The notes beneath the pieces are model-generated. The model had not been told where the DNA came from and did no database searches. It saw only the letters and a program-made list of their open reading frames with translations. The translations under genes were made by a program, and so were the position numbers. A stretch of 64,000 nucleotides of DNA, taken from a virus. Where the stretch lies: UHGV virus genome UHGV-0326994. One strand, given 5' to 3'. Numbering within the stretch: the stretch's first letter is position 1; each line of letters begins with the position of its first letter. This document shows positions 1 to 64,000 of this stretch, one piece after another.

Positions 1-8388: not shown

Positions 8389-8637
8389 TGCTATGCCTCT
8401 TATAAGACCTCTTAAAAGGCTTTTAAGATAAAAGATAGATATCCAGAAAGATATCTGTTTAAATAGCCTTTTTAGAGGAACCTTTTAAGTAATCTTCTAA
8501 GTATTTATAAGCCTACACCTTGTCAAGTACTTTGTCAACAACTTTTTTAACTTGCAATAGTTCTTGACTTGTTGTATGGATTACTGTACCATCTTACTTA
8601 AAGCTGTAGGTCTGCCTTGTTCTACAAAGGAGACTTA

Positions 8638-8799
8638 ATGAGAAAATCAAACAACCCGAAGAAAGGTAAGAATACCAATCACTGTAAGGAATCAAAAAGG
8701 GTAGAATTAATCTACTATTCATCCTCTGAAATTGGTCTGTACCTGTTCTTTCAAAATTACAGAAGACAAGAGGATTATCTATGTGTAGTTCCCAATTAG
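8638..8799 (+). CDS. hypothetical small protein
   Basis: ATG at 8638 preceded by AAGGAGA; first plus-strand gene after divergent intergenic region. Confidence 0.3.
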   Translation: MRKSNNPKKGKNTNHCKESKRVELIYYSSSEIGLYLFFQNYRRQEDYLCVVPN

Positions 8800-9014
8800 A
8801 AATCGCAGATATTATAGATTTATATCAAACTGCAAAGAGTCATGGCTATATAACCTCAATTGGAAAGAATAGTCACTATGATGCTTTGACTGGAATGTAT
8901 TTCAGGGCAATGGCTCAATCTAGTGAACAGCACTTGATGGTTTCTTCCAGTGAGTTTACTTCGTTTCTCTATTGCAGCAAAATTATAAATCGCAGGAGAA
9001 CTGAAAAATGCTAA
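8781..9014 (+). CDS. hypothetical protein (77 aa)
   Basis: ORF track; AGAGGA RBS. Confidence 0.4.
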   Translation: MCSSQLEIADIIDLYQTAKSHGYITSIGKNSHYDALTGMYFRAMAQSSEQHLMVSSSEFTSFLYCSKIINRRRTEKC

Positions 9015-9598
9015 CAGTAAGTTTTAATTATAATAGTGACGGCTCTGTATCAATTAATTCACCATATGCAAATGACCTACTTAAAGAGCTAGTTAATCAG
9101 TGTGATAGAGGTCTTCACTATGTCCCAAATTCTTTCAAACAGAAGACTATTGCTAATAACTTAATGCGTGTGACGGTTACAACATCAAACCCAGACTATG
9201 ACATTGGTAGTGAAAGCCCTTACTCTTTAGTGGCTCTTGGGGAATGCAGTCAATTCAAGCTCGTATGTCATGACTCAGAAACATTTCTTAAGGTATTTTC
9301 CAGCCTTATTCACAATAATAAGTATGGGTACGTTGACGGTAGTGTAAACTTCTATCCAGCAAACTATACATGCCTATTGATTGATAATATGAGAAGTAAC
9401 AAACATGAACCTACAGAAATTTCATTTGATGTGAACTCTAGTCCAGACGCAGAAACAAGTAACAACTTTGATATGAGTTACGCACTATCACTTAGTAAAA
9501 AATCCGAGTTCATTGATTATGTCAATGGATTTGGTTTTAAGTTTGACGAGAGTATGAATCTCAAAAAGCTTAAGAACCTACTTAAGACTAAAGCTTAA
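9008..9598 (+). CDS. hypothetical protein (196 aa)
   Basis: ORF track; GGAG RBS; hairpin terminator follows at 9607-9630. Confidence 0.55.
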   Translation: MLTVSFNYNSDGSVSINSPYANDLLKELVNQCDRGLHYVPNSFKQKTIANNLMRVTVTTSNPDYDIGSESPYSLVALGECSQFKLVCHDSETFLKVFSSLIHNNKYGYVDGSVNFYPANYTCLLIDNMRSNKHEPTEISFDVNSSPDAETSNNFDMSYALSLSKKSEFIDYVNGFGFKFDESMNLKKLKNLLKTKA

Positions 9599-9606
9599 GT
9601 GTAAAT

Positions 9607-9630
9607 AGGGGCTAGTGCCCCTTTATCTAT
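9607..9630 (+). terminator. intrinsic terminator
   Basis: Hairpin AGGGGCTAGTGCCCCT followed by T-rich run. Confidence 0.5.
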
Positions 9631-9645
9631 TTATAAGGATATTTA

Positions 9646-10017
9646 ATGAAGGCTAAGAGTGCAAAAGACTTTTATTGCTTCCTACAATCCTATATCCGCT
9701 CCGTGGAGAATGGTGAAAGATATAATCTTAATGATGTTATTGCATCACCTTTAACATGGAGACTAAGTAGATGGCCTGAAGAAGATATCACACCAACTAG
9801 CGAACAACCTACCTACAACCCAGATATTAATCTCCCAGATTCAGATAAGTTACTGTACCCAATGTTCCACATTGTCGGACTTGGCACGTTTCTTATGGAT
9901 ATTCAGTATGTAATTGGTAAAGGTTATAAGGTCGAAGGTATCGTTGTTGGTGATGTATCTCCACAACATAAAGGCTATTTTAGATTAAACGCACGTTTAG
10001 AGGCTAAAAAGAAATGA
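9646..10017 (+). CDS. hypothetical protein, paralog of the N-terminal domain of the downstream Ig-like protein
   Basis: About 120 aa align with the first 120 aa of ORF 10014-11396 (shared W-PE-DI, DLLY, FMDLQY-I-GK motifs). Confidence 0.55.
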   Translation: MKAKSAKDFYCFLQSYIRSVENGERYNLNDVIASPLTWRLSRWPEEDITPTSEQPTYNPDINLPDSDKLLYPMFHIVGLGTFLMDIQYVIGKGYKVEGIVVGDVSPQHKGYFRLNARLEAKKK

Positions 10018-11396
10018 TTAAAGCAAAGACTTACCCAGACTTCAAAGAGTTCGTAAAGGGTTTCGTTGCAAATGTAAAGGCTGGTAAGAGGTATGATTTT
10101 AGAACATATCAAGAGGCTATTTTGCCACTTACTTATAGTTCGTATTGGCCTGAAGCTGATATTGCAGAAGTTGAGAAGTTTGACTACAAACCAGACTACA
10201 AAGTCCCATTTAGAGATGATTTGCTTTACAGCATCGGTGCTCAAATGAGAACTTCTGATTTCTTCATGGATTTGCAATACGCAATTATCAATGGTAAAGA
10301 CGTTGATACTGTTTATTGTGAATGGCTGGCAAGAGTTAAACCATTCTCAATGTTAAATGCTAAGCTGAAAGATGCCATTAAACCACCAGCAATCACTCAG
10401 CAACCAACAAATCAAACAGTCAATGAGGGTGGTAAACTTACCCTTAGTGTTGTTGCATCTAATGCCACTGGCTATCAGTGGAAGAAGGATGGTGAGGACA
10501 TCTCCAGTGCCACCTCTGCAACTTACACAAAACAGTCAGTGGTTCCTTCTGATGCTGGTTCATACACTTGTGTTGTATCTGGAGAGGGTGGAACAAGTGT
10601 CACATCAGATGCAGCAACAGTTACTGTGAATGCCTTACCAGTGATTACTAAGCAACCTTCTAACCAGACTATCAATGAAGGTGGAAACATCAGCTTAGCA
10701 GTTACTGCAACAGGTGCAACTGGTTACCAGTGGAAGAAAGATGGTTCTGACATCCCTTCAGCTACAAAGGCCACATATAGCAAATCTGGTGCACTTCCAG
10801 CAGATGCTGGTTCCTATACTTGCGTTGTAACAGGTGCTGGAGGTTCTGTCACTTCTAACCCTGCAACCGTTACTGTAAAAGCTTTACCAGTTATCACTCA
10901 ACAGCCAACTGCAAAAACGGTTAACGAGGGTGGTACGCTAACCCTTAATATCGCTGCAACTGGTGCAACAGGCTACCAGTGGAGCAAAGATAACGTAAAT
11001 ATTGAGGGAGCAAAATCTGCAACCTTTACCAAAGCTAGTGTAACACCTGCTGATGCTGGGTCTTACAAATGTACGGTAACTGGCGCAGGTGGAAATGTAG
11101 TCTCTAACGCTGCTGTAGTCACTGTTAATGCGCTTCCTGTAATCACTCAACAACCAGCCAATCAGGAAATCACTGAAGGTGAGACCTTAACTCTGAATGT
11201 TGTGGCAACAGGTGCAACAGGTTATCAGTGGAAGAAGGGTGGCACGAACATTCCTAGTGCAACTGCTGCAACTTACACCAAAGAGAGTGCAACCACTGAT
11301 GATGCAGGAAGCTACACTTGTGTAGTTACTGGCGCAGGTGGCTCTGTAACATCTAGTGCGGCAACAGTTACAGTTAACCCAGCAGGGGAGGCATAA
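10014..11396 (+). CDS. Ig-like (BIG-type) repeat protein with five tandem domains
   Basis: Five 84-aa repeats (PVITQQP-NQT-NEGG...ATGATGYQWKKDG...DAGSYTCVVTGAGGSVTS) after a 120-aa N-domain. Confidence 0.7.
   Translation: MIKAKTYPDFKEFVKGFVANVKAGKRYDFRTYQEAILPLTYSSYWPEADIAEVEKFDYKPDYKVPFRDDLLYSIGAQMRTSDFFMDLQYAIINGKDVDTVYCEWLARVKPFSMLNAKLKDAIKPPAITQQPTNQTVNEGGKLTLSVVASNATGYQWKKDGEDISSATSATYTKQSVVPSDAGSYTCVVSGEGGTSVTSDAATVTVNALPVITKQPSNQTINEGGNISLAVTATGATGYQWKKDGSDIPSATKATYSKSGALPADAGSYTCVVTGAGGSVTSNPATVTVKALPVITQQPTAKTVNEGGTLTLNIAATGATGYQWSKDNVNIEGAKSATFTKASVTPADAGSYKCTVTGAGGNVVSNAAVVTVNALPVITQQPANQEITEGETLTLNVVATGATGYQWKKGGTNIPSATAATYTKESATTDDAGSYTCVVTGAGGSVTSSAATVTVNPAGEA
10378..11390 (+). 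repeat. five tandem copies of a 252-bp coding repeat (Ig-like domains)
   Basis: Periodic recurrence of ...ggttaccagtggaagaa...gatgctggttc...tacacttg... visible in DNA and protein. Confidence 0.7.
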
Positions 11397-11860
11397 TGCA
11401 ACTCTCAAGAAAAGGTTTAGACGCTATTAAGTTCTTCGAAGGTCTGAAGTTAGAAGCTTACGAAGACTCTGCCGGAATCCCAACAATTGGGTATGGGACA
11501 ATCCGTATTAACGGAAAACCTGTTAAGATGGGAATGAAAATTACTGCTGAACAAGCTGAACAGTATCTTCTCGCGGATGTTGAGAAGTTTGTTGCAGCAG
11601 TGAACAAAGCTATCAAGGTTCCAACTACTCAGAACGAGTTCGATGCACTTGTAAGTGAAACATACAACATCGGTATCACAGCTATGCAGGATTCTACATT
11701 TATCAAGCGCCACAACGCTGGTAATAAGGTAGGTTGTGCAGAAGCTATGCAGTGGTGGAACAAGGTTACAGTCAAAGGTCAGAAGGTCACTTCAAATGGA
11801 CTGAAAAACAGACGCAGAATGGAAGCTGACATTTATCTTGACAGTGTATACCCAAAGTAA
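11396..11860 (+). CDS. endolysin, GH24 phage lysozyme family
   Basis: N-terminal EGLKLEAYEDSAGIPTIGYG catalytic motif typical of T4/lambda-type lysozymes; GGAGG RBS; terminator downstream. Confidence 0.8.
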   Translation: MQLSRKGLDAIKFFEGLKLEAYEDSAGIPTIGYGTIRINGKPVKMGMKITAEQAEQYLLADVEKFVAAVNKAIKVPTTQNEFDALVSETYNIGITAMQDSTFIKRHNAGNKVGCAEAMQWWNKVTVKGQKVTSNGLKNRRRMEADIYLDSVYPK

Positions 11861-11870
11861 TATCTTCATA

Positions 11871-11894
11871 GGCTCCTTCGGGAGCCTTTTTTAT
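11871..11894 (+). terminator. intrinsic terminator
   Basis: Hairpin GGCTCCTTCGGGAGCC followed by TTTTTT. Confidence 0.6.
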
Positions 11895-11911
11895 TTTCTA
11901 AGGAGAAAACT

Positions 11912-12310
11912 ATGAAGCTTTGGGCTAGTGACTTTGGGACTTTTAAGTACACCCGTAATGGTTCAATGGTGAGAATCATTGGCAGCCAGATTGTAGTAAA
12001 TGGTGATGAGGTTTCTACAAAGTTCACTGTAGAGTTAGCTGAGCTATCACCTATTACCCGTGCTAAAGATGGGCTTTTCAGGTTCGAGATTTACAAAGTA
12101 GATGAGTATGGTCGTTTCAACCCTCTTGGAGAAAGTGGATTAGATATTATTTCTGAACACCCATTGACAGCAGAGCAATTGTCAGGTTACTATAAAACCA
12201 TCCTTGAAAGAGAGTTAGCAACTCATGAGTGTGAAGCAAGATACCATATTGAACGTTGCGAAACACTCAAAGAAAAGATAAAACTAGCAGAGAGAGGTTT
12301 TTATGAATAA
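11912..12310 (+). CDS. hypothetical protein (132 aa)
   Basis: ORF track; AAGGAGA RBS. Confidence 0.55.
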   Translation: MKLWASDFGTFKYTRNGSMVRIIGSQIVVNGDEVSTKFTVELAELSPITRAKDGLFRFEIYKVDEYGRFNPLGESGLDIISEHPLTAEQLSGYYKTILERELATHECEARYHIERCETLKEKIKLAERGFYE

Positions 12311-12698
12311 TAACAGTCATATCCATGTTAAAGTTGATGCCAGTCGTTACAGCGAAAATGAAGAATTAGACCTGAAAGATGCTATTCTTTTTGAGAAGAA
12401 TGGTAACCTTCATTTGCATTTTGAAGGTACAAACACATATCTCCACAGATGCCGAGATGATGCCGATGGTTGTCCTGTTTTTGCTTGGTACAATTTAGAG
12501 TTCCCTCTTTATGCAATCCACTACCCAGATGGTGGAGAGGACTGGACTACTCAATCAATCTTTGATGAGCTTAATGGTGTTCCAGTTGAGCAAGAAGAGC
12601 AAGAACCTGTTGAACTAACCTTCACCTTCATCAAAGAAGAGAAGGTAGGTGATTTGTCTGTAACTGAAGCAATTCAAGTCTCACAGGTTATTCGTTAA
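12303..12698 (+). CDS. hypothetical protein (131 aa)
   Basis: ORF track; start overlaps stop of upstream gene. Confidence 0.5.
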   Translation: MNNNSHIHVKVDASRYSENEELDLKDAILFEKNGNLHLHFEGTNTYLHRCRDDADGCPVFAWYNLEFPLYAIHYPDGGEDWTTQSIFDELNGVPVEQEEQEPVELTFTFIKEEKVGDLSVTEAIQVSQVIR

Positions 12699-12991
12699 TG
12701 AGTAAAGTACAGGTTATTTTCCCTATTTGTGACTTCTCACTAGAGCGTGAACTTGACCTGTACGAAGAAATTACTGACGAAATCATCTGGTCTGTTGTAG
12801 AAGAGGCTATCAAGAAACTGTATGGTGGCCTCTTAAATCCATCAAGTAAAAAGCTCAACACCAAACAAGTAGCTGATACGTACACTTCATATGATGCCTA
12901 CAACAAACCTTTTGAAAATACCTGCTTTGACCTTATGGTAGGTAATAATAAAGTCAACTATTTCTTCGTCAGAGAGTTTAACGATGAGTAA
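12698..12991 (+). CDS. hypothetical protein (97 aa)
   Basis: ORF track; overlapping start/stop arrangement. Confidence 0.45.
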   Translation: MSKVQVIFPICDFSLERELDLYEEITDEIIWSVVEEAIKKLYGGLLNPSSKKLNTKQVADTYTSYDAYNKPFENTCFDLMVGNNKVNYFFVREFNDE

Positions 12992-13328
12992 GCTCCATGT
13001 CACAGTGTACAAAAACTTCTCAGATATCAAAGAGTCTTTAACCAACAAGCTTGACTTACAACGGAAAAGACTCTTTTTAATGTATGACATCGACAACTAC
13101 AACCATCCTAAAGAGTTTAACTACAAAGATGGTACAAAGGTCGTTGAATTTGAAGATTCTGTAACGGTGTATGTTAAACACGACTTACCAGCAAAGTACA
13201 TAGGCATGTTAGAGTACTATATATTCAAACATACTGGTATGCGTGGTGAATCTGTCAAGATATCTTCTATAGAAGTTTTTGAGAAACCAAACACACAACT
13301 TAAAAAATATTTAATGAGGAAACTGTAA
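12984..13328 (+). CDS. hypothetical protein (114 aa)
   Basis: ORF track. Confidence 0.45.
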   Translation: MSKLHVTVYKNFSDIKESLTNKLDLQRKRLFLMYDIDNYNHPKEFNYKDGTKVVEFEDSVTVYVKHDLPAKYIGMLEYYIFKHTGMRGESVKISSIEVFEKPNTQLKKYLMRKL

Positions 13329-13909
13329 TGTCCGAAGAGCAACAAAGTATCACTCCACAAGTGACATTAGTACAACATTTTGGAAACATTGAAGGGTGTA
13401 TTGCACTTTTTCAACCAAACATCAATTCTCCTGCAAAAGTCTGTAAGTTGACTATGAATGTCAACAATATCAGTGTTTGTCTTGTTGATGAAGTCCAATA
13501 CTTCAAATTCAATGACAGAGAGGTTGATGCTGCACTATTGAAGTATCGAGCAAGCCTCGAAAAAGACATTGACCATAAAGAACTTGTAACACTGTTTGGT
13601 GACCTACACAAGCTTCTTGAAAAGGTTATGAAGCGCACATACTACATGAACAATGGTTCAATTATCACCACTTTGATTTCACCATGTATCTCAGAACCTA
13701 TCCTGACTGATGATGGTGGGTATTACGTGGTAGCATCAGCAGATTCTGATTGGTGGATGAAAAATACAGCACTGAAGACGGTTATTGAGGCTATTCGTGA
13801 ACACATCCCTTCATTTAGCCCGTGGAAAGGTAAAGGTGACGAGTTTATCGCACTATTGAGTGAAGAGAGCAACAAACGCAGTGCATTACTGCCTAAAAAA
13901 TACTCTTGA
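13328..13909 (+). CDS. hypothetical protein (193 aa)
   Basis: ORF track; start overlaps upstream stop. Confidence 0.5.
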   Translation: MSEEQQSITPQVTLVQHFGNIEGCIALFQPNINSPAKVCKLTMNVNNISVCLVDEVQYFKFNDREVDAALLKYRASLEKDIDHKELVTLFGDLHKLLEKVMKRTYYMNNGSIITTLISPCISEPILTDDGGYYVVASADSDWWMKNTALKTVIEAIREHIPSFSPWKGKGDEFIALLSEESNKRSALLPKKYS

Positions 13910-13992
13910 CCGAGTATACAGTACTGATTATGATGGGAGCTATTGAGAGGTAGTTCCCTTTTTAGTTTCTAGAGAAACACTACGGTGAAAGA

Positions 13993-14211
13993 ATGAAAAA
14001 ACTAACTACAGTTGAAGATTACTACAAACTGTCTCTATTAGAACAGTATCGTAGAAGCCAGAACATAAGAAAGTGCTATGGTAAACACGCTGAAGGTGAC
14101 TTCTACCATTGCTACGATGCAGATTTAAAAGGTGTAACACCTAGAGGGAAAGTCCTGCAAAGGCTTGTTGACCTTGAGTGGAATAAACGATTGAGAGGGA
14201 TTGGGAAATGA
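13993..14211 (+). CDS. hypothetical protein (72 aa)
   Basis: ORF track. Confidence 0.4.
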   Translation: MKKLTTVEDYYKLSLLEQYRRSQNIRKCYGKHAEGDFYHCYDADLKGVTPRGKVLQRLVDLEWNKRLRGIGK

Positions 14212-14711
14212 TTTACGAAGAAAGATACAAAATAGATTACCAGAAGACTGGTCATCATACTTCTCTTAGAGTAACCAAACCAAATGGAGATACTGGTATC
14301 ATAGCACATTTTGGTGGTGATTATTGGTACGGTACAGGTTGCTTTGAAGGCTACACTCAAGAATACTTGAAAGCTTTTTACAGGGACTTTACAAACGACT
14401 ACAACAGAGTTGTTGAAGAGAAGAATAAGTGTATTAAGCATGAACACTATGCCAAAGGTTGTCTAAGTACGGTGATGGTTCTGGCATTCTTCTTAGCAAT
14501 GTTATTAGTAGTGTCAGCAATCAGTTCCATAGCTCAAGACTTGACCATTGCACAGATTACTTCAAAGCTGCATGATATTTGGTACTTGTACGCTGTTCCT
14601 TTAGCTGGTATCATCATCTCACTAATGAGATTCAGAGTTCATAAGAAGCGACTTAAGGACTCGGAGATTAAACTTGAAGAGGTAAGTAAAGAATGCAACC
14701 TACAATTATAG
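14208..14711 (+). CDS. hypothetical membrane protein (two C-terminal TM segments)
   Basis: Hydrophobic stretches VMVLAFFLAMLLVVSAISSI and YLYAVPLAGIIISL. Confidence 0.5.
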   Translation: MIYEERYKIDYQKTGHHTSLRVTKPNGDTGIIAHFGGDYWYGTGCFEGYTQEYLKAFYRDFTNDYNRVVEEKNKCIKHEHYAKGCLSTVMVLAFFLAMLLVVSAISSIAQDLTIAQITSKLHDIWYLYAVPLAGIIISLMRFRVHKKRLKDSEIKLEEVSKECNLQL

Positions 14712-14787
14712 CTGTATGTGTTCGTTTTGCAATCGCTGAAATGATTAACAAGGCAATCTTAAAAGATGCCTATGGAGAGACTAAGTA

Positions 14788-15012
14788 ATGATTAAGACAC
14801 CTGTACCAATTTTTGGATTTCCTTCTATAGAAGAGTTCAAAGTTTATCTTGACAAAAACTTCTACAATGAGCAGCCTGTTACTTTACTGAAGAGTGACTT
14901 ATCAGAACTTCTTGATATGGTTATCAAGGCAACTTCTGAGAAGGAACCTGAACAGAAAGCTGAGAAGAAGACTAGTAAGAAATCCGATAAGAAGACTGAA
15001 AAGTCTGAGTAA
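14788..15012 (+). CDS. hypothetical protein (74 aa), Lys/Glu-rich C-terminus
   Basis: ORF track; GGAGAG RBS. Confidence 0.45.
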   Translation: MIKTPVPIFGFPSIEEFKVYLDKNFYNEQPVTLLKSDLSELLDMVIKATSEKEPEQKAEKKTSKKSDKKTEKSE

Positions 15013-15064
15013 CGGTTTAGGGGGTTACTTGATAGCCCCTTTGTAGAACTTAGAAGGTAGCGAA

Positions 15065-15529
15065 ATGAAAATTAAAGAAGTAGTCCAAAAAGCAATGCTT
15101 AATAATTCAACTAAAGATGAAATGTACAAAGAGATTTGTGATAAGTTGAATTGTTCAAGACATGCTGCTAAGGCTCTTGTACATTGTTTTATCTGGGAAT
15201 GCTCAGAAGCTTATATGCAATATGTAGCATTTGAAAGTTCTCACTTACTAGGTGATGTAGAAGCTGGTGAGAAGCTAAAAGAATCTGAAGTGAAAACAGT
15301 TCCTAGAGTTGGTAATACATACCATCTTAAAGATTTCAAGACTGGAAAGATTGTTGCAAAGGGTGTAGTAGAGTTTGTCTATCATGACGGTAAATACTTA
15401 CTTAAAATATTTGAGTATGATAGCCACTACACACACTTGTGTGGTCTTACACTCTTAGTGACAGAAGAAGACCTCATCAAAAACAATGACAACAAGTTTG
15501 CAGTCCCAGATTACCAAGTTTTACGATAA
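15065..15529 (+). CDS. hypothetical protein (154 aa)
   Basis: ORF track. Confidence 0.45.
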   Translation: MKIKEVVQKAMLNNSTKDEMYKEICDKLNCSRHAAKALVHCFIWECSEAYMQYVAFESSHLLGDVEAGEKLKESEVKTVPRVGNTYHLKDFKTGKIVAKGVVEFVYHDGKYLLKIFEYDSHYTHLCGLTLLVTEEDLIKNNDNKFAVPDYQVLR

Positions 15530-15542
15530 TGGTGTGATAGTT

Positions 15543-16091
15543 ATGGAAAAAGATAACTTAAAAGAAGTTGAAGGTAACTACCTAGTACTTGACTGGAGTG
15601 ATGTTAGAGAAGCACTTTCTAAAGAAAGTCTTGGCATACTAGAACAGCTTGTCTTCTCGGTACGACATATCAGAGAAGTGAAGAATGGTAAAGAGCCACT
15701 TGAAGGAATCTTTGTAGAAAAGTCTTATCCATTCTATGAAGACACTTTACAGAAAGTTAAAATGTACTTTAAACAGAAGAACCGTAAAGTGGTCACTATG
15801 GTATCTCTTGGTGGACAGAATATGTCTGTGATGGAAGATATCAACCCTAAGAGACCGAGTAAAGGTGTTTGTATAAAAATCACAGGTCATGAAGAGTATA
15901 TCTCAGTGGATGACTTTAGTGCATTCTGTAATGGCTCTTGTGTCTTTAATGGTTTTCACTATGATATCCGAGTGTACCCAATCAAGGGAGATGATATCAT
16001 GATGCAGGTATTCGATAACAACAATGGATTCACTCATTTTTATCAGACCACCAAGTCATCACTAAAGACAGTTCTGGAAACACTGACTTAA
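15543..16091 (+). CDS. hypothetical protein
   Basis: ORF 15486-16091; start moved to MEKDNLK to avoid a 44-nt overlap; last plus-strand gene before the ORF-free region. Confidence 0.45.
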   Translation: MEKDNLKEVEGNYLVLDWSDVREALSKESLGILEQLVFSVRHIREVKNGKEPLEGIFVEKSYPFYEDTLQKVKMYFKQKNRKVVTMVSLGGQNMSVMEDINPKRPSKGVCIKITGHEEYISVDDFSAFCNGSCVFNGFHYDIRVYPIKGDDIMMQVFDNNNGFTHFYQTTKSSLKTVLETLT

Positions 16092-16639
16092 AATATCTTA
16101 AGAGCCTCCTTAATTGGGGGCTTTTTAATTTTTATAAAATTTTATCGGTTGTCCCAACCTCTGGGTCACCATCATATGTGAACAAAATATCTACCCTTCT
16201 TAACAACCTTCTTAATCTTACTCTCTATATAGTTATATAGTACTATATAGTATCTTAGTATCTATCTAGTGGTCTTAATAGCCATCTGTATAACCCTTCT
16301 AACTAGCCCTCTAAACACTCTTCTAACAAGCCTTCTTAACAACCTATACAATCACCTTAACCACCTCTCTATACCCTCTTAGAAGCTCCTATACACCTCT
16401 TAATCTCTATGTCAGCTATGATACCCTCTATAGGTGTTCACTAGGTATTACTAAGCCTCTATATAGACTGTTTTAACAAACTTAACAGGAATATCTTTAC
16501 AGACCTTATCTCACAAGGTCTAACACGGTACTAACAAGGTATCTTATAAGCCTGTTTCCACCTGTATTTTTAAAAGACTGTCTAGGTAATTATTCAGAAT
16601 TTTAAAATTTTTATAAAATAGGACTATCAAGTCATTTTT

Positions 16640-17300
16640 TAGGGTCTTTGAAGGAACTGAAAAATATCTGTAGAAGATGTATATCTGCTTGGTAGCCCTT
16701 AACATCCCTGTAACATCCCCTTTGCAGAATTTTAAAATATCCTTAACAATCTCTTAACAGCTCTTACACCTTCTTAACATCTCTTCAGAGGTCTTAACAG
16801 TTTCTTAACAGGACTAACAAGGGTGTAACAAGTTCTTAACAAGTGCTGAATAGTCTTTACAGAGGCTTAACAGATGACTAACAAGAGCTAACAAGTTAAT
16901 TTTTAAGAGTTATTTTGTTAAGAAAATTAACAAGTTCCTAACAAGTGTTTAATCTTTTTAACAAGCTATTAACATGGTCACTATCTCTTTCTTATCGTTC
17001 CCTTCCCCTTCTCAGTGATTCTCTAAACATACCTCTTAAAAGCTCTCTATAGCTCTTTATAAGCCCTTTTAAGCCTCTTCCTAGTATCTACACCCCAACT
17101 GTACAGATACCTTTTTATAGAGCTTTACAGGAGCTTTAAAGGCTATGTCAAAGACTCTTACAAGGCTTTTACGTGGTCTTAACAGAGATTTAACAAGGGG
17201 CTAACAAGTTGCTAACAAGTGCCTTGAAAGAATAACTATGTAGGGATTGTTAAGAAATTGTTAAGAAAATGTTAAGGGGGCTAGCATTTACGTAACTTTT
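16640..17300. repeat. dense array of short degenerate repeats ((C)TTAACA(A/G), CTAACAAG, TTGTTAAG) in an ORF-free region
   Basis: More than a dozen copies by eye within about 650 bp; no ORF of 60 aa or more between 16092 and 17570. Confidence 0.6.
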
Positions 17301-17693
17301 AAGCTACTTCAAAGTAACTTTATAGCCCCTATAACATACTTTTTAGTGACTATCAAGGGGATTGTTTAACTATTCACAAGATACTAACGAGATAATAAAG
17401 CTTATAACCTTATAAGATTCTTTTAAGCCTCTATAAAGCCCTGTAAAGAGCTTTTTAGGGTGAGTTAATGCAATCCCTTAAGTTAGGTTGATAAGGCTGT
17501 TATAGCGCTTTATAGAGCGTTTAAGGGATTGGTAACAATACCAATTAGTGGGCCATCCCCTTTCTGGGGTTATTGGCTTGTATTTAAGTTGATTTGATAA
17601 AAGGCTATAGAGTAGACTATAGAGTTATTGCTTTTAAGGTCTGATAAGATTCTGAAAAGGTGAGGAAAGGGATTGTATAAGGATTGGATAGAT

Positions 17694-17720
17694 GTAAAAA
17701 AGCCCCTGTGAGGGGCTGTA
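17694..17720 (-). terminator. intrinsic terminator closing the minus-strand block
   Basis: Hairpin GCCCCTGTGAGGGGC with T-run on minus strand; second hairpin GGGGCTAAATAGCCCC at 17732-17747. Confidence 0.55.
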
Positions 17721-17757
17721 TAAAGGTATCTGGGGCTAAATAGCCCCGTTGCGTCGA

Positions 17758-18006
17758 TTAGTTGCAACCTTGCTTATTGTAGTACAGGGAGACAATCAAA
17801 TCACCCCAATAATGGTAATGATACTCATCGTTCAACGCCTCTTTTACTGCATCTTTCCAGAAGTCATCAGTGGGGTTATAGTCTGGGATAACTTGCTTGA
17901 TAACTGTCTTCACTAATGAAAAGCATTCATCAGTTCCACCAATATCAAATTTAACGTCCAGAGTGTAGCAGCCATAAGAATTTACAATTGCGCGGATAGT
18001 TGCCAT
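17758..18006 (-). CDS. hypothetical small protein (82 aa)
   Basis: ORF track; conserved leader ...ctggagattctaaaATG upstream. Confidence 0.5.
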   Translation of the reverse strand: MATIRAIVNSYGCYTLDVKFDIGGTDECFSLVKTVIKQVIPDYNPTDDFWKDAVKEALNDEYHYHYWGDLIVSLYYNKQGCN

Positions 18007-18072
18007 TTTAGAATCTCCAGTTTAGGATTTTATTTAGTGGGGAAGGTCATTCCCTCCCCGTTGATTAGTAAT
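18007..18072 (-). repeat. conserved intergenic element, type A (hairpin GGGGAGGGAATGACCTTCCCC plus RBS leader)
   Basis: Near-identical copies at 18337, 18933, 19495, 21055, 21921. Confidence 0.65.
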
Positions 18073-18336
18073 TTACTGCATATTGGCGTATGTTGCAAGC
18101 CTTTTTTCGTTGTATTTTGTCAGAATCTCACAAGATAAAACATCATATTTTGTAACTGCTTTACCTTTGTCGAGGTCAAAGAATCCGAACGCTTTACCGT
18201 CTTTGAATCCGACAACTTCGTAAGATTCTTTAACGATTTCACCATTGAACAAATCGCTTTCGATGCGGTGAAACAGTGCTACGTCTTCTTTGTCAGTTGC
18301 AATTTGTAAAAGTGTGGTCAGTTCGACGTGTTCCAT
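18073..18336 (-). CDS. hypothetical small protein (87 aa)
   Basis: ORF track; preceded by type A element. Confidence 0.5.
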   Translation of the reverse strand: MEHVELTTLLQIATDKEDVALFHRIESDLFNGEIVKESYEVVGFKDGKAFGFFDLDKGKAVTKYDVLSCEILTKYNEKRLATYANMQ

Positions 18337-18401
18337 TTCGAATCTCCAGTTTAGGATTTTATTTAGTGGGGAAGGTCATTCCCTCCCCGTTGATTGACAA
18401 T
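18337..18401 (-). repeat. conserved intergenic element, type A
   Basis: Same 60-bp sequence as 18007-18072. Confidence 0.65.
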
Positions 18402-18932
18402 TTACAGATTTTTGATTGTCTCGTCAATATCTTTTTCAATATCTTTTAAAGTTTTTTCTAAGTTCTTGATATTGAACGTTAAACCTTCACCGAGAGTCTT
18501 AGAGTAACCGCTAGGGCGTAAATCATGCAGCTTGATTTCTTCCACATTAGATAAGTTTACCATCTCACCATTTGCAGCATAGGCTATAGATACAGTGTTT
18601 TCAGGCGCGTTGTAAAATTTGTTCAAGGACTTGATAGAACGTTCATAAGCCATTTTATAACCGTTTAAAAGGCTTTTAACGTGGTTGTGAACGTTTTTAC
18701 ACTCATCCAAGTAAATTTCTAAGAATAACGGTAATAATTCCGCGACAGCTTGCATAAAGTGAGAGACTACAACGGTTGCAACATTACGACGATGAACGTA
18801 ATAAGCCCCTTTTTCTGATTTGGTAATGGTTGCGAAATGTACACCATTACAACGAAATTCATAGGTATCTTTAACAGGCTTTGACATTACAGCATTTGAA
18901 CGAATGAAGTTGATAGCTTGAAATTTGTTCAT
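18402..18932 (-). CDS. hypothetical protein (176 aa)
   Basis: ORF track; preceded by type A element. Confidence 0.55.
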   Translation of the reverse strand: MNKFQAINFIRSNAVMSKPVKDTYEFRCNGVHFATITKSEKGAYYVHRRNVATVVVSHFMQAVAELLPLFLEIYLDECKNVHNHVKSLLNGYKMAYERSIKSLNKFYNAPENTVSIAYAANGEMVNLSNVEEIKLHDLRPSGYSKTLGEGLTFNIKNLEKTLKDIEKDIDETIKNL

Positions 18933-19000
18933 TTTAGAATCTCCAGTTTAGGACTTTATTTAGTGGGGAGGTTATTGCCTTCCCGTTGATTAGTAATTTA
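18933..19000 (-). repeat. conserved intergenic element, type A variant
   Basis: Variant hairpin GGGAAGGCAATAACCTCCCC with same leader. Confidence 0.6.
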
Positions 19001-19152
19001 CTTGTTTTGATAGTCGATTGCAAGTAATTTTTTGAGCTTATCTATAAAGAATCTTTTAAGTTAATCCCTTTTAGATAAACCCCCTCGAACAAATGTACTA
19101 TTGTCAAGGGGTATCGTCAAGTGATTTTTTAAAGTTTTTTGTAAGTTATTGA

Positions 19153-19494
19153 TTAACTGATGAATATTTTTTCAGGCTTTACATAGCTGATACGCTGACT
19201 TTTTAGCAGGTCATTCCAGATTAGCGCGGCAATATGAGAATAGCCGGATTCACGTAAAAGTTTCATTGTTTTACTTCTCGTCTCAAAGCGGCTTGCGTAG
19301 TATTCACTGTTCAAGGTTGTTTTGTTCCCTTCGTTATCTGTATGGATGATTTGCATCACTTGAAAGGGGCTTACATCCTCACCTTTATTCCACTGCTCAA
19401 AGTATTTTAGGCACTGCATAGGCGATATCTTATCACTTACTTGAGTTGACCAAGATGAACCCTCTTTATCAGTAATTACAGTTACATAAGCCAT
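19153..19494 (-). CDS. hypothetical protein (113 aa)
   Basis: ORF track; preceded by type A element. Confidence 0.5.
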   Translation of the reverse strand: MAYVTVITDKEGSSWSTQVSDKISPMQCLKYFEQWNKGEDVSPFQVMQIIHTDNEGNKTTLNSEYYASRFETRSKTMKLLRESGYSHIAALIWNDLLKSQRISYVKPEKIFIS

Positions 19495-19583
19495 TTTAGA
19501 ATCTCCAGTTTAGGACTTTATTTAGTGGGGAAGGTCATTCCCTCCCCGTTGATTGACAATTTACAGATTTTTATCAGGATTGT
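19495..19583 (-). repeat. conserved intergenic element, type A
   Basis: Same sequence as 18337-18401. Confidence 0.65.
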
Positions 19584-19817
19584 CTAGTCTTTTTCAATGA
19601 TAATTTCATACTGACCATCTACGCTGTCAAAATAGACACCATCTTCATCTTCTGTCTTGAAGTAGCATTGTATGTCATCACTGGCGGGGTAGTCTTGTCT
19701 TGCTATCTGACAGACCTGAACGGCATTTTCTTTACTCCCCGTAAACTCCTCAAGCCCTTTAAAATCACATGAATGACCATTACAAATAGAAAGGATAAGA
19801 TAAACGGTTGTAAGCAT
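19584..19817 (-). CDS. hypothetical small protein (77 aa) with hydrophobic N-terminus
   Basis: ORF track; N-terminus MLTTVYLILSICNG may be a signal peptide. Confidence 0.45.
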   Translation of the reverse strand: MLTTVYLILSICNGHSCDFKGLEEFTGSKENAVQVCQIARQDYPASDDIQCYFKTEDEDGVYFDSVDGQYEIIIEKD

Positions 19818-19883
19818 GATTTAAGCCTCTTAAAAGCCCCTGTGAGGGGCTAATCAGTGTTTATAAGGTAATTGCATAGGTTT

Positions 19884-20426
19884 TTAGAAAAAACTCTTTA
19901 AATCCTCTTCTGCGATGTTTCCCGTTAGTGTGTCCATGATGTCACAAAAAACCTGAATACTGTCCGACTGTTGAACACTTTTAGCAAGTAGTTCTAATGT
20001 CTCATCAAGATAGTTCATATTTTGGTTATCCAGTGAAGGAAGACAAAAAGGTGAATACATAGCGTTAAACTCTGTTGTATAGACCTTTTTAATCCAGTTT
20101 ACATCAAAGTACTCTGTAAAACTCGCTACACTCGACATATTATCACAAGAATAATCATCATTTAGCTCATCCTCTGGAATATCGAGTTCTAAGATAACAA
20201 TATTTTGAGTCTTCATCTGAAAAGCTGCGGTGATAGTGGCATTGCCTAGAGCTTGCTGGATACCTTCAGAGATTATTTCTTCCTCATCATCGCCATAGAT
20301 TTTATTTTCTGGATACACGTAAAAATTGCCGTCCATATCCGAACAATTCCATGCGCCTGATGGTTTATCACCGTTATTAATAAGGTTGAGGAAATTTTCT
20401 TGAGTAGTACCGTGAAAACATTTCAT
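19884..20426 (-). CDS. hypothetical protein (180 aa, acidic)
   Basis: ORF track; preceded by type B element. Confidence 0.5.
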   Translation of the reverse strand: MKCFHGTTQENFLNLINNGDKPSGAWNCSDMDGNFYVYPENKIYGDDEEEIISEGIQQALGNATITAAFQMKTQNIVILELDIPEDELNDDYSCDNMSSVASFTEYFDVNWIKKVYTTEFNAMYSPFCLPSLDNQNMNYLDETLELLAKSVQQSDSIQVFCDIMDTLTGNIAEEDLKSFF

Positions 20427-20513
20427 TTTAGAATCTCCTAGTTTAAGGATTGAGTGGTAAAGCTCTTTATCTGGGGCTTACTTTATCGAACTATAAGCCC
20501 CCTGTAAAGTACT
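20427..20513 (-). repeat. conserved intergenic element, type B (promoter-like -35 TTTACA / -10 TAAAGT overlapping hairpin GGGGCTTA...TAAGCCCC)
   Basis: Minus strand reads TTTACA-17nt-TAAAGT with the 8-bp stem hairpin between; repeated at 20763, 21562, 22635, 23240, 23619, 24086. Confidence 0.6.
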
Positions 20514-20762
20514 TTATTTAACTTTCTTTGAGAAAATTAGTTTAACTGCAACCGTAGGAATCTCGTCAGCGCTTGTAACTAGCATTACTTTTTGAGTAAC
20601 CAACTTATAACCGTTCTTTGCAGCGTATGCGGTAAAACGGTTAACGTTGTAACTATAAGTTTTTGGTGTGCTATCTGGCATGTGGTAAAGAAAAGGTTTA
20701 CCCAAATTTTCTTCTTGTGTCAACAGTCGGCAGGTATCAGGTATATTGAAATAGTTCATCAT
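20514..20762 (-). CDS. hypothetical small protein (82 aa)
   Basis: ORF track. Confidence 0.45.
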   Translation of the reverse strand: MMNYFNIPDTCRLLTQEENLGKPFLYHMPDSTPKTYSYNVNRFTAYAAKNGYKLVTQKVMLVTSADEIPTVAVKLIFSKKVK

Positions 20763-20856
20763 TTTTGAATCTCCTAGTTTAAGGATTGAGTGGTAAAGCT
20801 CTTTATCTGGGGCTTAAGATATCAACTTTTAAGCCCCCTGTAAAGTACTTTATCAG
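20763..20856 (-). repeat. conserved intergenic element, type B
   Basis: Near-identical to 20427-20513. Confidence 0.6.
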
Positions 20857-21054
20857 TTATTTTTTGACAACTTTTAAAACTGCAAGATAACCTAAGCAAT
20901 AAGAATCACCGAAGAGAGTTCTCCCCATGAAAGAATCCTCTTTGATATCCTTTGCAGTGACAGTTTTTTCTACGCCGTGGGAAAGGACTACATCACCAAC
21001 TTTGATGTCTTTGATGTGTGTTGTTTCAATGGTTAAGCCGTTAATAATAGCCAT
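20857..21054 (-). CDS. hypothetical small protein (65 aa)
   Basis: ORF track. Confidence 0.4.
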   Translation of the reverse strand: MAIINGLTIETTHIKDIKVGDVVLSHGVEKTVTAKDIKEDSFMGRTLFGDSYCLGYLAVLKVVKK

Positions 21055-21156
21055 TTTAGAATCTCCTAGTTTAAGGACTTTATTTAGTGGGGAAGGTCAT
21101 TCCCTCCCCGTTGATGTGCAATTTAGCCTATCTAAAAATCAGTGTCAATAATTTTT
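21055..21156 (-). repeat. conserved intergenic element, type A
   Basis: Hairpin GGGGAGGGAATGACCTTCCCC plus leader. Confidence 0.6.
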
Positions 21157-21561
21157 TTAGAGTTCTGCGTAAATTGCATCGCAGATATTACGGAAGTCAT
21201 GATTTGACAAATTACGTTGTAACCAAGTGGCGAAGAAATCAGCGATTGCAAAATTAGCATCATACTCGACAGATAACCACACTTTAACAGCAAATCGGAA
21301 CATTTTCAAGTCTAACTCTTTATTCATTACCTTAGATTTGCCTAACATGTCGGACATCTCATATTGTGCACCGTCTAGCGTGATACCTGCTGCAACGTCA
21401 GACAATGAGTTTTTTACGTTTTCAACGTCTAAGATAACACTTTGAATCTTCCCGATAATGTTGTGCAATGTTTCATCCGGTGCTGATGATGTGATAACAT
21501 TAATCCGGTTAACGGTCAAACGTGCTTTTAAAATTGATAACTCACGGTTATTAATAGCCAT
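21157..21561 (-). CDS. hypothetical protein (134 aa)
   Basis: ORF track; start moved to MAINN because the track start is a TTG inside the conserved leader. Confidence 0.5.
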   Translation of the reverse strand: MAINNRELSILKARLTVNRINVITSSAPDETLHNIIGKIQSVILDVENVKNSLSDVAAGITLDGAQYEMSDMLGKSKVMNKELDLKMFRFAVKVWLSVEYDANFAIADFFATWLQRNLSNHDFRNICDAIYAEL

Positions 21562-21647
21562 TTTTAAGTTCTCCAATTTAGGATTGAGTGGTAAAGTTCT
21601 TTATCTGGGGCTTACTTTATCGAACTATAAGCCCCTTGTAAAGTACT
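21562..21647 (-). repeat. conserved intergenic element, type B
   Basis: Hairpin GGGGCTTA...TAAGCCCC with promoter-like hexamers. Confidence 0.6.
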
Positions 21648-21920
21648 TTATACTAAATGCAGCTTTTTACCTTTTACTATGATGTAACTAGATGCGCTAT
21701 TGCTGCATACATCTTGGTAAATTCTGCGCAAACGTCCTTCATAGTGTACTTTCCAACTGGTTGGAATCTTTTTCCCGTATCCTGTAGCAGTTTTTTGGAG
21801 TCCTGCAACTTGCCAATTTAAGATGTGTTGCTCAGCCCGTAAATCTTCAAAGCACATCACACCATCTACATAGTGACGCAAGGTGACATTTAAGGTGCGA
21901 CCGTTGTTAGTAGTATACAT
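21648..21920 (-). CDS. hypothetical small protein (90 aa)
   Basis: ORF track. Confidence 0.45.
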   Translation of the reverse strand: MYTTNNGRTLNVTLRHYVDGVMCFEDLRAEQHILNWQVAGLQKTATGYGKKIPTSWKVHYEGRLRRIYQDVCSNSASSYIIVKGKKLHLV

Positions 21921-22011
21921 TTTCAGAATCTCCTAGTTTAAGGACTTTATTTAGTGGGGAAGGTCATTCCCTCCCCGTTGATGTGTAATTTAACCCATCT
22001 AAAAATCAGTG
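21921..22011 (-). repeat. conserved intergenic element, type A
   Basis: Same as 21055-21156. Confidence 0.6.
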
Positions 22012-22344
22012 TCAACAGTTATGTTTTCGTTTGCTCAATTCTTGAACAATTACAGCATAGTAGTCTTTTAAGTCACTGATATTTAAAGCATTTATCAGAG
22101 AATTATAATCATCCACCAACTGAAAATCATCTTTGAAGATGTCACTTATCTGATAGGTTTTCGCTTTATATCTGAAGCTCATCTCTAGCCGCTTTATTTG
22201 CTCATCGCTTAAACGCTCCAGAAAGCTCCCTACAAGGTTATTGCTAACCTGTTGTGTGATTGCCTTATTTGCTAGATTATAGGCTTTATATGCCTTATAG
22301 AGCGCGAAAATGGCAATGATTGCAGTGATACCAGTCATTAACAT
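22012..22344 (-). CDS. hypothetical protein (110 aa) with N-terminal TM segment
   Basis: N-terminus MLMTGITAIIAIFALYKAY is hydrophobic. Confidence 0.45.
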   Translation of the reverse strand: MLMTGITAIIAIFALYKAYKAYNLANKAITQQVSNNLVGSFLERLSDEQIKRLEMSFRYKAKTYQISDIFKDDFQLVDDYNSLINALNISDLKDYYAVIVQELSKRKHNC

Positions 22345-22634
22345 GGTGTTTCCTCTTTACGTGATACTTTACCATTTACAGTTATCTCATAGGATTCTAA
22401 TAAATCGCTTTTAGACTTTACAGGACTTTTAAAAGTATCATCATAGATATTAACTTGCAATACAGGTTTTTTATATTCCCTGCAACTATTCCATAAGCAA
22501 ATCACTACACGACGGCCTTTTATTTTGCCGTGTAACCATTCCATAACATCATGACTATTCCTTGATGTTTCAATGAAATCAATTTTGTTAAGTAGCTTGC
22601 TTAGATTTTCCCTAACTTTATTTGATAATTTCAT
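22338..22634 (-). CDS. hypothetical protein (98 aa)
   Basis: ORF track. Confidence 0.45.
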   Translation of the reverse strand: MKLSNKVRENLSKLLNKIDFIETSRNSHDVMEWLHGKIKGRRVVICLWNSCREYKKPVLQVNIYDDTFKSPVKSKSDLLESYEITVNGKVSRKEETPC

Positions 22635-22726
22635 TTTTGAGTCTCCTAGTTTAAGGGCTTTATTTGATAAATCTCTTTATCTGGGGCTATCCTACCAGCT
22701 TGATAACCCCGTGTAAAGAAATCTAT
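22635..22726 (-). repeat. conserved intergenic element, type B variant
   Basis: Divergent copy with same leader. Confidence 0.5.
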
Positions 22727-23239
22727 TTAGTTCTTAAAGATATTCATCACTGAATCTTTCAACGATTCCAAACGTTCTAATACTTCAGTTTCTGCGTCTG
22801 AATTGCTCACCTCTTCTTTTAGTCTATCCTCTAAATCATCACCGTCACGATAGCACCAATCGAAAGCATAACCAAGATAAAAACTTTCTAAAACCGTGTT
22901 ACCGTTTGCATCCACAACTTTCGCGGCAAGGTTGTACTCTGAAGCCTCTAAATCTCTTTCGAGTTCTTTCTGTAAGCTGGTGTAAGCCTCTTTTGATGGA
23001 TTTTCCCGACCTTGTTTTGCATAGTCACTTGAAAGCTGTTTCAGGCTGTAATGTAAAGGGATTGCATATTTAAATCCATTACGCTGATAAATAGGATTTT
23101 TAACAGTAACACCGCCTTGATGGTTGTCTGTAAATTCCCAATTATCAAGGTTATGGCTTGCTTCGTAGCAATTAACAGCTTCGTAAATGATGGAAAATTT
23201 TTCTTTTACAACTTCAAAGGTAGCGTCTACAGTTTTCAT
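22727..23239 (-). CDS. hypothetical protein (170 aa)
   Basis: ORF track. Confidence 0.5.
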   Translation of the reverse strand: MKTVDATFEVVKEKFSIIYEAVNCYEASHNLDNWEFTDNHQGGVTVKNPIYQRNGFKYAIPLHYSLKQLSSDYAKQGRENPSKEAYTSLQKELERDLEASEYNLAAKVVDANGNTVLESFYLGYAFDWCYRDGDDLEDRLKEEVSNSDAETEVLERLESLKDSVMNIFKN

Positions 23240-23324
23240 TTTTGAATCTCCAGTTTAGGATTTAGTGGTAAAGCTCTTTATCTGGGGCTTAAGATATCAA
23301 CTTTTAAGCCCCTTGTAAAGTACT
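23240..23324 (-). repeat. conserved intergenic element, type B
   Basis: Near-identical to 20763-20856. Confidence 0.6.
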
Positions 23325-23618
23325 TTATTTGTTAATTTTCAGCTTTGCATAACCTCTCATTGTACGGATGGGCGATGTTAAGGCCATGCGTCTGATATAT
23401 GCCTTTTTCGTGTATACGCTTGTCTTCCCGATAGTGTTTACACATGTAAAAAGGTTTACCGGTGAATTTTTTAACTTCAACTGCTTATCAGCCTTCACGC
23501 CCCACCTTACAGCGGATTGTTTCCCGTTGTCAATCACTTTCCCGCATAACTTTTTAGCTATGTTGCGAGCGTCATCACGAGTCTTTGCAGTAATTACAAC
23601 GTTTTTGATAATAGCCAT
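23325..23618 (-). CDS. hypothetical protein (97 aa)
   Basis: ORF track start trimmed to MAIIKN; shares MAI- N-terminus with ORF 21157-21561. Confidence 0.45.
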   Translation of the reverse strand: MAIIKNVVITAKTRDDARNIAKKLCGKVIDNGKQSAVRWGVKADKQLKLKNSPVNLFTCVNTIGKTSVYTKKAYIRRMALTSPIRTMRGYAKLKINK

Positions 23619-23704
23619 TTTTAAGTTCTCCAATTTAGGATTGAGTGGTAAAGCTCTTTATCTGGGGCTTACTTTATCGAACTATAAGCCCCTTGTAAAG
23701 TACT
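23619..23704 (-). repeat. conserved intergenic element, type B
   Basis: Near-identical to 21562-21647. Confidence 0.6.
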
Positions 23705-24085
23705 TTATTTAATTTTGAAAATTGTTACATAACCATCACTACCGATTATTTGAGACACTCCAGCTTTTTCTACTTGATAGCCCATATTTTCAAGATGATA
23801 AACAGCATCATCATAACCATATGCGCCGCCTTGATAACGTCTCTTATCGCATCTTACTAATACCTTTCCACGTCCAGCAAGTGCATTCAGTACAGCTTTT
23901 TCACTTGAGAGTGTGCCATCTAACATGGTTGCCGTGTAATGGTTGATTCTATTCCCGTTTACATCATACTTAAAATTGTATGCGTGAACAACAATAACGT
24001 TGCCTTTGAAATTTTCATCAAGTGACTTCTCCAGTACTTTGCGAAAGTTGTCTTTGTTGATGAATTTCGGTGCACGATAAGCCAT
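23705..24085 (-). CDS. hypothetical protein (126 aa)
   Basis: ORF track. Confidence 0.5.
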   Translation of the reverse strand: MAYRAPKFINKDNFRKVLEKSLDENFKGNVIVVHAYNFKYDVNGNRINHYTATMLDGTLSSEKAVLNALAGRGKVLVRCDKRRYQGGAYGYDDAVYHLENMGYQVEKAGVSQIIGSDGYVTIFKIK

Positions 24086-24174
24086 TTTTGAATCTCCTAG
24101 TTTAAGGTTAGTTAGTAAAGCTCTTTATCTGGGGCTTACTTTATCGAACTATAAGCCCCTTGTAAAGTACTTTA
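24086..24174 (-). repeat. conserved intergenic element, type B
   Basis: Same repeat family. Confidence 0.6.
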
Positions 24175-24381
24175 TTAGATATTGTAGTAATAAACTGCTG
24201 TCTGTCTTATGTACTTTCTTGTATTTCTTGTAAGGTAGCAATTAGAGTTTATAGCTGTTTCTACATAGTTGCAATAGTCAGCTTCTGATATTCTGGACCA
24301 TACGTCACAGATTTTCATGTAAAAACGTTTTACCTTTGTGTTAACGTTAGTTGTAACCATCAATTCGCGACTGTACAGCAT
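24175..24381 (-). CDS. hypothetical small protein (68 aa)
   Basis: ORF track; first gene downstream of the 24.4-24.9 kb regulatory intergenic region. Confidence 0.4.
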   Translation of the reverse strand: MLYSRELMVTTNVNTKVKRFYMKICDVWSRISEADYCNYVETAINSNCYLTRNTRKYIRQTAVYYYNI

Positions 24382-24639
24382 TTTTAGATTCTCCAGTTTA
24401 GGAAGTGGGCTTGATTGCCCGTCTGATGCAAATATTAGATAACCATACTCAAAGAGTCAATAGGAATTTTAAAAATATTTTTGGCAAAAATGTAATGAAA
24501 CGGGTGCGCGCGAATACCACAAAACAGAACACAAATCAAGAATTATTTTCCAATCCGCTACAAATTTTTCTGTTGACTTTTCTTTTCGGATGTGGTAGCC
24601 TTGTGAGAAATGGCGACATTCCCACCTGCACCCACCTAC

Positions 24640-24815
24640 CTGCACAATTCTAAAATGATTTTTCTTGCCCGACCTGAGCGGGGTCTGCACGTTTTGAAAA
24701 TAAAAAAGCTCTTTGGAGATTATCTGCACAGTTTGAAAATGAATTTTCTCTTTGGAGTTCAAAATTTTCTCTACAGATTTCTCTAGAGAAATACACCTGC
24801 ACAATCCTGAAATAA
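24640..24815. repeat. four direct repeats of a 19-bp motif CTGCAC[AG]NT[TC][CT]TGAAAAT
   Basis: Copies near 24641, 24688, 24725, 24797 within the 500-bp intergenic region. Confidence 0.5.
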
Positions 24816-24888
24816 AAAAGCCCTCCTTACCTGAAAAATTTACCAGATAAGAAAGGCTTAGTCTATTGTGAATATCCTACAGAGTTTC

Positions 24889-25674
24889 TTAGTTCTTTGC
24901 GTCTAAGAAGGTAACTTCCGGTGAAGAGAAAATTTCCTCAACATCCTCATCAGTTCTTGCATAGATATATGTATCTGCATCACTGCCAAATGTTACTGCA
25001 ATCCTGTGATTGTTCTTTGACAGGTGGGTAACTAGAGCGTTACTTAGAGACATCTTTTCAACCGGAGGGTTACTTTGATGTATCTTGCCTTTTCTTCGTC
25101 TGAAGAGGGTAACTGCATCATTAGTGAACACTACTACACCTGCAAAGTATTCTGGTTCACAGTAGTTCTTCCAACCTGAGCGTAACTTGTGGTACATCTC
25201 TCCTTCGTAGACATACAGATACACATCTACACTCTTCATCACCTGATTGATAATAACTGTGACAGCTTGAGGGTCAAGTCCACCGATTCCTGCGCCAATC
25301 ATAGGTAAACCAACTTTCTTTAACTGGTTCACTTCACAGTATCTGTTGAGCTGGTTCAAAGATGACTCTAAAGCACTGTATCGGGCATCTTTACCAGTCT
25401 TAAGCTGAGTGTAAAGGTTAGCTATACGACCTTGTTTTAAACGTGCTACAGAGAAATTACCTAGCAAATTTTCACAGGGTTTGTGGCCTATACCACCTGC
25501 ATACAGATAAACTTCTGTATCAGTCTCATATGCTTTTGGGTAAAGTTTAGAAATCTTGTCAGCGATACCTGCACCCATTAAGTTCATACAGTTGCAACCG
25601 TGACCGATGACGTCAAACTTACCTTTATCAAATGCTGCAAAGATATCACCATTGATGATTTTTACAATACCCAT
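24889..25674 (-). CDS. macro domain (ADP-ribose binding/hydrolase-like) protein with C-terminal extension
   Basis: N-terminal motifs IINGDIF, VIGHGCNCMNLMGAGIA and LPMIGAGIGGLD match macro-domain signature blocks. Confidence 0.65.
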   Translation of the reverse strand: MGIVKIINGDIFAAFDKGKFDVIGHGCNCMNLMGAGIADKISKLYPKAYETDTEVYLYAGGIGHKPCENLLGNFSVARLKQGRIANLYTQLKTGKDARYSALESSLNQLNRYCEVNQLKKVGLPMIGAGIGGLDPQAVTVIINQVMKSVDVYLYVYEGEMYHKLRSGWKNYCEPEYFAGVVVFTNDAVTLFRRRKGKIHQSNPPVEKMSLSNALVTHLSKNNHRIAVTFGSDADTYIYARTDEDVEEIFSSPEVTFLDAKN

Positions 25675-25875
25675 TTAACATCTCTCCCAAGATTCTTTAT
25701 CTTCTGAAGGTTTTACACGTTGTCCTTCGTGGTCTACCCAGATACACCCGCAGCCTTCACAGATTACTGGCATTGCATAACCAGCTTTAAAGTCATCTTC
25801 AGTGATAAGACCTTTTAAGTCTCCTGTATCACGTCCGAACATTTCGATAGAACAGTCTTTGCAGAAGTCAGCCAC
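25675..25875 (-). CDS. hypothetical Cys-rich small protein (66 aa)
   Basis: CKDC...CEGCGC pattern suggests zinc binding. Confidence 0.45.
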   Translation of the reverse strand: MADFCKDCSIEMFGRDTGDLKGLITEDDFKAGYAMPVICEGCGCIWVDHEGQRVKPSEDKESWERC

Positions 25876-26101
25876 GAATAATTACCTCTTGAGTGATAAT
25901 ACCTTTACCACAACGACTTTTAAAATCTTCTAATGGTTCAGAGAAGAAGTCACGGAAATGGTTACTATACTCACGTTTCAGCACCTTCTTGTAAGTTAAC
26001 ACATCTTTTTCTGCAAACGGGATGACTTCATTTCTCCCTATGAATACTGCTGAACTTACAATCTTACGAGTCTTTTTATTTCTGGCTAGTATTACTTTCA
26101 T
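25868..26101 (-). CDS. hypothetical protein (77 aa)
   Basis: ORF track. Confidence 0.4.
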   Translation of the reverse strand: MKVILARNKKTRKIVSSAVFIGRNEVIPFAEKDVLTYKKVLKREYSNHFRDFFSEPLEDFKSRCGKGIITQEVIIRG

Positions 26102-26402
26102 AGTTTACCTTCTCAGTTAGCTCATATAAATCAACATGCTCAATACTGTCAATGTTGATATTAATCTTTTTGAAACGTTCTATCACTTCGTTGTCAGTCA
26201 TCCATATTAGACACCAATGATTCTGAATGGATTCTTCAAGAAGGTCAACACAATCTTTAAAAGTTTTTGTATCACTTCTTGTTCCGACTACTGCGATTGT
26301 TCCATATAACCACTTACCATTACCATAGGTTACTTGTGCTACACCAACTTCTTTATCGTTCTCATAGTAAACGGCTACAAAGTCTCTCCCATTAATCTTC
26401 AT
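26076..26402 (-). CDS. hypothetical protein (108 aa)
   Basis: ORF track. Confidence 0.45.
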   Translation of the reverse strand: MKINGRDFVAVYYENDKEVGVAQVTYGNGKWLYGTIAVVGTRSDTKTFKDCVDLLEESIQNHWCLIWMTDNEVIERFKKININIDSIEHVDLYELTEKVNYESNTSQK

Positions 26403-26404
26403 AG

Positions 26405-26674
26405 TTACTTCCTCGTTTTAAGAACTGCTAAGATTTCTTTAGAGTCTGGTAAGAACCATGTGTAGTGATTCTCTTTGATTTCTGGATGAGTGTCAACCTT
26501 TATTTTGCAGTCTTTACCAACATGCTTAAGCTGTGCTGTGACACCCTGCATAAAGATATGACACATCACATTATCCATAATGGTTGGTATGAAGTCAATT
26601 CGCATATAAGTTTCTTTTGGTCGTGGTAACAGTAAGTACCCTTCTACGTAAAAAGTATCTTCATTCTCTGTCAT
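26405..26674 (-). CDS. hypothetical protein (89 aa)
   Basis: ORF track. Confidence 0.45.
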   Translation of the reverse strand: MTENEDTFYVEGYLLLPRPKETYMRIDFIPTIMDNVMCHIFMQGVTAQLKHVGKDCKIKVDTHPEIKENHYTWFLPDSKEILAVLKTRK

Positions 26675-26940
26675 TACTGTTTATTTCCTAATAAAATCAT
26701 ATCAATAAGGTTGTTAGCTTTGATTGTACACTGGTAGAATCCATCACGATAAAACTCTAGGGCTGCTGCCACATCACTACCAGTATTACCTTTGATAGTG
26801 AATCTTGAGTCTTCTTGAGTGTACTTATCACTCTCACTTACTTGGGAGTTTTTGAATGTACTGCTCACTTTGTTCGTTGAACACCCTGACATAATTATCA
26901 GTAACACAAACATTATAAAACTCTGGCTTAGTTTTTTCAT
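26674..26940 (-). CDS. putative outer-membrane lipoprotein (o-spanin-like)
   Basis: Signal peptide with lipobox (LLIIMSGC); start lies inside the 3' end of the upstream TM-protein gene in another frame. Confidence 0.4.
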   Translation of the reverse strand: MKKLSQSFIMFVLLIIMSGCSTNKVSSTFKNSQVSESDKYTQEDSRFTIKGNTGSDVAAALEFYRDGFYQCTIKANNLIDMILLGNKQ

Positions 26941-27181
26941 ATGTTAGTACCTCTTTTGTATGCTTGTTCTTAGCAAGCACGTCTTTCAAATCATTTTTGT
27001 AATTGGTGCTCAGTGTAGCTAATCCTTCCTGATAAGCGTCTTTAGCAACACTTATTAGCCTCTCATTGCTTAACTCAGCTTCAGCAACTTGGTAGTCTCT
27101 GTAAGAGTATCCTCCCCAGACACCTGCCCCAACTAAGAAAACAATTATGAAAGTAGCTTGACAAAACTCTTTAAATGTCAT
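26834..27181 (-). CDS. putative inner-membrane spanin component (i-spanin-like)
   Basis: N-terminal TM helix (ATFIIVFLVGAGVWGG) then charged, likely helical periplasmic region; overlaps lipoprotein gene. Confidence 0.4.
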   Translation of the reverse strand: MTFKEFCQATFIIVFLVGAGVWGGYSYRDYQVAEAELSNERLISVAKDAYQEGLATLSTNYKNDLKDVLAKNKHTKEVLTYEKTKPEFYNVCVTDNYVRVFNEQSEQYIQKLPSK

Positions 27182-27199
27182 TTAACAATCTCCTGAAAT

Positions 27200-27222
27200 G
27201 AAAAAGGCTCCCGAAGGAGCCT
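27200..27222 (-). terminator. intrinsic terminator
   Basis: Hairpin GGCTCCTTCGGGAGCC followed by T-run on minus strand. Confidence 0.55.
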
Positions 27223-27233
27223 GTATCTTAACC

Positions 27234-27698
27234 TTAACCGAGGACTTTAGCAAGGACATTTGCAGCCATCGAAGAAGCTTTTGCAGCAGCAGCTACCCCA
27301 GCTTTGACGGTGCTATCCTTGATAGCAGATACCGTTGCAGCATCAGTAAAGAGATAAGTAGTTGTTTTAGAACCACTTGTAAAGGAAAGCATAAGAGCAG
27401 TTTCCAGATTGAAAGAGCGATACGGAGCACCTTCTTTAACGATACCTTCAGCACCTAACTCTGAAGCCATACCCATATCATAGATAGTCATCAGGTTTTC
27501 TTTGTGTGCAGTCGTTGAACCAGCACCTTTGACGTGTTTCTTAACATTCAGAAGAGCACGATACTCTCGGATGTTACCATCTGCTTTTACATTGACAGCA
27601 CGGAAGATTTTACCCTCAAAGTTGCTTTTGATAATGTTACGAACTACTTCAGATTTGTTTGCCGTAACATCCAGTGCTACCGTAATGATATTGTTCAT
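27234..27698 (-). CDS. hypothetical protein (154 aa, Ala/Thr/Gly-rich)
   Basis: ORF track; terminator downstream. Confidence 0.5.
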   Translation of the reverse strand: MNNIITVALDVTANKSEVVRNIIKSNFEGKIFRAVNVKADGNIREYRALLNVKKHVKGAGSTTAHKENLMTIYDMGMASELGAEGIVKEGAPYRSFNLETALMLSFTSGSKTTTYLFTDAATVSAIKDSTVKAGVAAAAKASSMAANVLAKVLG

Positions 27699-27708
27699 AA
27701 GTTTTCTC

Positions 27709-28404
27709 TCAATGTTTAACTAACATGGTTTTAATGTGTGGAAGGATTCTGTTTACCTTCTGAACATTCTTCTCTGTATCTTCTATAAAACATACTATAT
27801 CAAAGTAAGGCAGAATGCAAGACTGAATCATCCGTACTTTTAAACTTTCTGCACTTATAGAGTTAGTTCCAAAACCACGCATAAAAAGCATGTAGTCATG
27901 CTCTGTGTTATGCCTTAAAAACATCTCAGTAGGTATTCTCTGAGATTCACCCCTTGCTGTCAAGAGTCCAATGGCAGCATGATTAGCAATTGCATCAATA
28001 ATATTGAAAACATACGTTGGTTTTGCTCTTACAGAGTCAAGAAGGTTAGTATACTGTGAAAATGACCCATCAGTCAATTCCGTTGAGCAATCTTCGTGAT
28101 TAAAATTTGTAAGAACACCATCAATATCTGCCAAGATAAGGTTGCCTTTCTCCACAAGGTCTTTATTGACTATGACTAAACTATCACGCCTTACACCTAT
28201 AGTTTGTCCAGTCTCTTTGTCCATAACGTTCACAATTGGTTCTGATGTGTGGAACTCTTCAAGTGAACATACAACCTCTCTTGCAGTGTCTTCAAAGTCT
28301 CTACACTGCTCTGTAGTCCATATGCCAGAATCAATACCTAATTCATGAGGATGCAAGTCATAAGCATGGCACAGTACTTCATCAGACTTTCTTAATTTTT
28401 TCAT
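27709..28404 (-). CDS. HAD-superfamily hydrolase, possible 5'(3')-deoxyribonucleotidase
   Basis: DxDGV motif (ILADIDGVLTNF) typical of HAD phosphatases; N-terminal 60 aa may be an extension or mis-start. Confidence 0.45.
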   Translation of the reverse strand: MKKLRKSDEVLCHAYDLHPHELGIDSGIWTTEQCRDFEDTAREVVCSLEEFHTSEPIVNVMDKETGQTIGVRRDSLVIVNKDLVEKGNLILADIDGVLTNFNHEDCSTELTDGSFSQYTNLLDSVRAKPTYVFNIIDAIANHAAIGLLTARGESQRIPTEMFLRHNTEHDYMLFMRGFGTNSISAESLKVRMIQSCILPYFDIVCFIEDTEKNVQKVNRILPHIKTMLVKH

Positions 28405-28930
28405 GGTTTACCTTAGAAATGTTTGTTGCAAATTCACATTGAGCAATAACTTTCATATTGTTATAGACATCTTGAGAGTATTTCTTAGCTTTAGGAATTT
28501 TGTATGAATACCCAGCATTATAAGATGCTAAAACTTTTTGTAAAGTCTTCTTTGACTTTGGCTGACCATGTACCTTCGTCCAAAACTCAAGCTCTTTGTG
28601 TGTTTCTTTTGCGGCATAATCAAAATCTTTTAAAAGTTTCTTTTTAGCCACATTAGGACTAATTTTGTTACGCTTTACAACAGTCTTCAAGTGATTCTGG
28701 AAAATACCATAGTCATGTGTCTTTTTATTCTCTACCTTCAGACCTAACTCTGACTCTTGTAAGGCTATAGCAGCTAGAGTGATACCCCAACCTTTACCCA
28801 TATTATTCTCACCATACTGGTAAGCTTTTAACATGTTTACTTTTTGGCTAATTGATAGCTCTGGGCAGTCAACTGCATAAGATAAGTGTGCTGTAAACAT
28901 TAAGCACAAACCTAGAATCAATTTCTTCAT
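28382..28930 (-). CDS. secreted lytic transglycosylase (SLT domain)
   Basis: N-terminal signal peptide; SLT-like catalytic block AIALQESELG...HDYGIFQ. Confidence 0.6.
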   Translation of the reverse strand: MKKLILGLCLMFTAHLSYAVDCPELSISQKVNMLKAYQYGENNMGKGWGITLAAIALQESELGLKVENKKTHDYGIFQNHLKTVVKRNKISPNVAKKKLLKDFDYAAKETHKELEFWTKVHGQPKSKKTLQKVLASYNAGYSYKIPKAKKYSQDVYNNMKVIAQCEFATNISKVNHEKIKKV

Positions 28931-29030
28931 TGGTTCTCCTGTTTAGTTTATCGTGACAACAATTATACAGTACTCTGCACAAAATACAAATAAAAAAGGC
29001 CGCCGAAGCAGCCTTTTAAGAAATTACTTA

Positions 29031-30140
29031 TTAGATTTCACGTTTACGTTGAGAGATGAGTTCACCAGCAGTGCCAACGATGACATGCAAAGCTTCAGTC
29101 TTACCATCCCATGCTTTCAGCACTTTACGTTGGTTATCAACGATTGCTGCAACTTCATAACGAGAGGAACGCATCTTCATATCGTTGTAATCAGTTGGGA
29201 CAGATACAACATCTCGTGGATGGACACGAACCTTCAGAATTGTATCACCTGAGAAGCAACGAACATAATCCCAAGCACCAACATGAAGACCCTGAGAGCA
29301 AGTCACATTACGGTTATTATCAACCATCCAACGTGGCATTTCTACAATGTTACCCAAGTCATTAGGTACTCTGTAGGTGTGGGAGTCAACCAGCTTGCCT
29401 TCACGAGTAGAGACTTTCTTCCAACCAATGATGTAGCCTTCTTCATCAATTTCAACATCAAGGTGAGATACGAAGCCCCAAAGTTGTTCTACAGAATCTT
29501 TAGATGGGTTTTCCATCAGTTTTTCGAAGAACATTACAAGTCGTTCAAAGCCTTTATCACCAGTCTTCATCATGTGAAGAATACGGTCAACCAGAGTAGA
29601 ACGCATCTCAACAGCACCGTAGAATAACTTGTCACCTTTGATTGTGATAGCACCCTGAGTGAAGTTTTCGATAGACTTACGAATGTTCATCAGTTCAAAG
29701 GCTTTCTTGAACTCACCTTTCACAACATGAACTACAATCTCTTGATAGTTCGGATGAGTAGACTCAACAATTTCAGATTCTGAACCGTAAGTCATAATTA
29801 CAGAGTCACCAGTAATCATGTACTCAATCTTGTCATCTTTCTGCATAGCTTCATGCAGTTTATTTACCGGAGCTTTCTGTACAGAATCTTTAACAACCTT
29901 TTCAACTGGCTTGTCAGCTTTCTTTTTAAAGGTCTTAGCAACTTGTTTCAAAGTCTTTGTAGCTGGTGTAGAAGTTGCCTTCTTCTTCCCTTTTAAGGTT
30001 GCTTCATGACGCTCTACAGCACGACCGACTGAACGGGTTGAAGTATTGAATTTCTGTGCAATAGCTGTTTTGGTCAGCTTACCTTCTTTAACCAGTTTGT
30101 AAATTTCTGCGTCAATCTGTGCTTTAGTTTTAGTAGTCAT
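29031..30140 (-). CDS. rIIB: rIIB-like protein
   Basis: C-terminal half aligns by eye with T4 rIIB (LVDRIL, ENPSKD, TCSQGLHV, VHPRDVVSVPTDYNDMKMR); adjacent to rIIA. Confidence 0.75.
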   Translation of the reverse strand: MTTKTKAQIDAEIYKLVKEGKLTKTAIAQKFNTSTRSVGRAVERHEATLKGKKKATSTPATKTLKQVAKTFKKKADKPVEKVVKDSVQKAPVNKLHEAMQKDDKIEYMITGDSVIMTYGSESEIVESTHPNYQEIVVHVVKGEFKKAFELMNIRKSIENFTQGAITIKGDKLFYGAVEMRSTLVDRILHMMKTGDKGFERLVMFFEKLMENPSKDSVEQLWGFVSHLDVEIDEEGYIIGWKKVSTREGKLVDSHTYRVPNDLGNIVEMPRWMVDNNRNVTCSQGLHVGAWDYVRCFSGDTILKVRVHPRDVVSVPTDYNDMKMRSSRYEVAAIVDNQRKVLKAWDGKTEALHVIVGTAGELISQRKREI

Positions 30141-30219
30141 CTTATTACTCTCTCTTGTCAGTTAATAAATCATTTTGTGAGGCTATTCTAAGGGGCTTCA
30201 AAGCCCCTTGTCAAACATT

Positions 30220-32586
30220 TTAATCGTAAATTGTAGTCCCTTCTGGAACACACTTCACATCAAAGCCTAAGAACTTACTCACTTCGATAGGTGACACTTT
30301 ATTCCAATCTAAATGAGAAAGCAAGAAGTTTTCTTGTTTTCTTTTTGAAAGATAGTTTGTCACCTTAATGACCATACGGTCACCAGCTTTCTTAATTTTC
30401 TTGTACAGCTTTGTGTCGTTGTCAAGGCATTCTTTCAAAGTTTGCAATCTACTAACAGTGTAAGTGTATGCAAACGGTGCAGCAACGTATTGGATTTTAC
30501 CGAACATTGCCTCTACAGCCTCTTCATTACCTTCTAGGAAGATAGTTTTGTTTGTATCCCGTGAATAGCAATAACCACGAGAAATCTTCCTGTTATTGAA
30601 TGTAAAGTTTCTGGCAATAATCCAGCTACTTGTAAGGTCAAGAACACCATTCATGTAGATGCGTGTCATATACCTGTTATGATTAATCCAATGAACATCA
30701 GTTAAGCTGTCGTTCAAGAGCTTCTCATCTACTTCAATCCAGTCTTCTGGTATCTTTTTCCAATTTGCTTTTCGGAAAACATAGACTGTCTTTCCAATAA
30801 CATTTGCAACTGACTTAGCTACATCTTCTGGAGATGAGCAAAAACACTCACCATCAACTGTGTCACCAACTGCCTTAATGTAAAGCTGAGGTTCTTCAAT
30901 TGTGTCTAAGTCTTCTGATACCTCTTTGTAGGAGGCTACACCTTCTGCTGGGACAGCTTTCCAGAGTTTTACAACACCTCTTACAGCTTCTTTACGCTGG
31001 TAATGGTGTTCCTTATCAGACATTTTCACAATCTTTAACAAGCTTTTATCAAGTCTGTGCAGATTGATTAAGTCATCTAACTCTTTTTCAGTAGAGAATA
31101 CAAAGACAATACCATTGTATCTGTGAAACAGACCTGACTCACTGGCATAGTCTCGACATGCACCACGCAAGATTTGGTTGCGTCCTACAGTCTTCTCAGT
31201 ACCATTTTTATTGCGACGGTCATTAATAACAAACAAAAACTGTTCAATTTGGCTTTTACGCATTGCGCCAAAGATATTGAACATACTTGCCTCTTGAGTG
31301 TAGGAAAGTGCTGTTGCACGAATCTTACTCTCTAAAGAGTTGAACTTGACATAAGCAACCGGATTGTACAGGAAGTCAACTTTAGGGATATTGTTTCCTT
31401 TGCTGTCAACCTTAATATTGCCTTTACCATCACGTTCATAAATAACTGAGCCGTCTTCTGCGTAAATAATCCCCCGACGAATGTTTAGTAATTCTTCTTC
31501 CAGAGACTCAAGTTTAACACCACCCCACTCTAGCTTTGGACACACAGCATTAAACATCTCTCGTGAGTTCAAACGTAACTCAGCATAAGCCTGTGCAGCG
31601 TCCATGAGTGTAGGTTGATTATTAACCCCCTTAATAACATCCCTTGTAATCGCTTCAGTTATCTTTTTAGTAGCCTCAATGATAACATTTTTTGTCGTAT
31701 CATTCATCTGCAATGCTTCACGAGAAGCTGCAATAGCAACTGAACCAATAGGCATGTAAATGTTTACAAGGTCTACACTCCTACGGAAAAATTCTGGCAA
31801 GACTTTGAAGAAATCATCTCCAAGTAGCGCTTCCATGTTAACTGGATAGGCAATATTACCCATCACCACATTAAACTCTGTCCTGTTACCACTAGAACGC
31901 CAGCTTTGCTTATGAATCATGGCATCATAGACACCCTCTTCACGGGCAATGACGTTCATATCTGCTAATACATCGTCGTACACAATATTACTTTCTGGTT
32001 TTACAGCAAAGTATGAGTATACATTACCAGCTTCTTCAAAGAACTTTGAGATACGATGGTCAGCAACTGCTACACGTACAGCTAAACCATTAGGCTCTTT
32101 TGTTGGGTTAGTGGTTAGCTTGGTTACTTGAGGAATACCATTCTCAAGATAAACAGAGTATTTATTAACAACACCATCAACGTAGCTCGATACTGTGAAT
32201 GACTGAGCAATTGCAAACGGTGACTTTGAACCGATACCCATTGCACCAATGTAGTCATTAGAGTCATTCTTTGTAGAAGCCCCGTAGTTTAGATACAAAC
32301 TCATAACTTTATCATGAGTCAATCCAGTTCCAAAATCACGAACTTCAAAGTAAGGCTCAAAACGAGTAGGCAAATGCACATGGAATGGGATGTTCTCTTT
32401 TCCAGCTTCTTTCTGAGCATCTACTGCGTTACATGACAGTTCACGAATAACTGCCCTTTCTTTAAATGTATATACACCAGAACTCAAAAGGCTGAACATT
32501 TCAGGTGTCATTGTAATCTGTGCTTGAGACGTCTCTAAAGAAGTTGAACTTTTAATCACTTCTGCGTGGTCGTTTACCATGCGCAT
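30220..32586 (-). CDS. rIIA: rIIA-like protein with GHKL-type ATPase fold motifs
   Basis: N-box ELSCNAVDA, G1 VRDFGTGL, G2 GAMGIGSKS; 788 aa; upstream of rIIB as in T4. Confidence 0.75.
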   Translation of the reverse strand: MRMVNDHAEVIKSSTSLETSQAQITMTPEMFSLLSSGVYTFKERAVIRELSCNAVDAQKEAGKENIPFHVHLPTRFEPYFEVRDFGTGLTHDKVMSLYLNYGASTKNDSNDYIGAMGIGSKSPFAIAQSFTVSSYVDGVVNKYSVYLENGIPQVTKLTTNPTKEPNGLAVRVAVADHRISKFFEEAGNVYSYFAVKPESNIVYDDVLADMNVIAREEGVYDAMIHKQSWRSSGNRTEFNVVMGNIAYPVNMEALLGDDFFKVLPEFFRRSVDLVNIYMPIGSVAIAASREALQMNDTTKNVIIEATKKITEAITRDVIKGVNNQPTLMDAAQAYAELRLNSREMFNAVCPKLEWGGVKLESLEEELLNIRRGIIYAEDGSVIYERDGKGNIKVDSKGNNIPKVDFLYNPVAYVKFNSLESKIRATALSYTQEASMFNIFGAMRKSQIEQFLFVINDRRNKNGTEKTVGRNQILRGACRDYASESGLFHRYNGIVFVFSTEKELDDLINLHRLDKSLLKIVKMSDKEHHYQRKEAVRGVVKLWKAVPAEGVASYKEVSEDLDTIEEPQLYIKAVGDTVDGECFCSSPEDVAKSVANVIGKTVYVFRKANWKKIPEDWIEVDEKLLNDSLTDVHWINHNRYMTRIYMNGVLDLTSSWIIARNFTFNNRKISRGYCYSRDTNKTIFLEGNEEAVEAMFGKIQYVAAPFAYTYTVSRLQTLKECLDNDTKLYKKIKKAGDRMVIKVTNYLSKRKQENFLLSHLDWNKVSPIEVSKFLGFDVKCVPEGTTIYD

Positions 32587-32614
32587 AATACTTTCCTCTT
32601 AGTTTACTGTTAAA

Positions 32615-32791
32615 TTACTTATTAAACATTTTACCAGAACCACCACACATAGGGCAACAACCTGCTCTTGTATACCCTTCTCCGCTACAGTAGTCACACT
32701 TTTTGTGTTCTGCAAAGTACTTACAAAGAAGGCAAACAAATATTGCTACACTACCAAGTGACAGTAAAATTTCTATCCAATATGCTTGCAT
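32615..32791 (-). CDS. small membrane-anchored zinc-ribbon protein (58 aa), absent from ORF track
   Basis: Minus-strand ORF MQAYWIEILLSLGSVAIFVCLLCKYF...CDYCSGEG...CCPMCGGSG: TM helix plus two CxxC pairs. Confidence 0.3.
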   Translation of the reverse strand: MQAYWIEILLSLGSVAIFVCLLCKYFAEHKKCDYCSGEGYTRAGCCPMCGGSGKMFNK

Positions 32792-33120
32792 GACTCACCT
32801 CTCATGTTTTTGTAAAGGATAAAGCTTCTGTCATGAACGATACTTGTAGATACTGCAAAGTTACTTTCAAGCATCTGTTTGTTTGGATTGTAGAAGCTTT
32901 CTTTAAACTCGTCAAGTGCAAATTGGTGATGTTGTGGAAGACCTTTTACACAAACCTTTATTGTGATTGCTGCTGCAACCTTTCCAGTCAGTTCTTCTTT
33001 AGCTGCTACTAAAATTTTGTTGAGGAACTTATGACCATCTTCAGGCTTTTTGATGTTCTCCCAACGTTCTTCTAAGACAATGTTGATGTTCATTTCTTTG
33101 ATTTTCATATCTTTTACCAA
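32773..33120 (-). CDS. hypothetical protein (115 aa)
   Basis: ORF track. Confidence 0.45.
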   Translation of the reverse strand: MVKDMKIKEMNINIVLEERWENIKKPEDGHKFLNKILVAAKEELTGKVAAAITIKVCVKGLPQHHQFALDEFKESFYNPNKQMLESNFAVSTSIVHDRSFILYKNMRGESCKHIG

Positions 33121-33458
33121 GTCCAGTTAACAAGTATGCCATCAAAACCTTTTGCTAAAGGTACACCCTCGTGTTCATAAAATTCAGGATTAACTTCGAA
33201 TCCACGATTTTCAATATACTCTATCATGTATTTCATTACAAAGCTAATCTCTTCATAGTCATCTGGGTCTCTGCCAAAGAACTGTTCTATGACAAACATA
33301 CCTTCTTTTGTAGCAAATTGACAGTGGTGATTGTAGATACCTTCACAGAACTTTTCAAACTTTTCTTTACCGAGAACTTCAAGGATGTCTGTATAGGCAA
33401 CTTGCAAATACTTAGGTTGTACAGGCTTCTTATTAAACCATATAGAAAGATTATCCAT
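33114..33458 (-). CDS. hypothetical protein (114 aa)
   Basis: ORF track; terminator upstream at 33474-33497. Confidence 0.45.
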   Translation of the reverse strand: MDNLSIWFNKKPVQPKYLQVAYTDILEVLGKEKFEKFCEGIYNHHCQFATKEGMFVIEQFFGRDPDDYEEISFVMKYMIEYIENRGFEVNPEFYEHEGVPLAKGFDGILVNWTW

Positions 33459-33473
33459 AGCATTCTCCAGAAA

Positions 33474-33497
33474 TTAAAAAGGCTCCCGTAGGAGCCT
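33474..33497 (-). terminator. intrinsic terminator
   Basis: Hairpin GGCTCCTACGGGAGCC with T-run on minus strand. Confidence 0.55.
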
Positions 33498-33511
33498 CTT
33501 ATCATATACTT

Positions 33512-35293
33512 TTAAAGCTGCTTGTCAATATTATTTCGAATATCACCAAGAGATGTGTAGCCATACTGCTCAGAATCACTAAAGACTAAGCGTAGAGCAC
33601 AAGCTGGATGTTCAAGTGCATCTGCAAAGCTCTGGAATCCATAACCATCTACAGCTTTCAGTTTATCACCATCCCACATAGGTGCTACACCACCAAAAGC
33701 AGACTTCTTAACACCGCTATCTGTTTTAGGGTCTTTTGCAAGCATAATCTCTTTACCACCAATGCTTGCAAGAGTCGCTTTAACAGCAAATGCAAAGGTG
33801 TCACGAGTCATGTACTGGTAAGTGTAAGAGCCTACGCCAAACACTACGTTAGAGCTTGCAAAACCCATTTCATACAGACGCTTCAGGATTTCGTTTGCAC
33901 GTTCCAGTGTGATAGAGTCACCATAGATAAGGCCAATGTGTTCATCCAGTACCTTAAAACCTTTGGAGTTGATAGTCCCTCCGAAGATGTTATACAGGGT
34001 CTTAATAGCCCCATCAATCTCTGCTACAGGGCGTGTTACAACGTTTGCAGAACCAACCATATAAGCGTTCTTCAACAGCACTGTATCAGCAACTTCAAAG
34101 TCTTCTCTGTCAACAACCATTTCGTAGCCTTCTGACAGTAGCCATCCAGCAATACCATAGCTGATGTTTTCAAGCTTCATATTCAGAACAGCATTCAACA
34201 TTGTGTCGCTGGCTTCCAACTTACTAAGGTGCTCATAATAAGCCTTTTTAGCGCACTCTAAGTGGATTGCTTTATAACCTGTGACAATATGTACAGGGTC
34301 TCCAGAGTCAGGACGAATTACCAGTTTACCGTCACGTTCCATAATCTCTTTGCGAAGTGCTGGTAAGATTTCTGACACAGTTCTCCAGAAGTTATAAGTA
34401 TCTGAAACAACACTTGCAATACCAGTCGGGTAAGTCTTTGTTAAGAAACGACGGAAGGTCTGCAACTCACCTTTAAAGCGTCTTTCCTCTTCAATCAATT
34501 CATTACCACCTTCCCAAGCAATGTTTGCACACATTACAGAGTGTTCAGTGGCTGGTACAGAACCACCAATATCAGAGACTGGGTAAGACTGTCCGTAGAT
34601 GCGTTTAGCTGTATATACAGCAGGGAAGCTATCAGTCCCTTTAAAGCTGGTCAAGTGACCTACAGCATTAAATGCGTCATCAGTAAAGCCGGACATACCA
34701 CGCATAGCAAAGTCATGGCACTGATAAGGTAAATGTAAGTCATTGTCACAAGTAAGGTCAGCCCACTTCTTACAGATGCGTTTGTAGTGCAATGCAATAG
34801 TTGCAATGGTACAAGCCTTCCAAATCTCAGCAGAGAAAGCATCTTCCAGATAACCTGCTACCCAATGAAAACCTGAAACAGTGTTCTGGAAGACAATCAT
34901 TGGTACACGCATCGGAACAACTGTACCTTCTTCTACAGCGTATACCTCAACTGGCAGATAGCCTAAGTCGTGAAGTGCTTCCCAATGTTCTCGACCAATA
35001 GCATCTTTACCAAGAACACCGTTCATGACTTCTAAGATTTCGTCAATTGCTTCTTTTTTATCACGTTCAAAGAAAGTGGCGTTCCAATGGTCTATCAAGT
35101 AATCTTTAACAAAACGTTGAATACCAAAAGCTACTACACCGTCAATTGCTAAGGGGCTGTTAAACCATTTGTCGCTACGTGGTGTCAGGTTGAACATCAA
35201 GTACTCTGTTGCGCTAGGATACTGGTAAACATGACCAGATTTGTAAGCATCTGCATTTAAACCTGCTGGTACTGCGTAAAGTGATTTAGTCAT
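33512..35293 (-). CDS. nicotinamide phosphoribosyltransferase family protein (NadV/Nampt-like; candidate Namat of a NAD+ reconstitution pathway)
   Basis: 593-aa ORF, Nampt-like by eye; immediately downstream of a PRPP-synthetase-family gene. Confidence 0.7.
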   Translation of the reverse strand: MTKSLYAVPAGLNADAYKSGHVYQYPSATEYLMFNLTPRSDKWFNSPLAIDGVVAFGIQRFVKDYLIDHWNATFFERDKKEAIDEILEVMNGVLGKDAIGREHWEALHDLGYLPVEVYAVEEGTVVPMRVPMIVFQNTVSGFHWVAGYLEDAFSAEIWKACTIATIALHYKRICKKWADLTCDNDLHLPYQCHDFAMRGMSGFTDDAFNAVGHLTSFKGTDSFPAVYTAKRIYGQSYPVSDIGGSVPATEHSVMCANIAWEGGNELIEEERRFKGELQTFRRFLTKTYPTGIASVVSDTYNFWRTVSEILPALRKEIMERDGKLVIRPDSGDPVHIVTGYKAIHLECAKKAYYEHLSKLEASDTMLNAVLNMKLENISYGIAGWLLSEGYEMVVDREDFEVADTVLLKNAYMVGSANVVTRPVAEIDGAIKTLYNIFGGTINSKGFKVLDEHIGLIYGDSITLERANEILKRLYEMGFASSNVVFGVGSYTYQYMTRDTFAFAVKATLASIGGKEIMLAKDPKTDSGVKKSAFGGVAPMWDGDKLKAVDGYGFQSFADALEHPACALRLVFSDSEQYGYTSLGDIRNNIDKQL

Positions 35294-35338
35294 CTTTTAG
35301 TCTCTCTCAAAATGGGGCTATGAAGCCCCTATAAAGTT

Positions 35339-36235
35339 TTAATCAAGGTTTGCTACAGTAACTTGACCATAATGTGTTAACCCACGGTCTTTAGCTTCCC
35401 CTAAAGAGTTTGTAGTGTAGATATGGTCAATACCATTGTCAAGTAAGTTTTCAACACCTTTAGAGAAGATACCATGTGTTACATAGAGTTCCACACGTTT
35501 TGCACCTGCTTCACGTAGGTGTTTCGCTGCCTCTATGAAGGTTCGTCCTCCATCACAAATATCATCCAGAATCATGACTGTTTTATCTGTCAAATCAACA
35601 TCATCAAGGATTCGCATACCAGTGATTTCACCAGTCTTGAGGTTACGTACTTTAGACATTGTGATGTATGGCTTATCCACTTCTTTAGCAGTCTCTGCAA
35701 TCTTCTTAGCAGCACCTGCATCTGGGGCTACTAAGTAATCAACCAGTGGGTCATTTGCATAGTGGACTGCAATTTCCTTTTGAGGAATACTCTGGAAGCA
35801 GTTAAACAGGTTATCTGGTACATAGCTGTGAGGGTCAACTGCACAGACTGCATCAAAACCCATTGCATTAACCTGTTGTGCAAACACTTTCAAAGCTGCT
35901 GCATCGCCTTTAAACATGTGACGGTCATAACGTGCATTTGGCAAATAGTAAAAGATAATGGTCTTCATAGCAAACTTATGGGGTACTAAATCATCAATTG
36001 CTTCTTTAGCAAGTGCCACAGCAAACAATGTGTCTTTATCATAACCTTTTACAATCATAATCACATTGTTGATGGATGATGCTGCATAAGCAGTGAAATC
36101 AACAAACTCTGGTGAAAAGTGTCCACCAATCTCACCAGAAGGGAATTGGATGATGTTAAACTCTTCTTCGTGAGTCCCTTTAGTGGGTGAATGGACTGTA
36201 ACACGGATAGATGTTTTCATAGTTTTCTCTCTCAA
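35339..36235 (-). CDS. ribose-phosphate pyrophosphokinase family protein (Prs-like; candidate Adps)
   Basis: Prs blocks FPSGEIGG, YLPNARYDR, VDPHS, VAPDAGAAKK, VMILDDICDGGRT, GAKRVELYVTHGIFS align with E. coli Prs motifs. Confidence 0.75.
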   Translation of the reverse strand: MREKTMKTSIRVTVHSPTKGTHEEEFNIIQFPSGEIGGHFSPEFVDFTAYAASSINNVIMIVKGYDKDTLFAVALAKEAIDDLVPHKFAMKTIIFYYLPNARYDRHMFKGDAAALKVFAQQVNAMGFDAVCAVDPHSYVPDNLFNCFQSIPQKEIAVHYANDPLVDYLVAPDAGAAKKIAETAKEVDKPYITMSKVRNLKTGEITGMRILDDVDLTDKTVMILDDICDGGRTFIEAAKHLREAGAKRVELYVTHGIFSKGVENLLDNGIDHIYTTNSLGEAKDRGLTHYGQVTVANLD

Positions 36236-36510
36236 TCAAAAGTTACGTTTGTTACTGCCATTGCAGATTTGCATTTTGCAGGGTCTACAATGTGATAAAG
36301 TACACTACAGTTGCCTGTGCTGTCTGGTACAGGCTTTACCCATTGTTGCTTGACAGTTGGTTCTCCTAAATCTTTGTATGAACCATCTGTAAAATTGTTT
36401 AACATCTCAAGTGCAATTGGTTCTGGAACATGACCTCGTATCATGTACATCTCACAACCATTACCACCTTCGCTAACTAATGGTAAAATCTCCCACTTTT
36501 CTTTAGCCAT
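36232..36510 (-). CDS. hypothetical protein (92 aa)
   Basis: ORF track; start overlaps stop of upstream gene. Confidence 0.45.
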   Translation of the reverse strand: MAKEKWEILPLVSEGGNGCEMYMIRGHVPEPIALEMLNNFTDGSYKDLGEPTVKQQWVKPVPDSTGNCSVLYHIVDPAKCKSAMAVTNVTFD

Positions 36511-37018
36511 TGTAAGTTGCCCTATAAACTGTCTCGAACTTCAACAGGAGAGATATTGCCAAATCTGTATAGTTGTTGTCAAGAACATCTGGCATATTAT
36601 TTTTGATATATTTCTCTTGTTCTTCATAGGTCATCTTAGGGGTGCTTAGAAGGTTATTTCCTTGCTTCTGGTTGTCAAGTTTAGTCTGGATAAACCAGTT
36701 TGCACAGTGATGCTCACCACCCTTTGTAACAGGTTTGTGGTGGCCTAATGTGAAGGATTGACTACCTGTGTATCTGCAAAGTTTATTGAGCACTGTAATG
36801 GTGTTCTTCACAACAAACAATTCATACAGATTATCTATAGTGTAGTGTGGGTAATAACGGAATAGTGCTCTTTCACGAGTACTTTCACGATTCCAGAGAA
36901 TCATGTGATTGGAGTTTGAGGGGTCGTATTGATGGGAGTCAATGAACTCTTGACGTTCCTCAAAGCTGAGTCTTAACACTGACATTGCAGCAGAACGTTT
37001 CAGGTTTGACAGATACAT
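36503..37018 (-). CDS. hypothetical protein, possible HNH-like nuclease
   Basis: Weak HNH-like stretch LGHHKPVTKGGEHHCANW; not conclusive. Confidence 0.4.
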   Translation of the reverse strand: MYLSNLKRSAAMSVLRLSFEERQEFIDSHQYDPSNSNHMILWNRESTRERALFRYYPHYTIDNLYELFVVKNTITVLNKLCRYTGSQSFTLGHHKPVTKGGEHHCANWFIQTKLDNQKQGNNLLSTPKMTYEEQEKYIKNNMPDVLDNNYTDLAISLLLKFETVYRATYNG

Positions 37019-37069
37019 TTTATCTCCAAAATAAAAAGGGAACCTTTACAGTCCCCTTATAGTATCTGT

Positions 37070-37390
37070 TTACTGAGCTACTTTCAAGATGCTTGTGAAT
37101 GAGATTTCACTCTCATCCATAAACTCTTTTGCTTCTCCAGTAACTTTTACAAAGTTATCTAGGCAGATAATCTTCTTATCTTTCTTGCTGTAGGTTAGCT
37201 TAACCTTTTCAATATCTTTCTTAGAGCTTTTCTCTTCATTGAAGAGTTTTACAGCTTCTTTGAATGGTAGATATGAACCATCATTGTCACTAATGAACCC
37301 TGTACCACAATAGTAGTAGTTATACTCTTTAGCCATAAATTGGCACAGTACGAAAATCTGTAATTTACGAGTGTTATAAACTTTGCTCAT
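37070..37390 (-). CDS. hypothetical protein (106 aa)
   Basis: ORF track. Confidence 0.45.
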   Translation of the reverse strand: MSKVYNTRKLQIFVLCQFMAKEYNYYYCGTGFISDNDGSYLPFKEAVKLFNEEKSSKKDIEKVKLTYSKKDKKIICLDNFVKVTGEAKEFMDESEISFTSILKVAQ

Positions 37391-37392
37391 GA

Positions 37393-37725
37393 TTATTTAG
37401 CCTTCTTGTTACGTTTACGGTTACGAGCTTTTTTAGCTGCACGTTTAATTGCTGCTGCACCAGTTGGTCGATGTGCTTGTTTCTTACCACCTTTACCACG
37501 ACCTACGTAGATGCTTTTCATAATCTCATTAGCCAGATTCTCATCCATCTTGAAGTTTTGCATAAGATGGGTCACATCAACACCAGTGAGCATACCTAAT
37601 GATGCCAATGCTGCTTTTACTTTTGATTTAAAACTGTTCCAGATTCCCATTTCACTATCTCTCAAACTTTTATACAGAAGTTGATTAACTCTTCTGGAGT
37701 AATACCGACTCTCCACATTCCACAA
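37393..37725 (-). CDS. hypothetical protein with highly basic C-terminus
   Basis: ORF track; C-terminal KRAAKKARNRKRNKKAK tail; start uncertain. Confidence 0.4.
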   Translation of the reverse strand: MWNVESRYYSRRVNQLLYKSLRDSEMGIWNSFKSKVKAALASLGMLTGVDVTHLMQNFKMDENLANEIMKSIYVGRGKGGKKQAHRPTGAAAIKRAAKKARNRKRNKKAK

Positions 37726-37893
37726 AAGAGGTTTGTTTTGTAGTACTCTCCAAACTTTTCATCTAAGACTAGAAATACACCTGCTCCAACTATACAAGCA
37801 AGAGATTCTAAACCATCCTTCCCGTGGTTATCAGATGTAAACTTAGTCCACTCATCTAATAACTCACTGTTGTATGTGTATAGCCCTGCTATA

Positions 37894-38379
37894 CTACTCT
37901 GCTCGCCATTGACAGTCGCCTTGCCACCCATACTCTTTTCTCCAGAGGTTTTGGTTATCAGAACCACGATATGGTTTAACTGTTGGTTTAGAAGAATCAT
38001 ACTTACCATCAATCACCACGTCAACATATTTCATCACATCTAAGTGGATTTTTTCGTGCAGTTGAAAACCAGTCCAAAGCCATATAGACTTTTCTGGATA
38101 AACAGTTTTAATACGCTTACATATGTTGGTGACTTCTTGAATGTTTCTGTCATCAAGAGGCTCTCCACCAAGTATTGACAACCCACTGATGGCCTCATCA
38201 TCCATTAATTTAATGATGCCGTAAAGGTTTGCATAAGTAAACACTTTACCAGCATTAAACTTCCAAGACTCCCTGTTAAAGCAGCCTTCACAGTGATGTT
38301 TGCAGCCAGCTACGAAGAGGCTCACACGAACCCCTTCACCATTAGCTGTGTCAAATGGTCGAATCTCCATGTAATTCAT
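37894..38379 (-). CDS. nrdG: anaerobic ribonucleotide reductase activating protein (radical SAM)
   Basis: Radical-SAM cluster motif CKHHCEGC near N-terminus, size 161 aa, near nrdD. Confidence 0.75.
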   Translation of the reverse strand: MNYMEIRPFDTANGEGVRVSLFVAGCKHHCEGCFNRESWKFNAGKVFTYANLYGIIKLMDDEAISGLSILGGEPLDDRNIQEVTNICKRIKTVYPEKSIWLWTGFQLHEKIHLDVMKYVDVVIDGKYDSSKPTVKPYRGSDNQNLWRKEYGWQGDCQWRAE

Positions 38380-38388
38380 CTAGTTACC

Positions 38389-38688
38389 TCACCAATACAT
38401 ATAAGTGCTCTGAGCAGCTTTCTTTGGAGACTTGCTGTCAATGTCAAAATCTTCATCTAAGAAGGATGTCTTAGAAAGCTGACTGATTTGTGTTCTTGTA
38501 AGACGTTTAGTAGCCTTCTTAATCTCTCTACAAGGCTGACTTGTAAAGTCATAAGAGCCACCTTTTCTGGACATCATATCAGAATGGAAGTAGACATCTG
38601 AAGCATTTTCTCTGTTACGTACTTCATTCCTCCACTCATAGAGTCCGTTAACGTTCTTTAAACCTTTTCTTCGAATTGTTTTACTCAT
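38389..38688 (-). CDS. hypothetical protein (99 aa)
   Basis: ORF track. Confidence 0.45.
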   Translation of the reverse strand: MSKTIRRKGLKNVNGLYEWRNEVRNRENASDVYFHSDMMSRKGGSYDFTSQPCREIKKATKRLTRTQISQLSKTSFLDEDFDIDSKSPKKAAQSTYMYW

Positions 38689-39080
38689 TCAAATACCACC
38701 TGACAAGGAACTTGTTTAGTAATAAATTCTTCACAGTGTTCTTTAATGAAGTTTTGTAATGGCACACAGTCTTGTGCACACGTCATTAGCATAATGTACT
38801 CTGGATTCATAATATTTTCAATGGTGTAGAAGACAACATTGTCAAATAATTCATGACCGTCTTCTTCAGACCAAGTTCCAGTGACTATAGCTAATTTGTC
38901 AAGCAATTCATTAGGCAAAGCTACACCATCTTCTGCGGAATCACTTAGAACGTTGTCACCCATGTACAATGTGAAGACCGTATGGAATGTTGAGTATCTT
39001 ACGTGATTCTTTTCGCAAGAGCCACACTCTGAGGCGTAATCTTTAATCCACTCTAACTGTTTTTTGTTCAACTTAATCAT
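38685..39080 (-). CDS. hypothetical protein (131 aa)
   Basis: ORF track. Confidence 0.45.
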   Translation of the reverse strand: MIKLNKKQLEWIKDYASECGSCEKNHVRYSTFHTVFTLYMGDNVLSDSAEDGVALPNELLDKLAIVTGTWSEEDGHELFDNVVFYTIENIMNPEYIMLMTCAQDCVPLQNFIKEHCEEFITKQVPCQVVFE

Positions 39081-39277
39081 AATTTCACCTTAGTTGGTAA
39101 TGCACTGAATGCTATAGCTAACCCTAAAAATGGTTTGAAGCATGACCATAAATCCATCTGACCATGATATGCGAAACTCCATTGTGGGTCTGAAAAACCC
39201 CATACCATAACACTAACTCCAAAAAAGAAGATTAGAATGTGAAGTATGTATATCAATGTTTTTGATATTTTAAACAT
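39077..39277 (-). CDS. hypothetical small membrane protein (66 aa)
   Basis: Two hydrophobic stretches (LIYILHILIFFFGVSVMVWGF; LGLAIAFSAL). Confidence 0.4.
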   Translation of the reverse strand: MFKISKTLIYILHILIFFFGVSVMVWGFSDPQWSFAYHGQMDLWSCFKPFLGLAIAFSALPTKVKL

Positions 39278-39431
39278 TTTAACTTATCTCTCAACTCACA
39301 ATAAGAGAGTCCTAAAAAGAACCCCAGCAAGACAGAACCTATGAACAGGCCAATGATGCTCTCTGCCATATCTAACATCCAATAAAAAAGGTGATGTAAG
39401 CCTATCAAGACTCACACCACCTTGTCAAGTT

Positions 39432-41576
39432 TTACATAGAAACCCTGTCACGAATCTCAGCAATTTTTGCATCATTCATTCGGGATTCACCTTTAATCTT
39501 AGTCCACCCAAGATAACCGCACACCCTGTTAATCACAGAGATATCGTGTGAATGGCAAACCTCACATTCTTCAACGTCAGCCTTTGGTCTGTTACCACAA
39601 TGCTCACAGATTGCTAAGTCAAAGTTAAGTCCCTGATAAAAACCTTTCAACATCCCTCTTGTAATACAACTTTTAAGTGCTATTAAGTTTTCTGGGTTAG
39701 CTACCCTGACATACTGGATTCTCCCACCTCTACAGATATGGAAGAATGGCTCTTCTAAGTCCTGCTTCTCAAATGGTGAGATGTCTGCTGCGACATTCAT
39801 ATGGAAACTGTTTGTAAAGTATTCCTTATCAGAAACACCTTTGATAACACCAAACATATCCCTGAACTGTTTTAGCTGAGTTCCACAAAGTGATTCTGCT
39901 GGAGTGCCATATACGGCATATAAGAAGCCATCTTCATCTTTAAACTCTTCAGTTTTCATGTTGATGTATGCCAGAACATCATATGCAAAACTGTAGCTTC
40001 CAACTTCATGAAGTCGTTTACCTTCAGCAAGAACAGACAACTCATCAAGCGCAGTAACCCCAAAAGAAGCTGTGAAAGATTTCACGATATCCCATCCAAC
40101 CTTGTCAGTAGATTTCTTAGTCCCTTTGTACAGACCACCTTGTGTGAATGCAAGAGGGTTAGAACTTGCTGGCATATTAGCAATCATTTCGTAGCGTTTC
40201 TTGTGGAAGCTACGAATCATCTCTAGGTACTTATCAAGCTCTTTCCAGAAATCTAAACCATTCTCTTTAGAGTACTGGTAAATCATTGGCAAGTTCAAAG
40301 ATACAGCACCAATGTTAGCGCGACCAACGTAAAACTCTTCCCCATCCTCATTAAGATATGGTGATAAGAAGGCTCTGCAACCCATCGGTGAAATTACCTT
40401 ACCAGAACGCTCAAAAGCCTCTGCTACAGCACCATGACCAGACACACTTAAGAAATCTGGATACATTGCTTTAGAGCAACACTCAATAGCTTTACTGTAC
40501 AGGTGACCTTGACAGATATTTTCATCATGTCTCTTCTGGTCGTAGATATAAACAAGTTTAGGGAATACAACAGGTTTTTTGCTCTTACCTTGTCCATTCA
40601 TACGAACATCTAGGAGAGTACTTGCAATCATGTATTGTAGTCGGTTGTCTTCATTAGACATATCTGAGTCAAGTAAACCAAATGTTAAAGTTGTGAATGC
40701 GAAATCACCACGGCTGCAAGGTACAGTGTTCAGTTTCATTTCAAGTGACTGAAAACCTTGAGTTAATTCAATCTGTAGCTGCTCCATGACATAGTTATGG
40801 TAATGTTCTTTAGGAATACCATAAGATGCTGCTTTCTCAGCATGGTAACGTAGAGACTTCTTAGCATACGGTACAAGTACCTTATCAATCTCTGCTAAAG
40901 TAAAACCACCAAATTGCTGTGCAGTTGCCGAAAGAACTACGTCACCAATAACCTGCAACGCTGACAGTACAGATTTAGGTTCACAGTACTCAATGCCGGA
41001 CATTTCAAAGCCACCTTTCAGGACTTTACCAATGTCAAACAGGCAACAGTTGATACCACCAAAAATCAGGTCTCTTAAATCGTGGATATAGATAAAGCCT
41101 TTTTCAATGGCTTCAAGTTCCTCTGGTGTTAGGTGATACTGCTTAAAGATTTCTTTAGTCAGGTAACCACGGATAATTGAACCTTTTGTAGAAATTAAAC
41201 TGCTGTCAAAGTTAGCATTTTCACGGTCACCTAAGAAGAGTGTATCTCTAGTCTTTTGGTAAAGCTCATCCCAATTTTGAGCAACCTCTTTACGGTAATT
41301 TCTATATGTTGAGTAAGACTCATAAATCTCGTGATTGACTTCTGCCAAAGCACCCTCAACAATACTGTGAATATCATTTACCGAGATTAGCAAATTATTC
41401 TGCTTAGTGGACTTTACCAGAATCCTCATAAATGCTGACTCAAGAGCTTGGGTAACATCTGGTGGAAGTTCTTTATACCCAACCCTGTTAGCTGACTTAG
41501 TTACTGCTGCTAAAACTTTTTTGATATCAGGTTCTTCAAGTGAGCCATTCTTTTTAATAATCTGTACTTTGTTCAT
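39432..41576 (-). CDS. nrdD: anaerobic ribonucleoside-triphosphate reductase (class III)
   Basis: C-terminal zinc-ribbon CEHCGN...CEVCHSHD and glycyl-radical motif RVCGYLG; 714 aa. Confidence 0.9.
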   Translation of the reverse strand: MNKVQIIKKNGSLEEPDIKKVLAAVTKSANRVGYKELPPDVTQALESAFMRILVKSTKQNNLLISVNDIHSIVEGALAEVNHEIYESYSTYRNYRKEVAQNWDELYQKTRDTLFLGDRENANFDSSLISTKGSIIRGYLTKEIFKQYHLTPEELEAIEKGFIYIHDLRDLIFGGINCCLFDIGKVLKGGFEMSGIEYCEPKSVLSALQVIGDVVLSATAQQFGGFTLAEIDKVLVPYAKKSLRYHAEKAASYGIPKEHYHNYVMEQLQIELTQGFQSLEMKLNTVPCSRGDFAFTTLTFGLLDSDMSNEDNRLQYMIASTLLDVRMNGQGKSKKPVVFPKLVYIYDQKRHDENICQGHLYSKAIECCSKAMYPDFLSVSGHGAVAEAFERSGKVISPMGCRAFLSPYLNEDGEEFYVGRANIGAVSLNLPMIYQYSKENGLDFWKELDKYLEMIRSFHKKRYEMIANMPASSNPLAFTQGGLYKGTKKSTDKVGWDIVKSFTASFGVTALDELSVLAEGKRLHEVGSYSFAYDVLAYINMKTEEFKDEDGFLYAVYGTPAESLCGTQLKQFRDMFGVIKGVSDKEYFTNSFHMNVAADISPFEKQDLEEPFFHICRGGRIQYVRVANPENLIALKSCITRGMLKGFYQGLNFDLAICEHCGNRPKADVEECEVCHSHDISVINRVCGYLGWTKIKGESRMNDAKIAEIRDRVSM

Positions 41577-41594
41577 TATTGCCCCTTTACATGC

Positions 41595-41617
41595 TAAAAA
41601 GGTCTCCGAAGAGACCC
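41595..41617 (-). terminator. intrinsic terminator
   Basis: Hairpin GGTCTCTTCGGAGACC with T-run on minus strand. Confidence 0.5.
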
Positions 41618-41624
41618 TTTCATT

Positions 41625-41831
41625 TTAAATCTTTTTAGAAAACTTTGAAACGAGTTTTCTTAGCTTTTCAGTGATGCCTAGCTGTATCTCTAATATTTCA
41701 AAGATAACCCATAGTAACATGGCTCCAAATAATGAACCTTGTTCAAAATCAGTAAATAGGTTAACAACAAGCATACCAATCACAATGGCTGGTGCATCAA
41801 CAACCAAGCCTTCCCAAATGCGTTTAAGCAT
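41625..41831 (-). CDS. hypothetical small membrane protein (68 aa)
   Basis: Hydrophobic core AIVIGMLVVNLF...LLWVIFEIL. Confidence 0.4.
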   Translation of the reverse strand: MLKRIWEGLVVDAPAIVIGMLVVNLFTDFEQGSLFGAMLLWVIFEILEIQLGITEKLRKLVSKFSKKI

Positions 41832-42066
41832 TATTCACCTCTGCCATAAAATTCTGTAGCGTTCCAACAGGTTTTAGGTTTTGTCCATCAGTTTTCATGA
41901 TGAATGGCATCTGGCGAACTGGCATCTGTGCAATATCCATCAGGTCTGATAGCTCATAGTCCTGTCCTAACATTCTCACAACATGGTCAATACCACGAGC
42001 TTTTGCAAAATTCTTTGCAGTCTCACACTGAGGGCATCCAGTTTTGGAGTAAATTATATAAGTCAT
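41824..42066 (-). CDS. glutaredoxin/NrdH-like redoxin
   Basis: CPQC active-site motif near N-terminus (SKTGCPQCETAK), 80 aa, between nrdB and nrdD. Confidence 0.7.
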   Translation of the reverse strand: MTYIIYSKTGCPQCETAKNFAKARGIDHVVRMLGQDYELSDLMDIAQMPVRQMPFIMKTDGQNLKPVGTLQNFMAEVNNA

Positions 42067-43139
42067 TAAGGAACCTCTAAAAATCCACTATTCAAATCAT
42101 CTACAACAGTATTCAATAGGTACGCACCGTTCTGTTGCTCCTGATTAGCATTCTGCTCTTTGTCAATTTCCATCTTCTTAATCATATACTTCAAAGGTGG
42201 TTCTTTAGGAGCTACAAAATCTCTGGTAATGCCAAACATATCATACAGCGGGGCAGCATTATAGTAAACCCACTCATGAAGAAGCTTTGTATTTAAACCA
42301 ACTACAGCACGTCCTTCGGAGAAGATATAATACGACCATTTTTCTTCACTTTCAACTACTTCATCTAGGATTACTTTAATCTCTGGAAGAATTTGTTGGA
42401 AAGCTTTTTGCCACTCATCATCTCTTAAAGTTTCTTTTAAAACTTCAATATCAATTTTAGTGTGAAGGATTTCATCAAGCATAATCTTCTGTACAGCTTG
42501 AGCAATACCCTGAAATTTATCCTGAGCATCAAGTGCAAAGGTACATGCAAAAGATGCCATGAAGGAAATACCTTCAAGTGCAGTTACTGCAAATAGACCT
42601 TTTAGAATCACTTTATGGAAGTGTAAAGGGTCTTTGTCAAGAAGTGAGTCACGAACATAACTCAGTCGGTAGTTTATGCCTTCATCCAGCAATTCTTCAA
42701 GAACACGATTCACAGTTTTTAATCGGTCTTGTACAGCAACGTTCTGGTTAATCTCATCTAAGATTGTTTCAGGATTTTTAATACATTGTCTTACAATCTC
42801 CGAGTAAGTAAGAGCATGTAGGTTTTCAATCTCAGACTGCTTCATAATTGCAGTTGCATAAATGTCATCAGAGATGAATGGTGCAAAGGCGAATGCCAAA
42901 CTCTTAGCAACTTGGGTATCTGCTTCCCACTGCCACTTAAGAATCTCAAGCATTACACCTGACATTGATGCTGGCACACTCTCAAAATCAAGACGTGATT
43001 GTTCAAAAGGGAACTCATCCTCTGACCAGTCTTGCGCTTTTTGTTGTTTATATAGCTCAAAGATTTTTGGGTAGTGTTTATTAAGTGAGTCAAATGTCTT
43101 TCTCTCACCACCTAAAAAGATTGGGTGTTGGTTAATCAT
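42066..43139 (-). CDS. nrdB: ribonucleotide reductase small subunit (class Ia beta)
   Basis: Size and position next to nrdA; start placed at MINQHPIF rather than the upstream in-frame ATG. Confidence 0.75.
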   Translation of the reverse strand: MINQHPIFLGGERKTFDSLNKHYPKIFELYKQQKAQDWSEDEFPFEQSRLDFESVPASMSGVMLEILKWQWEADTQVAKSLAFAFAPFISDDIYATAIMKQSEIENLHALTYSEIVRQCIKNPETILDEINQNVAVQDRLKTVNRVLEELLDEGINYRLSYVRDSLLDKDPLHFHKVILKGLFAVTALEGISFMASFACTFALDAQDKFQGIAQAVQKIMLDEILHTKIDIEVLKETLRDDEWQKAFQQILPEIKVILDEVVESEEKWSYYIFSEGRAVVGLNTKLLHEWVYYNAAPLYDMFGITRDFVAPKEPPLKYMIKKMEIDKEQNANQEQQNGAYLLNTVVDDLNSGFLEVP

Positions 43140-43393
43140 AGTGTGATTTCTCCTTTCTTTATCATTTCTAAGGCTTGTTTTCGGTCTAGGACTTCCCAAT
43201 TTTCTTTGTTAAACATGTCATAAGGTCTTGCATAGATTTTACCATCTGCTGCGGAGATGTAAGAGGCTCCAGTAACCCATAAGTCATTATTCTGCTTTAT
43301 CATGATGCCTGTGCTGCTTACATAGTACAATGCTTTGCGGGGTTTGTAGAGCAAGTATATCGGTCGCTCATGTTTTTCTATTAAGTCTTTCAT
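43136..43393 (-). CDS. hypothetical small protein between nrdA and nrdB
   Basis: ORF track trimmed to MKDLIEKHE to avoid overlap with nrdA stop. Confidence 0.35.
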   Translation of the reverse strand: MKDLIEKHERPIYLLYKPRKALYYVSSTGIMIKQNNDLWVTGASYISAADGKIYARPYDMFNKENWEVLDRKQALEMIKKGEITL

Positions 43394-43448
43394 AGTCTCT
43401 CCAAAGTTATTTTTAGAGGGTCTTTTACGACCCTCATAGTTATTAAAA

Positions 43449-45683
43449 CTAAACACCACAACCCTCGCAATAAGCATCTTGCAGTGCAGACTTACCTACA
43501 CCAATGCGACTGTTAAGGTAGTACATGGTTTTCATACCTACCGAGTTGGCATAAATCATGTACTTCAAAGCTTGAGCTAATGATACCTTCTTAGACTTTG
43601 CATAGTCAACATAGAAGTCTGAAGAGATAGCTTGACCAGTGAACTTTTGAACAATTGCATAACAATCAATCAGGTCAAATGTGTCGATACCCCAAGCAAT
43701 TTCATAGACATACTTCAACTCTTCATAATCTGGAACAATAAACAGTACGTTACCAGTTGCAGACTTTTTAGTTAAAATAAAGTCACGAATTGGGTACAAG
43801 CCATTAGTTGTATTAGTTGCCAGTGAAGAACTCTCATTAGGCATATAAGCCTCAAGTACAGAGTTTCGGATTCCACCATTTTCTTTGATACGTTGTGCTA
43901 AGTCATCCCAATCATATCTTAGTTTTGCATCATGCTTCTCATCAATCTTCTTGTTAGCTGTCTTTGGAGGAACCCAGCCTTCAGGGTACTTAGTGAACTT
44001 CATATACTCAGGTACACCACGTTCTTTAGCAAGTCTTAAAGAAGCTTCGTGTAAGTAGTAAGAGTGCATTTCAGCAAGCTCATGAAGTTTTGTCTTACCT
44101 GCTCTTGAAGAGTAGTTCACGTAGTTTTTCGCAAGGTAATGAGCCACATTTGTAAGGCCAATTCCAACAGAACGACGCTTCTGAACATGGTTACGCATCG
44201 ACGGATACGGATAATCCATAAGGTCAATAACGGAGTCAACCATTGCAAGAGCATAATAAGCAACGTCAGCGTATTCATCTTCTGAAATTCTCCCTGCAAC
44301 CAAACTAGCTAGGAAGCAAAGAGCTACCTCACCATCCTCTTTCACAGCATCATCTCTGTAGAGGTCTGTCTCTTTCTCAAACCCATACACTGGCAATACG
44401 ATTTCCATACAAAGGTTTGACATCTTCAAAGGCTCTTTGAATGGTGTATGTGTATTTGCATTATTCGTGAAGAATGGATACACACGACCTGTTGCATAAC
44501 GCTGTTGAATAAACAGTTTAGCAATTTCACGAGCCTTTACTCTTCTGTGCTTAACACCTGAATGAACTGCGTGACCGACAGCCATAGCAAACTCATCAGC
44601 AGATGCTGTGTAGAACATGTCATAGAGCTTTGGTGCATCCTTGTAAGAGAATAGCAACCAGTCTGTATCGTACTGGACACACTGCCAGAAGTAATCGTTT
44701 GTACCGAATGAGTAGTCCATCTCGTTAATACGCTTAGAAGGAACCGTTGTAGGGTGCTTCAAACGCAGTAAATCTTCAATCTGCGGGTCTAGAGCAGTGT
44801 AGAAGTTGTTAGCTGAACCACCACGACTCTTCTGTTTGTTTGCCTCTACAGATGAACGTACAAGCTTGTAATAAGGTAACTTACCCATATGCTCAATAGT
44901 ATTTTGACGGATACCATCACCAATAGTGCGAGTCTCCATCAGCATACCAATACCAGCTTGCTTTGTAGTCATATCATAAGCAACCTTTGCAGCAATACCA
45001 AGTGACTCAGCAGTATCATTTGCCTTAATCAAACAACATGACGCATAGCCTGATTTAGTGGCTCTTAAACCATTCAGATAAGGTGTAGGAGCGTTAATCT
45101 TCAGGTCAGATAGATAAGTGTACAGCTTGATAACATCTTGCAGTCTACGGTGCTTTGGTTGCTTCTCAAAAGCTTTCATAGCCATACCCATAAACATAAA
45201 CTGTGGTGACTCAAAAAGTCTTCCCGTTTTAATGTCACGGATTCCATACTTGTCTCTGAACTGTTTCAAAACTGCATAACCGTAAGAGATATCTTTTGAG
45301 TGCACGATGTAACCTTGCAGGTATTCAAGCTCTTCCTGAGAATAGTCCATCTTCTCCCAAAGTCCTGCTCTCTCCATATTTTTAACGAAGGTAACCAGCG
45401 TAGGAACCTTAGTAAAGCCTCCAAAGGCTTCTTTGTAGATAATCCCTAGAAGTAGCCGTCCAGCCATGTCTGAGTACTCTTGAGTTTGTTTATCAACACA
45501 AACATCAATCATGGCTTGGTGCATCTCTTTTGTAGTGCAACCTTCATAGACACGTTTCATGGCTTCCATAGTGACTTCTGACCAGATAATTCCACGCTTA
45601 TCTGCCCATGATGCCCACTTGTTCAGTCTTTCTGGGTCAAAACTTACTACTGTACCGTTTGATTTTTTAATTGTCTTAATCAT
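43449..45683 (-). CDS. nrdA: ribonucleotide reductase large subunit (class Ia alpha)
   Basis: 744 aa, N-terminal ATP-cone-like region and C-terminal CEGCGV tail. Confidence 0.85.
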   Translation of the reverse strand: MIKTIKKSNGTVVSFDPERLNKWASWADKRGIIWSEVTMEAMKRVYEGCTTKEMHQAMIDVCVDKQTQEYSDMAGRLLLGIIYKEAFGGFTKVPTLVTFVKNMERAGLWEKMDYSQEELEYLQGYIVHSKDISYGYAVLKQFRDKYGIRDIKTGRLFESPQFMFMGMAMKAFEKQPKHRRLQDVIKLYTYLSDLKINAPTPYLNGLRATKSGYASCCLIKANDTAESLGIAAKVAYDMTTKQAGIGMLMETRTIGDGIRQNTIEHMGKLPYYKLVRSSVEANKQKSRGGSANNFYTALDPQIEDLLRLKHPTTVPSKRINEMDYSFGTNDYFWQCVQYDTDWLLFSYKDAPKLYDMFYTASADEFAMAVGHAVHSGVKHRRVKAREIAKLFIQQRYATGRVYPFFTNNANTHTPFKEPLKMSNLCMEIVLPVYGFEKETDLYRDDAVKEDGEVALCFLASLVAGRISEDEYADVAYYALAMVDSVIDLMDYPYPSMRNHVQKRRSVGIGLTNVAHYLAKNYVNYSSRAGKTKLHELAEMHSYYLHEASLRLAKERGVPEYMKFTKYPEGWVPPKTANKKIDEKHDAKLRYDWDDLAQRIKENGGIRNSVLEAYMPNESSSLATNTTNGLYPIRDFILTKKSATGNVLFIVPDYEELKYVYEIAWGIDTFDLIDCYAIVQKFTGQAISSDFYVDYAKSKKVSLAQALKYMIYANSVGMKTMYYLNSRIGVGKSALQDAYCEGCGV

Positions 45684-45729
45684 TTTTGAATCCTACAGAT
45701 GAAAAGAGCCTCCGAAGAGGCTCCCTAGT

Positions 45730-46065
45730 TTAAATCTTGAAAATTTGCTCATTCTGCCACATATCGTAAAACTTATCACTTACCTTTGTGACTGAAGAGG
45801 TGTGCATACAGTTCAGGAACCATGATGGCGCACTAGCATCCATAATTGTTTCAAGTTTTTGTGTAACGTTCACATCCATGTCTGCAACAACGTAATTACC
45901 TCTCATCTTGCAAACAATTCTTCCAAACAAGATTGCACTTCTACCTCTTCGGTCATCACAGTACATAACTGTGTCGCCGTGCTTAACATCTTGTCCGATG
46001 CTATCAACACCTAATTTAGCACCTGAGATAATGTCATCATAAGATAGCTTTTTTGCTTTAGACAC
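45730..46065 (-). CDS. hypothetical protein (111 aa)
   Basis: ORF track. Confidence 0.45.
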   Translation of the reverse strand: MSKAKKLSYDDIISGAKLGVDSIGQDVKHGDTVMYCDDRRGRSAILFGRIVCKMRGNYVVADMDVNVTQKLETIMDASAPSWFLNCMHTSSVTKVSDKFYDMWQNEQIFKI

Positions 46066-46390
46066 GGTATTTCTCCAAGTTTCTTTTTAGATATAACCAA
46101 CCATAGTCAGTTCTTTCTACACCCATGAAGAGTGGAGCCATCACAACTTTACCAAAAGTATTCCTGTGTTGACAGATTTCAAAAGAATACTCTTTATCAA
46201 TATCAATCCCGTATTTGTACAGGACTGCTTTTAAAACTTGTTCATTGTCCAGAAGTGTATCTGGAGTCTCACCATACTTCTCAAGTAACGGGTCATTCAT
46301 AAACACCGTCATAGAGATATTGTAGTTTGAGAAGTGGCTCTTCTGAGCCACACCTTCTTTATTAATGTTCTGTGAATCCATTATAACCAA
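46058..46390 (-). CDS. hypothetical protein (110 aa)
   Basis: ORF track. Confidence 0.45.
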   Translation of the reverse strand: MVIMDSQNINKEGVAQKSHFSNYNISMTVFMNDPLLEKYGETPDTLLDNEQVLKAVLYKYGIDIDKEYSFEICQHRNTFGKVVMAPLFMGVERTDYGWLYLKRNLEKYRV

Positions 46391-47117
46391 CCCCTTTTAA
46401 CCAGCACTTCAGGTTATTAGCATCATAATTCAGTTTCGGGTATGAGGTTACATGGAACTGCTCACCATCATAGTAGACAATATCTGCAATCCATAGTCCG
46501 TTCTCTTTACAGAAGTCTTTATCTGCTTTAGAGGTAATTGGATTAACTTCTACAAAACCATCTACACCCAAATCCTTTAAGCTACCTACAATACCTTTGC
46601 AGATAACGCATGTCTCAGATACTACCACAAAAAGTTCTTGGCTTTCAAGTTCTACAATGTATTCACCAAGCTGTACTTTAGGGAGATTCGATTGCTTCAT
46701 AATCTTCCCATCGGATGCACGCACAATTGCATACCATTCTTTACCATCAACCACTGACATTCTGACAATACAATCTTGACCAGTACGCTTCTCAATATCT
46801 GCAAGACGTTTTAAAGCTTCTTCATAGTCATCTGTGTACTTCAGGTCATTATTATGGCAAACAGCTTCCATAGCACCATTATGGTCATGTTGTGACAGGT
46901 AAATCAAACCGTCGAGAACATATTGCAAATCTGCCTGAGCATCCAGTGTCTCAATGGGGTCTTTCTCTTCAATTGCTTTTACAAGCTCTTTTGCTTCTTC
47001 AAGCATACACAGAGATTGAGATTTCAAAGACTCCCAATACTCATCACTGTAGGGTTGCTTTTGAGTGTTTCCACAACGAAGATTCCAGTTTTTTACTGAT
47101 TCTCTTGAGTTAAACAT
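46362..47117 (-). CDS. hypothetical protein, possible MazG-like N-terminal domain
   Basis: Acidic helical block LEEAKELVKAIEE...LDAQADLQYVLDGL resembles MazG/HisE pyrophosphohydrolase motifs; weak. Confidence 0.4.
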   Translation of the reverse strand: MFNSRESVKNWNLRCGNTQKQPYSDEYWESLKSQSLCMLEEAKELVKAIEEKDPIETLDAQADLQYVLDGLIYLSQHDHNGAMEAVCHNNDLKYTDDYEEALKRLADIEKRTGQDCIVRMSVVDGKEWYAIVRASDGKIMKQSNLPKVQLGEYIVELESQELFVVVSETCVICKGIVGSLKDLGVDGFVEVNPITSKADKDFCKENGLWIADIVYYDGEQFHVTSYPKLNYDANNLKCWLKGVGYNGFTEH

Positions 47118-47356
47118 TCGGACTCCTTAAAATATCTGTTAACCTTTAGCTCTCGTGTTTCAATATATTCCAGATGCTCACGTAGCTCTTGACGTTTAAG
47201 CATTAGGTGCTGCATTTGGGATTCAACAGCTTCAACTTCTTTAATTATTGACTCTCTAGCATTTGCAAGAATGCGCTCAAGTTCTTCAATCTTACTGTCA
47301 ACTTTTGCTACATGGCTCACAGCTTTGCTTTTGTTAAACATTTTATTCTCTCTCAA
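47093..47356 (-). CDS. hypothetical coiled-coil protein (87 aa)
   Basis: ORF track; charged helical sequence. Confidence 0.4.
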   Translation of the reverse strand: MRENKMFNKSKAVSHVAKVDSKIEELERILANARESIIKEVEAVESQMQHLMLKRQELREHLEYIETRELKVNRYFKESECLTQENQ

Positions 47357-47362
47357 TAGTTA

Positions 47363-47860
47363 TCAAGCACAGTTTGCTTTCATTACCTTATGGATTCTTT
47401 TTTCAGCATCTTCATAAGTTTCTTTGGTAATAAACTTAATTGCTGCAATATTGGCATTGTAGAAGAGTCTGAGCTTAGAGTCAATCCTTTTTGTCATTAC
47501 ATCGAATTTATGTTGGAGGTTTGCTTCACCATAAACTAGACCACCTTTTGTGTAGTAGGTCTGAATAATGTAAAAGTCAAAAAATTCTTTTCCAAAACTC
47601 TCAATATCTTTTTTAATATACTCAGAAGAAGTCTCATAAGTCATCCAATCACTCTCCTTAGTGACTACCTTCTTCCGAGTCTTGCCAGCAACCTTTCTTT
47701 TAGTCACACTATTAAGCTGTTTCTTTCCAATATAATATTGTCCGGTTTTCTTACAGTGTACTAAATAGACAAAGCCAAAATGTTTAGTGGGGTCAACTTC
47801 CCCACATAAAGATACCCAATGACCATAGGTAGGGCAATTGCCAAATCCTTTAATCTTCAT
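47363..47860 (-). CDS. GIY-YIG homing endonuclease-like protein
   Basis: GIY-YIG core FVYLVHCKKTGQYYIGKK near N-terminus; sits inside the replication module. Confidence 0.55.
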   Translation of the reverse strand: MKIKGFGNCPTYGHWVSLCGEVDPTKHFGFVYLVHCKKTGQYYIGKKQLNSVTKRKVAGKTRKKVVTKESDWMTYETSSEYIKKDIESFGKEFFDFYIIQTYYTKGGLVYGEANLQHKFDVMTKRIDSKLRLFYNANIAAIKFITKETYEDAEKRIHKVMKANCA

Positions 47861-48890
47861 TCATACACGGCTCCCAATTATATTTCTTAAAAGAGAAATT
47901 ATCTTTTGGATTTCTCTCTTGATATGCTATCCAGAAATGCTGTTCCATTAGTTCTAACGGTGTCTTTGTAACAGTCTGTCCATCCCATGACACATAGGTG
48001 TAAGAGTCTTTTTTAGCATAGAGTTCATAGATAGCATCAAGACATTCTTTGTAGGTCTCTTTACCATCTAAAGCATTCATCACAGCTACTTTTCCAGCAC
48101 CTTTAAGGCCGAAGTAGTTGTCTGCATTATCCCCAGCAACAGCCTGATAACACAAGAATTTAAAACCTACACCGACTGTTTTTGCAGCTTTTGGTTTTGA
48201 TTTGATAGGACAATCCCAGATATGACCAACATTATTATCAGCAATAAAAATCAGTGGTGACTTTTCATAAGTCATATCAATACAATAAGTCCCTTCAGCT
48301 TGTCGAAGGTCTTTATCAATACTCATAAGAGCAGCCTTCTTACCCATCTTTTCAGCTTTGGCAATTACGATTGAATCGGCTTCGAAGCCTCCCTTTAAGA
48401 GTTTGAACTCTGGTCTGGATAAAAGATATTCCCGACAAGCAACTAAGTGTGTTGGTGTGACAGCATCTTTACGGTTACCTTGATATTGGTGCTCAAGACC
48501 TTTAATGTCTTTGTGTTTATGCACACCCTTCTCTGTTAAATAACCTACCCAAGTTCTTTCTTTACCAACAACTTTAAGCCATTCCTGAAGAACCTGTTGA
48601 GTAGCCATGATAGCTTCTTTTTCACTCTTAGCTTCTTTCCAAGTCTGTCTTTCCCATTCATCTTCATCAAATGTCAGGCCAAGTTCTTCCACAAGGATTC
48701 TCTGGTCTGCTAACCATCTTGCGGCATCTTTTGCATTATCAAATGGCTCAGATTCTTCTGCTGTAAGTTTATTCACATACTTATACTTTGCCTTTTCAAC
48801 TACACAAGCACCTTTATAGGCAATACTGTCAGAGTCAATAAAGACATGTGTAACTGAATCAGGAAGTTTTGTTAGTGTATACTGCTCCAT
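47850..48890 (-). CDS. rnh: RNase H / 5'-3' flap endonuclease (FEN family)
   Basis: Blocks VTHVFIDSDSIAYKG and FEADSIVIAKAEKMGKKAALMSIDKDLRQ parallel T4 RNase H metal-binding regions. Confidence 0.7.
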   Translation of the reverse strand: MEQYTLTKLPDSVTHVFIDSDSIAYKGACVVEKAKYKYVNKLTAEESEPFDNAKDAARWLADQRILVEELGLTFDEDEWERQTWKEAKSEKEAIMATQQVLQEWLKVVGKERTWVGYLTEKGVHKHKDIKGLEHQYQGNRKDAVTPTHLVACREYLLSRPEFKLLKGGFEADSIVIAKAEKMGKKAALMSIDKDLRQAEGTYCIDMTYEKSPLIFIADNNVGHIWDCPIKSKPKAAKTVGVGFKFLCYQAVAGDNADNYFGLKGAGKVAVMNALDGKETYKECLDAIYELYAKKDSYTYVSWDGQTVTKTPLELMEQHFWIAYQERNPKDNFSFKKYNWEPCMNED

Positions 48891-48952
48891 TATGACTCTC
48901 CATATGAAAAAGCCCCATACTAAGTACAGGGCTTTAAAGTAACTTTTAGAGA

Positions 48953-49807
48953 TTAGTCTTCTGTATCGAAGTCTTCATCTTCTTCGTCATCTGGGTCTGG
49001 CAAGTCTTCATCATCGCCATCAGAATCATTCGAAGGTTTGTGGTCAGTTGCGTCTTCTTCAGTGATTTCACCGTTATCTTCAACACCATCAAGACCAAGC
49101 ATAGCCAGTTCATCTTCATCCAGTTCAGGTTCGCCATTAGCACCGTTGCCACCAGTGTAAGGTACAAGAGTATCAATGATGAACTGTTCCTGAATAGGTT
49201 TTGTCAGAACGTTATTCTCAAAAGTGTAGAAGTGAGTAGAAAGAATCACACTACCAAAAGAACCGTTACCGACTGCAATATCTGGATGAATTACATCATA
49301 GTTCTTATCATCTTCATGTTTGTCAGATGCTTGAGCTTTGATTTTCTTCATCGGCTGTTTAACAGCTACACGCTTACCATTTACTTCTTCAATCAGCATT
49401 ACAGGGAATGACTGTTTAGCTGTCCACACAGCACCATCTTTATAAGCTGCTGCACGACTTACTTTCAAGATGTAGTAAGTATCTGCTTCAAATGGTGGTT
49501 TGCAACCAAACTTCTCTTCGAAGTCATCTGCATCAACTGCTTCAGTAGTAACTTTATCCCAACCTTCTGGGTTTTTCTTAGACTTAGTAAACTCTTTAAA
49601 CAGCTTGTTACCATCTTCTGCCAGAATTGAAACGCTGTAGTTGCAGTCTTTGCCTGGGAATTTCTTATCAATGGATTTACCTTTTCCCGGACGTGGTGAA
49701 GTGTTCAGGTAATAAAACCAAACATCTTTCAGCAGGTAACGCAGAGTTTGACGTTCAGTACCGTTGTACTTCTCTACCGGAGCTTTCATTTTAACAACTT
49801 TAGACAT
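48953..49807 (-). CDS. putative single-stranded DNA-binding protein with acidic C-terminal tail
   Basis: 284 aa ending in a long Asp/Glu-rich tail; between RNase H and primase-helicase; inferred from context. Confidence 0.4.
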   Translation of the reverse strand: MSKVVKMKAPVEKYNGTERQTLRYLLKDVWFYYLNTSPRPGKGKSIDKKFPGKDCNYSVSILAEDGNKLFKEFTKSKKNPEGWDKVTTEAVDADDFEEKFGCKPPFEADTYYILKVSRAAAYKDGAVWTAKQSFPVMLIEEVNGKRVAVKQPMKKIKAQASDKHEDDKNYDVIHPDIAVGNGSFGSVILSTHFYTFENNVLTKPIQEQFIIDTLVPYTGGNGANGEPELDEDELAMLGLDGVEDNGEITEEDATDHKPSNDSDGDDEDLPDPDDEEDEDFDTED

Positions 49808-50281
49808 TATTTAAACCTCTATCTCAATTTATGAAGAGTACCAATTCTAATTTGTTGATACTCTATTGTCAAACATTAATTACTGGAAGTTGTGCTTATC
49901 TTTAGAAGCTGCTTTACGTGCGGTTTTTCCAGTTCTTACACGCTTCTCTTCATAGTACTTTGCTGGTTTTCCAGCAGTGGCTTTTAAGGAATCCCCAAAA
50001 ACTTTTTCAAATGCTTTAGAGTGTTTCATGATATTCTCCGATATACTTGATATTCAAACACATTTTCTTTAATTATAAACAGCCAACTAATATTATGCTG
50101 AGGCAGCGAAATTATGACTGTAATCGTGCTTTGGTAGAAATCTTCTTTTATCTCAACTTCCCCATTGCATTTCATGTAGAGCATTCTATAGAACCTATCA
50201 ATCTTTGTCAAACACTCTTCCTGAAATTCATTTAAACTTTTTTCTTCAAAGAAGGGTGTGAACCCCTCTCTTTTATAACTA

Positions 50282-52273
50282 TCACTCAGTTTCGAATGGG
50301 CAGTCATCTGCATCCTCACTTAATACAGGTGGAATAGTTGAGCTTTGACGCTGCTCTTCAGTATAAACTTCACCAGTCTCACGGTCAAACACTTCATCCT
50401 CATAATGTGGTAAAGAGTCATCGTAATGGTCTTCAGCTTCACCAATACCAAACTGTTGACGGATATTTTCTGCTGCACCATCAATGTCAACTCCACAACC
50501 AGATGCTTTAATGAGACGCCCTGTATCTGGATTGTACCAAGTGTGACCAGCAATACCAGTTGACTTACCGTGACGGCGACATTTAGTTAACTTGATTTTT
50601 GTCAAGTTTTTCTTAACAGGGTCTGGGTCAACCTTGTTACGCATTAACAGGATGTTGTTCATAGAAATCTGGAAGTATGCACCAGAACCCTTAATATCCT
50701 CTTCAGAGATGTCTCCACCTTCAGAGTTAGCTTTCTGACCACCTGCACTCTTACGAACGTGGCAGACGTTAACCTGTGCATACTGGTAGCGTTTACAACG
50801 ACGCAATAGCTCAGACAAAACTTCCTCTTCATCCGTATCAGAGCGTGACAGAGCTAACGTAATAGGGTCAAGAATGATAATCTTACAATCTAAGCTGTTA
50901 ACAAGATAGTCAACAAACTCCAGTAGGTTATCTTGGTCAATTGCCCCTTGATGGTCAACGATATGGATACGACGACCTTTAGACAGTTCTGCGTGTGCTC
51001 CTTTCAATTCGTCCCAATCACGTTCATCATAAGGAATCTCTGAAATCTGTTTACTCAGATGGATTGCACAGAGCATTTCCATAAGTTCTTCGTAAGTGTC
51101 TTCTACAGGAATTACACCGATATTGTAGTCAGTCTCTTTCCAAGCTGAATAAATCATCTCACGAGTGTAAGCTGACTTACCTACTGAAGATGGTGCTGCA
51201 ATAGTTGTAATCTCACCTAAACCATAACCACCATAAGTTAGTCTGTTCAAATCTCCGAAAGATTCTGGGAAAGGAATCAATGGAATCTGACCACGATTCT
51301 TCATTGCCTCAAAACCATCTGCAAAGTTCTTGATACCAGCAGGGCAGTAACGAGGTGCATTGTAGATACGCTGCTTGAATCCTTCCAGAACTGTATCTTT
51401 CTCTTTATAGAACTTTGTCCACCATTCGTTAAGGTCTTTTACACCCTCTGGGTACTGGAATAAACGAACCTTCTCAATGGGTAGGATACCAGCAGCCTCT
51501 TTGGTAGCTTTAGCACCTGCTTCATCATTATCAAAGCACAAGTAAATCTCATCAAATGATGTGATGTACTGATAGTTGTCTTTGATAGACTTGATGTTTG
51601 CACCTGATGGAACAGATACGTGACAGTAATTCTTACGACGAGACTTATCTTTAATTGCTAAAGAAGTCATGTAGATTGCTGTAGCACATTCCATCTCACC
51701 TTCCCAGATGAACAGGCGGTTGCCACCTTCTGGAGCAATCCATGAACCGAACATTGCCAGTTCACCTTTAATGTCTCCAACACCACCTGAAAAGTCTTTT
51801 AACTTCCCACGTAGGTGCTCTTTTGGATGGTCTTCTGGGTAACGGTGACGAACACGATAACCAACATGCTCTAACTTACCATCTTCATTACGTTTGTAAG
51901 TTGGGTAGAAATGTGCGTCAATTTCACCGTCACTGTCAATGTCAACCTTGATACCTAAACGCTCAAGGACTTTTGCAGGAATCTTCCTGTCTTTCAAGTC
52001 CATTGCTTCTAGGTTTTCTTTTACATCATCTAAATCCATTCCACGGAAGGTACGGTTTTTATTATCTGAACCAGTAGAATAAGTGCTCACGATTTGTCCT
52101 TTATCAAAATCCCACTCTGGGAAACCTTTATTACAGCTAAAGCAAGTCATCGAATAAGAATCATCGTCATGATGGTAGATTGAACCAGCATCTGATGAAC
52201 CACAACGTGGACATGCACAATGACCAACAAACTGACCAGCCTCTTTCAATTTACGACCTTTAGACATTAGCAC
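50282..52273 (-). CDS. bifunctional primase-helicase (T7 gp4-like)
   Basis: N-terminal zinc finger (CPRCGS...CFSCNKG), TOPRIM acidic motifs, DnaB-type Walker A APSSVGKS and Walker B IIILD. Confidence 0.8.
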   Translation of the reverse strand: MLMSKGRKLKEAGQFVGHCACPRCGSSDAGSIYHHDDDSYSMTCFSCNKGFPEWDFDKGQIVSTYSTGSDNKNRTFRGMDLDDVKENLEAMDLKDRKIPAKVLERLGIKVDIDSDGEIDAHFYPTYKRNEDGKLEHVGYRVRHRYPEDHPKEHLRGKLKDFSGGVGDIKGELAMFGSWIAPEGGNRLFIWEGEMECATAIYMTSLAIKDKSRRKNYCHVSVPSGANIKSIKDNYQYITSFDEIYLCFDNDEAGAKATKEAAGILPIEKVRLFQYPEGVKDLNEWWTKFYKEKDTVLEGFKQRIYNAPRYCPAGIKNFADGFEAMKNRGQIPLIPFPESFGDLNRLTYGGYGLGEITTIAAPSSVGKSAYTREMIYSAWKETDYNIGVIPVEDTYEELMEMLCAIHLSKQISEIPYDERDWDELKGAHAELSKGRRIHIVDHQGAIDQDNLLEFVDYLVNSLDCKIIILDPITLALSRSDTDEEEVLSELLRRCKRYQYAQVNVCHVRKSAGGQKANSEGGDISEEDIKGSGAYFQISMNNILLMRNKVDPDPVKKNLTKIKLTKCRRHGKSTGIAGHTWYNPDTGRLIKASGCGVDIDGAAENIRQQFGIGEAEDHYDDSLPHYEDEVFDRETGEVYTEEQRQSSTIPPVLSEDADDCPFETE

Positions 52274-52460
52274 CTCTTCGTTGTAGTTCTGCCTTCAATC
52301 CATTTTCAATCTTGTCCAGTTCATGAATCTCATCTGCAATCTCTTTCCTTCGTGATTCAACTCTCTTAAGACGTTCAATCATTACCTCATTGGAAAGAGA
52401 TGAGAGTTCCACTAAACGATGGTCAATAACTTTGAAATTGTCTTTTACTCTCATCTTCAT
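52260..52460 (-). CDS. hypothetical small protein (66 aa)
   Basis: ORF track. Confidence 0.4.
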   Translation of the reverse strand: MKMRVKDNFKVIDHRLVELSSLSNEVMIERLKRVESRRKEIADEIHELDKIENGLKAELQRRGANV

Positions 52461-52468
52461 TCTCTCTT

Positions 52469-53212
52469 TTAAACTTTAATGATGGCTCTTAGCTTGTTCT
52501 CAAGGTCTGCAAGAGTACCATTATTATGAATAATGTCACGCTCATATTTTGTAGAAATCCCATTTTCTGAAACATGTGATGAAACTTTGTCCACATTGTC
52601 TCTTTTTACTTCAATAGTTTGGTGTGCAAATCTGCTCAGCCATTCAGCTTCAGAGTCAAATCTTAAATCACTGATTAAGACAAAACCATATTGATTTCTA
52701 AGTGAGCACATTTCATGGAATCTAACCATTCTTTTTTCAAGGTCTTTAGACCAGAACTTGTCGCCCATTACTTTACGGACAACTTCAGTGCCCCAAATCT
52801 GTTGAATTTGTCTTGATGAGAATTTATACTTTTTGCTAAACCCCAGACGTGTCAATAGAGTCGGTTTAGCAACCTTCTTAAGCTCCATGGTTAATCGTCC
52901 GGTTAACTCTGACATAAGCTTGAAGTCCATATGGTAACGTTCATCTCTGAAGGTGAACTCCATAGCTTCCGTAACTTTAAACATCAGTTCAGGATATGAT
53001 AAGTCAAATACCTGTGGAGTCTCTTTAGTTTCACCATACAGGTCATTCCAAGTCAGGTCAAATATCTTTGATGCAGACAGTTTAAGGTTGTCTGCAAAGG
53101 CCATTACAGCAACATTGTAGCCGTACTCATCCTCTAAGATGTTCTTCACAATAGAACATGAGGTGTCTTTTCCAGAACGTGCCTTTCCAGTAAATGCGAT
53201 AATATTACTCAT
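52469..53212 (-). CDS. deoxynucleoside monophosphate kinase
   Basis: N-terminus IIAFTGKARSGKDT parallels T4 gp1 dNMP kinase P-loop (GVKRSGKDT); 247 aa. Confidence 0.65.
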   Translation of the reverse strand: MSNIIAFTGKARSGKDTSCSIVKNILEDEYGYNVAVMAFADNLKLSASKIFDLTWNDLYGETKETPQVFDLSYPELMFKVTEAMEFTFRDERYHMDFKLMSELTGRLTMELKKVAKPTLLTRLGFSKKYKFSSRQIQQIWGTEVVRKVMGDKFWSKDLEKRMVRFHEMCSLRNQYGFVLISDLRFDSEAEWLSRFAHQTIEVKRDNVDKVSSHVSENGISTKYERDIIHNNGTLADLENKLRAIIKV

Positions 53213-53273
53213 TTTATCTCCCTTAATTACTAAAAAGCCCCCAACTAAGGAGGCTTTTAAGATTTATAAAAAC

Positions 53274-54074
53274 TTAGTGCAGTTGGTCAGCATACTCTTT
53301 TTCAGCCATAGCTGAGATTTGCTTCACAAAATCATCACCGAAGTTAATGCGCAGTTTCTCTTCAATGATTGAAGCTCCAATGCTCACCAAAACATCATTG
53401 ATTGCTTGCATACTGACACCACCAGTCATACTCTCAATGAACTCGATGGTCGTACCCATCATCTGTGAAAGCTGGATTAGTGCAACGATATTCATCATCG
53501 TAGAGATGGCTGGAATCATCAATGCAACTTTCACCTGTAGTGGTTCTATGTCAGCTACAGAATCATTTTTCACAGCTTCTTCCAAAGAATCTTTGGTTTG
53601 CTGGATAATCTCTTTGATTCGTGGGTTTAATTCTTCTACACCCCAATCAAATTTTTCATACCGTGATAACTTCTCATTCATACGCTTCTCAAGAGCAGCC
53701 ATAACAGCACTCGTTGAAGAAATTAACAGGTCAACGAGCGCATTATTATCTAAGAGCAGTAGCAATTCTTTTTCTTCAGATGTCATGGCAATATAGTCAT
53801 TTTTCTGCATCTCCTTAAAGATGAACTCTGCAAGAGCATCGACACCTGCAACGATAGATGCTAAAGCAAGTGTTTTGTCACACAGCATCATATTAACCTG
53901 TTCTGCAAAAGCACCGTTATCGGACTTATCTTCAGGCAAGTTGTAGCTTGCAGGCATAAACTGTTCTGTGTAGTTATTTCCACGAAGAATCATAGCCATG
54001 CTTTCTACGGCATTGATTAAGAATGCTTCATCAACACCTTTCTCTTCAAGCATCTGTTCAACATTGATATTCAT
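53274..54074 (-). CDS. hypothetical protein (266 aa)
   Basis: ORF track. Confidence 0.5.
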   Translation of the reverse strand: MNINVEQMLEEKGVDEAFLINAVESMAMILRGNNYTEQFMPASYNLPEDKSDNGAFAEQVNMMLCDKTLALASIVAGVDALAEFIFKEMQKNDYIAMTSEEKELLLLLDNNALVDLLISSTSAVMAALEKRMNEKLSRYEKFDWGVEELNPRIKEIIQQTKDSLEEAVKNDSVADIEPLQVKVALMIPAISTMMNIVALIQLSQMMGTTIEFIESMTGGVSMQAINDVLVSIGASIIEEKLRINFGDDFVKQISAMAEKEYADQLH

Positions 54075-54075
54075 A

Positions 54076-54498
54076 TTATTTCTCTCTCAGTTGGTTAAGT
54101 TTCTTTCTAGAACATTTTAAGTTTTCTGATGAAGAAAAGTCAAGTGTCTTTTCAGAACGTGGATAGTAATGTCTATCCCAAGAAGTTTCAACATCATTAA
54201 TCAGTGACGCTAGATTACACAGGTCTGTACCACTTTGCAACCTCTTTTTAAGAGAATCTAGTAAAGCAACTGTGTCTTTAGCTTTACGTCTAGCTGTAGC
54301 AACATCTTTCATATGCTCAAATACAGAGCATTTTAAGTCATCTTCGTAGTTTTCAGATAACTCTATTTCATGTTGGATATCAACCATTCTCCTGTGATGG
54401 TGAGCATATTCCCGTTGAGCAGCAATGTCAAGTTCTTCCAACTTCTGCAAAGCCCTAACAAAGTCAGCTACGTCTGGGTGAACAAACATTTTCTGCAT
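54076..54498 (-). CDS. hypothetical protein (140 aa); first gene of the minus-strand block
   Basis: ORF track; divergent promoter region upstream. Confidence 0.5.
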   Translation of the reverse strand: MQKMFVHPDVADFVRALQKLEELDIAAQREYAHHHRRMVDIQHEIELSENYEDDLKCSVFEHMKDVATARRKAKDTVALLDSLKKRLQSGTDLCNLASLINDVETSWDRHYYPRSEKTLDFSSSENLKCSRKKLNQLREK

Positions 54499-54755
54499 GT
54501 AAGCCTCTTTTAAATAACTATTAAGTTTTAATCTTTTATCTTAACGTATTCTATACGTTATACTTTAAAGCTTTTTAAAAGCTATTAAATAATCTTTTAA
54601 GAGTTTTAAAGTATCTGTATAGTTAAACTGTTAAGTAACCTTTTAAGTAAAAACCCACTTCGCAAAGATTAACACCTTGTCAAGTACATTGTCAACTTGC
54701 TTTTTATAATTTTTTGCAGTAATGTATGAGGTTAATGATTTTAGAGGGAGTAAAA

Positions 54756-57455
54756 ATGGAAAACGTAGATTTTAAAAACTTACATTTAGTTGGTGATACA
54801 GAAACTGATGGTTTACTCCTTGAGTTCACTAAAGTGCACGTAATGGCTTTCGCAGACTATAAATCTGACGATGAAGAGCCACCTGTATGGGTCTTTACAG
54901 ATGAGCCTATCCTCGGTCACAAATACACCAAGTATATCAAGGGTGGGTTACGCGAAGGTATTGAGTTTGCGTTAAAGGCAAAACGTCTTTGCATCCATAA
55001 CGGTCTCGGTTATGACTGGTGGGTTTTCAATCACATTGCACCCGATTTGTGGAACTTTGATAATCCAAAGTGTAAGCCGTGGAGTAATTTCTTTCAGGAT
55101 TCTCTTATCCAGTCTCGTGTTCAGTGGATGGATAGGCCAACCCCAAAGGGCTATAAAGGTGCTCATGGCTTGGCTGCATGGGGTGCTCGTGTTGGTGTCC
55201 GTAAACCAGAGATTGAACATTGGGGTGTGTGGAATGCAGAAATCTTCACTCGTGTTGTAGAAGATATCCGTATTAACGCCAAAACTAAACGTGCACTGGA
55301 TAATGAATATCTCAAGCTTAAGAAGTGTGGTATAGACACTTATGAAACCTATATGAGAGCTAAAGAAACATCTTTCTGGATGAGTCAACAAGCTATCAAT
55401 GGTTGGAAAGCTGATAAAGAGCTTATGGAGTTCCATGTAAAGGAACTTGACAAGTTGACTAATGAGCTTGCTTCAGAAGTTGAACCACATCTTCCTCCAA
55501 CTATTAAGACCAAAGGTAAAGTCACTGGAGAAGAGTTTGCAAAAGCTTGGAATGAGTATGTTGAAGCGTTCGGTCATGCAGATGGACTGAAGAGAATTAC
55601 CAAGTACCCTAAGACAAAGTATCGTCAACAGGTACGTAACGGTGAGATGCAGACATATGAAATCAAACCATTTGGTAAGCCAACTACAAAGATTTTTAAC
55701 ATTGAAAAGAGAAATTACTACACCCCAACCAACTCCGTAACTGGTGAAGAGTATAAGGAGGGTTTTGTAGCAATGAAGGATGCTCGTGCAATTTGCAATG
55801 AGTTGAATGCGAAGATTGGTAAGAAATGCAAAGACTGGAAGCCAGTAAAAACTGTCAAGACTGTGAAGTATTATAACAGCCACGTTGTTAACCATTTTGA
55901 ACTTGAGTCAAGTCGCTACACAGGATTGATTGATGCACCATATACACCAATTGAGTTTGAAGTTTCTCGTATGACTCAGGTGGCAGTTGTTAAAGACTAT
56001 TTGAAATCAGTTGGTTGGATTCCAGATGACTGGAACTATAAGAAAGACTCAGACGGTCGCCCTGTCAAAGTTTGTCGTTTCAAAGACAATAAAAAGATGA
56101 TTACAAAGCATCCTAAGTGGCAGGAGATGGTAGAGCGGTGTGGTTTGAGTTATGTTGAACATGAAGGTGTCCAGTACATTGAGCATAACTGGTCTGTGAA
56201 GAAGTACACTGATTTGCTTGAGCCTTGCTTAATCCGTACTTCACCAAAACTTACTGAATCATCTTATGATACGATTGAAGGTGAACTTGGACAGAAGATT
56301 GCTAAGTACTATACTTTGATGCACCGACGCAGGACTATTGAGAACTCAAAGGATGATGAAAAAGGTTGGCTGAACCAGATTCGTCCTGATGGTCGCCTTA
56401 GTGCTGGTGCAATGGTGTTTGGTACTTCAACTGGACGTATGACACAATATGGTATTGTAAACGTACCGTCTGGTGCTGCTGTCTATGGGGAACCAATGAG
56501 GGCAGTGTGGGTTTGTGAAGAAGGTACTAACGTTGTCTCTGTAGACATGAACTCAGCCCAGCTAGTTCTTCTTTGTAACTTTATGGGTGACAAAGACTTC
56601 ACCAAAGCGGTAACGCAAGGTAAAGAAGAGATTGAGTTTATTCGTCAAGAAGATGGACGCTATTACTGCAAACACTTTGATGAGTACCTCAATCCAGAGA
56701 TTGATAAGTACCTACGCTATGACTCTGAGAATGACCTTTACGTTGTCTATTCAGGGACTGATGCACACACACTGAACAGTATTTACTTTAGCTTGAATGA
56801 TGAGCAGGATATCTTGACTTGCCGAGCTACTCAGGATGAGAATCTTCTTCATGAGATTAGTAAGGGTCGTAAGAAAGCTAAGAATGGTATCTATGCACTA
56901 CTGTTCGGTGCAGGTGATGAGAAGTTTGCTAAGACTATTAAAGCTGCAACCACTCAGGAAGGTGCACTGACTAAACAGACTTACTTTATTCGTTTGCCTA
57001 AAATTAAGAAGCTGCTAGATGACTTGGAAGCTGACTACAAAGCGACTAAAAAGGCACTTGAAGAGGTATTTGGTAAGACTGCTGCAATCTCTAAAGGTGG
57101 TTTTGTAAAGGTTGCTGGAGCTTGGTTGTGGTGTAAATCTCCACACAAACTGTTGAACTATCTTTTGATGGGTTCAGAGGCTCAAATTCAGAATGAGGCG
57201 ATTAACCTTGCTTGTCGTCGTATGATTGACGAAGGCTTGATGAAGTTGAATGGTCGCAAACCAGCTATTGGTGCTCGTTTACTCTGCGCATATCACGATG
57301 AGACGAGTTGGGAATGCCCAGAAAGTATGACGGCAGATGTGAAAGCAGTTACTGACTGGTATTATGGACAAGCTTCTAAAAACTTAGGTCTTAAGAAAGA
57401 AACACTTGTTACAGGTACTGGTAAGGTTGGTAAAAGCTGGCTTGAGGTACACTAA
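54756..57455 (+). CDS. DNA polymerase, family A, with 3'-5' exonuclease domain
   Basis: Exo I motif GDTETDG, motif B RKKAKNGIYALLFGAG, motif C YHDE; start at MENVDFK with GAGGGA RBS. Confidence 0.85.
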   Translation: MENVDFKNLHLVGDTETDGLLLEFTKVHVMAFADYKSDDEEPPVWVFTDEPILGHKYTKYIKGGLREGIEFALKAKRLCIHNGLGYDWWVFNHIAPDLWNFDNPKCKPWSNFFQDSLIQSRVQWMDRPTPKGYKGAHGLAAWGARVGVRKPEIEHWGVWNAEIFTRVVEDIRINAKTKRALDNEYLKLKKCGIDTYETYMRAKETSFWMSQQAINGWKADKELMEFHVKELDKLTNELASEVEPHLPPTIKTKGKVTGEEFAKAWNEYVEAFGHADGLKRITKYPKTKYRQQVRNGEMQTYEIKPFGKPTTKIFNIEKRNYYTPTNSVTGEEYKEGFVAMKDARAICNELNAKIGKKCKDWKPVKTVKTVKYYNSHVVNHFELESSRYTGLIDAPYTPIEFEVSRMTQVAVVKDYLKSVGWIPDDWNYKKDSDGRPVKVCRFKDNKKMITKHPKWQEMVERCGLSYVEHEGVQYIEHNWSVKKYTDLLEPCLIRTSPKLTESSYDTIEGELGQKIAKYYTLMHRRRTIENSKDDEKGWLNQIRPDGRLSAGAMVFGTSTGRMTQYGIVNVPSGAAVYGEPMRAVWVCEEGTNVVSVDMNSAQLVLLCNFMGDKDFTKAVTQGKEEIEFIRQEDGRYYCKHFDEYLNPEIDKYLRYDSENDLYVVYSGTDAHTLNSIYFSLNDEQDILTCRATQDENLLHEISKGRKKAKNGIYALLFGAGDEKFAKTIKAATTQEGALTKQTYFIRLPKIKKLLDDLEADYKATKKALEEVFGKTAAISKGGFVKVAGAWLWCKSPHKLLNYLLMGSEAQIQNEAINLACRRMIDEGLMKLNGRKPAIGARLLCAYHDETSWECPESMTADVKAVTDWYYGQASKNLGLKKETLVTGTGKVGKSWLEVH

Positions 57456-57516
57456 TTAGTATTGACAAGGTGCTCATGGAAGAGTACCTTATACAATATC
57501 TTATATAGGAGGTTAT

Positions 57517-57729
57517 ATGACACTTTCAGACGTTATTCAGCAACTTCACAACAACTGCTACACTCCAGAGTTGATTCAGGAGATGTCTATTGTGGTAATG
57601 CCTTGTAAGTTCGTAAAAGCTTTTAATCGGGATACCTTAATGTCTGCGCATATCCTTATTGTTGATGGTAAGATTGCAAGGGACCGTACTGGAGTCCTTA
57701 AGGGCGAACGTATTAGTATTGACTTCTGA
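57517..57729 (+). CDS. hypothetical protein (70 aa)
   Basis: ORF track; AGGAGG RBS. Confidence 0.45.
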   Translation: MTLSDVIQQLHNNCYTPELIQEMSIVVMPCKFVKAFNRDTLMSAHILIVDGKIARDRTGVLKGERISIDF

Positions 57730-57916
57730 ATATTGGGGATACCGAAAATGAAACGCAAAGTTAAGTTTTTTAATTTGTATGGAAGAGTTGGTAAAGGTTT
57801 TGACTGGCAACTGTTACGGTCAAATGTTAAAAGCAATGAATTAGCACCACTTATAATTCATTATCGACGCACATACAGAGAAGTAGAGCATCGTGAACAG
57901 TAAACAGGGGTGTATT

Positions 57917-58153
57917 ATGTGGAAATCAGTAATTGTGCTTGGTGTTATTTTTCTATCTGGCTGCAAACCTTCTTATGAAGATAAAAATGCTTCTTACAGC
58001 CTCCCGCCAGAGATGCAAGATTGCAGAGTATACAAGTTACATGGTGATGCTATAAGTAGGGATATTGTTGTGGTCAGATGTCCAAACTCTCAAACAACAA
58101 CATCTTATAGCTATGGTAAAAATGGTCAATCACACACTACGGTTATTGAGTGA
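57917..58153 (+). CDS. putative lipoprotein (78 aa)
   Basis: Signal peptide with lipobox (VIFLSGC); ATG at 57917 preferred over upstream GTG. Confidence 0.45.
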   Translation: MWKSVIVLGVIFLSGCKPSYEDKNASYSLPPEMQDCRVYKLHGDAISRDIVVVRCPNSQTTTSYSYGKNGQSHTTVIE

Positions 58154-58163
58154 GGTTTTCACG

Positions 58164-58370
58164 ATGCAAGTCCTAGTAAACTATGTCTACTGTTATGATG
58201 TTGTTCACTCCACTACAACCGTAGCTCAACGTAATCCAATCGTCCCACGAGAGGGGGAGTTGGTTCGTATTGAGGGTTGGACTTACACTGTGGAAAGCAT
58301 CATTCATAAGTTTGATGTTGCTGGCGATGTTCAAGTTATCGACGTAGAGATTGGTGGTAAGAGAAAATGA
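58164..58370 (+). CDS. hypothetical protein (68 aa)
   Basis: ORF track trimmed to MQVLVNY. Confidence 0.4.
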   Translation: MQVLVNYVYCYDVVHSTTTVAQRNPIVPREGELVRIEGWTYTVESIIHKFDVAGDVQVIDVEIGGKRK

Positions 58371-58585
58371 CCGTAGAAGATAAATTTAAGAACGCAGTTC
58401 TTACAGAAGATGGTGAGCTTGAAACATTCATTCTTCGTGTTGATGGTAAGTTATTTCGGTGTCGTTGTGGGTCAAACTGTTTCCATAAACCAGATAAAAA
58501 TGACTTAGAGCTTTACGCATGTAATGCTTGCGACACTTGGTATCACTCAGAGGTTAAAAATGACAGTTCTATACAAACAAAATAA
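58367..58585 (+). CDS. hypothetical zinc-finger protein (72 aa)
   Basis: CRCGSNC...CNAC pattern. Confidence 0.4.
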   Translation: MTVEDKFKNAVLTEDGELETFILRVDGKLFRCRCGSNCFHKPDKNDLELYACNACDTWYHSEVKNDSSIQTK

Positions 58586-59663
58586 AGATGGCTCTTTCAA
58601 CGTCTGGTCATGCGTTGCTGTAGGTGACAAAGTTATTACAACCTACGGTAAAGAAAATGGCAAGATGATGTTTGAAGAGTATACAGCAGAACCTAAAAAC
58701 ATCGGTAAAAAGAATGAGCGTAATGCTGAACAGCAAGCTCTCTTGGAAGTTACTGCTAAGTACAAGAAGCAGGTAGACCGTAAAGGGTACGCTTACACAA
58801 AATCAGAAGCAGCAAACGCTGAGAAAGTTGGTGTGCAACTTGCACATGATGCTGCAAAGGTTAGTCACCAGAAATATCTCAAGTTCCCTGCTGATGCTCA
58901 ACCGAAGCTTGATGGTGTACGTTGCAGGATTACACGGGATACTATAGCTTTTCAAGGCTTCATAGCATACTCCAGAGAAAACACAGAGTATCATATACCT
59001 CGTGAACTAATCGGTGACATTAACAAGATGTTGCTACTTCACCCAAAAGTTAAACACTTTGATGGAGAGATTTATGCTCATGGGTGGGACTTAGAAGATA
59101 TCGTCTCCATGATTAAAAATGAAGATAATCCTGACAGACACTTGCTCAAGTTTTACTGGTACGATATCTGTGACAGTACTAAGACGTGGCCTGAGCGTAG
59201 AGATATTATTGAGACTTCACCATTGAATGACTTCAGAGACGGCTGTAAAGTTGTACCTGTTAAGTCTCGTCGTGTGAACTCTTGGGAAGAGTTTGATGAA
59301 GCTCATGATAAGTGGGTTGAAGCTAAGTTTGAAGGTGCAATGTACCGTTCAATCTCTGAAGACTCCTTCTATGAGTGTTGTCACCGTTCATACTTCTTGA
59401 TTAAGCACAAGAAGATGCACACTGAAGAGTTTAAAGTGACTGGTGTAAAGACTGATAAACGTGGTCATGGCAAGTTTGTTGTAGAGACTCTCCCTAACGT
59501 CTTTGTAGATGTCTCATGGAAGACTACTCATGAGAAGAAACAGTATCTTGCTGAGCATCCTGAAGAGTTTATCGGGAAACCTTTAACGGTTCAGTTCCAG
59601 AAGATGACTCGTAAGGGTTCTTTACAGTTCCCTGTTGGGCTAGTTATTAGGGATTATGAATAG
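58560..59663 (+). CDS. ATP-dependent DNA ligase
   Basis: Adenylation motif I KLDGVRC; size near T7-type ligases; start at MTVLYKQ with GAGGT RBS. Confidence 0.7.
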   Translation: MTVLYKQNKDGSFNVWSCVAVGDKVITTYGKENGKMMFEEYTAEPKNIGKKNERNAEQQALLEVTAKYKKQVDRKGYAYTKSEAANAEKVGVQLAHDAAKVSHQKYLKFPADAQPKLDGVRCRITRDTIAFQGFIAYSRENTEYHIPRELIGDINKMLLLHPKVKHFDGEIYAHGWDLEDIVSMIKNEDNPDRHLLKFYWYDICDSTKTWPERRDIIETSPLNDFRDGCKVVPVKSRRVNSWEEFDEAHDKWVEAKFEGAMYRSISEDSFYECCHRSYFLIKHKKMHTEEFKVTGVKTDKRGHGKFVVETLPNVFVDVSWKTTHEKKQYLAEHPEEFIGKPLTVQFQKMTRKGSLQFPVGLVIRDYE

Positions 59664-59851
59664 TGAAAAGAGAGATTATCAAGTTTACAAATCCGGGTAG
59701 CTGTTGTCCGGTTCATGATAAGTATCCTAGTAATACTTACAAGAATAGGCGCTCTGTCAAGAAGAGGTCACTCTTTATTAAGAAAGAGCACAGGCATGTG
59801 AGGCGGGTCGTTAAGCAAAATCTTCATAAAACTTTATTAGAAAGTTGTTGA
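59663..59851 (+). CDS. hypothetical basic small protein (62 aa)
   Basis: ORF track. Confidence 0.35.
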   Translation: MKREIIKFTNPGSCCPVHDKYPSNTYKNRRSVKKRSLFIKKEHRHVRRVVKQNLHKTLLESC

Positions 59852-59875
59852 CATAGAAAATTTGGTGAGTATACT
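59848..59875 (+). promoter_or_regulatory. sigma70-like promoter (TTGACA, 16-nt spacer, TATACT)
   Basis: Hexamers read directly; sits just upstream of the GGT-rich repeat unit. Confidence 0.45.
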
Positions 59876-59879
59876 GAGC

Positions 59880-60240
59880 AGCATAAACCAACGGGTACTC
59901 ACCAGCATCACTTAAGAGTCTTTCTAAGAGGGTTTTTAAGTGATGTCCGGTCGGGTGAGGTAGGGTTAAGTATTGTCCGGTACGGTCGGGTAAAGTACGG
60001 TACGGTAAGGTAAAGCAGGGTATGGGTAGTTAATCGGAGCTACATTAAAATTCGATTACATCACTTAAGAGTCTTTAAATTATACTCAATAAAGTATCTC
60101 ATAGGGTTTTTAAGTGATGTTTGGCAAGGCAAGGCGCGGCCAGGTGAGGTATGGTCTGGTGAGGTATGGTAAAGTCTGGGTGGATGGTAGTAGCCACGTT
60201 AAAAATCTACCAAGTTTCTAAAGAGTCTTCTGTTGAGGGT
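59880..60240 (+). repeat. two tandem copies of a composite element: inverted repeat CATCACTTAA...TTAAGTGATG, 90-nt GGT-periodic tract, hairpin ending ...CTACATTAAAAT
   Basis: GGTNNGGT periodicity (tccggtcgggtgaggtagggt...; ggccaggtgaggtatggtctggtgaggtatggt...); related pair at 61355-61690. Confidence 0.6.
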
Positions 60241-60269
60241 TCTTTACAAACAACTTAACAATCAACTAA

Positions 60270-60875
<606 letters not shown>

Positions 60876-60877
60876 TT

Positions 60878-61318
60878 ATGAATACAAAAGCATTAGCAGC
60901 AAAGTTTAGTTACGGTGACACTGTATCACATTCTGAGATGGATACCTTCTTAGGTATTGTGAAGCCAACTTATCAAGGTGACATTGTTAAGTACGAAGAT
61001 GAAATGAAGGCTTATGCACTTACACGTCTAAACCGACTTGAGAAGTTTATTGAGAAGCTTCTTAAAGAAGAGAAGATTTATCTGGTTGCTTCAATGGGTG
61101 TTGGTTATCGTGTGGTTGAACCTAAGCATCAAGCAACTATTGCAAAACGTAAAATGTCTGGTAAGATTGGTCGAGCTTTAAAGCAAGCCACTCAAGCAAT
61201 TGAGAATGTGAATACTATGGCACTTAGCCACCAAGAACGTTCACGACTAATTGAACAGCAAAACCATTTAGCTGCTATGAAAGCTAACATTAACAAGCAA
61301 CGTAGAAAACCTTTCTAA
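60878..61318 (+). CDS. hypothetical protein (146 aa)
   Basis: ORF track; terminator immediately downstream. Confidence 0.5.
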   Translation: MNTKALAAKFSYGDTVSHSEMDTFLGIVKPTYQGDIVKYEDEMKAYALTRLNRLEKFIEKLLKEEKIYLVASMGVGYRVVEPKHQATIAKRKMSGKIGRALKQATQAIENVNTMALSHQERSRLIEQQNHLAAMKANINKQRRKPF

Positions 61319-61328
61319 GTTGACTAGG

Positions 61329-61353
61329 TAGCCTCTTCGGAGGCTCCTTTTTA
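61329..61353 (+). terminator. intrinsic terminator
   Basis: Hairpin GCCTCTTCGGAGGC followed by TTTTT. Confidence 0.6.
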
Positions 61354-61354
61354 A

Positions 61355-61690
61355 AAGGTCTTTAAGAGGGTCTTTTAATGAGGTTTGGTCTGGCATGGTG
61401 ATGTTTGGTAGGGTTTGGCAGGGTTCAGTCAGGTAAAGTGTGGTTTAGTAAGGTAAGGTATGGGTAGTTAGTCTCAGCTACATTAAAATGAGACTTACCT
61501 TTTTAAAAGGTCTTTAAACAGGGTCTTTTAATAAGGCTGTGCTCGGTACGGTTCGGTTGGGTCGGGTGAGGTAGGGTCGGGTTCAGTAGGGTGATGTTCG
61601 GTAAAGTATGGAAGGACGGCAGTAGCCTTATAAAAAATCTGCCAAATAAGCTATAAAATCTGTTGACAAGTCAGGTGTTATAGCTTATTT
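61355..61690 (+). repeat. second pair of GGT-rich composite elements
   Basis: ggtttggtctggcatggtgatgtttggtagggtttggcagggtt... and cggtacggttcggttgggtcgggtgaggtagggtcgggtt..., each ending in a hairpin with TAAAA. Confidence 0.6.
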
Positions 61691-61735
61691 TTATACTCAA
61701 TGTAATACAAAATTTAATATAACTTTGAGGTCATT

Positions 61736-62119
61736 ATGAAAAAGATTTTATTAGCTGCTGCAATGGTTATGGCAATGAGTTTACCAGTTAATGCAACAGA
61801 ACTTCCAAATGTGGACTTATCAGGTGTTCCAGAAGACACTTGCCAGATTGTTAAAGGTGTTGCTCTAGCTAATGGTGAGTTACTTAAACCAATCTCTGAA
61901 GAGTCTTTAACAGAGATGACTGATAAGGTTACTGACTATCAATATCGCGTTCTTGCAGAGTATTTCCTGCAATCTGCAAATATTAAAGAGAAACACCATG
62001 ATGATATTGATGTACAGGCGATGCTAAACCACCGTATCCAGTTTAAAGAAGATTTGATGCAAAAAGCTATGTATGGTGTTGAGTATTTCTTAGAAAACAG
62101 AAGCTGCACAGGTATTTGA
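61736..62119 (+). CDS. hypothetical secreted protein (127 aa)
   Basis: N-terminal signal peptide MKKILLAAAMVMAMSLPVNA. Confidence 0.5.
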   Translation: MKKILLAAAMVMAMSLPVNATELPNVDLSGVPEDTCQIVKGVALANGELLKPISEESLTEMTDKVTDYQYRVLAEYFLQSANIKEKHHDDIDVQAMLNHRIQFKEDLMQKAMYGVEYFLENRSCTGI

Positions 62120-62120
62120 T

Positions 62121-62333
62121 ATGGCTCTTAAAAAGTTACATCCCAGAAGCGGTTATGGTAAGATAGTCGATGATACAGACGGCTTTACAGTCTTTACAGT
62201 CATCTGTCAAGATGATTCACAGATTGAAAAGGCTCTTGATGATTATCTTAACGATGAACGTGAAAAGGTTAGAGCTACAAACATAGATTCATTGATTGAC
62301 ACTTCACGTAAACGGAAGAAGAAAGATGAATGA
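62121..62333 (+). CDS. hypothetical protein (70 aa)
   Basis: ORF track. Confidence 0.4.
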   Translation: MALKKLHPRSGYGKIVDDTDGFTVFTVICQDDSQIEKALDDYLNDEREKVRATNIDSLIDTSRKRKKKDE

Positions 62334-62625
62334 AGTTTTTGACCCTTATGCTCCACAAGATGATTGGGAGGCTGACAGAGAGGCTGAAATGGAGAGTTAT
62401 GTTTGCCCAATGGATGTAGACGAAATGAGAGACTTCGTTGCACATCGTTTTAAGAGAGAGATTAAATCCAGAGGTCTTTCTCAGGAGCAAGTTGCTAAAA
62501 TTTGTGGTATCTCTCAGGCTCGCGTCTCCAACATAATCAATCTCACTGGTAATGTCTCTCTTGAGTTTATGTTGGAAGTATGCGAAAAATTTGGTGTTAA
62601 TTTTAATTTAAGGTTGGCAGATTAA
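62326..62625 (+). CDS. putative HTH DNA-binding protein
   Basis: Helix-turn-helix-like segment LSQEQVAKICGISQARVSNIIN; start at MNEVFDPY. Confidence 0.45.
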   Translation: MNEVFDPYAPQDDWEADREAEMESYVCPMDVDEMRDFVAHRFKREIKSRGLSQEQVAKICGISQARVSNIINLTGNVSLEFMLEVCEKFGVNFNLRLAD

Positions 62626-62626
62626 T

Positions 62627-62986
62627 ATGAAACGTGAAAACATTATCCACTCTGAAAACTTCGCATTAGGTTTTTATGGTGTACCTACTCACCTTGAAAA
62701 GTATTATGGTGTGAAGATTCTTTCAAACCTCATTATGGCTTACAAAGATGGTAAGATTAAGCATACTGAGAAGAAACGTGTCATGGGCTATATGGCTGTA
62801 GGTTCAGCAATCTCAAACATTAAGCTGGAGACAACTAGCAGCCAGATTGTGAAAGACCACTTCATCAAAGAGCTTTACCACAATCTTGATAGTGTAGATA
62901 TTCAAGCTGTTTGGCTAGATGTTGATGGTCACAACTACACAAGTTTCGTTTTCAAAAACGATGACATTAAGTGTCTGTTCCCATAA
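62627..62986 (+). CDS. hypothetical protein (119 aa)
   Basis: ORF track. Confidence 0.45.
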   Translation: MKRENIIHSENFALGFYGVPTHLEKYYGVKILSNLIMAYKDGKIKHTEKKRVMGYMAVGSAISNIKLETTSSQIVKDHFIKELYHNLDSVDIQAVWLDVDGHNYTSFVFKNDDIKCLFP

Positions 62987-62999
62987 TAGGTGATTAACT

Positions 63000-63515
63000 A
63001 TGATTGATATCTACTTACAAGATGCTCATGCAGATTTTCTTAAAGAGATGCTTAAAAAGTTTATGGCTTCACAGTATGAGAATGAAGCATCTTTTAAAAT
63101 AGTTACATGTGGCGATGAAGCTGGTTTTGTTGAGATTGAACATGAAGGTACTGGAAAGACTGTTTGTAAGCTACCTGATAGTATGTTCTCTAATACATTC
63201 TTAACAAAGACTAGTATAAATGTTAAGCTTGTTCCCCAGATTGAAACATACTCTGGTACAGATTACCCTAAAGGGTTTAAGTCACTGATGAAGTACTTCT
63301 TGGATGACTTTGTGGGTAATCTTCTGAGGGAGGTAAAAGAAAGTCGTACAGTGTTGACTGTAGAGAATATGGGAGGAACTATCAAGGTCACTTCTGACTG
63401 TTTTGTTATGAGCCTCTTCGACTTTGTACCTAAGAACTTTGATGGTATTCTGGACGAAGAAGATGACTGTGTAGACTTTATATTGGTTCTTGAACCAGTT
63501 TTTGAGGTTAAATAA
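63000..63515 (+). CDS. hypothetical protein (171 aa)
   Basis: ORF track. Confidence 0.45.
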   Translation: MIDIYLQDAHADFLKEMLKKFMASQYENEASFKIVTCGDEAGFVEIEHEGTGKTVCKLPDSMFSNTFLTKTSINVKLVPQIETYSGTDYPKGFKSLMKYFLDDFVGNLLREVKESRTVLTVENMGGTIKVTSDCFVMSLFDFVPKNFDGILDEEDDCVDFILVLEPVFEVK

Positions 63516-63776
63516 ATGAAAATTGAACACTGCTATGAGTCTGATGGAACACCTATCCGTTGTCCACATTGTGGGTGTACAGACTTACAAGGTGAGGTAA
63601 GTGAAATAGTCAACGGTCATATTGCTGAAGAAAGTACCCGATGCACAGGGTGTAATGAAATTATCGCTTTCTGGGCTTATGGTTCATACCAACCCTCTCC
63701 ACATTTTATCTACCATCGTAGTAAAGTTGTGAAGAGTGTCATCAACTGGTTCATTAAGAAAGGGTTTACAAAATGA
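63516..63776 (+). CDS. hypothetical zinc-ribbon protein (86 aa)
   Basis: CPHCGC...CTGCNE pattern. Confidence 0.45.
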   Translation: MKIEHCYESDGTPIRCPHCGCTDLQGEVSEIVNGHIAEESTRCTGCNEIIAFWAYGSYQPSPHFIYHRSKVVKSVINWFIKKGFTK

Positions 63777-64000
63777 TTAAACTAATATTTGCAAGTGGTG
63801 AAAACGGTGAATTTGGTACTCCAACTGGTATGCCGTGGCCTCGACATAAGCAAGATATGCAAGAGTTTAAGAGACTCACTAAAAACAACTTAGTCGTGAT
63901 GGGTAACGAGACTTTCAAGACTCTGGGGAGTAAACCTTTACCAGAACGTGCAAACCTTATCTTAACAAACTCTGTACCATATTTAGGCATAGACTTTGAC
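63773..64000 (+). CDS. frd: dihydrofolate reductase, N-terminal part (runs off window end)
   Basis: Translation MIKLIFASGENGEFGTPTGMPWPRHKQDMQEFKRLTKNNLVVMGNETFKTLGSKPLPERANLILTN matches DHFR N-terminal signature; not in ORF track because it has no stop. Confidence 0.65.
   Translation, partial: MIKLIFASGENGEFGTPTGMPWPRHKQDMQEFKRLTKNNLVVMGNETFKTLGSKPLPERANLILTNSVPYLGIDFD

Follow-up and report, generated by a model that had tools for sequence, protein, structure and literature searches.

The locus described here is a three-gene cassette, in which a short gene, a gene for a protein with Ig-like repeats and a lysozyme gene follow each other with overlapping ends. The preliminary description saw in the repeat protein a lysozyme partner that binds the cell wall or is associated with the virion, either by function or through fusion to it. 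We studied the cassette within the window, i.e. the whole stretch of 64,000 nucleotides of viral DNA that was analysed. Judged by its sequence, the main feature of the locus is already known, namely as the Hoc-like protein that decorates the capsid of Felix O1-like phages and whose structure has been solved, and the modest residual novelty is a paralog consisting only of the capsid-binding domain (CapBD). Taking the cassette as a whole, we are highly confident that the repeat gene (gene 2) encodes the hexamer decoration protein Hex-Dec, the lysozyme gene (gene 3) an independent endolysin and the short gene (gene 1) a copy of the CapBD; that this copy is directed to the capsid or to Hex-Dec is a tentative proposal.

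Source and organisation of the cassette

The window derives from a Felixounavirus, and its DNA is approximately 90% identical to that of phage Bas63 in this region. All three open reading frames are real and the coordinates first given for them needed no correction; they lie on the plus strand at 9646-10017 (gene 1, 123 aa), 10014-11396 (gene 2, 460 aa) and 11396-11860 (gene 3, 154 aa). They form a cassette of a Felix O1-like myophage with terminator-like hairpins on both sides, likewise on the plus strand. The upstream one (9607-9622, AGGGGCTAGTGCCCCT followed by a T-rich tail) corresponds to t38 of Felix O1, which is given as ggggctgatgcccctttaactatttat between ORF38 and ORF37 in Table 2 of the Felix O1 study, and the one closing the cassette (11870-11887, AGGCTCCTTCGGGAGCCT then TTTTTTATTTT) corresponds to t35 in the same table (PMC3185647). 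TATTTATAAG, a possible late-promoter motif located between the hairpin at 9607-9622 and the start of gene 1, was rejected because it is not enriched (9 matches vs. 8.9 expected in the window), and a scan for sigma-70 promoters returned fewer sites than in shuffled sequences.

Gene 2 encodes the hexamer decoration protein Hex-Dec

The 460-aa protein shares 427 of its 460 residues (92.8%) with Hex-Dec of Bas63 (PDB 9NCF chain S, QXV81815, bas63_0124), and phmmer aligned it with E 3e-278 to 9NCF_S (residues 1-458) and with E 2e-165 to 9C2D_S, the latter being the second ortholog, Sf14 gp20 (chain S of 9C2D and 9C3A). Its CapBD (residues 1 to ~122, 10014-10379) is identical to that of Bas63 Hex-Dec at 120 of 122 positions, and 31 of the 33 substitutions in the entire protein fall into the Ig array. 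Arg79 and Arg107 are present here and do not vary in the aligned CapBD orthologs, and the gene occupies the same syntenic position in 29 loci.

Cryo-EM of Bas63 and Sf14 has revealed a monomer that sits via its N-terminal domain on the capsid and plugs the centres of those 60 hexamers in the T=9 shell that are proximal to pentamers (PMC12609058, PMC11821841); in Sf14 gp20, Arg79 and Arg107 form anchoring salt bridges to Asp221 of the major capsid protein (MCP) (PMC11821841). Virion mass spectrometry also detected Sf14 gp20 and, at 44% coverage, Felix O1 Gp36. Hence, the early expectation that Ig-like repeats mark a virion surface protein is borne out by the orthologs, and gene 2 encodes a capsid decoration protein, neither a tail protein nor a lysin partner. 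By orthology, it presumably resides on this phage's own capsid as well, where the CapBD of ~120 aa would insert as a monomer at the 60 pentamer-proximal hexamer centres, held by the same salt bridges of Arg79 and Arg107 to Asp221 of the MCP, as was shown for the orthologs. A search of the 64-kb window for the MCP gene, of interest for a check of Asp221, yielded no candidate that fitted in size and position; synteny with Felix O1 suggests that this gene and the structural module lie beyond the window start.

From the hexamer centre a flexible string of Ig-like domains would project, four in this phage. The preliminary description was right about the Ig-like nature of the repeats, which matched Ig_3 (E 3.8e-43) and I-set (E 4.8e-33) in Pfam, but had counted five where Pfam finds four stretches (10383-11393, with units at 10383-10634, 10635-10883, 10884-11132 and 11133-11393, 83-87 aa each). 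Pairwise identity among them amounts to 61-72% for protein and only 61-66% for DNA; therefore they had to be delimited at the protein level, and Tandem Repeats Finder reported no repeats in 9600-11900. The pseudo-C2 internal repeat of the CapBD, i.e. its L1 vs. L2 lobes, was likewise undetectable at the sequence level (z about 0). Relatives carry one, two, three or four Ig domains, the four-domain form being found in the window, in Bas63, in pinkbiff (L002) and in the loci L015 and L019; one to three are reported for other Felixounavirus species in the Bas63 paper (PMC12609058). By analogy with T4 Hoc, these domains may provide weak surface adhesion or control the aggregation of particles, and they would be expendable for infectivity. 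In the PhageMaP data, Bas63 g124 was needed more on strain S17-1 than on the three other strains compared.

The endolysin and its junction with gene 2

Gene 3 had been assigned to the GH24 lysozymes, which proved correct: the 154-aa product matches PF00959 (E 5e-41) and the endolysin family phrog_7, displays the Glu-X8-Asp-X5-Thr triad as E15, D24 and T30, has no N-terminal hydrophobic anchor and is orthologous to Felix O1 ORF35 and Bas63 gp123. The idea of a lysin partner draws on the close contact between the two genes. At the junction (11385-11398, plus strand), a Shine-Dalgarno motif, GGGGAGG, lies just upstream of the lysin start, and the TAA stop of gene 2 and the ATG of the lysin share one base (TAATG, 11394-11398), and a CapBD gene directly adjoins the lysozyme on its upstream side even in distant lineages. 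The overlap of the genes was thus described properly, but not their fusion, since they are separate genes. The synteny in question is not restricted to this gene pair; it covers a whole neighbourhood consisting of genes for DUF2828 and DUF5681, a 62-aa and a 185-aa ORF, the CapBD gene and then the lysozyme gene. Moreover, the orthologs are located on capsid hexamers (PDB 9NCF, 9C2D).

Fusion by frameshift or read-through between 10014-11396 and the lysozyme gene fares no better. Among the relatives, the distance from stop to start varies between +3 and -9 nt and the relative frame is not constant, being different in L032, while the lysin's own Shine-Dalgarno sequence is conserved. As the lysin frame is closed by a stop at 11375-11377, a shift would have to take place within just 18 nt, and these contain no X XXY YYZ motif. 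In Felix O1, Gp36 is given as 31.6 kDa, which equals the calculated mass of the unfused protein, and in an RT-PCR timing table, which is crude and enters for example the MCP gene as early, lysin expression peaked at 25 min but that of the Ig protein only at 60 min (PMC3185647). The variable spacing and frame rule out a conserved fusion, and we found no conserved frameshift or read-through signal across the compared loci. All in all, a partnership of the Ig-repeat protein with the lysozyme is very improbable in either sense. The GH24 endolysin encoded by gene 3 is most probably soluble and independent; its translation would start from a Shine-Dalgarno sequence of its own, and only the one-base stop/start overlap ties it to gene 2.

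The 123-aa paralog of the capsid-binding domain

The notion that gene 1 is a paralog of the N-terminal domain of the 460-aa protein holds, as sequence and fold matches agree. Its product is a full-length member of phrog_4463, a family of unknown function (E 4.5e-78), orthologous to Felix O1 ORF37, Bas63 gp125 (bas63_0125) and Sf14 gp21, and homologous in sequence and fold to the solved CapBD; its AF2 model (pLDDT 70.6) gave 9c2d_S, 9ncf_S and 9c3a_S as the only fold matches. A profile search against 1.84 billion representative proteins yielded just 12 clusters and no informative distant homolog of known function. In some databases, gene 1 carries the label 'tail protein' owing to its similarity to Hex-Dec, for which this label is just as wrong.

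In distant relatives, only one CapBD gene precedes the lysozyme, so the duplication that led to gene 1 is derived. Gene 1 probably originated in the ancestor of Felixounavirus, Mooglevirus and Suspvirus, when the CapBD without the Ig array was duplicated in tandem. The copy would have kept the CapBD fold, with the capsid-anchoring Arg79 exchanged for Gly and, in this phage, Arg107 for Gln. In the alignments, Gly takes the place of Arg79 in 30 of 30 loci (29 plus L037), and Arg107 is matched by Gln, Asn or His in the aligned orthologs and by Arg only in the divergent lineage L037; the anchoring pair of arginines is thus not retained. Isoelectric point and net charge do not discriminate between the two proteins (pI 7.8 for the paralog vs. 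7.7 for the CapBD).

Could gene 1 simply be a decaying or functionless duplicate? Over 29 loci its dN/dS is 0.12, compared with 0.044 for the CapBD and 0.075 for the lysin. The reading frame is intact with 122-124 aa in 29 of 29 loci and also in the divergent L037 and L038; this length is thus kept in four or more lineages, one of which is divergent and metagenomic, and invariant blocks extend across genera. The best match reached at least 60% identity in 233 of 253 phage records. These findings render a functionless duplicate quite improbable. Approximately 7.5% of the related genomes contain only a deleted remnant, which means that gene 1 is dispensable at least in some settings.

Another reading joins gene 1 to gene 2, whose ends overlap as ATGA. 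The motif AAA-AAG occurs 3 nt before the gene 1 stop and Hex-Dec lies in the -1 frame relative to gene 1, such that a -1 frameshift at T-AAA-AAG would yield a protein with a pair of CapBDs in tandem ahead of the Ig array. Neither Mooglevirus (GCT AAG AAA TGA) nor the Suspvirus-like loci have this motif, L026 shows another relative frame, and in L037 the two genes share only one base. Furthermore, the proteins listed for Felix O1 virions include no peptides of Gp37, and the conserved element at this junction is the GAGG Shine-Dalgarno motif for the start of gene 2. At both junctions of the cassette, only Shine-Dalgarno motifs are conserved, whereas junction sequence, spacing and frame vary among loci. 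Fusions by frameshift, be it at T-AAA-AAG or between Hex-Dec and the lysin, were therefore dropped, and the former in particular is extremely improbable; the stop/start overlaps are ordinary translational coupling.

A further rival is a second, Ig-less decoration protein that is stably incorporated into the virion, for example on the 20 true-3-fold hexamers, which Hex-Dec leaves unoccupied. Its modelled fold is the same as that of the CapBD, purifying selection is strongest where the protein corresponds to the capsid-contacting loop (residues 68-92, entropy 0.24, the most conserved part of gene 1, spanning the replaced anchor site), and the gene is reported to be expressed late with the morphogenesis genes, ORF36 and ORF37 of Felix O1 both having their RT-PCR maximum at 60 min in the above-mentioned table (PMC3185647). 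The authors of the Sf14 structure stated that the geometry of Asp221 differs at the true-3-fold hexamers (PMC11821841), which makes a differently shaped binder conceivable, and icosahedral averaging would smear a monomer at these sites. Nevertheless, mass spectrometry of Felix O1 virions with a cut-off of at least 25% coverage did not list Gp37, although proteins of 11-14 kDa were detected, and the ortholog is absent from the structural table of Sf14. Neither the Bas63 nor the Sf14 study reported density on the remaining hexamers (PMC12609058, PMC11821841), the protein lacks Arg79 and mostly also Arg107, and one clade of phages that are normal in other respects has lost the gene. In their searchable parts, the structural papers on Bas63 and Sf14 and the gene-essentiality preprint make no mention of gene 1, and the wV8 proteome paper contains no text on gp41 or gp42. 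Hence, the product of gene 1 probably does not belong to the stable, major components of the virion, and a stable second decoration protein appears unlikely.

Our preferred but tentative reading assigns gene 1 a role in late assembly, either at the capsid or through Hex-Dec, for which the above-mentioned conservation, fold and expression provide first hints; it would have no part in lysis. As an Ig-less CapBD module, the product of gene 1 might occupy hexamer centres transiently or with low affinity, or it might be a partner of Hex-Dec before binding. That it represents an unrecognised functional capsid-directed factor, either a low-copy third decoration protein on the hexamers that Hex-Dec leaves free or a late assembly factor gating or tuning the site and timing of Hex-Dec binding, is a possible but still doubtful proposal; if true, it would help to account for the restriction of the decoration to 60 of the 80 hexamers.

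Significance

Many GenBank records call gene 2 'tail protein' or 'major tail protein', which is wrong and should read 'Hoc-like hexamer decoration protein'. Gene 1 is widespread, under selection and reported to be late-expressed, and nature offers ready-made genetic experiments on it: the internally deleted remnant of the REP11 clade, the lobe-swap chimera in SP3_SHan-2021, which combines the L1 lobe of the paralog with the L2 lobe of Hex-Dec, and the ancestral-type loci of distant relatives with a single gene; in the L041-type lineage, the only CapBD gene has a charged tail. Should gene 1 modulate capsid decoration, this would bear on site-selective binding to quasi-equivalent hexamers and be relevant for the use of Hex-Dec as a display scaffold.

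Comparison with known systems

The closest system is Bas63, whose Hex-Dec is a direct ortholog with the same CapBD including Arg79 and Arg107 and the same four Ig-like domains; Sf14 gp20 has three instead of four, and in both phages the gene takes the same genomic position between an ORF37-like gene and the endolysin. From T5 pb10 (PDB 5LXK, 8ZVI), which the last Ig repeat matches with E 5e-12, the protein differs by possessing four Ig domains instead of a single one, and the capsid-binding domain of pb10 is not among the fold matches of the gene 1 model. Like Hex-Dec, T4 Hoc binds to the centres of hexamers as a monomer, is not essential and exposes several Ig-like domains in a row. However, its capsid-binding domain is C-terminal and that of Hex-Dec N-terminal, i.e. 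the order is reversed, and the authors of the Bas63 study described the CapBD as larger, topologically distinct and pseudo-C2 symmetric in comparison to Hoc (PMC12609058). Unlike Hoc, Hex-Dec occupies only 60 of 80 hexamers. There is no sequence similarity between the two outside of the Ig domains, the PHROG families annotated as 'Hoc-like head decoration' match only the Ig repeats (residues 129-458), and the protein has no C-terminal domain homologous to domain 4 of Hoc. The 460-aa protein thus works like Hoc, yet it stands outside the Hoc family.

Identity of the 460-aa protein

A megablast search with positions 9000-12400 returned 243 phage records, nearly all of them Felix O1-like myophages of Escherichia, Salmonella, Shigella and Citrobacter, headed by Escherichia phage JohannRWettstein (Bas63) at 89.8% identity. 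The gene order matches both Bas63 (bas63_0125, 0124 annotated as 'immunoglobulin-like domain protein', and the endolysin 0123) and Felix O1 (ORF37, ORF36 annotated as 'tail protein', and the endolysin ORF35). When the 460-aa protein was searched against PDB sequences, chain S of the Bas63 capsid (9NCF, E 3e-278) and chain S of the Sf14 capsid (9C2D, E 2e-165) were found. It is identical to the Bas63 protein at 427 of 460 residues, including 120 of the 122 in the N-terminal domain.

The Bas63 protein was named Hex-Dec in the cryo-EM study; four predicted Ig-like domains, unresolved in the map, follow its capsid-binding domain (CapBD), and the structural module is more than 10 kb away from its gene (PMC12609058). 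The Sf14 ortholog gp20, seen by mass spectrometry of particles, binds through a domain within its first 118 residues, uses Arg79 and Arg107 for salt bridges with the major capsid protein residue Asp221, and occupies only pentamer-proximal hexamers, not the true-3-fold ones (PMC11821841). Felix O1 Gp36 was found in virions at 44% coverage and was named a tail protein by the genome paper (PMC3185647). Both arginines are present in the window Hex-Dec and invariant among the aligned CapBD orthologs. Given the PDB matches, the cryo-EM and mass spectrometry of orthologs and the kept arginines, the 460-aa protein is identified as a Hoc-like decoration protein of the capsid, already known and with its structure solved, and its labelling as 'tail protein' by GenBank and by PHROG (phrog_3995) is a historical error. 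In the PhageMaP study (PMC11482910), g124 of Bas63 was needed more on S17-1 than on the three further strains in the comparison, a dependence that would fit an accessory adhesion role as proposed for T4 Hoc.

Cassette organization and the lysozyme

The preliminary description placed three ORFs here, and they are found as described, all on the plus strand: the paralog (9646-10017, 123 aa), Hex-Dec (10014-11396, 460 aa) and the lysin (11396-11860, 154 aa). Terminator-like hairpins upstream of the paralog (9607-9622) and downstream of the lysin (11870-11887) bracket them as a cassette. Paralog and Hex-Dec overlap by ATGA, while Hex-Dec and lysin have one base in common (TAATG) with GGGGAGG directly 5'. 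The 154-aa protein is a phage lysozyme (PF00959, E 5e-41 in Pfam) with the E15/D24/T30 triad and an N-terminus without a hydrophobic stretch. If the numbering in the PhageMaP paper equals the locus tags, Bas63 gene 123 is its ortholog.

A head-to-tail fusion of the Ig protein with the endolysin gene had been proposed, but the genes are coupled, not fused, and no conserved shift signal was found at the junction. Among the 19 loci inspected there, the Shine-Dalgarno motif is the sole conserved feature, the lysin start lies anywhere between +3 and -9 nt from the Hex-Dec stop, and one locus (L032) has a different relative frame. In the window, a lysin-frame stop at 11375-11377 confines any shift to 18 nt, a stretch that contains no slippery heptamer. 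Hence, neither a functional nor a physical fusion finds support at these 19 junctions. Likewise, of the reading as a virion-associated lysin partner, the virion surface location holds, as the orthologs occur in particles, but the lysin partnership does not. In Felix O1 RT-PCR, summarized in a crude table, ORF35 was classed at 25 min, and both ORF36 and ORF37 at 60 min (PMC3185647).

The adjacency of CapBD gene and lysozyme is old: a divergent metagenomic lineage (L037, L038) shares it, as do the more distant metagenomic contigs L041-L043. However, the whole block is kept with it (DUF2828, DUF5681, a 62-aa ORF, a 185-aa ORF, CapBD gene, lysozyme), so the adjacency reflects lineage synteny rather than a specific pairing.

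Several neighbouring genes deserve mention. The minus-strand ORF 6520-7935 encodes a 471-aa DUF2828/TROVE-like protein, called 'RNA-binding protein' in some relatives and orthologous to bas63_0130; according to a PhageMaP figure legend, the Bas63 delta-130 mutant is impaired on the 'ppl' defence system (PMC11482910). Also on the minus strand, 25 tRNA genes are clustered at 588-6354, two tRNA-Met among them, as in Felix O1 and Bas63. The 131-aa ORF at 12303-12698 is labelled 'D-alanyl-D-alanine carboxypeptidase' in several GenBank relatives, which looks like a propagated misannotation, because PHROGs gives only phrog_4348 of unknown function.

The CapBD-only paralog

While the main feature is already known, the 123-aa paralog is an unstudied, modest and testable lead; it is unmentioned in the texts on Bas63, Sf14 and PhageMaP. 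Its proposed relationship to the N-terminal domain of the 460-aa protein was borne out (35% identity, E 7e-17); it also matches the two solved CapBD chains (E 2.7e-12), and the PHROG families of both proteins cross-hit. By tblastn the family occurs in 253 phage records; 233 of these have a best match of 60% identity or more, which we took as an intact paralog. Phage and viral-contig collections supplied 29 loci, in all of which the ORF has 122-124 aa and lies directly 5' of Hex-Dec. Median dN/dS (Nei-Gojobori) is lowest in CapBD (0.044), followed by the lysin (0.075), Ig domain 1 (0.11) and the paralog (0.12); thus, the paralog is under purifying selection and evolves faster than its sister CapBD. 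A functionless duplicate is accordingly given very little probability.

The best conserved segment, residues 68-92, spans the Arg79-equivalent position, occupied by Gly in 30 of 30 aligned loci (the 29 and L037). The Arg107 equivalent is Gln, Asn or His in the aligned orthologs, with Arg confined to the divergent lineage of L037. Moreover, Felix O1 Gp37 is not among the identified virion proteins, though proteins of 11-14 kDa were (PMC3185647). The lost arginine anchors, the absence from lists of virion proteins, the empty true-3-fold hexamers in two maps and the natural loss in one clade speak against a structural role that is stable and required. A decoration protein stably present in low copy, which the shared fold would favour, therefore appears unlikely. 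Nevertheless, the same fold, the reported late co-expression and the strong constraint on the surface that corresponds to the capsid-contacting loops point to a binding function, which may be related to the capsid or Hex-Dec. We tentatively favour a transient or low-affinity role in late assembly, which would be the leading candidate at somewhat below even chances; the remaining probability falls to an unrelated new function. In the window, the geometry would allow a -1 frameshift at T-AAA-AAG to fuse paralog and Hex-Dec, but Mooglevirus and Suspvirus-like loci do not keep the signal.

Evolution of the locus

A search with the paralog and CapBD profile against 1.84 billion representative proteins gave no more than 12 clusters, which marks the family as a narrow one. 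Its most distant members have a single CapBD gene before the lysozyme, and hence the solo copy is a derived tandem duplicate. This single-gene type carries either one Ig-like domain (P0061, loci L039 and L040) or a Lys/Ser/Glu-rich tail without Ig domain (P0060, contigs L041-L043); in L041 the gene (6001-6462, 153 aa, low-complexity tail) lies directly before the lysozyme without a solo paralog. Changes after the duplication include the variation in Ig copy number and a gene chimera. In Salmonella phage SP3_SHan-2021 (L003, MW296865), this 292-aa chimera (2501-3379) replaces the gene pair; residues 1-47 come from the paralog, Hex-Dec sequence starting at its residue 50 continues from there, and two Ig domains follow. 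The join falls at the common WPE(E/A)DI motif, close to the linker that connects the two lobes of CapBD.

Ig repeats

Five Ig-like repeats had been counted; their Ig-like nature stands, but Pfam finds four stretches (Ig_3 E 3.8e-43, I-set E 4.8e-33), and we set the repeat boundaries at 10383-10634, 10635-10883, 10884-11132 and 11133-11393. They share 61-72% pairwise identity in protein and only 61-66% in DNA, which explains why Tandem Repeats Finder reported no repeat over the array. The repeats (10383-11393) also match the grappling-hook protein GhpA of the bacterium Aureispira (5898 aa, PDB 9FLP; E 1e-83, 14 stretches), far more strongly than any other non-phage protein, which suggests that Ig modules may have been exchanged between phages and bacteria.

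Among the relatives, the Ig copy number is one in three loci, two in 11, three in 10 and four in five. The Bas63 paper's statement on ICTV species presents the four-Ig form otherwise, but it is not unique to Bas63: it occurs in the window and in loci L002, L015 and L019, hence in at least four genomes or contigs besides Bas63.

What the first reader, a model, noticed from the sequence alone, without database searches (positions are those of the whole stretch)
16092..17757. 1.6-kb ORF-free region densely packed with TTAACA-type short repeats where the two transcription directions converge
Between the last plus-strand gene (ends 16091) and the last minus-strand gene (ends 17758) there is no ORF of 60 aa or more. 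The sequence is saturated with degenerate short repeats (CTTAACA, CTAACAAG, TTGTTAAG, TATAG variants), far more than in coding DNA. A non-coding repeat array at a transcriptional convergence point suggests a replication origin or terminus, a packaging site, or a binding array for a nucleoid-type protein.
Basis: seen in the sequence. Interest (0 to 1): 0.7.

Follow-up and report, generated by a model that had tools for sequence, protein, structure and literature searches.

The report
Phage genome ends with repeat arrays
This gene-free stretch is where the two ends of a Felix O1-type phage chromosome meet: it holds the ~590-bp sequence carried at both ends of the packaged DNA, and that sequence holds about 24 copies, mostly one helical turn apart, of a short motif that looks like a protein docking site, for the phage's packaging enzyme or possibly for the host oxygen-sensing regulator ArcA.

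Summary
Window 16092-17757 has no conserved ORF. TAACA occurs 30 times against 2.6 expected, TAACAAG 13 times against 0.17, and the whole stretch has an ~11-bp periodicity (z 9.7).

The window is a Felixounavirus. The gap is the junction of the physical genome ends. Four related GenBank records from four laboratories start or end at identical nucleotides. These map to window 16691 and 17281, and three of the records carry exact terminal repeats of 581, 592 and 613 bp. So 16691-17281 is the direct terminal repeat (DTR), already known for this genus.

I found no published description of its internal anatomy:
- About 24 TGTTAAG/CTTAACA elements lie in modules of 2-6 at exactly 11 bp, all on one helix face.
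- Their cores are more conserved than the spacers across three genera.
- The same motif array recurs in an Erwinia phage that gave no hit in the window's DNA searches.
- Every indel of 2 bp or more is about a multiple of 11 bp.
- An inverted motif, TGCTW|G..CCCTTAACA, sits exactly at both DTR boundaries.

Best reading: a protein-coated concatemer-junction signal that directs two symmetric staggered cuts. The binder may be a candidate small terminase (DUF5681) or host ArcA-P. The arrays score up to 22.8 bits on an ArcA matrix built from E. coli ChIP-seq-defined ArcA boxes.

No evidence supports a replication origin.

The parts
16100..16135 (+). Rho-independent terminator closing the rightward gene block
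   Evidence: 10-bp stem with 5 G-C pairs, followed by a T run. The same feature is annotated in AYO145A and Mordin.
16160..16590 (+). Left unique flank, built of C/T-rich 10-12-bp units: CCTTCTAAC, CTCTATAG, a TATAG tandem at 16224-16270, and TAACA units at 16474-16536
   Evidence: for the repeat families; autocorrelation 0.41 at lag 12 and 0.33 at lag 11 for 16150-16470. A TTCTAA-type unit family is also enriched in the equivalent gap of Erwinia phage phiEa21-4.
16596..16622 (.). AT-rich element CAGAATTTTAAAATTTTTATAAAATAG, its core (16603-16621) invariant across relatives. CAGAATTTTAAAAT recurs at 16725, so the two copies bracket the left DTR boundary.
   Evidence: the AAAATTTTTATAAAATAG core is invariant across three genera; 85% of columns invariant in 16600-16619. 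Function unknown. It scores only as a weak sigma-70-like site.
16676..16704 (+). Left DTR boundary, GATGTATATCTGCTT|GGTAGCCCTTAACA. The inferred cut lies between 16690 and 16691.
   Evidence: Records pEP20 and ECP2307 begin with GGTAGCCC..., and Pr103Blw and SeKF_63 end with its reverse complement. Window 16680-16699 is 100% invariant across Felixounavirus, Mooglevirus and Suspvirus. TGTATATCTGCTT is also present in phiEa21-4.
16691..17281 (.). Direct terminal repeat (DTR), 591 bp. It is present once at each end of virion DNA and once per junction in concatemers.
   Evidence: The annotated 581-bp DTR of Pr103Blw aligns end to end with 16691-17281. Exact terminal repeats of 581, 592 and 613 bp occur in three records. 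Published DTR lengths are 581, 608 and 613 bp.
16700..16974 (-). Left array: 17 TGTTA cores (TAACA on +) in modules of 2-3 at exactly 11 bp, separated by phase steps of 9, 10 or 20 bp
   Evidence: the best long-range period is 10.3 bp with R 0.82, against a random 99th percentile of 0.64; cores 90% invariant against 59% for other columns (p 3e-8); nine ArcA-matrix sites of 13.7-17.9 bits.
16980..17157 (+). Central DTR segment without TAACA. It holds CTCTATAG / CTTTATAAG / CTTTTAAG units and conserved blocks such as GGTCACTATCTC, TTAGTGATTCTCTA and CCTAGTA.CTACACCCCAAC.
   Evidence: 50-75% invariant columns.
17158..17219 (-). Right direct array: six units at exactly 11 bp, namely TTACA, TTACG and then four TAACA(A/G)
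   Evidence: (family D2). ArcA-matrix site of 17.9 bits at 17179.
17247..17281 (+). Three inverted units and the right DTR boundary: TTGTTAAGAAATTGTTAAGAAAATGTTAAGGGGGC|TAGC. The inferred cut lies between 17281 and 17282.
   Evidence: The two best ArcA-box matrix scores in the whole 64-kb window are here, 22.6 and 22.8 bits at 17247 and 17258. ECP2307 ends with this sequence, and Pr103Blw and SeKF_63 begin with its reverse complement. It is conserved across three genera.
17270..17286 (-). Right copy of the inverted boundary motif TGCTA|GCCCCCTTAACA. The left copy is TGCTT|GGTAGCCCTTAACA at 16686-16704(+).
   Evidence: the composite pattern has only these two matches in 64 kb, against 0 in 100 shuffles. 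CCCTTAACA also occurs only at these two places. Caveat: the pattern was derived from these same two sites.
17282..17700 (+). Right unique flank. It starts with the conserved TAGCWTTTACGT, then carries CTTTATAG / CTATAAAG / CTTTTAAG units that vary between genera.
   Evidence: conservation falls from 85% to 0-40% beyond 17300.
17691..17745 (-). Terminator of the leftward gene block (stem 17701-17717 with T run), plus a second hairpin GGGGCTAAATAGCCCC at 17729-17745
   Evidence: the AYO145A annotation and the sequence itself.

Best explanation
The region is the terminal region of a Felixounavirus chromosome. It is seen here joined, as it would be in a concatemer or a circularised assembly.

Shown by comparison with relatives: 16691-17281 is the ~591-bp exact direct terminal repeat. 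The virion DNA starts 5'-GGTAGCCCTTAACA and ends ...AATGTTAAGGGGGC-3'. The two gene blocks that seem to converge actually run outward to the two ends and stop at terminators about 0.5-0.6 kb before the repeat.

Inferred: the repeat is a packaging and junction-processing signal.
1. About 24 TGTTAAG elements lie head to tail, 11 bp apart within modules. All sit on one face of the helix. Three inverted copies sit at the right edge.
2. These elements bind a protein cooperatively and coat or wrap the ~590 bp.
3. That complex marks the concatemer junction for terminase.
4. Terminase then nicks the top strand at TGCTT|G (16690/16691) and the bottom strand at the inverted copy TGCTA|G (17282/17281).
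5. The two nicks are 591 bp apart and leave 5' overhangs. A polymerase fills these in, so each daughter genome receives a complete repeat.

The most likely binder is the phage's own recognition subunit. A candidate small terminase (DUF5681) lies at window 8017-8388(-). Host ArcA-P may act as an alternative or a cofactor.
For: Termini:
- Several records break inside the region.
- The annotated 581-bp DTR of Pr103Blw aligns to 16691-17281.
- Four records from the USA, China, Canada and South Korea share identical end nucleotides, and three carry exact repeats of 581, 592 and 613 bp.
- The literature reports 608 bp by Bal31 digestion plus run-off sequencing for UAB_Phi87 (PMC4837284), 613 bp for Ro111lw (PMC6454146) and 581 bp for Pr103Blw (PMC8303462).

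Functional constraint:
- The gap architecture is kept in Felixounavirus, Mooglevirus and Suspvirus.
- TAACA cores are 86% invariant against 58% for other DTR columns, p 6e-10, and the left boundary is 100% invariant.
- The non-coding DNA stays about 76-90% identical, while the adjacent protein falls to 46-63% identity.
- All indels of 2 bp or more in the DTR are 11, 11, 11 and 21-22 bp.
- Erwinia phage phiEa21-4 did not appear among the window's DNA hits. Even so, its equivalent gap has the same motif: TGTTAA 17 against 0.67 expected, GTTAAGA 12 against 0.07, lag-11 autocorrelation 0.37. It also has the boundary element TGTATATCTGCTT.

Geometry:
- Local spacing is 11 bp, but the long-range period is 10.3-10.4 bp with R 0.75-0.82, so the elements sit on one helix face.

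Symmetric cutting:
- The boundary motif is unique in the window and inverted at both ends.

Recognition subunit:
- The DUF5681 gene heads the late operon that leads to TerL.
- In three unrelated phage or prophage lineages a DUF5681 gene directly precedes the large terminase gene; in a fourth, marine lineage a distant homologue without a Pfam hit lies 1.9-2.5 kb upstream of it.

Analogy:
- T7 also has one-orientation short repeats inside and next to its terminal repeat: TAAAG cores at 13 bp.
Against: - The termini are inferred from homologues. No reads of this particular phage were available.
- No binding, cutting or packaging experiment exists for the arrays.
- The nick-to-CCCTTAACA distance differs at the two ends, 5 nt against 3 nt, so the symmetry is imperfect. 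The composite motif was defined from the two sites themselves.
- No hairpin of the kind invoked for T7 repeat duplication was found at the boundaries: z -0.5 and -0.1, and only -2.0 for a larger imperfect palindrome.
- The TerS assignment rests on gene order alone. The model is a basic tail plus a helical hairpin (pLDDT 68.5) with no structural match, and there was no PDB sequence hit.
- The flanks outside the DTR are also periodic repeats of other motif types. The model does not explain them.
Confidence: 0.6

Rival explanations
1. Host ArcA-P array. The TGTTAAG elements are binding sites for the phosphorylated host response regulator ArcA, which binds head to tail to TGTTA repeats 11 bp apart. 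The phage ends would then recruit an abundant, anaerobiosis-activated host protein. It could serve as an architectural cofactor for junction recognition (as IHF does at lambda cosB and ArcA at the plasmid psi site), as a sponge that relieves ArcA repression of respiratory metabolism, or as an oxygen-dependent switch. This can coexist with the best explanation.
For: Published ArcA biology:
- ArcA-P binds 2-5 direct repeats with core TGTTA and DR element ATGTTAAAAA at 11-bp centre-to-centre spacing. A 12-bp spacing was not bound. More or better repeats bind more tightly and cooperatively (PMC3798270 and PMC4173790).
- The footprinted ArcA-P site of plasmid R1 is TGTTAAGTAAATGTTAA (PMC7303359).
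- ArcA is an accessory protein of Xer recombination at psi (bioRxiv 10.64898/2026.02.23.706985 abstract).

Matrix scan, using 115 of the 128 ArcA boxes of Park et al. Table S3:
- The two best sites in the 64-kb window are 17247 and 17258, at 22.6 and 22.8 bits. Natural E. coli sites have mean 15.8 and maximum 21.6.
- 7 of the 8 sites at or above 15 bits lie in the 591-bp DTR.
- A shuffled DTR gives 0.04 such sites.
- Each terminal gap of six relatives in four genera has 6-8 sites at or above 15 bits, against 0-1 in tens of kb of the rest.

All hosts (Escherichia, Salmonella, Shigella, Citrobacter, Erwinia) are Enterobacterales. By my own knowledge these carry a highly conserved ArcA.
Against: - The match was noticed after the fact.
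- Outside the TGTTA core the agreement is only moderate, r about 0.4. The phage units have G after TGTTAA in 45-49% of copies in three of the four phages examined (25% in Mordin), where ArcA sites have 8%. They have C before TGTTA in 18-39%, against 3%. Their spacers are less A/T-rich. The phage consensus CTTGTTAAG looks like a 9-bp element of its own.
- Single-repeat matrix enrichment is only about 3-fold.
- Other OmpR/PhoB-family boxes look similar. I recall PmrA as CTTAAT-N5-CTTAAT and the cyanobacterial Pho box as CTTAACCT at 11 bp, but I did not test these.
- No paper in the library links ArcA to Felix O1-type phages.
Confidence: 0.25
2. DNA-entry or end-protection device. Both ends of the injected DNA begin, within about 10 bp, with the same outward-facing element and an array behind it. 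A cytoplasmic protein binding the first DNA that enters could ratchet the genome into the cell or shield the ends from RecBCD.
For: - Both termini read 5'-G..CCCTTAACAT inward on the 5'-ended strand, with arrays just inside.
- Every gene near either end points outward, and the nearest promoter regions are about 8 kb and 37 kb inside. So transcription cannot pull in the first DNA the way it does for T7.
- The PhageMaP preprint notes that Bas63, a Felixounavirus, lacks a RecBCD inhibitor.
Against: This is purely inferential. Nothing is known about the entry kinetics of this group. The invariant boundary sequences lie partly outside the DTR (TGTATATCTGCTT at 16678-16690; TAGC.TTTACGT from 17282). 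Those parts are absent from one of the two virion ends, which points to a role in the concatemer instead.
Confidence: 0.1
3. Iteron-type replication origin. The direct repeats bind an initiator and the AT-rich element at 16596-16622 melts.
For: The region has many phased direct repeats plus a conserved AT-rich block.
Against: - There are no DnaA boxes.
- No initiator-like gene is adjacent: the five neighbouring ORFs scanned have no Pfam or PHROG function.
- The skew turns track gene-strand switches at 8, 16 and 54.5 kb.
- The replisome genes are T7-like: primase/helicase, DNA polymerase, exonuclease and ligase. By my own knowledge that type does not use iteron origins.
- The arrays end exactly at the mapped termini.
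Confidence: 0.07
4. No specific function: a slippage-generated satellite or spacer, or an unannotated small gene or RNA.
For: Indels occur in whole units, as slippage would give. A few short open frames exist.
Against: - Motif cores and boundaries are under stronger constraint than the spacers and than the neighbouring protein.
- The motif persists in a genus that gave no hit in the window's DNA searches.
- The open frames are not conserved.
- Rfam gives only sub-threshold noise: the best hits score 17-22 bits against gathering thresholds of 50-90.
- Terminators shield both sides.
Confidence: 0.03

Closest known systems
Bacteriophage T7 terminal repeat with its flanking short-repeat arrays (SRL/SRR) at the concatemer junction
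   Same: - Short exact DTR in non-coding DNA.
- Arrays of a short one-orientation motif both inside the repeat and next to it. In T7, TAAAG cores occur at 19, 43 and 62 inside the 160-bp repeat, then as an array at 177-334.
- The junction is the site where maturation and packaging start (PMC3276506).
- The unit shape is similar: pyrimidine run + TAAAG in T7, against CTTTAAAG / CTATAAAG / CTTAACAAG here.
   Different: - Motif and period differ: CCTAAAG at 13 bp (autocorrelation 0.57 at lag 13) against TGTTAAG at 11 bp.
- There is no sequence homology.
- T7 couples junction processing to its own RNA polymerase, which pauses there. By my own knowledge this phage group has no such polymerase; none appears in the pEP20 annotation.
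- The repeat is 591 bp against 160 bp.
- The T7 ends have no ArcA-like sites; the best matrix score is 10.7 bits.
Lambda cos: cosN nicking site plus cosB terminase and IHF binding sites (from my own knowledge)
   Same: - A rotationally symmetric pair of nick sites on opposite strands.
- An adjacent array of small-subunit binding sites.
- A host architectural protein helps assemble the complex.
   Different: - In lambda the nicks are 12 bp apart and give cohesive ends.
- Here they would be 591 bp apart and be filled in to give a duplicated repeat.
- The binding array lies between the nick sites, not beside them.
- Nothing has been tested experimentally.
ArcA-P multi-repeat operators (icdA and others) and the ArcA site of F-like plasmid P_Y promoters
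   Same: - TGTTA core, head-to-tail repeats and strict 11-bp spacing.
- Modules of 2-6 repeats.
- Scores on the ArcA-box matrix equal or exceed the best natural sites.
   Different: - Natural sites have 2-5 repeats at promoters. Here there are about 24 in a non-promoter DNA end region.
- Flank preferences differ: G after TGTTAA, and GC-richer spacers.
- Binding has not been shown.
Bacteriophage T5 long terminal repeat with its repeat-rich injection-stop region (from my own knowledge)
   Same: A large non-coding, repeat-dense segment associated with a terminal repeat and with DNA entry.
   Different: T5's repeat is about 10 kb and carries genes (one search gives the size). Its repeats are large inverted repeats and palindromes. 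No two-step entry is known for Felix O1-type phages.

Membership tests
Short exact direct terminal repeat (T7-type, non-permuted) of a tailed phage | The same sequence is present at both ends of the virion DNA | tested here: met
   Exact 581-, 592- and 613-bp repeats sit at both record ends of Pr103Blw, ECP2307 and SeKF_63. The Pr103Blw repeat aligns to window 16691-17281. For the window's own phage this is inferred by homology.
Short exact direct terminal repeat (T7-type, non-permuted) of a tailed phage | Fixed, sequence-specific termini, not circularly permuted | tested here: met
   End nucleotides are identical in four independent records. The literature adds Bal31 digestion plus run-off sequencing, and PhageTerm results.
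Short exact direct terminal repeat (T7-type, non-permuted) of a tailed phage | Read-start peaks and doubled coverage over the repeat in this phage's own sequencing data | not testable with these tools
   No reads are available for the window.
ArcA-P binding site | Direct repeats with core TGTTA | tested here: met
   The gap has 35 TGTTA/TAACA cores, 24 of them in the DTR (21 on one strand, 3 inverted).
ArcA-P binding site | 11-bp centre-to-centre spacing of adjacent repeats | tested here: met
   12 of 29 successive spacings are exactly 11 bp, with runs of up to 6 units in register.
ArcA-P binding site | Score on the 18-bp ArcA-box matrix within the range of ChIP-defined sites (9.6-21.6 bits) | tested here: met
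   There are 13 sites at or above 12 bits and 7 at or above 15 bits, with a maximum of 22.8, in the 1.67-kb gap. The other 62 kb has 12 and 1.
ArcA-P binding site | Flanking preferences of the 10-bp element (A/T before TGTTA, A/T-rich after TGTTAA) | tested here: inconclusive
   Correlation with ArcA frequencies over non-core positions is 0.35-0.42. G after TGTTAA occurs in 45-49% of copies in three of the four phages (25% in Mordin), against 8%. C before the core occurs in 18-39%, against 3%. The footprinted R1 site does have TGTTAAG.
ArcA-P binding site | Phosphorylation-dependent binding by ArcA in vitro or in vivo | not testable with these tools
   This needs a gel shift, a footprint or ChIP.
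Iteron-type replication origin | An initiator gene next to the iterons, and DnaA boxes | tested here: not met
   There is no DnaA box in the region. The five flanking ORFs scanned have no recognisable function.
Iteron-type replication origin | Phased direct repeats next to an AT-rich unwinding element | tested here: inconclusive
   Repeats and a conserved AT-rich block (16596-16622) exist. Termini and packaging signals can show the same features.
Terminase small-subunit recognition site (pac/cosB-like) | Repeated, helically phased motifs close to the cleavage sites | tested here: met
   The arrays abut both mapped termini and stay on one helix face over 500 bp.
Terminase small-subunit recognition site (pac/cosB-like) | A small-subunit gene in the phage | tested here: inconclusive
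   The DUF5681 protein at window 8017-8388(-) is a candidate by gene order only. DUF5681 genes directly precede TerL in three unrelated lineages. There is no structural or sequence match to a solved TerS.
T7 SRL/SRR repeat arrays | CCTAAAG heptamer units at about 13-bp spacing | tested here: not met
   The motif and period differ here: TGTTAAG at 11 bp. The two are analogous, not homologous.

The most novel reading that the evidence does not exclude
Felix O1-type phages (four Ounavirinae genera that infect Enterobacterales) carry, in the terminal repeat at both chromosome ends, an array of about 20-30 high-scoring binding sites for the host redox-responsive regulator ArcA-P. That is far more than any chromosomal operator. 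The phage would then either use an oxygen-sensing host transcription factor as the architectural core of its genome-end and packaging complex, or soak it up to reprogram host respiration during infection in the anaerobic gut.
Probability: 0.25. Interest if true: 0.8.

Novelty: new variant of a known kind. Interest (0 to 1): 0.55.

Why it matters
Felix O1-type phages are among the most used Salmonella and E. coli typing, biocontrol and therapy phages. More than 250 of their genomes are in GenBank. Most of those records are opened arbitrarily and leave this 1.6-kb gap unexplained.

Placing the physical ends here has three uses:
- It gives a rule for orienting and annotating these genomes: the left end is GGTAGCCCTTAACA, the right end is ...TGTTAAGGGGGC.
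- It identifies which DNA must be kept when engineering or rebooting these genomes.
- It yields a concrete, testable model for how a phage without a T7-type RNA polymerase recognises its concatemer junction and duplicates its terminal repeat. That mechanism is understood only for T7 and T3.

If the arrays bind ArcA-P, this would be, as far as I could find, a new kind of phage-host interface linking genome maturation or host reprogramming to oxygen availability. The DUF5681 observation would also supply the small terminase that the Felix O1 genome paper could not identify.

Tried and rejected
- **Known RNA families.** An Rfam scan of 15500-18500 at E up to 10 gave only three sub-threshold hits (17-22 bits against gathering thresholds of 50-90). 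No known RNA.
- **Promoters.** Sigma-70 promoter-like sites were not enriched: 16 found against 12.3 +/- 3.7 in shuffles.
- **Coding potential.** Open frames in the gap are short and not conserved in position across eight relatives.
- **DnaA boxes.** None in the region.
- **Hairpins or cruciforms at the DTR boundaries.** Not significant: z -0.5, -0.1 and -2.0.
- **UAB_Phi87 GenBank record.** It does not start at the physical ends, so it could not be used to place the DTR.
- **The Felix O1 genome paper.** It does not discuss this gap and only infers 'short terminal repeats' from the genome size.
- **PhageMaP knockout study of Bas63.** It targeted genes only, and no supplementary tables are held, so it gives no essentiality data for the gap.
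- **DUF5681 protein.** No NCBIfam, PDB sequence or Foldseek match. The model is a basic tail plus a helical hairpin.
- **Single-repeat ArcA matrix.** Too low in information (7.8 bits) to be discriminating in this AT-rich genome; enrichment was only about 3-fold.
- **Exact-pattern scan of IMG/VR for three TGTTAAG units at 11 bp.** Besides Felix-like contigs, it found many unrelated contigs with 3-4 copies, and some with longer tandem runs of the unit. This shows the motif type is widespread, but it says nothing decisive about this array.
Full report
**1.

The + strand ORF 15486-16091 and the - strand ORF 17758-18006 bound a 1666-bp gap. An inward-facing intrinsic terminator sits at each edge, and both are also annotated in phage AYO145A.

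Against the rest of the window, motif counts are far above expectation:
- TAACA: 30 against 2.6 expected
- TAACAAG: 13 against 0.17
- CTAACAAG: 8 against 0.01
- CTCTATA: 6 against 0.04

The motif is strongly strand-biased, 30 copies on + against 5 on -, and 12 of the 29 successive spacings are exactly 11 bp. Base autocorrelation at lag 11 is 0.393, against 0.268 in control chunks (z 9.7), with harmonics at 22 and 32. So the whole gap, not just the TAACA part, is built of units of about 11 bp.

It is not conserved.

**2. What the window is**

The gap matches 256 phage records, and 200 of them cover at least 80% of it at 80-93% identity. All are Felix O1-type myophages: Felixounavirus and its sister genera. 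Most records leave the gap unannotated or mark only small 'repeat_region' or terminator features. The Felix O1 genome paper does not discuss it and only infers 'short terminal repeats' from the genome size (PMC3185647).

**3. The gap is the junction of the physical genome ends**

A 6-kb query showed that several records begin or end inside the gap.

Pr103Blw has a 581-bp DTR found by PhageTerm (PMC8303462) and annotates that repeat at both record ends. The repeat aligns end to end with window 16691-17281.

Four records from four countries (pEP20, ECP2307, SeKF_63, Pr103Blw) start or end at exactly the same nucleotides: 5'-GGTAGCCCTTAACA... and ...AATGTTAAGGGGGC-3'. Three of them carry exact terminal repeats of 581, 592 and 613 bp.

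Independent wet-lab evidence exists for UAB_Phi87: Bal31 digestion plus run-off sequencing gave 608 bp (PMC4837284). Ro111lw gave 613 bp (PMC6454146).

So 16691-17281 is the direct terminal repeat. About 600 bp of unique non-coding DNA lies to its left and about 476 bp to its right. The 'convergent transcription' is two gene blocks running outward to the two ends of a linear molecule; the pEP20 map shows this. For the window's own phage this is inference by homology, but the boundary sequences are identical.

**4. Anatomy and constraint**

Inside the DTR, from left to right:
- 17 TAACA cores at 16700-16974, in modules of 2-3 at exactly 11 bp, separated by steps of 9, 10 or 20 bp
- a core-free central segment
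- six units at exactly 11 bp at 17158-17219
- three inverted units (TTGTTAAG) at 17247-17276, abutting the right end

Local spacing is 11 bp, yet the best long-range period for all 21 same-strand cores is 10.3-10.4 bp. R is 0.75-0.82, against a random 99th percentile of 0.64. The sites therefore stay on one face of the helix over about 500 bp.

The same layout is found in Mooglevirus and Suspvirus. In a six-sequence, three-genus alignment, TAACA cores are 86% invariant against 58% for other DTR columns (p 6e-10). The 20 bp spanning the left boundary are 100% invariant. Every indel of 2 bp or more in the DTR is 11, 11, 11 or 21-22 bp. The neighbouring protein (17758-18006) diverges to 46-63% identity in phages whose non-coding DTR stays about 76-90% identical.

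Erwinia phage phiEa21-4 (Kolesnikvirus) did not appear among the window's DNA hits. Its equivalent gap nonetheless has the same content:
- TGTTAA 17 against 0.67 expected
- GTTAAGA 12 against 0.07
- lag-11 autocorrelation 0.37
- the boundary element TGTATATCTGCTT

The cluster is unique in the 64-kb window and in the complete pEP20 genome.

**5. The boundaries are an inverted pair**

Read 5' to 3' into the repeat, the left boundary is TGCTT|GGTAGCCCTTAACAT. The right boundary, on the other strand, is TGCTA|GCCCCCTTAACAT. The composite pattern TGCTWG-N0-6-CCCTTAACA occurs only at these two places in 64 kb, and so does CCCTTAACA alone. The pattern was derived from these two sites, so its uniqueness is descriptive, not a significance test.

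The symmetry suggests one enzyme acting in the same geometry on opposite strands. Two nicks 591 bp apart would leave 5' overhangs that a polymerase can fill, giving each daughter molecule a full repeat. No significant hairpins occur at the boundaries.

**6. Who binds the arrays?**

Head-to-tail repeats one helical turn apart fit two kinds of binder. One is a ring-shaped small terminase with DNA wrapped around it; that comparison is from my own knowledge of TerS structures. The other is a winged-helix response regulator.

*A candidate small terminase.* Window 8017-8388(-) encodes a 123-aa DUF5681 protein. It heads the operon that runs through the tRNA cluster to TerL. In three unrelated phage or prophage lineages a DUF5681 gene directly precedes, and in two of them overlaps, the large terminase gene. 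In a fourth, marine lineage a distant homologue without a Pfam hit lies 1.9-2.5 kb upstream of it. The predicted structure is a conserved basic N-terminal tail plus a helical hairpin, with no structural match. This is probably the small terminase that the Felix O1 paper could not find.

*Host ArcA-P.* The core and spacing are those of the host regulator ArcA-P: core TGTTA, element ATGTTAAAAA, 11 bp centre to centre, 2-5 repeats. A 12-bp spacing was not bound, and more or better repeats bind more tightly (PMC3798270 and PMC4173790).

I built a matrix from 115 of the 128 ArcA boxes listed for E. coli ChIP-seq regions. Results:
- The two best scores in the whole window are at 17247 and 17258, 22.6 and 22.8 bits. 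Natural sites have mean 15.8 and maximum 21.6.
- 7 of the 8 sites at or above 15 bits fall in the DTR.
- Six relatives in four genera each have 6-8 such sites in the gap, against 0-1 elsewhere. A shuffled DTR gives 0.04.

The footprinted ArcA site of plasmid R1 is TGTTAAGTAAATGTTAA. ArcA is also an accessory factor for Xer recombination at the plasmid psi site.

Against ArcA:
- Flank preferences agree only moderately (r about 0.4).
- The phage units have G after TGTTAA in 45-49% of copies in three of the four phages examined, against 8% in ArcA sites.
- They have C before the core in 18-39%, against 3%.
- I noticed the match after the fact.
- Other OmpR/PhoB-family boxes look similar.

No paper in the searchable library links ArcA to these phages.

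**7. Comparison with known systems**

T7 has the same general design. TAAAG cores lie inside its 160-bp repeat, and an array at 13-bp spacing sits just inside it. Junction processing there is tied to T7 RNA polymerase pausing. Motif, period and mechanism differ, so this region is analogous to T7's, not a member of the same family.

Lambda cos offers the closest mechanistic picture: symmetric nicks, a small-subunit site array and a host bending protein. But its nicks are 12 bp apart.

An iteron-type origin is not supported. There are no DnaA boxes, no adjacent initiator gene, and the skew turns follow gene strand.

**8. Verdict**

The finding is real and important to the phage, but its identity as the genome-end / DTR region is already known for the genus. 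The following appear undescribed, and they give a testable model:
- the phased array architecture
- its conservation across four genera
- the inverted boundary motif
- the ArcA-like character of the arrays
- the DUF5681 small-terminase candidate

My confidence by tier:
- about 0.9 that this is the DTR region
- about 0.45 that the arrays are the terminase recognition platform
- about 0.25 that ArcA-P binds them

Noticed in passing
window 8017-8388 (-): This 123-aa DUF5681 protein is the first gene of the operon that leads through the tRNA cluster to TerL. In three unrelated phage or prophage lineages a DUF5681 gene directly precedes the large terminase gene. It is therefore probably the small terminase that the Felix O1 genome paper could not identify. 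It has an invariant N-terminal motif, K-G-x3-N-x2-GRP-x-G-x2-N.
   Followed up: partly
window 62296-62625 (+): A Cro/C1-type HTH protein (Pfam HTH_3, E 5e-11), annotated 'transcriptional regulator' in pEP20. It is another candidate phage DNA-binding protein. Its target is unknown.
   Followed up: partly
window 17758-18006 (-) compared with 16691-17281: The protein next to the gap falls to 46-63% amino-acid identity in relatives, including Felix O1 itself at 63%. The adjacent non-coding terminal repeat stays about 76-90% identical at the DNA level. That is the reverse of the usual pattern.
   Followed up: yes
window 16290-16345; L021 (phiEa21-4) 16600-16920: A second unit family, (C)CTTCTAA(C/A/G) at 11-12-bp spacing, fills part of the left unique flank. 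It is even more abundant in the Erwinia phage gap (CTTCTAA 9 against 0.34 expected). Its binder or role is unknown.
   Followed up: partly
window 16596-16609 and 16725-16738: CAGAATTTTAAAAT occurs twice, 129 bp apart, bracketing the left DTR boundary. The first copy belongs to an AT-rich element whose core is invariant across three genera. It might be a promoter, a bend or an unwinding element.
   Followed up: no
window ~18042-18056: Two draft contigs of Salmonella phages FSL SP-010 and SP-012 both end about 290-300 bp to the right of the gap, in the intergenic space after ORF 17758-18006. I could not tell whether this is an assembly break or something else.
   Followed up: no
L022-L101 (IMG/VR contigs): Many unrelated environmental viral contigs carry 3-4 TGTTAAG units at 11-bp spacing, and some carry longer tandem runs. 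Several recurrent sequence families appear, for example CCAATGTTAAGCCAATGTTAAGAAATTGTTAAGTAATTGTTAAG. They are probably response-regulator boxes (Pho-box-like, from memory), not terminal arrays.
   Followed up: partly
window 54726-57455 (+): The DNA polymerase ORF is continuous here (909 aa). In pEP20 it is split into 727-aa and 184-aa parts by an inserted 'endonuclease VII' gene. The window's phage therefore lacks a homing-endonuclease insertion present in that relative.
   Followed up: no
window 588-7935 (-): There are 25 tRNA genes. Upstream of them on the - strand is a 471-aa DUF2828 protein (6520-7935), which the PhageMaP preprint describes as Ro60-like in Bas63 and links to defence evasion.
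   Followed up: no

What the first reader, a model, noticed from the sequence alone, without database searches (positions are those of the whole stretch)
17758..24420. Hyperplastic block of 16 small ORFs, each preceded by one of two conserved promoter/stem-loop elements
Fourteen intergenic spacers of 65-100 bp fall into two near-identical families. Type B contains a sigma70-like -35 TTTACA and -10 TAAAGT with a perfect 8-bp stem hairpin between them, followed by a conserved RBS leader. Type A has a GC-rich hairpin plus the same leader. Promoter/stem-loop repeats of this kind resemble the promoter-early stem-loops described in T4-type phages, where they mediate modular gene shuffling. The small ORFs have no recognisable functions and are likely early host-takeover or anti-defence genes.
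Basis: seen in the sequence. Interest (0 to 1): 0.65.

Follow-up and report, generated by a model that had tools for sequence, protein, structure and literature searches.

The report
Repeated promoter–hairpin gene cassettes, Felix O1-like phage
In this Felix O1-type phage, almost every one of 16 small genes of unknown function carries its own copy of a repeated promoter, RNA hairpin and ribosome-binding leader, and related phages gain, lose and swap these genes by recombining between the repeats, as T4-type phages do with different elements.

Summary
The window is a Felixounavirus genome. On the minus strand, 24381→17758, lie 16 small ORFs, all in PHROG families of unknown function. Thirteen are preceded by one of two ~95-nt repeats (7 type B, 6 type A) and the first by a related variant. 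Full copies occur nowhere else in the 64 kb.

Both types, not only B, carry sigma70-like promoters. B is TTTACA-N17/18-TAnnnT, kept in 87/87 distinct variants with 12 different -10 hexamers. A is an A-tract, TTGnnn-N17-TAAATT, often inside the upstream gene's 3' end.

The hairpins are conserved as sense-strand structures: 98.5% of cells paired, compensatory changes, 128 G·U against 2 A·C. None has a U-tract, so they are not canonical terminators. In A the hairpin sits 2-4 nt after the predicted start. In B a ~20-bp imperfect hairpin encloses the promoter, with the -10 in its loop.

Across 21 complete related blocks there are 20 different gene orders. 29 of 38 breakpoints lie in the repeats, with 60-104 nt of junction homology.

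The elements behave like T4 PeSLs but differ in architecture and lineage. The repeats were noted before without explanation (Felix O1 2010, Mordin 2015). Promoter activity and hairpin role remain unmeasured.

The parts
24818..24859 (-). Canonical intrinsic terminator that ends the upstream operon, after the phosphatase gene 24889-25674
   Evidence: 17-pair stem followed by TTTTTATTT. Same sequence as terminator t13 of Felix O1.
24382..24460 (-). Block-start element, related to type A: -35 TTGACT 24455-24460, -10 TAATAT 24432-24437, short hairpin GGGCAATCAAGCCC, shared leader, SD 24391-24394
   Evidence: Mordin has GGGA..TCCC at the same place, a compensatory change.
24175..24381 (-). ORF g1, 68 aa, unknown function
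   Evidence: phrog_5293; present in 11 of 21 related blocks.
24083..24176 (-). Type B element: -35 TTTACA 24161-24166, -10 TAAAGT 24138-24143, GC stem-loop 24131-24159, SD 24094-24097, ATG 24083-24085
23705..24085 (-). ORF g2, 126 aa, unknown function
   Evidence: phrog_4495; absent from ASO1A, with a 100-nt junction overlap inside B elements.
23616..23709 (-). Type B element: -35 23694-23699, -10 TAAAGT 23671-23676, stem-loop 23664-23692, SD 23628-23631
   Evidence: 99% identical over 100 nt to the copy at 21552-21651.
23325..23618 (-). ORF g3, 97 aa (ATG 23618), unknown function
   Evidence: phrog_5089; lost in 3 relatives with 103-104 nt junction homology.
23237..23329 (-). Type B element: -35 23314-23319, -10 TATCTT 23291-23296, stem-loop 23284-23312, SD 23248-23251
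22727..23239 (-). ORF g4, 170 aa, unknown function
   Evidence: phrog_4190; lost in 5 relatives (B/B junction) and replaced by family 51 in L024.
22632..22727 (-). Divergent type B element: -35 22712-22717, -10 TAGGAT 22689-22694, stem-loop GGGGTTATC..GATAGCCCC 22683-22710, SD 22643-22646
   Evidence: Its inner and outer stems differ from the other copies by compensatory changes.
22012..22634 (-). ORFs g5 (22338-22634, 98 aa) and g6 (22012-22344, 110 aa). They overlap by 7 nt with no element between them and nearly always occur together in relatives
   Evidence: phrog_4401, phrog_4375.
21921..22016 (-). Type A element, extended form: -35 TTGACA 22010-22015 (inside the end of g6), -10 TAAATT 21987-21992, hairpin 21956-21976, SD 21930-21933
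21648..21920 (-). ORF g7, 90 aa, family 11 paralogue
   Evidence: phrog_3436.
21559..21652 (-). Type B element: -35 21637-21642, -10 TAAAGT 21614-21619, stem-loop 21607-21635, SD 21571-21574
21157..21561 (-). ORF g8, 134 aa (ATG 21561), unknown function
   Evidence: phrog_4327; present in all related blocks.
21052..21149 (-). Type A element, extended form: -35 TTGACA 21143-21148, -10 TAAATT 21120-21125, hairpin 21089-21109, SD 21063-21066
   Evidence: (92% identical over 105 nt to the copy at 21921-22025).
20857..21054 (-). ORF g9, 65 aa, family 11 paralogue
   Evidence: phrog_3623. It changes places with g10 in L011 and L023.
20760..20854 (-). Type B element: -35 20839-20844, -10 TATCTT 20816-20821, stem-loop 20809-20837, SD 20771-20774
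20514..20762 (-). ORF g10, 82 aa, variable cassette
   Evidence: phrog_9030; present in only 6 of 21 blocks; its loss leaves one B element with up to 100 nt of junction homology.
20424..20518 (-). Type B element: -35 20503-20508, -10 TAAAGT 20480-20485, stem-loop 20473-20501, SD 20435-20438
19884..20426 (-). ORF g11, 180 aa, universal in relatives
   Evidence: phrog_3303.
19831..19851 (-). Terminator-like hairpin inside the block, AGCCCCTCACAGGGGCT plus UUUU, between g11 and g12. This is the only junction with a hairpin followed by a U-run
   Evidence: It is the same 17-nt stem-loop as the block-end terminator at 17701-17717.
19584..19817 (-). ORF g12, 77 aa, with no A or B element upstream
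   Evidence: phrog_4640.
19492..19586 (-). Type A element: -35 TAGACA 19581-19586, -10 TAAATT 19558-19563, hairpin 19527-19547, SD 19503-19506
   Evidence: Relatives carry insertions of families 49 and 53 here, flanked by a duplicated 22-24 nt of leader.
19153..19494 (-). ORF g13, 113 aa, universal in relatives
   Evidence: phrog_4318.
18930..19024 (-). Type A element at the 3' end of a 220-nt spacer: -35 TTGCAA 19018-19023, -10 TAAATT 18995-19000, variant hairpin GGGAAGGCAATAACCTCCCC 18965-18984, SD 18941-18944
18402..18932 (-). ORF g14, 176 aa
   Evidence: phrog_4725; lost in L013 with a 61-nt A/A junction.
18336..18427 (-). Type A element: -35 TTGACG 18422-18427 (inside g14), -10 TAAATT 18399-18404 (contains the g14 stop codon 18402-18404), hairpin 18368-18388, SD 18344-18347
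18073..18336 (-). ORF g15, 87 aa, variable cassette
   Evidence: phrog_7022; lost in 6 relatives with both breakpoints in A elements and 69-72 nt overlap.
18004..18099 (-). Type A element: -35 TTGCAA 18093-18098 (inside g15), -10 TAAATT 18070-18075, hairpin 18039-18059, SD 18015-18018
17758..18006 (-). ORF g16, 82 aa, last gene of the block
   Evidence: phrog_4559; present in 17 of 21 blocks.
17701..17717 (-). Canonical intrinsic terminator that closes the block: AGCCCCTCACAGGGGCT followed by TTTTTT
   Evidence: It corresponds by position to Felix O1 t23.

Best explanation
The block is one leftward transcription unit. It runs from a strong promoter at 24460-24432 to a terminator at 17717-17701. 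Nearly every small ORF in it is packaged as an autonomous expression cassette, and each cassette starts with a ~95-nt composite element made of three modules.

(1) A host sigma70-type promoter. Type A has an A-tract, TTGnnn, 17 nt and TAAATT, and the -35 and often the stop codon of the upstream gene are embedded in it. Type B has TTTACA, 17-18 nt and TAnnnT.

(2) A stem-loop selected to pair on the sense strand, most simply as RNA. It lacks a U-tract, so it is not a canonical terminator. In type A it begins 10 nt after the -10, that is 2-4 nt after the predicted start. There it would act as a 5'-terminal stabiliser of the cassette's own mRNA and as a 3' barrier for read-through RNA. [quoted passage not shown] It can form only in read-through RNA from upstream cassettes, where it would separate or stabilise cistrons by acting as a processing or exonuclease barrier.

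(3) A shared leader, CCT(T)AAACT(A)GGAGAnTCnAAAATG, that supplies a strong GGAG Shine-Dalgarno 7-8 nt from the ATG.

Every ORF is bounded at its stop and at its start by near-identical sequence in the same orientation. Homologous recombination between elements therefore deletes, inserts, duplicates and swaps whole ORFs without damaging neighbours or their expression, and this makes the block hyperplastic across the Ounavirinae.

Shown here: the repeats, the conservation pattern of the promoter positions, the pairing and covariation, the absence of U-tracts, and the breakpoints with junction homology. Inferred: promoter activity, start sites, the RNA-level role of the hairpins and early timing.
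For: Repeats. 13 full copies, all minus strand, confined to 18004-24176 of the 64 kb.

Promoters. The consensus scan hits all 7 B, 4 of 6 A and the block-start element; the other two A copies are TTGCAA-17-TAAATT. Among 87 distinct B cores from 33 loci, TTTACA is kept in 87/87 and TAnnnT at 17 nt (81) or 18 nt (6) in 87/87, with 12 different hexamers. So -10 positions 1, 2 and 6 are fixed while 3-5 drift. The same columns are invariant across Felixounavirus, Mooglevirus and Kolesnikvirus. The type A T and G of the -35 TTG (>=98% each; the middle T >=75%) and an upstream A-tract are conserved even though they lie inside different upstream coding sequences.

Hairpins. MFE -17.9 (A) and -20 to -22.6 kcal/mol (B), z about -2.4 to -3. 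On 134 distinct B copies, 98.5% of cells are paired against 30-62% when partners are slid. Four pairs change on both sides, 26 such cells against 3.9 in shuffles (0/500). Erwinia phage copies have GGTG..CACC instead of GGGG..CCCC. Non-Watson-Crick cells are 128 G·U on the sense strand against 2 A·C. Type A stems fold better in sense than antisense in most variants.

Not terminators. None of the 13 hairpins is called terminator-like, whereas the block's two flanks are.

Leader. 361 copies; the CCT..GGAG and CCTT..AGGAG forms are never mixed, and both forms combine with A and with B.

Plasticity. 20 ORF orders among 21 complete blocks, 10-20 ORFs each, only 5 families universal. One order swap (A[13]B[11]B[14] against A[11]B[13]B[14]) and family 53 at two different positions. 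29 of 38 modal breakpoints lie in elements that cover 20% of the block, P about 2e-13. Junction homology is 60-104 nt for same-type pairs and 21-25 nt, in the shared leader, for A x B pairs.

Expression. Felix O1 RT-PCR finds homologous block ORFs 16, 20, 21 and 22 maximal at 5 min.
Against: No transcription start, promoter activity, RNA half-life or processing site has been measured for any Ounavirinae phage in the literature I could search.

Type B -10 hexamers are weak matches to TATAAT (for example TAAAGT, TATCTT), and two type A -35 hexamers match only 4 of 6 positions.

The G·U asymmetry comes mainly from three or four columns and from related copies, so the number of independent events is small. 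It also cannot separate sense-strand RNA from sense-strand single-stranded DNA.

Elements fill almost all the intergenic space, so the enrichment of breakpoints in elements is partly an enrichment at gene borders. The junction-homology lengths are the stronger argument.

Two indel types (loss of g5, loss of g12) show no element homology.

Four Felix O1 block ORFs peak at 25 min rather than 5 min, so 'early' is not uniform.
Confidence: 0.65

Rival explanations
1. True PeSL-type promoter-terminator cassettes. The stem-loops stop transcription coming from the upstream cassette, and the adjacent promoter restarts it, insulating each gene exactly as described for T4-type phages.
For: Composite promoter, GGGG...CCCC stem-loop, SD and ATG in a hyperplastic block, at indel borders. 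PeSL stems are also often polyG/polyC, and the T4/PST PeSL promoter consensus TTTACW-N17-TAYWAT resembles type B. WebGeSTer called the type A hairpins terminators in the ASO1A record.
Against: No hairpin is followed by a U-run, and the scan calls none of them, while it does call the two block-flanking terminators. The phage uses a U-tract hairpin where it apparently needs one (19831-19851, 17701-17717). In type A the stem-loop lies downstream of the promoter, so a terminator there would abort the cassette's own transcript. In type B the 3' arm overlaps the -10 to +1 region. PeSL stem-loops lie upstream of the -35.
Confidence: 0.12
2. Type B hairpins, and perhaps type A, are host RNase III or RNase E processing sites. 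They would cut a long read-through early transcript into stable monocistronic mRNAs, as in the T7 early region, with the promoters secondary.
For: The full type B fold is a ~20-bp interrupted helix (6 + 5 + 9 pairs with a 1x1 and a 3x3 internal loop) spanning the whole intercistronic gap. That size and shape match RNase III substrates such as the T7 early sites (my own knowledge, not tested here). The structure can exist only in read-through RNA. It is selected on the sense strand. There are no terminators between cassettes.
Against: There are no cleavage data. It does not explain why TTTACA and TAnnnT are invariant inside the structure. Rfam has no matching family. Type A stems of 8 bp are too short for RNase III.
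Confidence: 0.25
3. The inverted repeats are double-stranded DNA binding sites (operators) for a phage or host regulator that switches the whole set of cassettes on or off together, as was proposed for the ESAS inverted repeats of cluster K mycobacteriophages.
For: Type B contains two copies of the 12-bp palindrome TAAAGnnCTTTA flanking the GC stem. GATAAAGAG is invariant in three genera. The GC half-sites are about 21 bp apart centre to centre. The site overlaps -35 to +15, an ideal position for a repressor.
Against: Mismatches are strand-asymmetric (128 G·U against 2 A·C), which a duplex site does not predict. Arms change by compensatory pairs within a single genome (GGGGCTTA/TAAGCCCC against GGGGTTATC/GATAGCCCC). 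Several unrelated stem sequences coexist in one phage, so one protein could not read them all. The invariance of TAAAG is explained by pairing with the promoter-constrained CTTTACA.
Confidence: 0.1
4. The repeats are selfish or neutral. They would be a small mobile or gene-converting sequence that has spread through intergenic gaps, with the promoter-like and hairpin features incidental.
For: Near-identity of some copies (99% over 100 nt, extending into the first codons) shows ongoing gene conversion or recent duplication. The elements are mosaics of modules.
Against: All copies share one orientation and an exact register with stop and start codons. Selective conservation of -35, of -10 positions 1, 2 and 6, and of the SD, alongside variable neighbours. 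Conservation of the architecture in three genera with diverged sequence. Absence from the other 57 kb of the window.
Confidence: 0.05

Closest known systems
PeSLs (promoter-early stem-loops) of T4-type phages (Arbiol et al. 2010, PMC2839356; Comeau et al. 2014, PMC4122927)
   Same: Repeated intergenic composite of a sigma70-like early-type promoter, a G/C stem-loop, SD and ATG. Clustered in a hyperplastic region of small ORFs of unknown function. Found at insertion, deletion and replacement borders between close relatives, with crossover inside the repeat. The type B -35 TTTACA matches the T4/PST PeSL consensus TTTACW.
   Different: The order of modules differs: a PeSL runs stem-loop, AT-rich region, -35, -10; here the stem-loop follows the -10 (type A) or encloses the promoter (type B). 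There is no U-tract, so terminator function is unlikely, whereas the PeSL stem-loop was shown to terminate. There are two coexisting families that share one leader. The phage lineage is unrelated (Ounavirinae). Mini-circles are untested.
Start-associated sequences (SAS/ESAS) of cluster K mycobacteriophages (Pope et al. 2011, PMC3203893); the comparison was made for phage Mordin (PMC4611695)
   Same: A conserved asymmetric motif containing the SD a few nt before ATG starts of a subset of non-structural genes, in one orientation, with about half the copies preceded by an inverted repeat with a variable spacer. The upstream stop codon often lies inside the element.
   Different: No sequence similarity (GGGATAGGAGCCC against CCTAAACTGGAGA). 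ESAS arm variation does not support RNA pairing and was read as a protein-binding site; here the variation does support pairing. No promoter was described in SAS/ESAS. A role in gene shuffling was not proposed for SAS.
Felix O1 '57-bp and 39-bp direct repeats' (Whichard et al. 2010, PMC3185647) and annotated promoter/terminator pairs in GenBank MZ726791
   Same: These are the same sequences. The 57-bp repeat is the type B core, and the 39-bp repeat is the extended type A promoter.
   Different: They were only listed as repeats, with no function, structure or evolutionary role assigned. That paper states that how transcription is regulated is unknown.
5'-terminal stem-loop mRNA stabilisers (ompA-type) and the RNase III-processed intercistronic hairpins of the T7 early region (own knowledge, not tested here)
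   Same: Type A places a stable hairpin 2-4 nt from the predicted 5' end. Type B is a ~20-bp interrupted intercistronic helix in a polycistronic early transcript.
   Different: No experimental data exist for these elements. Here the hairpins are fused to promoters and repeated 13 times.
Halovirus HF2 intergenic repeats carrying promoters (PMC8707807; title and abstract only)
   Same: Two classes of intergenic repeats in a virus genome, shown there to carry promoters.
   Different: Archaeal promoters and a different architecture. I did not read beyond the abstract.

Membership tests
PeSL (T4-type promoter-early stem-loop) | Intergenic composite motif containing a sigma70-like promoter (-35, N17, -10) | tested here: met
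   a promoter-like site in 13 of 13 elements, with critical positions conserved across 87 variants.
PeSL (T4-type promoter-early stem-loop) | [quoted passage not shown] 3) | tested here: not met
   the type A stem begins 10 nt downstream of the -10; the type B stem spans the promoter spacer to about +1.
PeSL (T4-type promoter-early stem-loop) | Stem-loop acts as a transcription terminator or attenuator | tested here: inconclusive
   No U-tract after any of the 13 stems, and none is called by the terminator scan. A functional assay is not possible with these tools.
PeSL (T4-type promoter-early stem-loop) | [quoted passage not shown] | tested here: met
   Type A has an A-tract 5-6 nt upstream of the -35. 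Type B has AAATAAAGTA.
PeSL (T4-type promoter-early stem-loop) | SD and start codon of the downstream gene at the 3' end | tested here: met
PeSL (T4-type promoter-early stem-loop) | Concentrated in hyperplastic regions and found at indel or replacement borders between close relatives | tested here: met
PeSL (T4-type promoter-early stem-loop) | Formation of encapsidated mini-circles by recombination between neighbouring elements | not testable with these tools
   Needs inverse PCR or long-read data on phage DNA.
PeSL (T4-type promoter-early stem-loop) | Occurs in T4-like myoviruses | tested here: not met
   Felixounavirus, subfamily Ounavirinae.
SAS/ESAS of cluster K mycobacteriophages | 13-bp consensus GGGATAGGAGCCC 3-7 bp upstream of the start codon | tested here: not met
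   The leader here is CCT(T)AAACT(A)GGAGA, 7-8 nt before the ATG. It is analogous in position only.
SAS/ESAS of cluster K mycobacteriophages | 17-bp imperfect inverted repeats whose variation does not support RNA pairing | tested here: not met
   Here 98.5% of cells pair, with compensatory changes and G·U bias.
Intrinsic (rho-independent) terminator | G+C-rich stem-loop immediately followed by a U-tract | tested here: not met
   The sequences after the stems are ACTAAATAAA (type A) and AGATAAAGAG (type B).
Sigma70 promoter | -35 and -10 hexamers spaced 17 +/- 1 nt, with T1, A2 and T6 of the -10 conserved | tested here: met
   Activity was not measured.
RNase III processing site (T7 early type) | About two turns of interrupted dsRNA in an intercistronic position, cleaved by RNase III | tested here: inconclusive
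   The shape is compatible for type B. Cleavage is not testable here.
Rfam families | Match to any curated RNA family | tested here: not met
   no match at E <= 1 in 16000-26000.

The most novel reading that the evidence does not exclude
Ounavirinae phages may have evolved, independently of T4, a modular 'gene-cassette platform' in which the promoter is built into a conserved sense-strand hairpin. In at least two unrelated stem families the -10 sits in the loop (the Felix type B stem and one Erwinia phage stem); a second Erwinia family has the same layout but only a weak -10-like hexamer. If so, read-through from upstream cassettes, RNA processing and local initiation would be mechanistically coupled, and a shared SAS-like leader would let one factor control translation of the whole accessory-gene set. 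The same elements would serve as portable recombination linkers, possibly via mini-circles, that exchange accessory or anti-defence genes among genera infecting Escherichia, Salmonella, Citrobacter and Erwinia.
Probability: 0.15. Interest if true: 0.75.

Novelty: new variant of a known kind. Interest (0 to 1): 0.5.

Why it matters
Felix O1-like phages are widely used for Salmonella and E. coli typing, biocontrol and therapy, yet the Felix O1 genome paper states that how their transcription is regulated is unknown.

These elements give a concrete, testable map of 14 promoters and RNA structures for the most variable part of the genome.

They also extend promoter-linked cassette shuffling (PeSLs) beyond T4-type phages to an unrelated subfamily, with a different architecture. 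That suggests convergent evolution of 'regulatory linker' repeats as a general way for lytic phages to trade accessory genes.

Practically, the elements mark safe insertion and deletion points, and ready-made expression signals, for engineering these phages. They also flag the cassette ORFs as candidates for host-range or anti-defence functions.

Tried and rejected
(1) Rfam scan of 16-26 kb at E <= 1: no match.

(2) A single IUPAC pattern for the leader missed the variant with the coupled 1-nt insertions. It was replaced by nhmmer profiles.

(3) The first breakpoint analysis, a local alignment with an artificial anchor, jumped across large gaps and gave meaningless overlaps for several events. 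It was redone with a banded extension.

(4) An arm-swap control for the variable inner stem of type B was blurred by register ambiguity in the regex (13 sequences scored 0). I rely instead on the covariance-model alignment and pair counts.

(5) The idea that the block lies next to the physical genome end (first DNA injected) was rejected. The UAB_Phi87 record, whose ends were determined experimentally, starts in the tRNA cluster, about 16 kb away.

(6) An alternative type B promoter using the upstream TAAAGT, which would put the hairpin in the 5' UTR as in type A, was rejected. There is no conserved -35 at 16-18 nt upstream in the seven copies.

(7) I looked for transcriptome, TSS or promoter data for Felixounavirus in the library and found none. 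The Bas63 knockout screen does not address these elements.

(8) PHROG searches for ORF function returned only families of unknown function.

Full report
**Identity and layout.**
The 7.4 kb around the finding matches 259 phage records, the best at about 91% identity, and all of them are Felixounavirus or other Felix O1-like myoviruses. All genes of the block lie on the minus strand. Sixteen ORFs of 65-180 aa run from 24381 down to 17758. Two mechanical TTG starts (23633, 21576) are extensions into the leader; the real starts are ATG 23618 and 21561. All 16 proteins match PHROG families strongly, and every one of those families has unknown function. A canonical terminator (24859-24818) closes the upstream operon. 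A strong promoter-like site (TTGACT-17-TAATAT, 24460-24432) opens the block, and a canonical terminator (17717-17701) closes it.

**The observation.**
Written in gene orientation, the junctions fall into two repeat families.
- Type B (7 copies): ...TAAAGTACTTTACAnGGGGCTTA-loop-TAAGCCCCAGATAAAGAGCTTTACC...CCT(T)AAACT(A)GGAGAnTCnAAAATG.
- Type A (6 copies): A-tract, TTGnnn, 17 nt, TAAATT, nnnAATCAAC, GGGGAGGGAATGACCTTCCCC, ACTAAATAAAnT, then the same leader.
- The region before the first ORF has the type A layout with a different short hairpin.
- One junction is a 7-nt gene overlap. One carries a different hairpin followed by UUUU (19831-19851).

nhmmer profiles find the 13 copies at E = 1e-20 to 1e-28 and no other full copy in the 64 kb. 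Rfam has nothing.

**Promoters.**
The consensus scan hits all seven type B elements, four type A elements and the block-start element. The other two type A copies read TTGCAA-17-TAAATT.

The stronger argument is the conservation pattern. I collected the elements from 8 GenBank relatives and 24 IMG/VR contigs. Among 87 distinct type B cores, TTTACA is present in all 87. A TAnnnT hexamer lies 17 nt (81 cores) or 18 nt (6 cores) downstream in all 87, with twelve different hexamers. The three positions that matter most for sigma70 recognition are fixed while positions 3-5 and the rest of the loop drift. The same columns stay invariant when Citrobacter phage Mordin and Erwinia phage Roscha1 are added.

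In type A, the T and G of the -35 TTG are at least 98% conserved (the middle T at least 75%), and an A-tract upstream is also conserved. This holds although in most copies they lie inside the 3' end of different upstream genes, and the stop codon of the upstream gene is often the TAA of TAAATT. Activity has not been measured. The Felix O1 paper reports by RT-PCR that homologous block ORFs 16, 20, 21 and 22 peak at 5 min and ORFs 14, 17, 19 and 23 at 25 min, and it says the regulation of transcription is unknown.

**Hairpins.**
The type A stem (8 pairs including one G·U) folds at -17.9 kcal/mol with z = -3.

Type B folds into a longer interrupted hairpin: an outer stem UAAAGU/GCUUUA, a middle stem CUUUA/UAAAG, a 3x3 internal loop and a 9-pair GC-rich apical stem, at -20 to -22.6 kcal/mol. 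[quoted passage not shown] The -35 sits at the internal loop and the -10 in the apical loop.

A covariance model built from 14 copies in three genera retrieved 150 sense-strand copies, 134 of them distinct. On these:
- 98.5% of cells form standard pairs, against 30-62% when partners are slid by 1-3 columns.
- Four pairs change on both sides.
- There are 26 such cells against 3.9 in shuffles (0 of 500 shuffles reach it).

Erwinia phage copies carry GGTG..CACC where the others have GGGG..CCCC. Inner arms occur as CTTAA/TTAAG, TTATC/GATAG and similar pairs.

Departures from Watson-Crick pairing are 128 G·U on the sense strand against 2 A·C, and most type A variants fold better in sense than in antisense. 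This strand asymmetry argues for a single-stranded sense structure, most simply RNA, and against a duplex protein-binding palindrome or a cruciform. It rests on few columns and on related copies, so it is suggestive rather than conclusive.

None of the 13 stems is followed by a U-run, whereas the block's real terminators are. They are therefore not canonical terminators.

**Where the hairpins sit relative to the transcripts (inferred).**
- In type A the stem begins 10 nt after the -10. A start about 7 nt after the -10 leaves 2-4 unpaired nucleotides before a stable stem. From my own knowledge, that is the arrangement of 5'-terminal stabilisers.
- In type B the predicted start falls at the end of the 3' arm. 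The cassette's own transcript therefore has an unstructured leader (-5.2 kcal/mol, z = -0.6), and the hairpin can form only in read-through RNA from upstream. There are no terminators between cassettes, so such RNA is expected.
- A role as an intercistronic barrier or processing site is the most economical reading. An RNase III site of the T7 early type is a serious alternative for type B.

**Leader.**
The last ~25 nt are shared by A and B. Across 361 leaders in the sampled loci, the forms CCT-AAAYT-GGAG (231) and CCTT-AAACT-AGGAG (130) are never mixed. This fits a small anti-SD/SD pairing, but it is also what two lineages 6 nt apart would give. Both forms combine with both A and B, so the elements are themselves mosaics. 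The Erwinia phage leader (CCTTAtAAAGGAAT) keeps the same complementarity with a different SD.

**Plasticity.**
Cassette maps show a conserved order with frequent presence/absence of single ORFs, one order swap (A[13]B[11]B[14] in L011 and L023 against A[11]B[13]B[14] here) and one family at two different positions. Among 21 loci that contain the whole block there are 20 different ORF orders with 10-20 ORFs each. Only five families are universal, while the four genes just upstream are constant.

A banded extension from flanking anchor genes locates where homology to the window ends:
- Loss of g2, g3, g4, g10, g14 or g15 leaves a single intact element with 60-104 nt of overlap between left and right homology.
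- Events joining an A to a B element overlap by 21-25 nt, which is the shared leader.
- Insertions of families 49, 53 and 38 duplicate 22-36 nt.
- Two events (loss of g5, loss of g12) show no homology.

29 of 38 modal breakpoints lie in elements that cover 20% of the block (binomial P about 2e-13). Part of this enrichment simply reflects gene borders, because the elements fill the intergenic gaps. Some copies are 99% identical over 100 nt, extending into the first codons, which indicates ongoing conversion.

**Distribution and prior knowledge.**
A type B query finds 290 phage records, 3-9 places each, covering Escherichia, Salmonella, Shigella, Citrobacter and Erwinia phages of the Ounavirinae.
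- The Felix O1 genome paper listed the type B core and the type A promoter as 57-bp and 39-bp direct repeats, without comment.
- The Mordin announcement noted the 26-bp leader repeat before 8 genes and compared it with the SAS of cluster K mycobacteriophages, with role unknown.
- One GenBank record annotates promoter and terminator pairs at type A sites. Four others annotate the hairpins as terminators on the wrong strand.
- I found no paper that links these elements to promoters embedded in hairpins or to cassette shuffling, and none that reports PeSLs outside T4-like phages. The library is incomplete.

**Comparison.**
PeSLs are defined as a stem-loop, shown to terminate, just upstream of an AT-rich region and a sigma70-like early promoter, followed by SD and ATG. 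They cluster in hyperplastic regions, sit at indel borders and form mini-circles. The present elements share the composition, the location and the evolutionary behaviour. They fail on the position of the stem-loop, probably on terminator function, and on lineage. They work like PeSLs as recombination linkers and expression cassettes but are not members of that family.

SAS/ESAS share the start-associated position and an upstream inverted repeat. They differ in sequence, and ESAS variation does not support pairing.

**Verdict.**
This is a real, strongly non-random and evolutionarily active feature. It is best described as a new architectural variant of promoter-linked shuffling cassettes, in a phage subfamily where only the bare repeats had been recorded. 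Promoter activity, transcription start sites and the function of the hairpins remain to be shown experimentally.

Noticed in passing
window 16700-17750: About 1 kb without ORFs, where the rightward unit (8-16.5 kb) and the leftward unit converge. It is packed with 10-11-nt periodic repeats (CTTAACA, TAACAAG, CTTTATAGAG). It is not the physical genome end: the UAB_Phi87 record, whose ends were determined experimentally, starts in the tRNA cluster. Function unknown.
   Followed up: partly
window 24400-24890: Non-coding stretch between the upstream terminator and the block's first promoter, with three copies of a CTGCAC..TTTGAAAAT.. repeat (families D12 and D13). Relatives carry extra small ORFs here (families 30, 40, 42).
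   Followed up: no
window 19835-19851 and 17701-17717 (minus strand): The identical 17-nt stem-loop AGCCCCTCACAGGGGCT occurs twice. One copy lies inside the block with only 4 U (between g11 and g12). The other lies at the block end with 6 U and is called a terminator. The internal copy may split the block into two sub-units.
   Followed up: partly
window 21648-21920 and 20857-21054: Two paralogous ORFs (family 11, 90 and 65 aa; phrog_3436 and phrog_3623). Each is preceded by the extended type A element, 92% identical over 105 nt. This points to a duplication or conversion of promoter plus gene.
   Followed up: partly
window 588-6354 (minus strand): Cluster of 25 tRNA genes, typical of Felix O1-like phages.
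   Followed up: no
window 30163-30222 (minus strand): Weak nhmmer hit to the hairpin part of type B (E = 0.012), outside the block. Not examined.
   Followed up: no
L034 (Erwinia phage Roscha1) 6600-6660, 9100-9160, 11080-11450: Two further hairpin families (GGGGTTA..TAACCCC and GAGGGGT..ATCCCCTC) lie between a TTGACA- or TTTACA-like -35 and the leader. In the second family a TAAAAT -10 sits in the loop; in the first only a weak GACTAT hexamer is found at 17 nt. So the 'promoter inside a hairpin' layout recurs in at least one unrelated stem sequence.
   Followed up: partly
L002 (KhF1) and related GenBank records KT184313-KT184316: In KhF1 the type A hairpins are annotated as rho-independent terminators on the strand opposite to the genes. 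The related records KhF2, KhF3 and XTG1 list four 'terminator' features each under the match. Most ORFs of the block are left unannotated in KhF1.
   Followed up: no
L032 (IMG/VR contig of 142 kb): A 42%-identical homologue of ORF g11 sits in an unrelated, much larger phage contig with no A or B elements nearby. At least this cassette gene also travels without the elements.
   Followed up: no

Follow-up and report, generated by a model that had tools for sequence, protein, structure and literature searches.

What are the four short direct repeats that lie in one of the few long noncoding stretches (0.5 to 0.7 kb) of a phage genome of which about 92% is genes (90.6% ORFs plus 1.8% tRNAs)? The DNA that we analyzed, here referred to as the window, is a stretch of 64,000 nucleotides from a Felixounavirus, one of the Felix O1-like myoviruses of Escherichia and Salmonella, and the region around the repeats is 92 to 96% identical to many Felixounavirus genomes. 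A BLAST search with the 507-bp interval that holds the repeats matched 283 phage records; in 238, the match extended over 80% or more of the interval. The genes of this region run on the minus strand, and the repeats are located, as a preliminary description of this DNA had stated, between a macro-domain gene and the first member of a block of small ORFs (Table 1). The macro protein contains a TARG1/OARD1-like macro domain at about residues 4 to 168 (Pfam Macro, E = 2.8e-7; PDB OARD1 4j5r, E = 1.4e-5), followed by a C-terminal portion of ~95 amino acids without assignment, and in each lineage compared by synteny its gene directly precedes the array. The counterparts in Felix O1 are ORF13 for the macro gene, t13 for the terminator that follows it, and ORF15 for the 68-aa ORF. 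Pfam searches found no domain in the flanking small proteins, which matched only PHROG families of unknown function.

Table 1. Features of the array locus and of the related site after rIIB (positions are those of the window)
Feature	Position	Strand	Sequence, score, or basis
Macro-domain gene	25674..24889	-	261 aa; ORF list, Pfam, PDB, synteny
Intrinsic terminator hairpin of macro operon (t13 of Felix O1)	24818..24859	-	Terminator scan; 17 pairs, then TTTTATTTCA
Unit R1	24794..24822	-	GGCTTTTTTATTTCAGGATTGTGCAGGTG; PWM 34.4 bits
Core copy in R1	24797-24813	+ (as read)	CTGCACAATCCTGAAAT
Unit R2	24721..24749	-	AGAAAATTCATTTTCAAACTGTGCAGATA; PWM 38.2 bits
Core copy in R2	24724-24740	+ (as read)	CTGCACAGTTTGAAAAT
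Unit R3	24682..24710	-	AGCTTTTTTATTTTCAAAACGTGCAGACC; PWM 32.5 bits
Core copy in R3	24685-24701	+ (as read)	CTGCACGTTTTGAAAAT
Unit R4	24637..24665	-	AGAAAAATCATTTTAGAATTGTGCAGGTA; PWM 36.4 bits; orthologous to phiEa21-4 unit 3
Core copy in R4	24640-24656	+ (as read)	CTGCACAATTCTAAAAT
Variable module after R4, ~55 nt	24583..24636	-	Alignment
Antisense promoter-like site	24573..24601	+	TTGACT-17-TAGCCT; directed into array; from sequence
Promoter-like site P_A	24511..24539	-	TTGATT-17-TATTCG; A-tract upstream; from sequence and alignment
Predicted promoter P_B	24432..24460	-	TTGACT-17-TAATAT; promoter scan; conserved in alignment
68-aa ORF, first of small-ORF block	24381..24175	-	ORF list
Related site	28972..29000	-	Directly after rIIB terminator; PWM 13 bits

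The presence of four direct repeats in this interval was borne out. With at most one mismatch allowed, CTGCACRNTYYKRAAAT matched four times in 64 kb, against 0.06 matches expected; shuffled sequences never reached four matches, and the 64 kb outside the interval contained none. The repeats are thus real, but the pattern originally written for them, CTGCAC[AG]NT[TC][CT]TGAAAAT, is one base too long and has no match, and their common core measures 17 nt rather than 19 bp. The starts of the four cores are separated by 45, 39, and 73 bp along the plus strand. Read on the minus (gene-sense) strand, the units have the consensus (A/T)5-TCATTTT-N6-GTGCAGGTA, and a complete unit of about 29 to 40 nt consists of a loose G-rich or GAACTCC-type box, five T or A, TCATTTT, six variable bases (often CAAnnT), and GTGCAGGTA. 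The T-run of R1 doubles as the U-tract of the terminator that ends the macro operon, and R3 has AAAGAGCTT in common with the intergenic promoter cassettes. Beyond R4 is a variable module, which in the window is of a G-rich version with an additional half-unit, GTGCAGG, at 24626-24631; the version in most other lineages is C-rich (CCCCTCTCCCCC...). An inversion of this module between lineages was considered and rejected, as the two versions lack similarity in either orientation.

A PWM built from 36 distinct units of relatives scored the copies in the window at 32 to 38 bits and those in Felix O1 at 36 to 41 bits, while the next-best site in either the window or the complete Felix O1 genome reached 13 bits. 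Only the four array units matched the motif in the first 45 kb of phiEa21-4. A motif search, which the preliminary description had proposed as a check, revealed no similar frequency in coding regions: the window holds four copies, all of them at the array locus. Since the motif is confined to one locus per genome, it does not mark a genome-wide class of promoters.

We asked whether the interval might instead encode a protein. ORF 24469-24804 had been placed on the opposite strand; it is in fact on the minus strand, the same as the flanking genes. It had also been named as the feature that could overturn a regulatory reading, should it prove to be a conserved protein. Relatives do not preserve its frame, and it belongs to no PHROG or Pfam family, which leaves the regulatory idea standing. 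In many relatives, both strands do have open frames across the array; an ORF at the locus is annotated in several GenBank records, and a reverse transcription-PCR (RT-PCR) product has been obtained from it. However, neither the 111-aa frame of this minus-strand ORF, the 58-aa frame of plus-strand ORF 24610-24786, nor "ORF14" of Felix O1 is conserved. The open stretch varies in extent and frame, the units are separated by 2- and 4-nt indels, and a single DNA motif would be translated as YLHxxKM.. in some phages and as AQxENE.. in others, with frames differing even inside one ORF. RefSeq has dropped ORF14. We give a coding function next to no credence.

A structured RNA was rejected as well. The fold of the whole array was no more stable than expected on either strand (z = 0.62 and -0.04), and single units folded no better than shuffled sequences and mostly worse (z = +0.8 to +1.9 in Felixounavirus and Mooglevirus). 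RNAalifold applied to ten diverse sequences gave -20 kcal/mol, to which covariation contributed -0.8 kcal/mol, the terminator hairpin being the only clearly supported helix. Rfam searches at E <= 5 returned two chance matches, both outside the array.

We also rejected a packaging site (a pac, cos, or terminal-repeat boundary). Experimental mapping of the genome ends in UAB_Phi87, a Felix O1-like phage with a terminal repeat of 608 bp (PMC4837284), placed them near the terminase; by synteny, this is ~22 kb from the array. The UAB_Phi87 record starts at the tRNA end, and the terminase is ORF144 of 148, near the other end. Several IMG/VR contigs end 300 to 415 bp past the macro gene, one of them with a Nextera adapter, which hinted at a physical end; these breaks fall in the C-rich, G4-prone variable module or at strain-variable joins.

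The macro operon ends in an intrinsic terminator, the T-tract of which (24808-24817) runs into R1. This terminator is included as t13 in Table 2 of the Felix O1 paper, and its 5' arm has undergone compensatory replacement in Moogle-like phages. On the other side, 100 to 190 bp downstream of the array, are the sigma70-type sites P_A and P_B. The -35 element and spacing of P_A are conserved, and its -10 element ends in G in all relatives; downstream of P_B come a short hairpin in the 5' UTR, a ribosome-binding region that is conserved, and then the 68-aa ORF. An antisense promoter-like site, in the same conserved block as P_A and P_B, is directed into the array. Its -35 element is invariant in Felixounavirus and Mooglevirus (columns AAAAGTCAA are invariant), and its -10 element reads TAAGAG or TAATAG in the C-rich variants. 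The later small ORFs each have their own promoter cassette.

According to the Felix O1 paper, the "ORF14" RT-PCR amplicon (8042-8254, covering R2 to R4 and beyond) was positive with a peak at 25 min, against 5 min for ORF13 and ORF16 on either side. These data, which do not resolve strands, show only that the region is transcribed and that its transcription has kinetics of its own. We found no transcript-start or small-RNA data in the literature on Felix O1-like phages, and a CRISPRi-ART screen of SUSP1 targeted annotated genes only.

Kinetics unlike those of the neighbors would fit a set of four tandem promoters, each firing just past GTGCAGG and being of the sigma70 type, of an alternative type (for example, a sigmaE-like one reading GAACT...TCAAA), or of a middle type that depends on an activator. 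The units hold TTTTCA or TTCAAA, which agree with the -35 consensus at four of six positions, along with UP-like A/T tracts; some have GAACTC upstream of TCAAA, and in some lineages TAnnnT directly follows GTGCAGG or TATAGn occurs 9 nt past R4. Despite these resemblances, a promoter scan of the array gave no sense-strand hit, and no unit has a -10 element conserved at a fixed distance, with even the A at position 2 varying (TATAGA, TGTAGA, TCTAGA). The sigmaE-like spacer would be 18 nt, not 16, and the motif was not found upstream of any other block of genes. Tandem promoters are, in our estimation, very unlikely. Comparison by eye with consensus sequences, which can serve as leads only, found none that fits all units among those of sigma70, sigma54, sigmaE, sigma32, the MotA box, CRP, IHF, and Fis, nor among those of DnaA, the marbox, EcoKI, and CRISPR repeats.

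We compared the array across related phages. An array of three to five units follows the macro gene in Felixounavirus, in Mooglevirus/Suspvirus, in Kolesnikvirus, and in L313, a divergent 88-kb metagenomic lineage. Across genera, the units are conserved in their number, their order, and their spacing. They are spaced by 73, 39, and 45 bp in Felixounavirus, by 75, 41, and 45 bp in Moogle/SUSP-like phages, and by 37, 37, and 39 bp in Kolesnikvirus, where phiEa21-4 and SeKF_13 have four head-to-tail units with these periods. Measured from the macro stop codon, GTGCA occurs at offsets of 88, 161, 200, and 245 in Felixounavirus and of 95, 170, 211, and 256 in Moogle-/SUSP-like phages. Distances of 73 to 77 and 84 bp between units, equivalent to about 7 and 8 helical turns, recur, although spacing is irregular overall and R3 is off the helical phase. 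L313 has five units and a second repeat family, TTTTAACAACTCATTAAC, present four times in an A+T-rich tract; its macro protein is only 148 aa long, and the gene upstream encodes a Dam-like methyltransferase, but the array still adjoins the macro gene. No obvious terminator was found between gene and array in L313. Two unrelated phages with macro genes had no array.

Outside the Ounavirinae, a single-unit pattern yielded chance matches in viral contigs, and a two-unit pattern yielded CRISPR-like and chance matches in genomes, among the matches listed, which may leave out enterobacterial ones. In viral contigs, the two-unit pattern was found only in Ounavirinae-like contigs and L313. BLAST of the array against E. 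coli genomes and plasmids gave nothing meaningful.

Within the region, the cores are the better-conserved part. Between the window and Moogle-like phages, they are 80 to 81% identical, compared with 64 to 67% for the spacers in three of four comparisons (79% in the fourth, the mosaic phage L029) and 57 to 70% for the 4-fold degenerate sites of the adjacent macro gene. In Kolesnikvirus, the array, through the counterpart of R4, was the sole part of the region that a DNA search (BLAST) detected. The motif also changes in concert: GTGCAGGTA is replaced by GTGCATAG, or a near variant, in all Kolesnikvirus units and in four of the five L313 units. Such a change is the expected product of coevolution with a trans-acting reader, although gene conversion between tandem units could be another source.

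This conservation bears on the possibility that the array is evolutionary debris, composed of duplicated halves of terminator tails and promoter-upstream DNA that have lost the -10 element and have no function of their own. The unit does resemble the terminator-promoter junction of rIIB, TTTTTCATTT is a generic terminator tail in the phage genome, and R3 has its AAAGAGCTT in common with the promoter cassettes. Single units have also degenerated or disappeared: the Si3/finno lineage lacks R2 (Si3 and finno have three units spaced by 75 and 45 bp), R3 of wV8 carries a 2-nt deletion, and one phage has GTGTAG in a unit. On the other hand, the array has been kept in at least five lineages through divergence to ~65% protein identity and beyond, its cores are more conserved than the spacers and 4-fold sites, and in the Kolesnikvirus region it alone is still detectable by DNA search. 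Because of this conservation, we regard debris as a poor explanation.

A further clue came from outside the array. A fifth, weaker match to the motif is situated directly after the rIIB terminator, with PWM scores of 13 bits in the window and 20 to 25 bits in Moogle-like phages; part of its score stems from the generic terminator T-tract. Here TGTGCAG occupies about positions -25 to -20 of a predicted promoter with a perfect -10 element, TATAAT (28967..28962), and a poor -35 element. TGTGCAG is kept in three lineages, and the surrounding spacer bases vary. A copy of the motif is thus embedded and conserved in predicted promoter DNA, at a -35/spacer position where it would be read as DNA, which favors an operator-type array of DNA sites.

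An operator or iteron array, the class named in the preliminary description, remains the best supported; the accompanying idea that it controls entry into the early block did not fare as well, since the small-ORF block has sigma70-type promoters of its own. We tentatively prefer, with less than even confidence, the reading that the units are recognition sites in DNA for a sequence-specific protein encoded by the phage, of the operator type. The reasons are an asymmetric 20-bp motif, three to five direct copies of it at one locus, the concerted change, the distances of ~74 and 84 bp, and the copy in a promoter. The superior conservation of the cores over spacers and 4-fold sites lends further support, as does the lack of both a conserved reading frame on either strand and RNA structure. 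From these observations, we infer that the units are read as DNA, that a phage protein is the reader, and that transcriptional control is the outcome.

The array starts in the U-tract of the macro-operon terminator and ends ~100 bp upstream of a sigma70-type promoter cluster that is predicted to feed the small-ORF block. According to this model, a phage factor would bind the units as double-stranded DNA; the same factor may switch the post-rIIB promoter, either by repression or by replacing the -35 element, and would be present as well at the boundary that follows the macro operon. Once bound there, it could affect P_A, P_B, the antisense promoter-like site, or read-through of the terminator during the early-to-middle transition. 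Several observations count against an operator. The array is 100 to 300 bp from the nearest promoters on the same strand, which is far for a simple operator; the flanking proteins include no candidate binding protein; spacing is irregular, with R3 out of phase; and the region is transcribed (RT-PCR over R2 to R4), so that the motif could act in RNA.

The same facts fit an iteron origin of replication almost as well as an operator array. In that case, the units would be iterons for a phage initiator or would organize a T7-like, transcription-primed origin, with the flanking A+T-rich promoter region serving as the zone of unwinding and priming. The three to five direct repeats at a single locus per genome, with no further copies in Felix O1, are as seen at iteron origins. 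The stretch is long and noncoding and adjoins A+T-rich DNA with promoters on both strands, and the array is conserved and coevolving across genera. The second repeat family of L313 (TTTTAACAACTCATTAAC, four copies in an A+T-rich tract) would also be at home in an origin. The Felix O1 paper describes a T7-like replisome without a mapped origin, and our reading of the literature found no mapped origin for Felix O1-like phages. However, T7-type replisomes do not need iterons, and no initiator gene is known: none is annotated in Felix O1, and Pfam and PHROG searches identified no initiator-type domain in the proteins flanking the array. GC and AT skew do not change at 24.5 kb within this co-oriented gene block, a test that is weak in phages. 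The spacing is irregular, unlike that of classical iterons, and a fifth site inside a promoter is a better fit for a transcription factor. We therefore consider an origin unlikely, including the unwinding and priming role of the flanking DNA.

Transcription of the region raises the alternative that the array acts as RNA. It would then be an unstructured transcript in which a single-stranded 20-nt motif, present several times, serves as a sponge or decoy by binding or titrating a protein or RNA; such a transcript would be produced by read-through of the macro operon (as a 3' UTR) or from the antisense promoter-like site. The positive RT-PCR over R2 to R4, with kinetics unlike those of the neighbors, is consistent with this alternative, and units that fold worse than shuffled sequences (z = +0.8 to +1.9) are what would be expected of a single-stranded binding platform. 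Linkage of the array to the 3' end of the macro gene also survives changes in the upstream gene and in macro protein length, as in L313, where gene and array have no obvious terminator between them. A precedent exists in pseudo-ToxI, a tandem-repeat decoy RNA of a phage (PMC3475682). Yet in most lineages a strong terminator with a 17-pair stem precedes the array, there is no promoter with a conserved -10 element to transcribe it in the sense direction, and the RT-PCR lacked strand specificity. Rfam gave no match, neither GGA-in-loop nor any other known protein-binding RNA motif is present, and the site embedded in the rIIB promoter would be left unexplained. An RNA-level role thus seems rather unlikely to us, whichever of the two sources supplied the transcript.

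Two more specific forms of an RNA role can be considered. In one, the array and the macro gene form a single module, in which an unstructured multicopy RNA (the 3' UTR or read-through product of a TARG1/DarG-like macro gene, or an antisense transcript) would be an antidefense decoy or scaffold unrelated to ToxI. The basis of this proposal is the adjacency of array and gene, kept in five lineages despite differing upstream genes and macro lengths; we think it quite improbable. In the other, the array would mimic a type III antitoxin RNA, as a pseudo-ToxI-like decoy against abortive infection of the ToxIN type. The tandem units of ~37 to 45 nt in a noncoding region of a lytic phage recall such a mimic, E. 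coli and Salmonella commonly carry ToxIN plasmids with an identical ToxI, and the units share short strings with ToxI (GTGCAG, AGGT, and GAAATTCA). In a local alignment with ToxI, though, the array reached z = 0.35, whereas the genuine phiTE pseudo-ToxI reached z = 26. The units are not nearly identical (~20 of 39 to 73 nt are common to them), and their periods of 73, 39, and 45 are irregular. No unit hairpin or covarying pairs were predicted by tools that cover hairpin-type pairing and not pseudoknots, Rfam yielded no match, and PHROG and Pfam searches detected no ToxN-like toxin family among the neighboring proteins. A ToxI mimic is accordingly among the least probable explanations that we weighed.

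Whichever molecule reads it, the array is most likely a new, subfamily-wide cis element of a familiar general kind, as we found no description of it in papers and records on these phages. The Felix O1 paper reports twelve direct repeats and several promoters, and the array is not among them; the annotations of wV8 and Barry mark other repeats, and no wV8 feature over this stretch describes the array. The Felix O1-like phages are classic diagnostic and therapeutic phages, and the array is one of very few strongly conserved noncoding elements in their genomes. Because it is conserved and locus specific, it offers a handle for finding the regulator of the early-to-middle switch or the replication origin. 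For phage engineering, the "empty" region of 500 bp, which is sometimes annotated as a hypothetical ORF, is unsuitable as a neutral site for insertions or deletions.

How does the array compare with known systems? Iterons are found in the lambda origin, with its four 19-bp sites for the O protein, and in P1, F, and RK2. Like these origins, the array consists of direct repeats (three to five, each ~20 bp) confined to one locus per genome, with A+T-rich DNA and promoters adjoining, and its motif covaries between relatives as though a cognate protein followed it. It differs from them in its spacing of 39 to 75 bp (versus ~22 bp), in having no internal dyad, in not being in or beside a recognizable initiator gene, in showing no skew change, and in the related site inside a promoter. 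Arrays that bind phage regulators include the MotA boxes at -30 of T4 middle promoters, the Cox boxes of P2, and the lambda CII site, TTGC-N6-TTGC. The asymmetric motif and direct orientation are features held in common with these regulator sites. The post-rIIB site, by analogy with a MotA-dependent promoter, may replace a poor -35 element upstream of a perfect -10 element. Unlike the sites of such regulators, the four array units have no -10 partner, and there are only five sites per genome.

The tandem noncoding units of 36 to 45 nt in a virulent enterobacterial myovirus are also reminiscent of ToxI (5.5 repeats of 36 nt) and phiTE pseudo-ToxI, and ToxIN occurs in the same hosts; the array differs in its nonidentical units and in lacking significant similarity, a pseudoknot, and a toxin gene. 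Finally, the direct repeats published for Felix O1 and wV8 (intergenic repeats of 57 bp and 39 bp; DR_1 to DR_9) are repeated intergenic signals of the same region and share AAAGAGCTT with R3. Those repeats, in contrast to the array, are sigma70 promoter/hairpin cassettes, one ahead of every small ORF (24100-24184 plus six further copies).

The four units of the array, R1 to R4, follow the macro-domain gene directly, and the stretch immediately 3' of R4 is variable. This module of about 55 nt occurs in two versions that are of the same length and unrelated in sequence. In the commoner version, the sense strand is extremely C-rich, and the opposite strand carries four G-runs of the quadruplex type. 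Two IMG/VR contigs end exactly at CTCTTACTCC within the module (in one of them, this sequence is followed by a Nextera adapter), and a third IMG/VR contig ends 45 nt beyond that point. A fourth contig is chimeric, with bacterial-looking DNA past R3.

Coordinates of the features discussed
Feature	Position in the window	Strand	Remarks
Translation-initiation region, 22-25 nt	24382-24403; near 23237-23260, 19494-19515, 18932-18953, 18336-18356, 18006-18027	-	CCTAAACTGGAGAATCTAAAAATG
Variable module 3' of R4, ~55 nt	24583-24636		homologous position in compared sequences L017, L020, L025, L027-L032, L006
Macro-domain gene	24889-25674	-	TARG1/OARD1-like
Terminator-promoter junction after rIIB	28962-29000	-	conserved TGTGCAG in promoter spacer
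170-aa protein gene, small-ORF block	22727-23239	-	
Intergenic cassette, ~70 bp	24100-24184, 23648-23717, 23268-23329, 22649-22688, 21591-21651, 20777-20861, 20441-20518		repeat family separate from the array

The macro protein is presumably of the same type as the macro domain of the DarG antitoxin, and its gene is suggested to be a possible counter-defence gene of the anti-DarT type. It also bears a C-terminal extension of about 95 aa that has no family match. The macro protein of L313, an 88-kb metagenomic sequence (IMGVR_UViG_3300045988_063805; region of interest, 440-1180) that apparently represents a new Ounavirinae-like lineage, is 148 aa long and consists of the domain alone, without the extension. 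About 700 nt of noncoding DNA lie 3' of the L313 gene and hold an array of five units grouped in two clusters; an 18-nt repeat, TTTTAACAACTCATTAAC, occurs four times in L313 within a very A+T-rich tract rich in TTAACA.

At the junction after rIIB, the promoter combines a perfect TATAAT -10 element with a poor -35 element, and the T-tract of the rIIB terminator occupies the UP-element position. Elsewhere, the complete Felix O1 genome has 1.6 kb without annotated genes (12305-13928), flanked by convergent gene blocks and equivalent by synteny to about 18.9-20.5 kb in the window; many GenBank records of the genus open near this stretch (Felix O1 coordinate ~14-16 kb).

Within the block of small early genes downstream of the array, the 170-aa protein is the only one found in all three named genera examined. 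Because its Felix O1 homologue, ORF16, is acidic (reported pI of 4.4; expressed at 5 min), one might imagine, as pure speculation, an anti-restriction protein of the DNA-mimic type. Several small early ORFs are headed by a near-identical translation-initiation region, and each small ORF is preceded by an intergenic cassette, whose promoter (TTTACA-17-TAAAGT) contains a hairpin, GGGGCTTA...TAAGCCCC, within its spacer. What has been reported in Felix O1 as direct repeats of 57 bp corresponds to these cassettes, as do the DR features of the related phage wV8.
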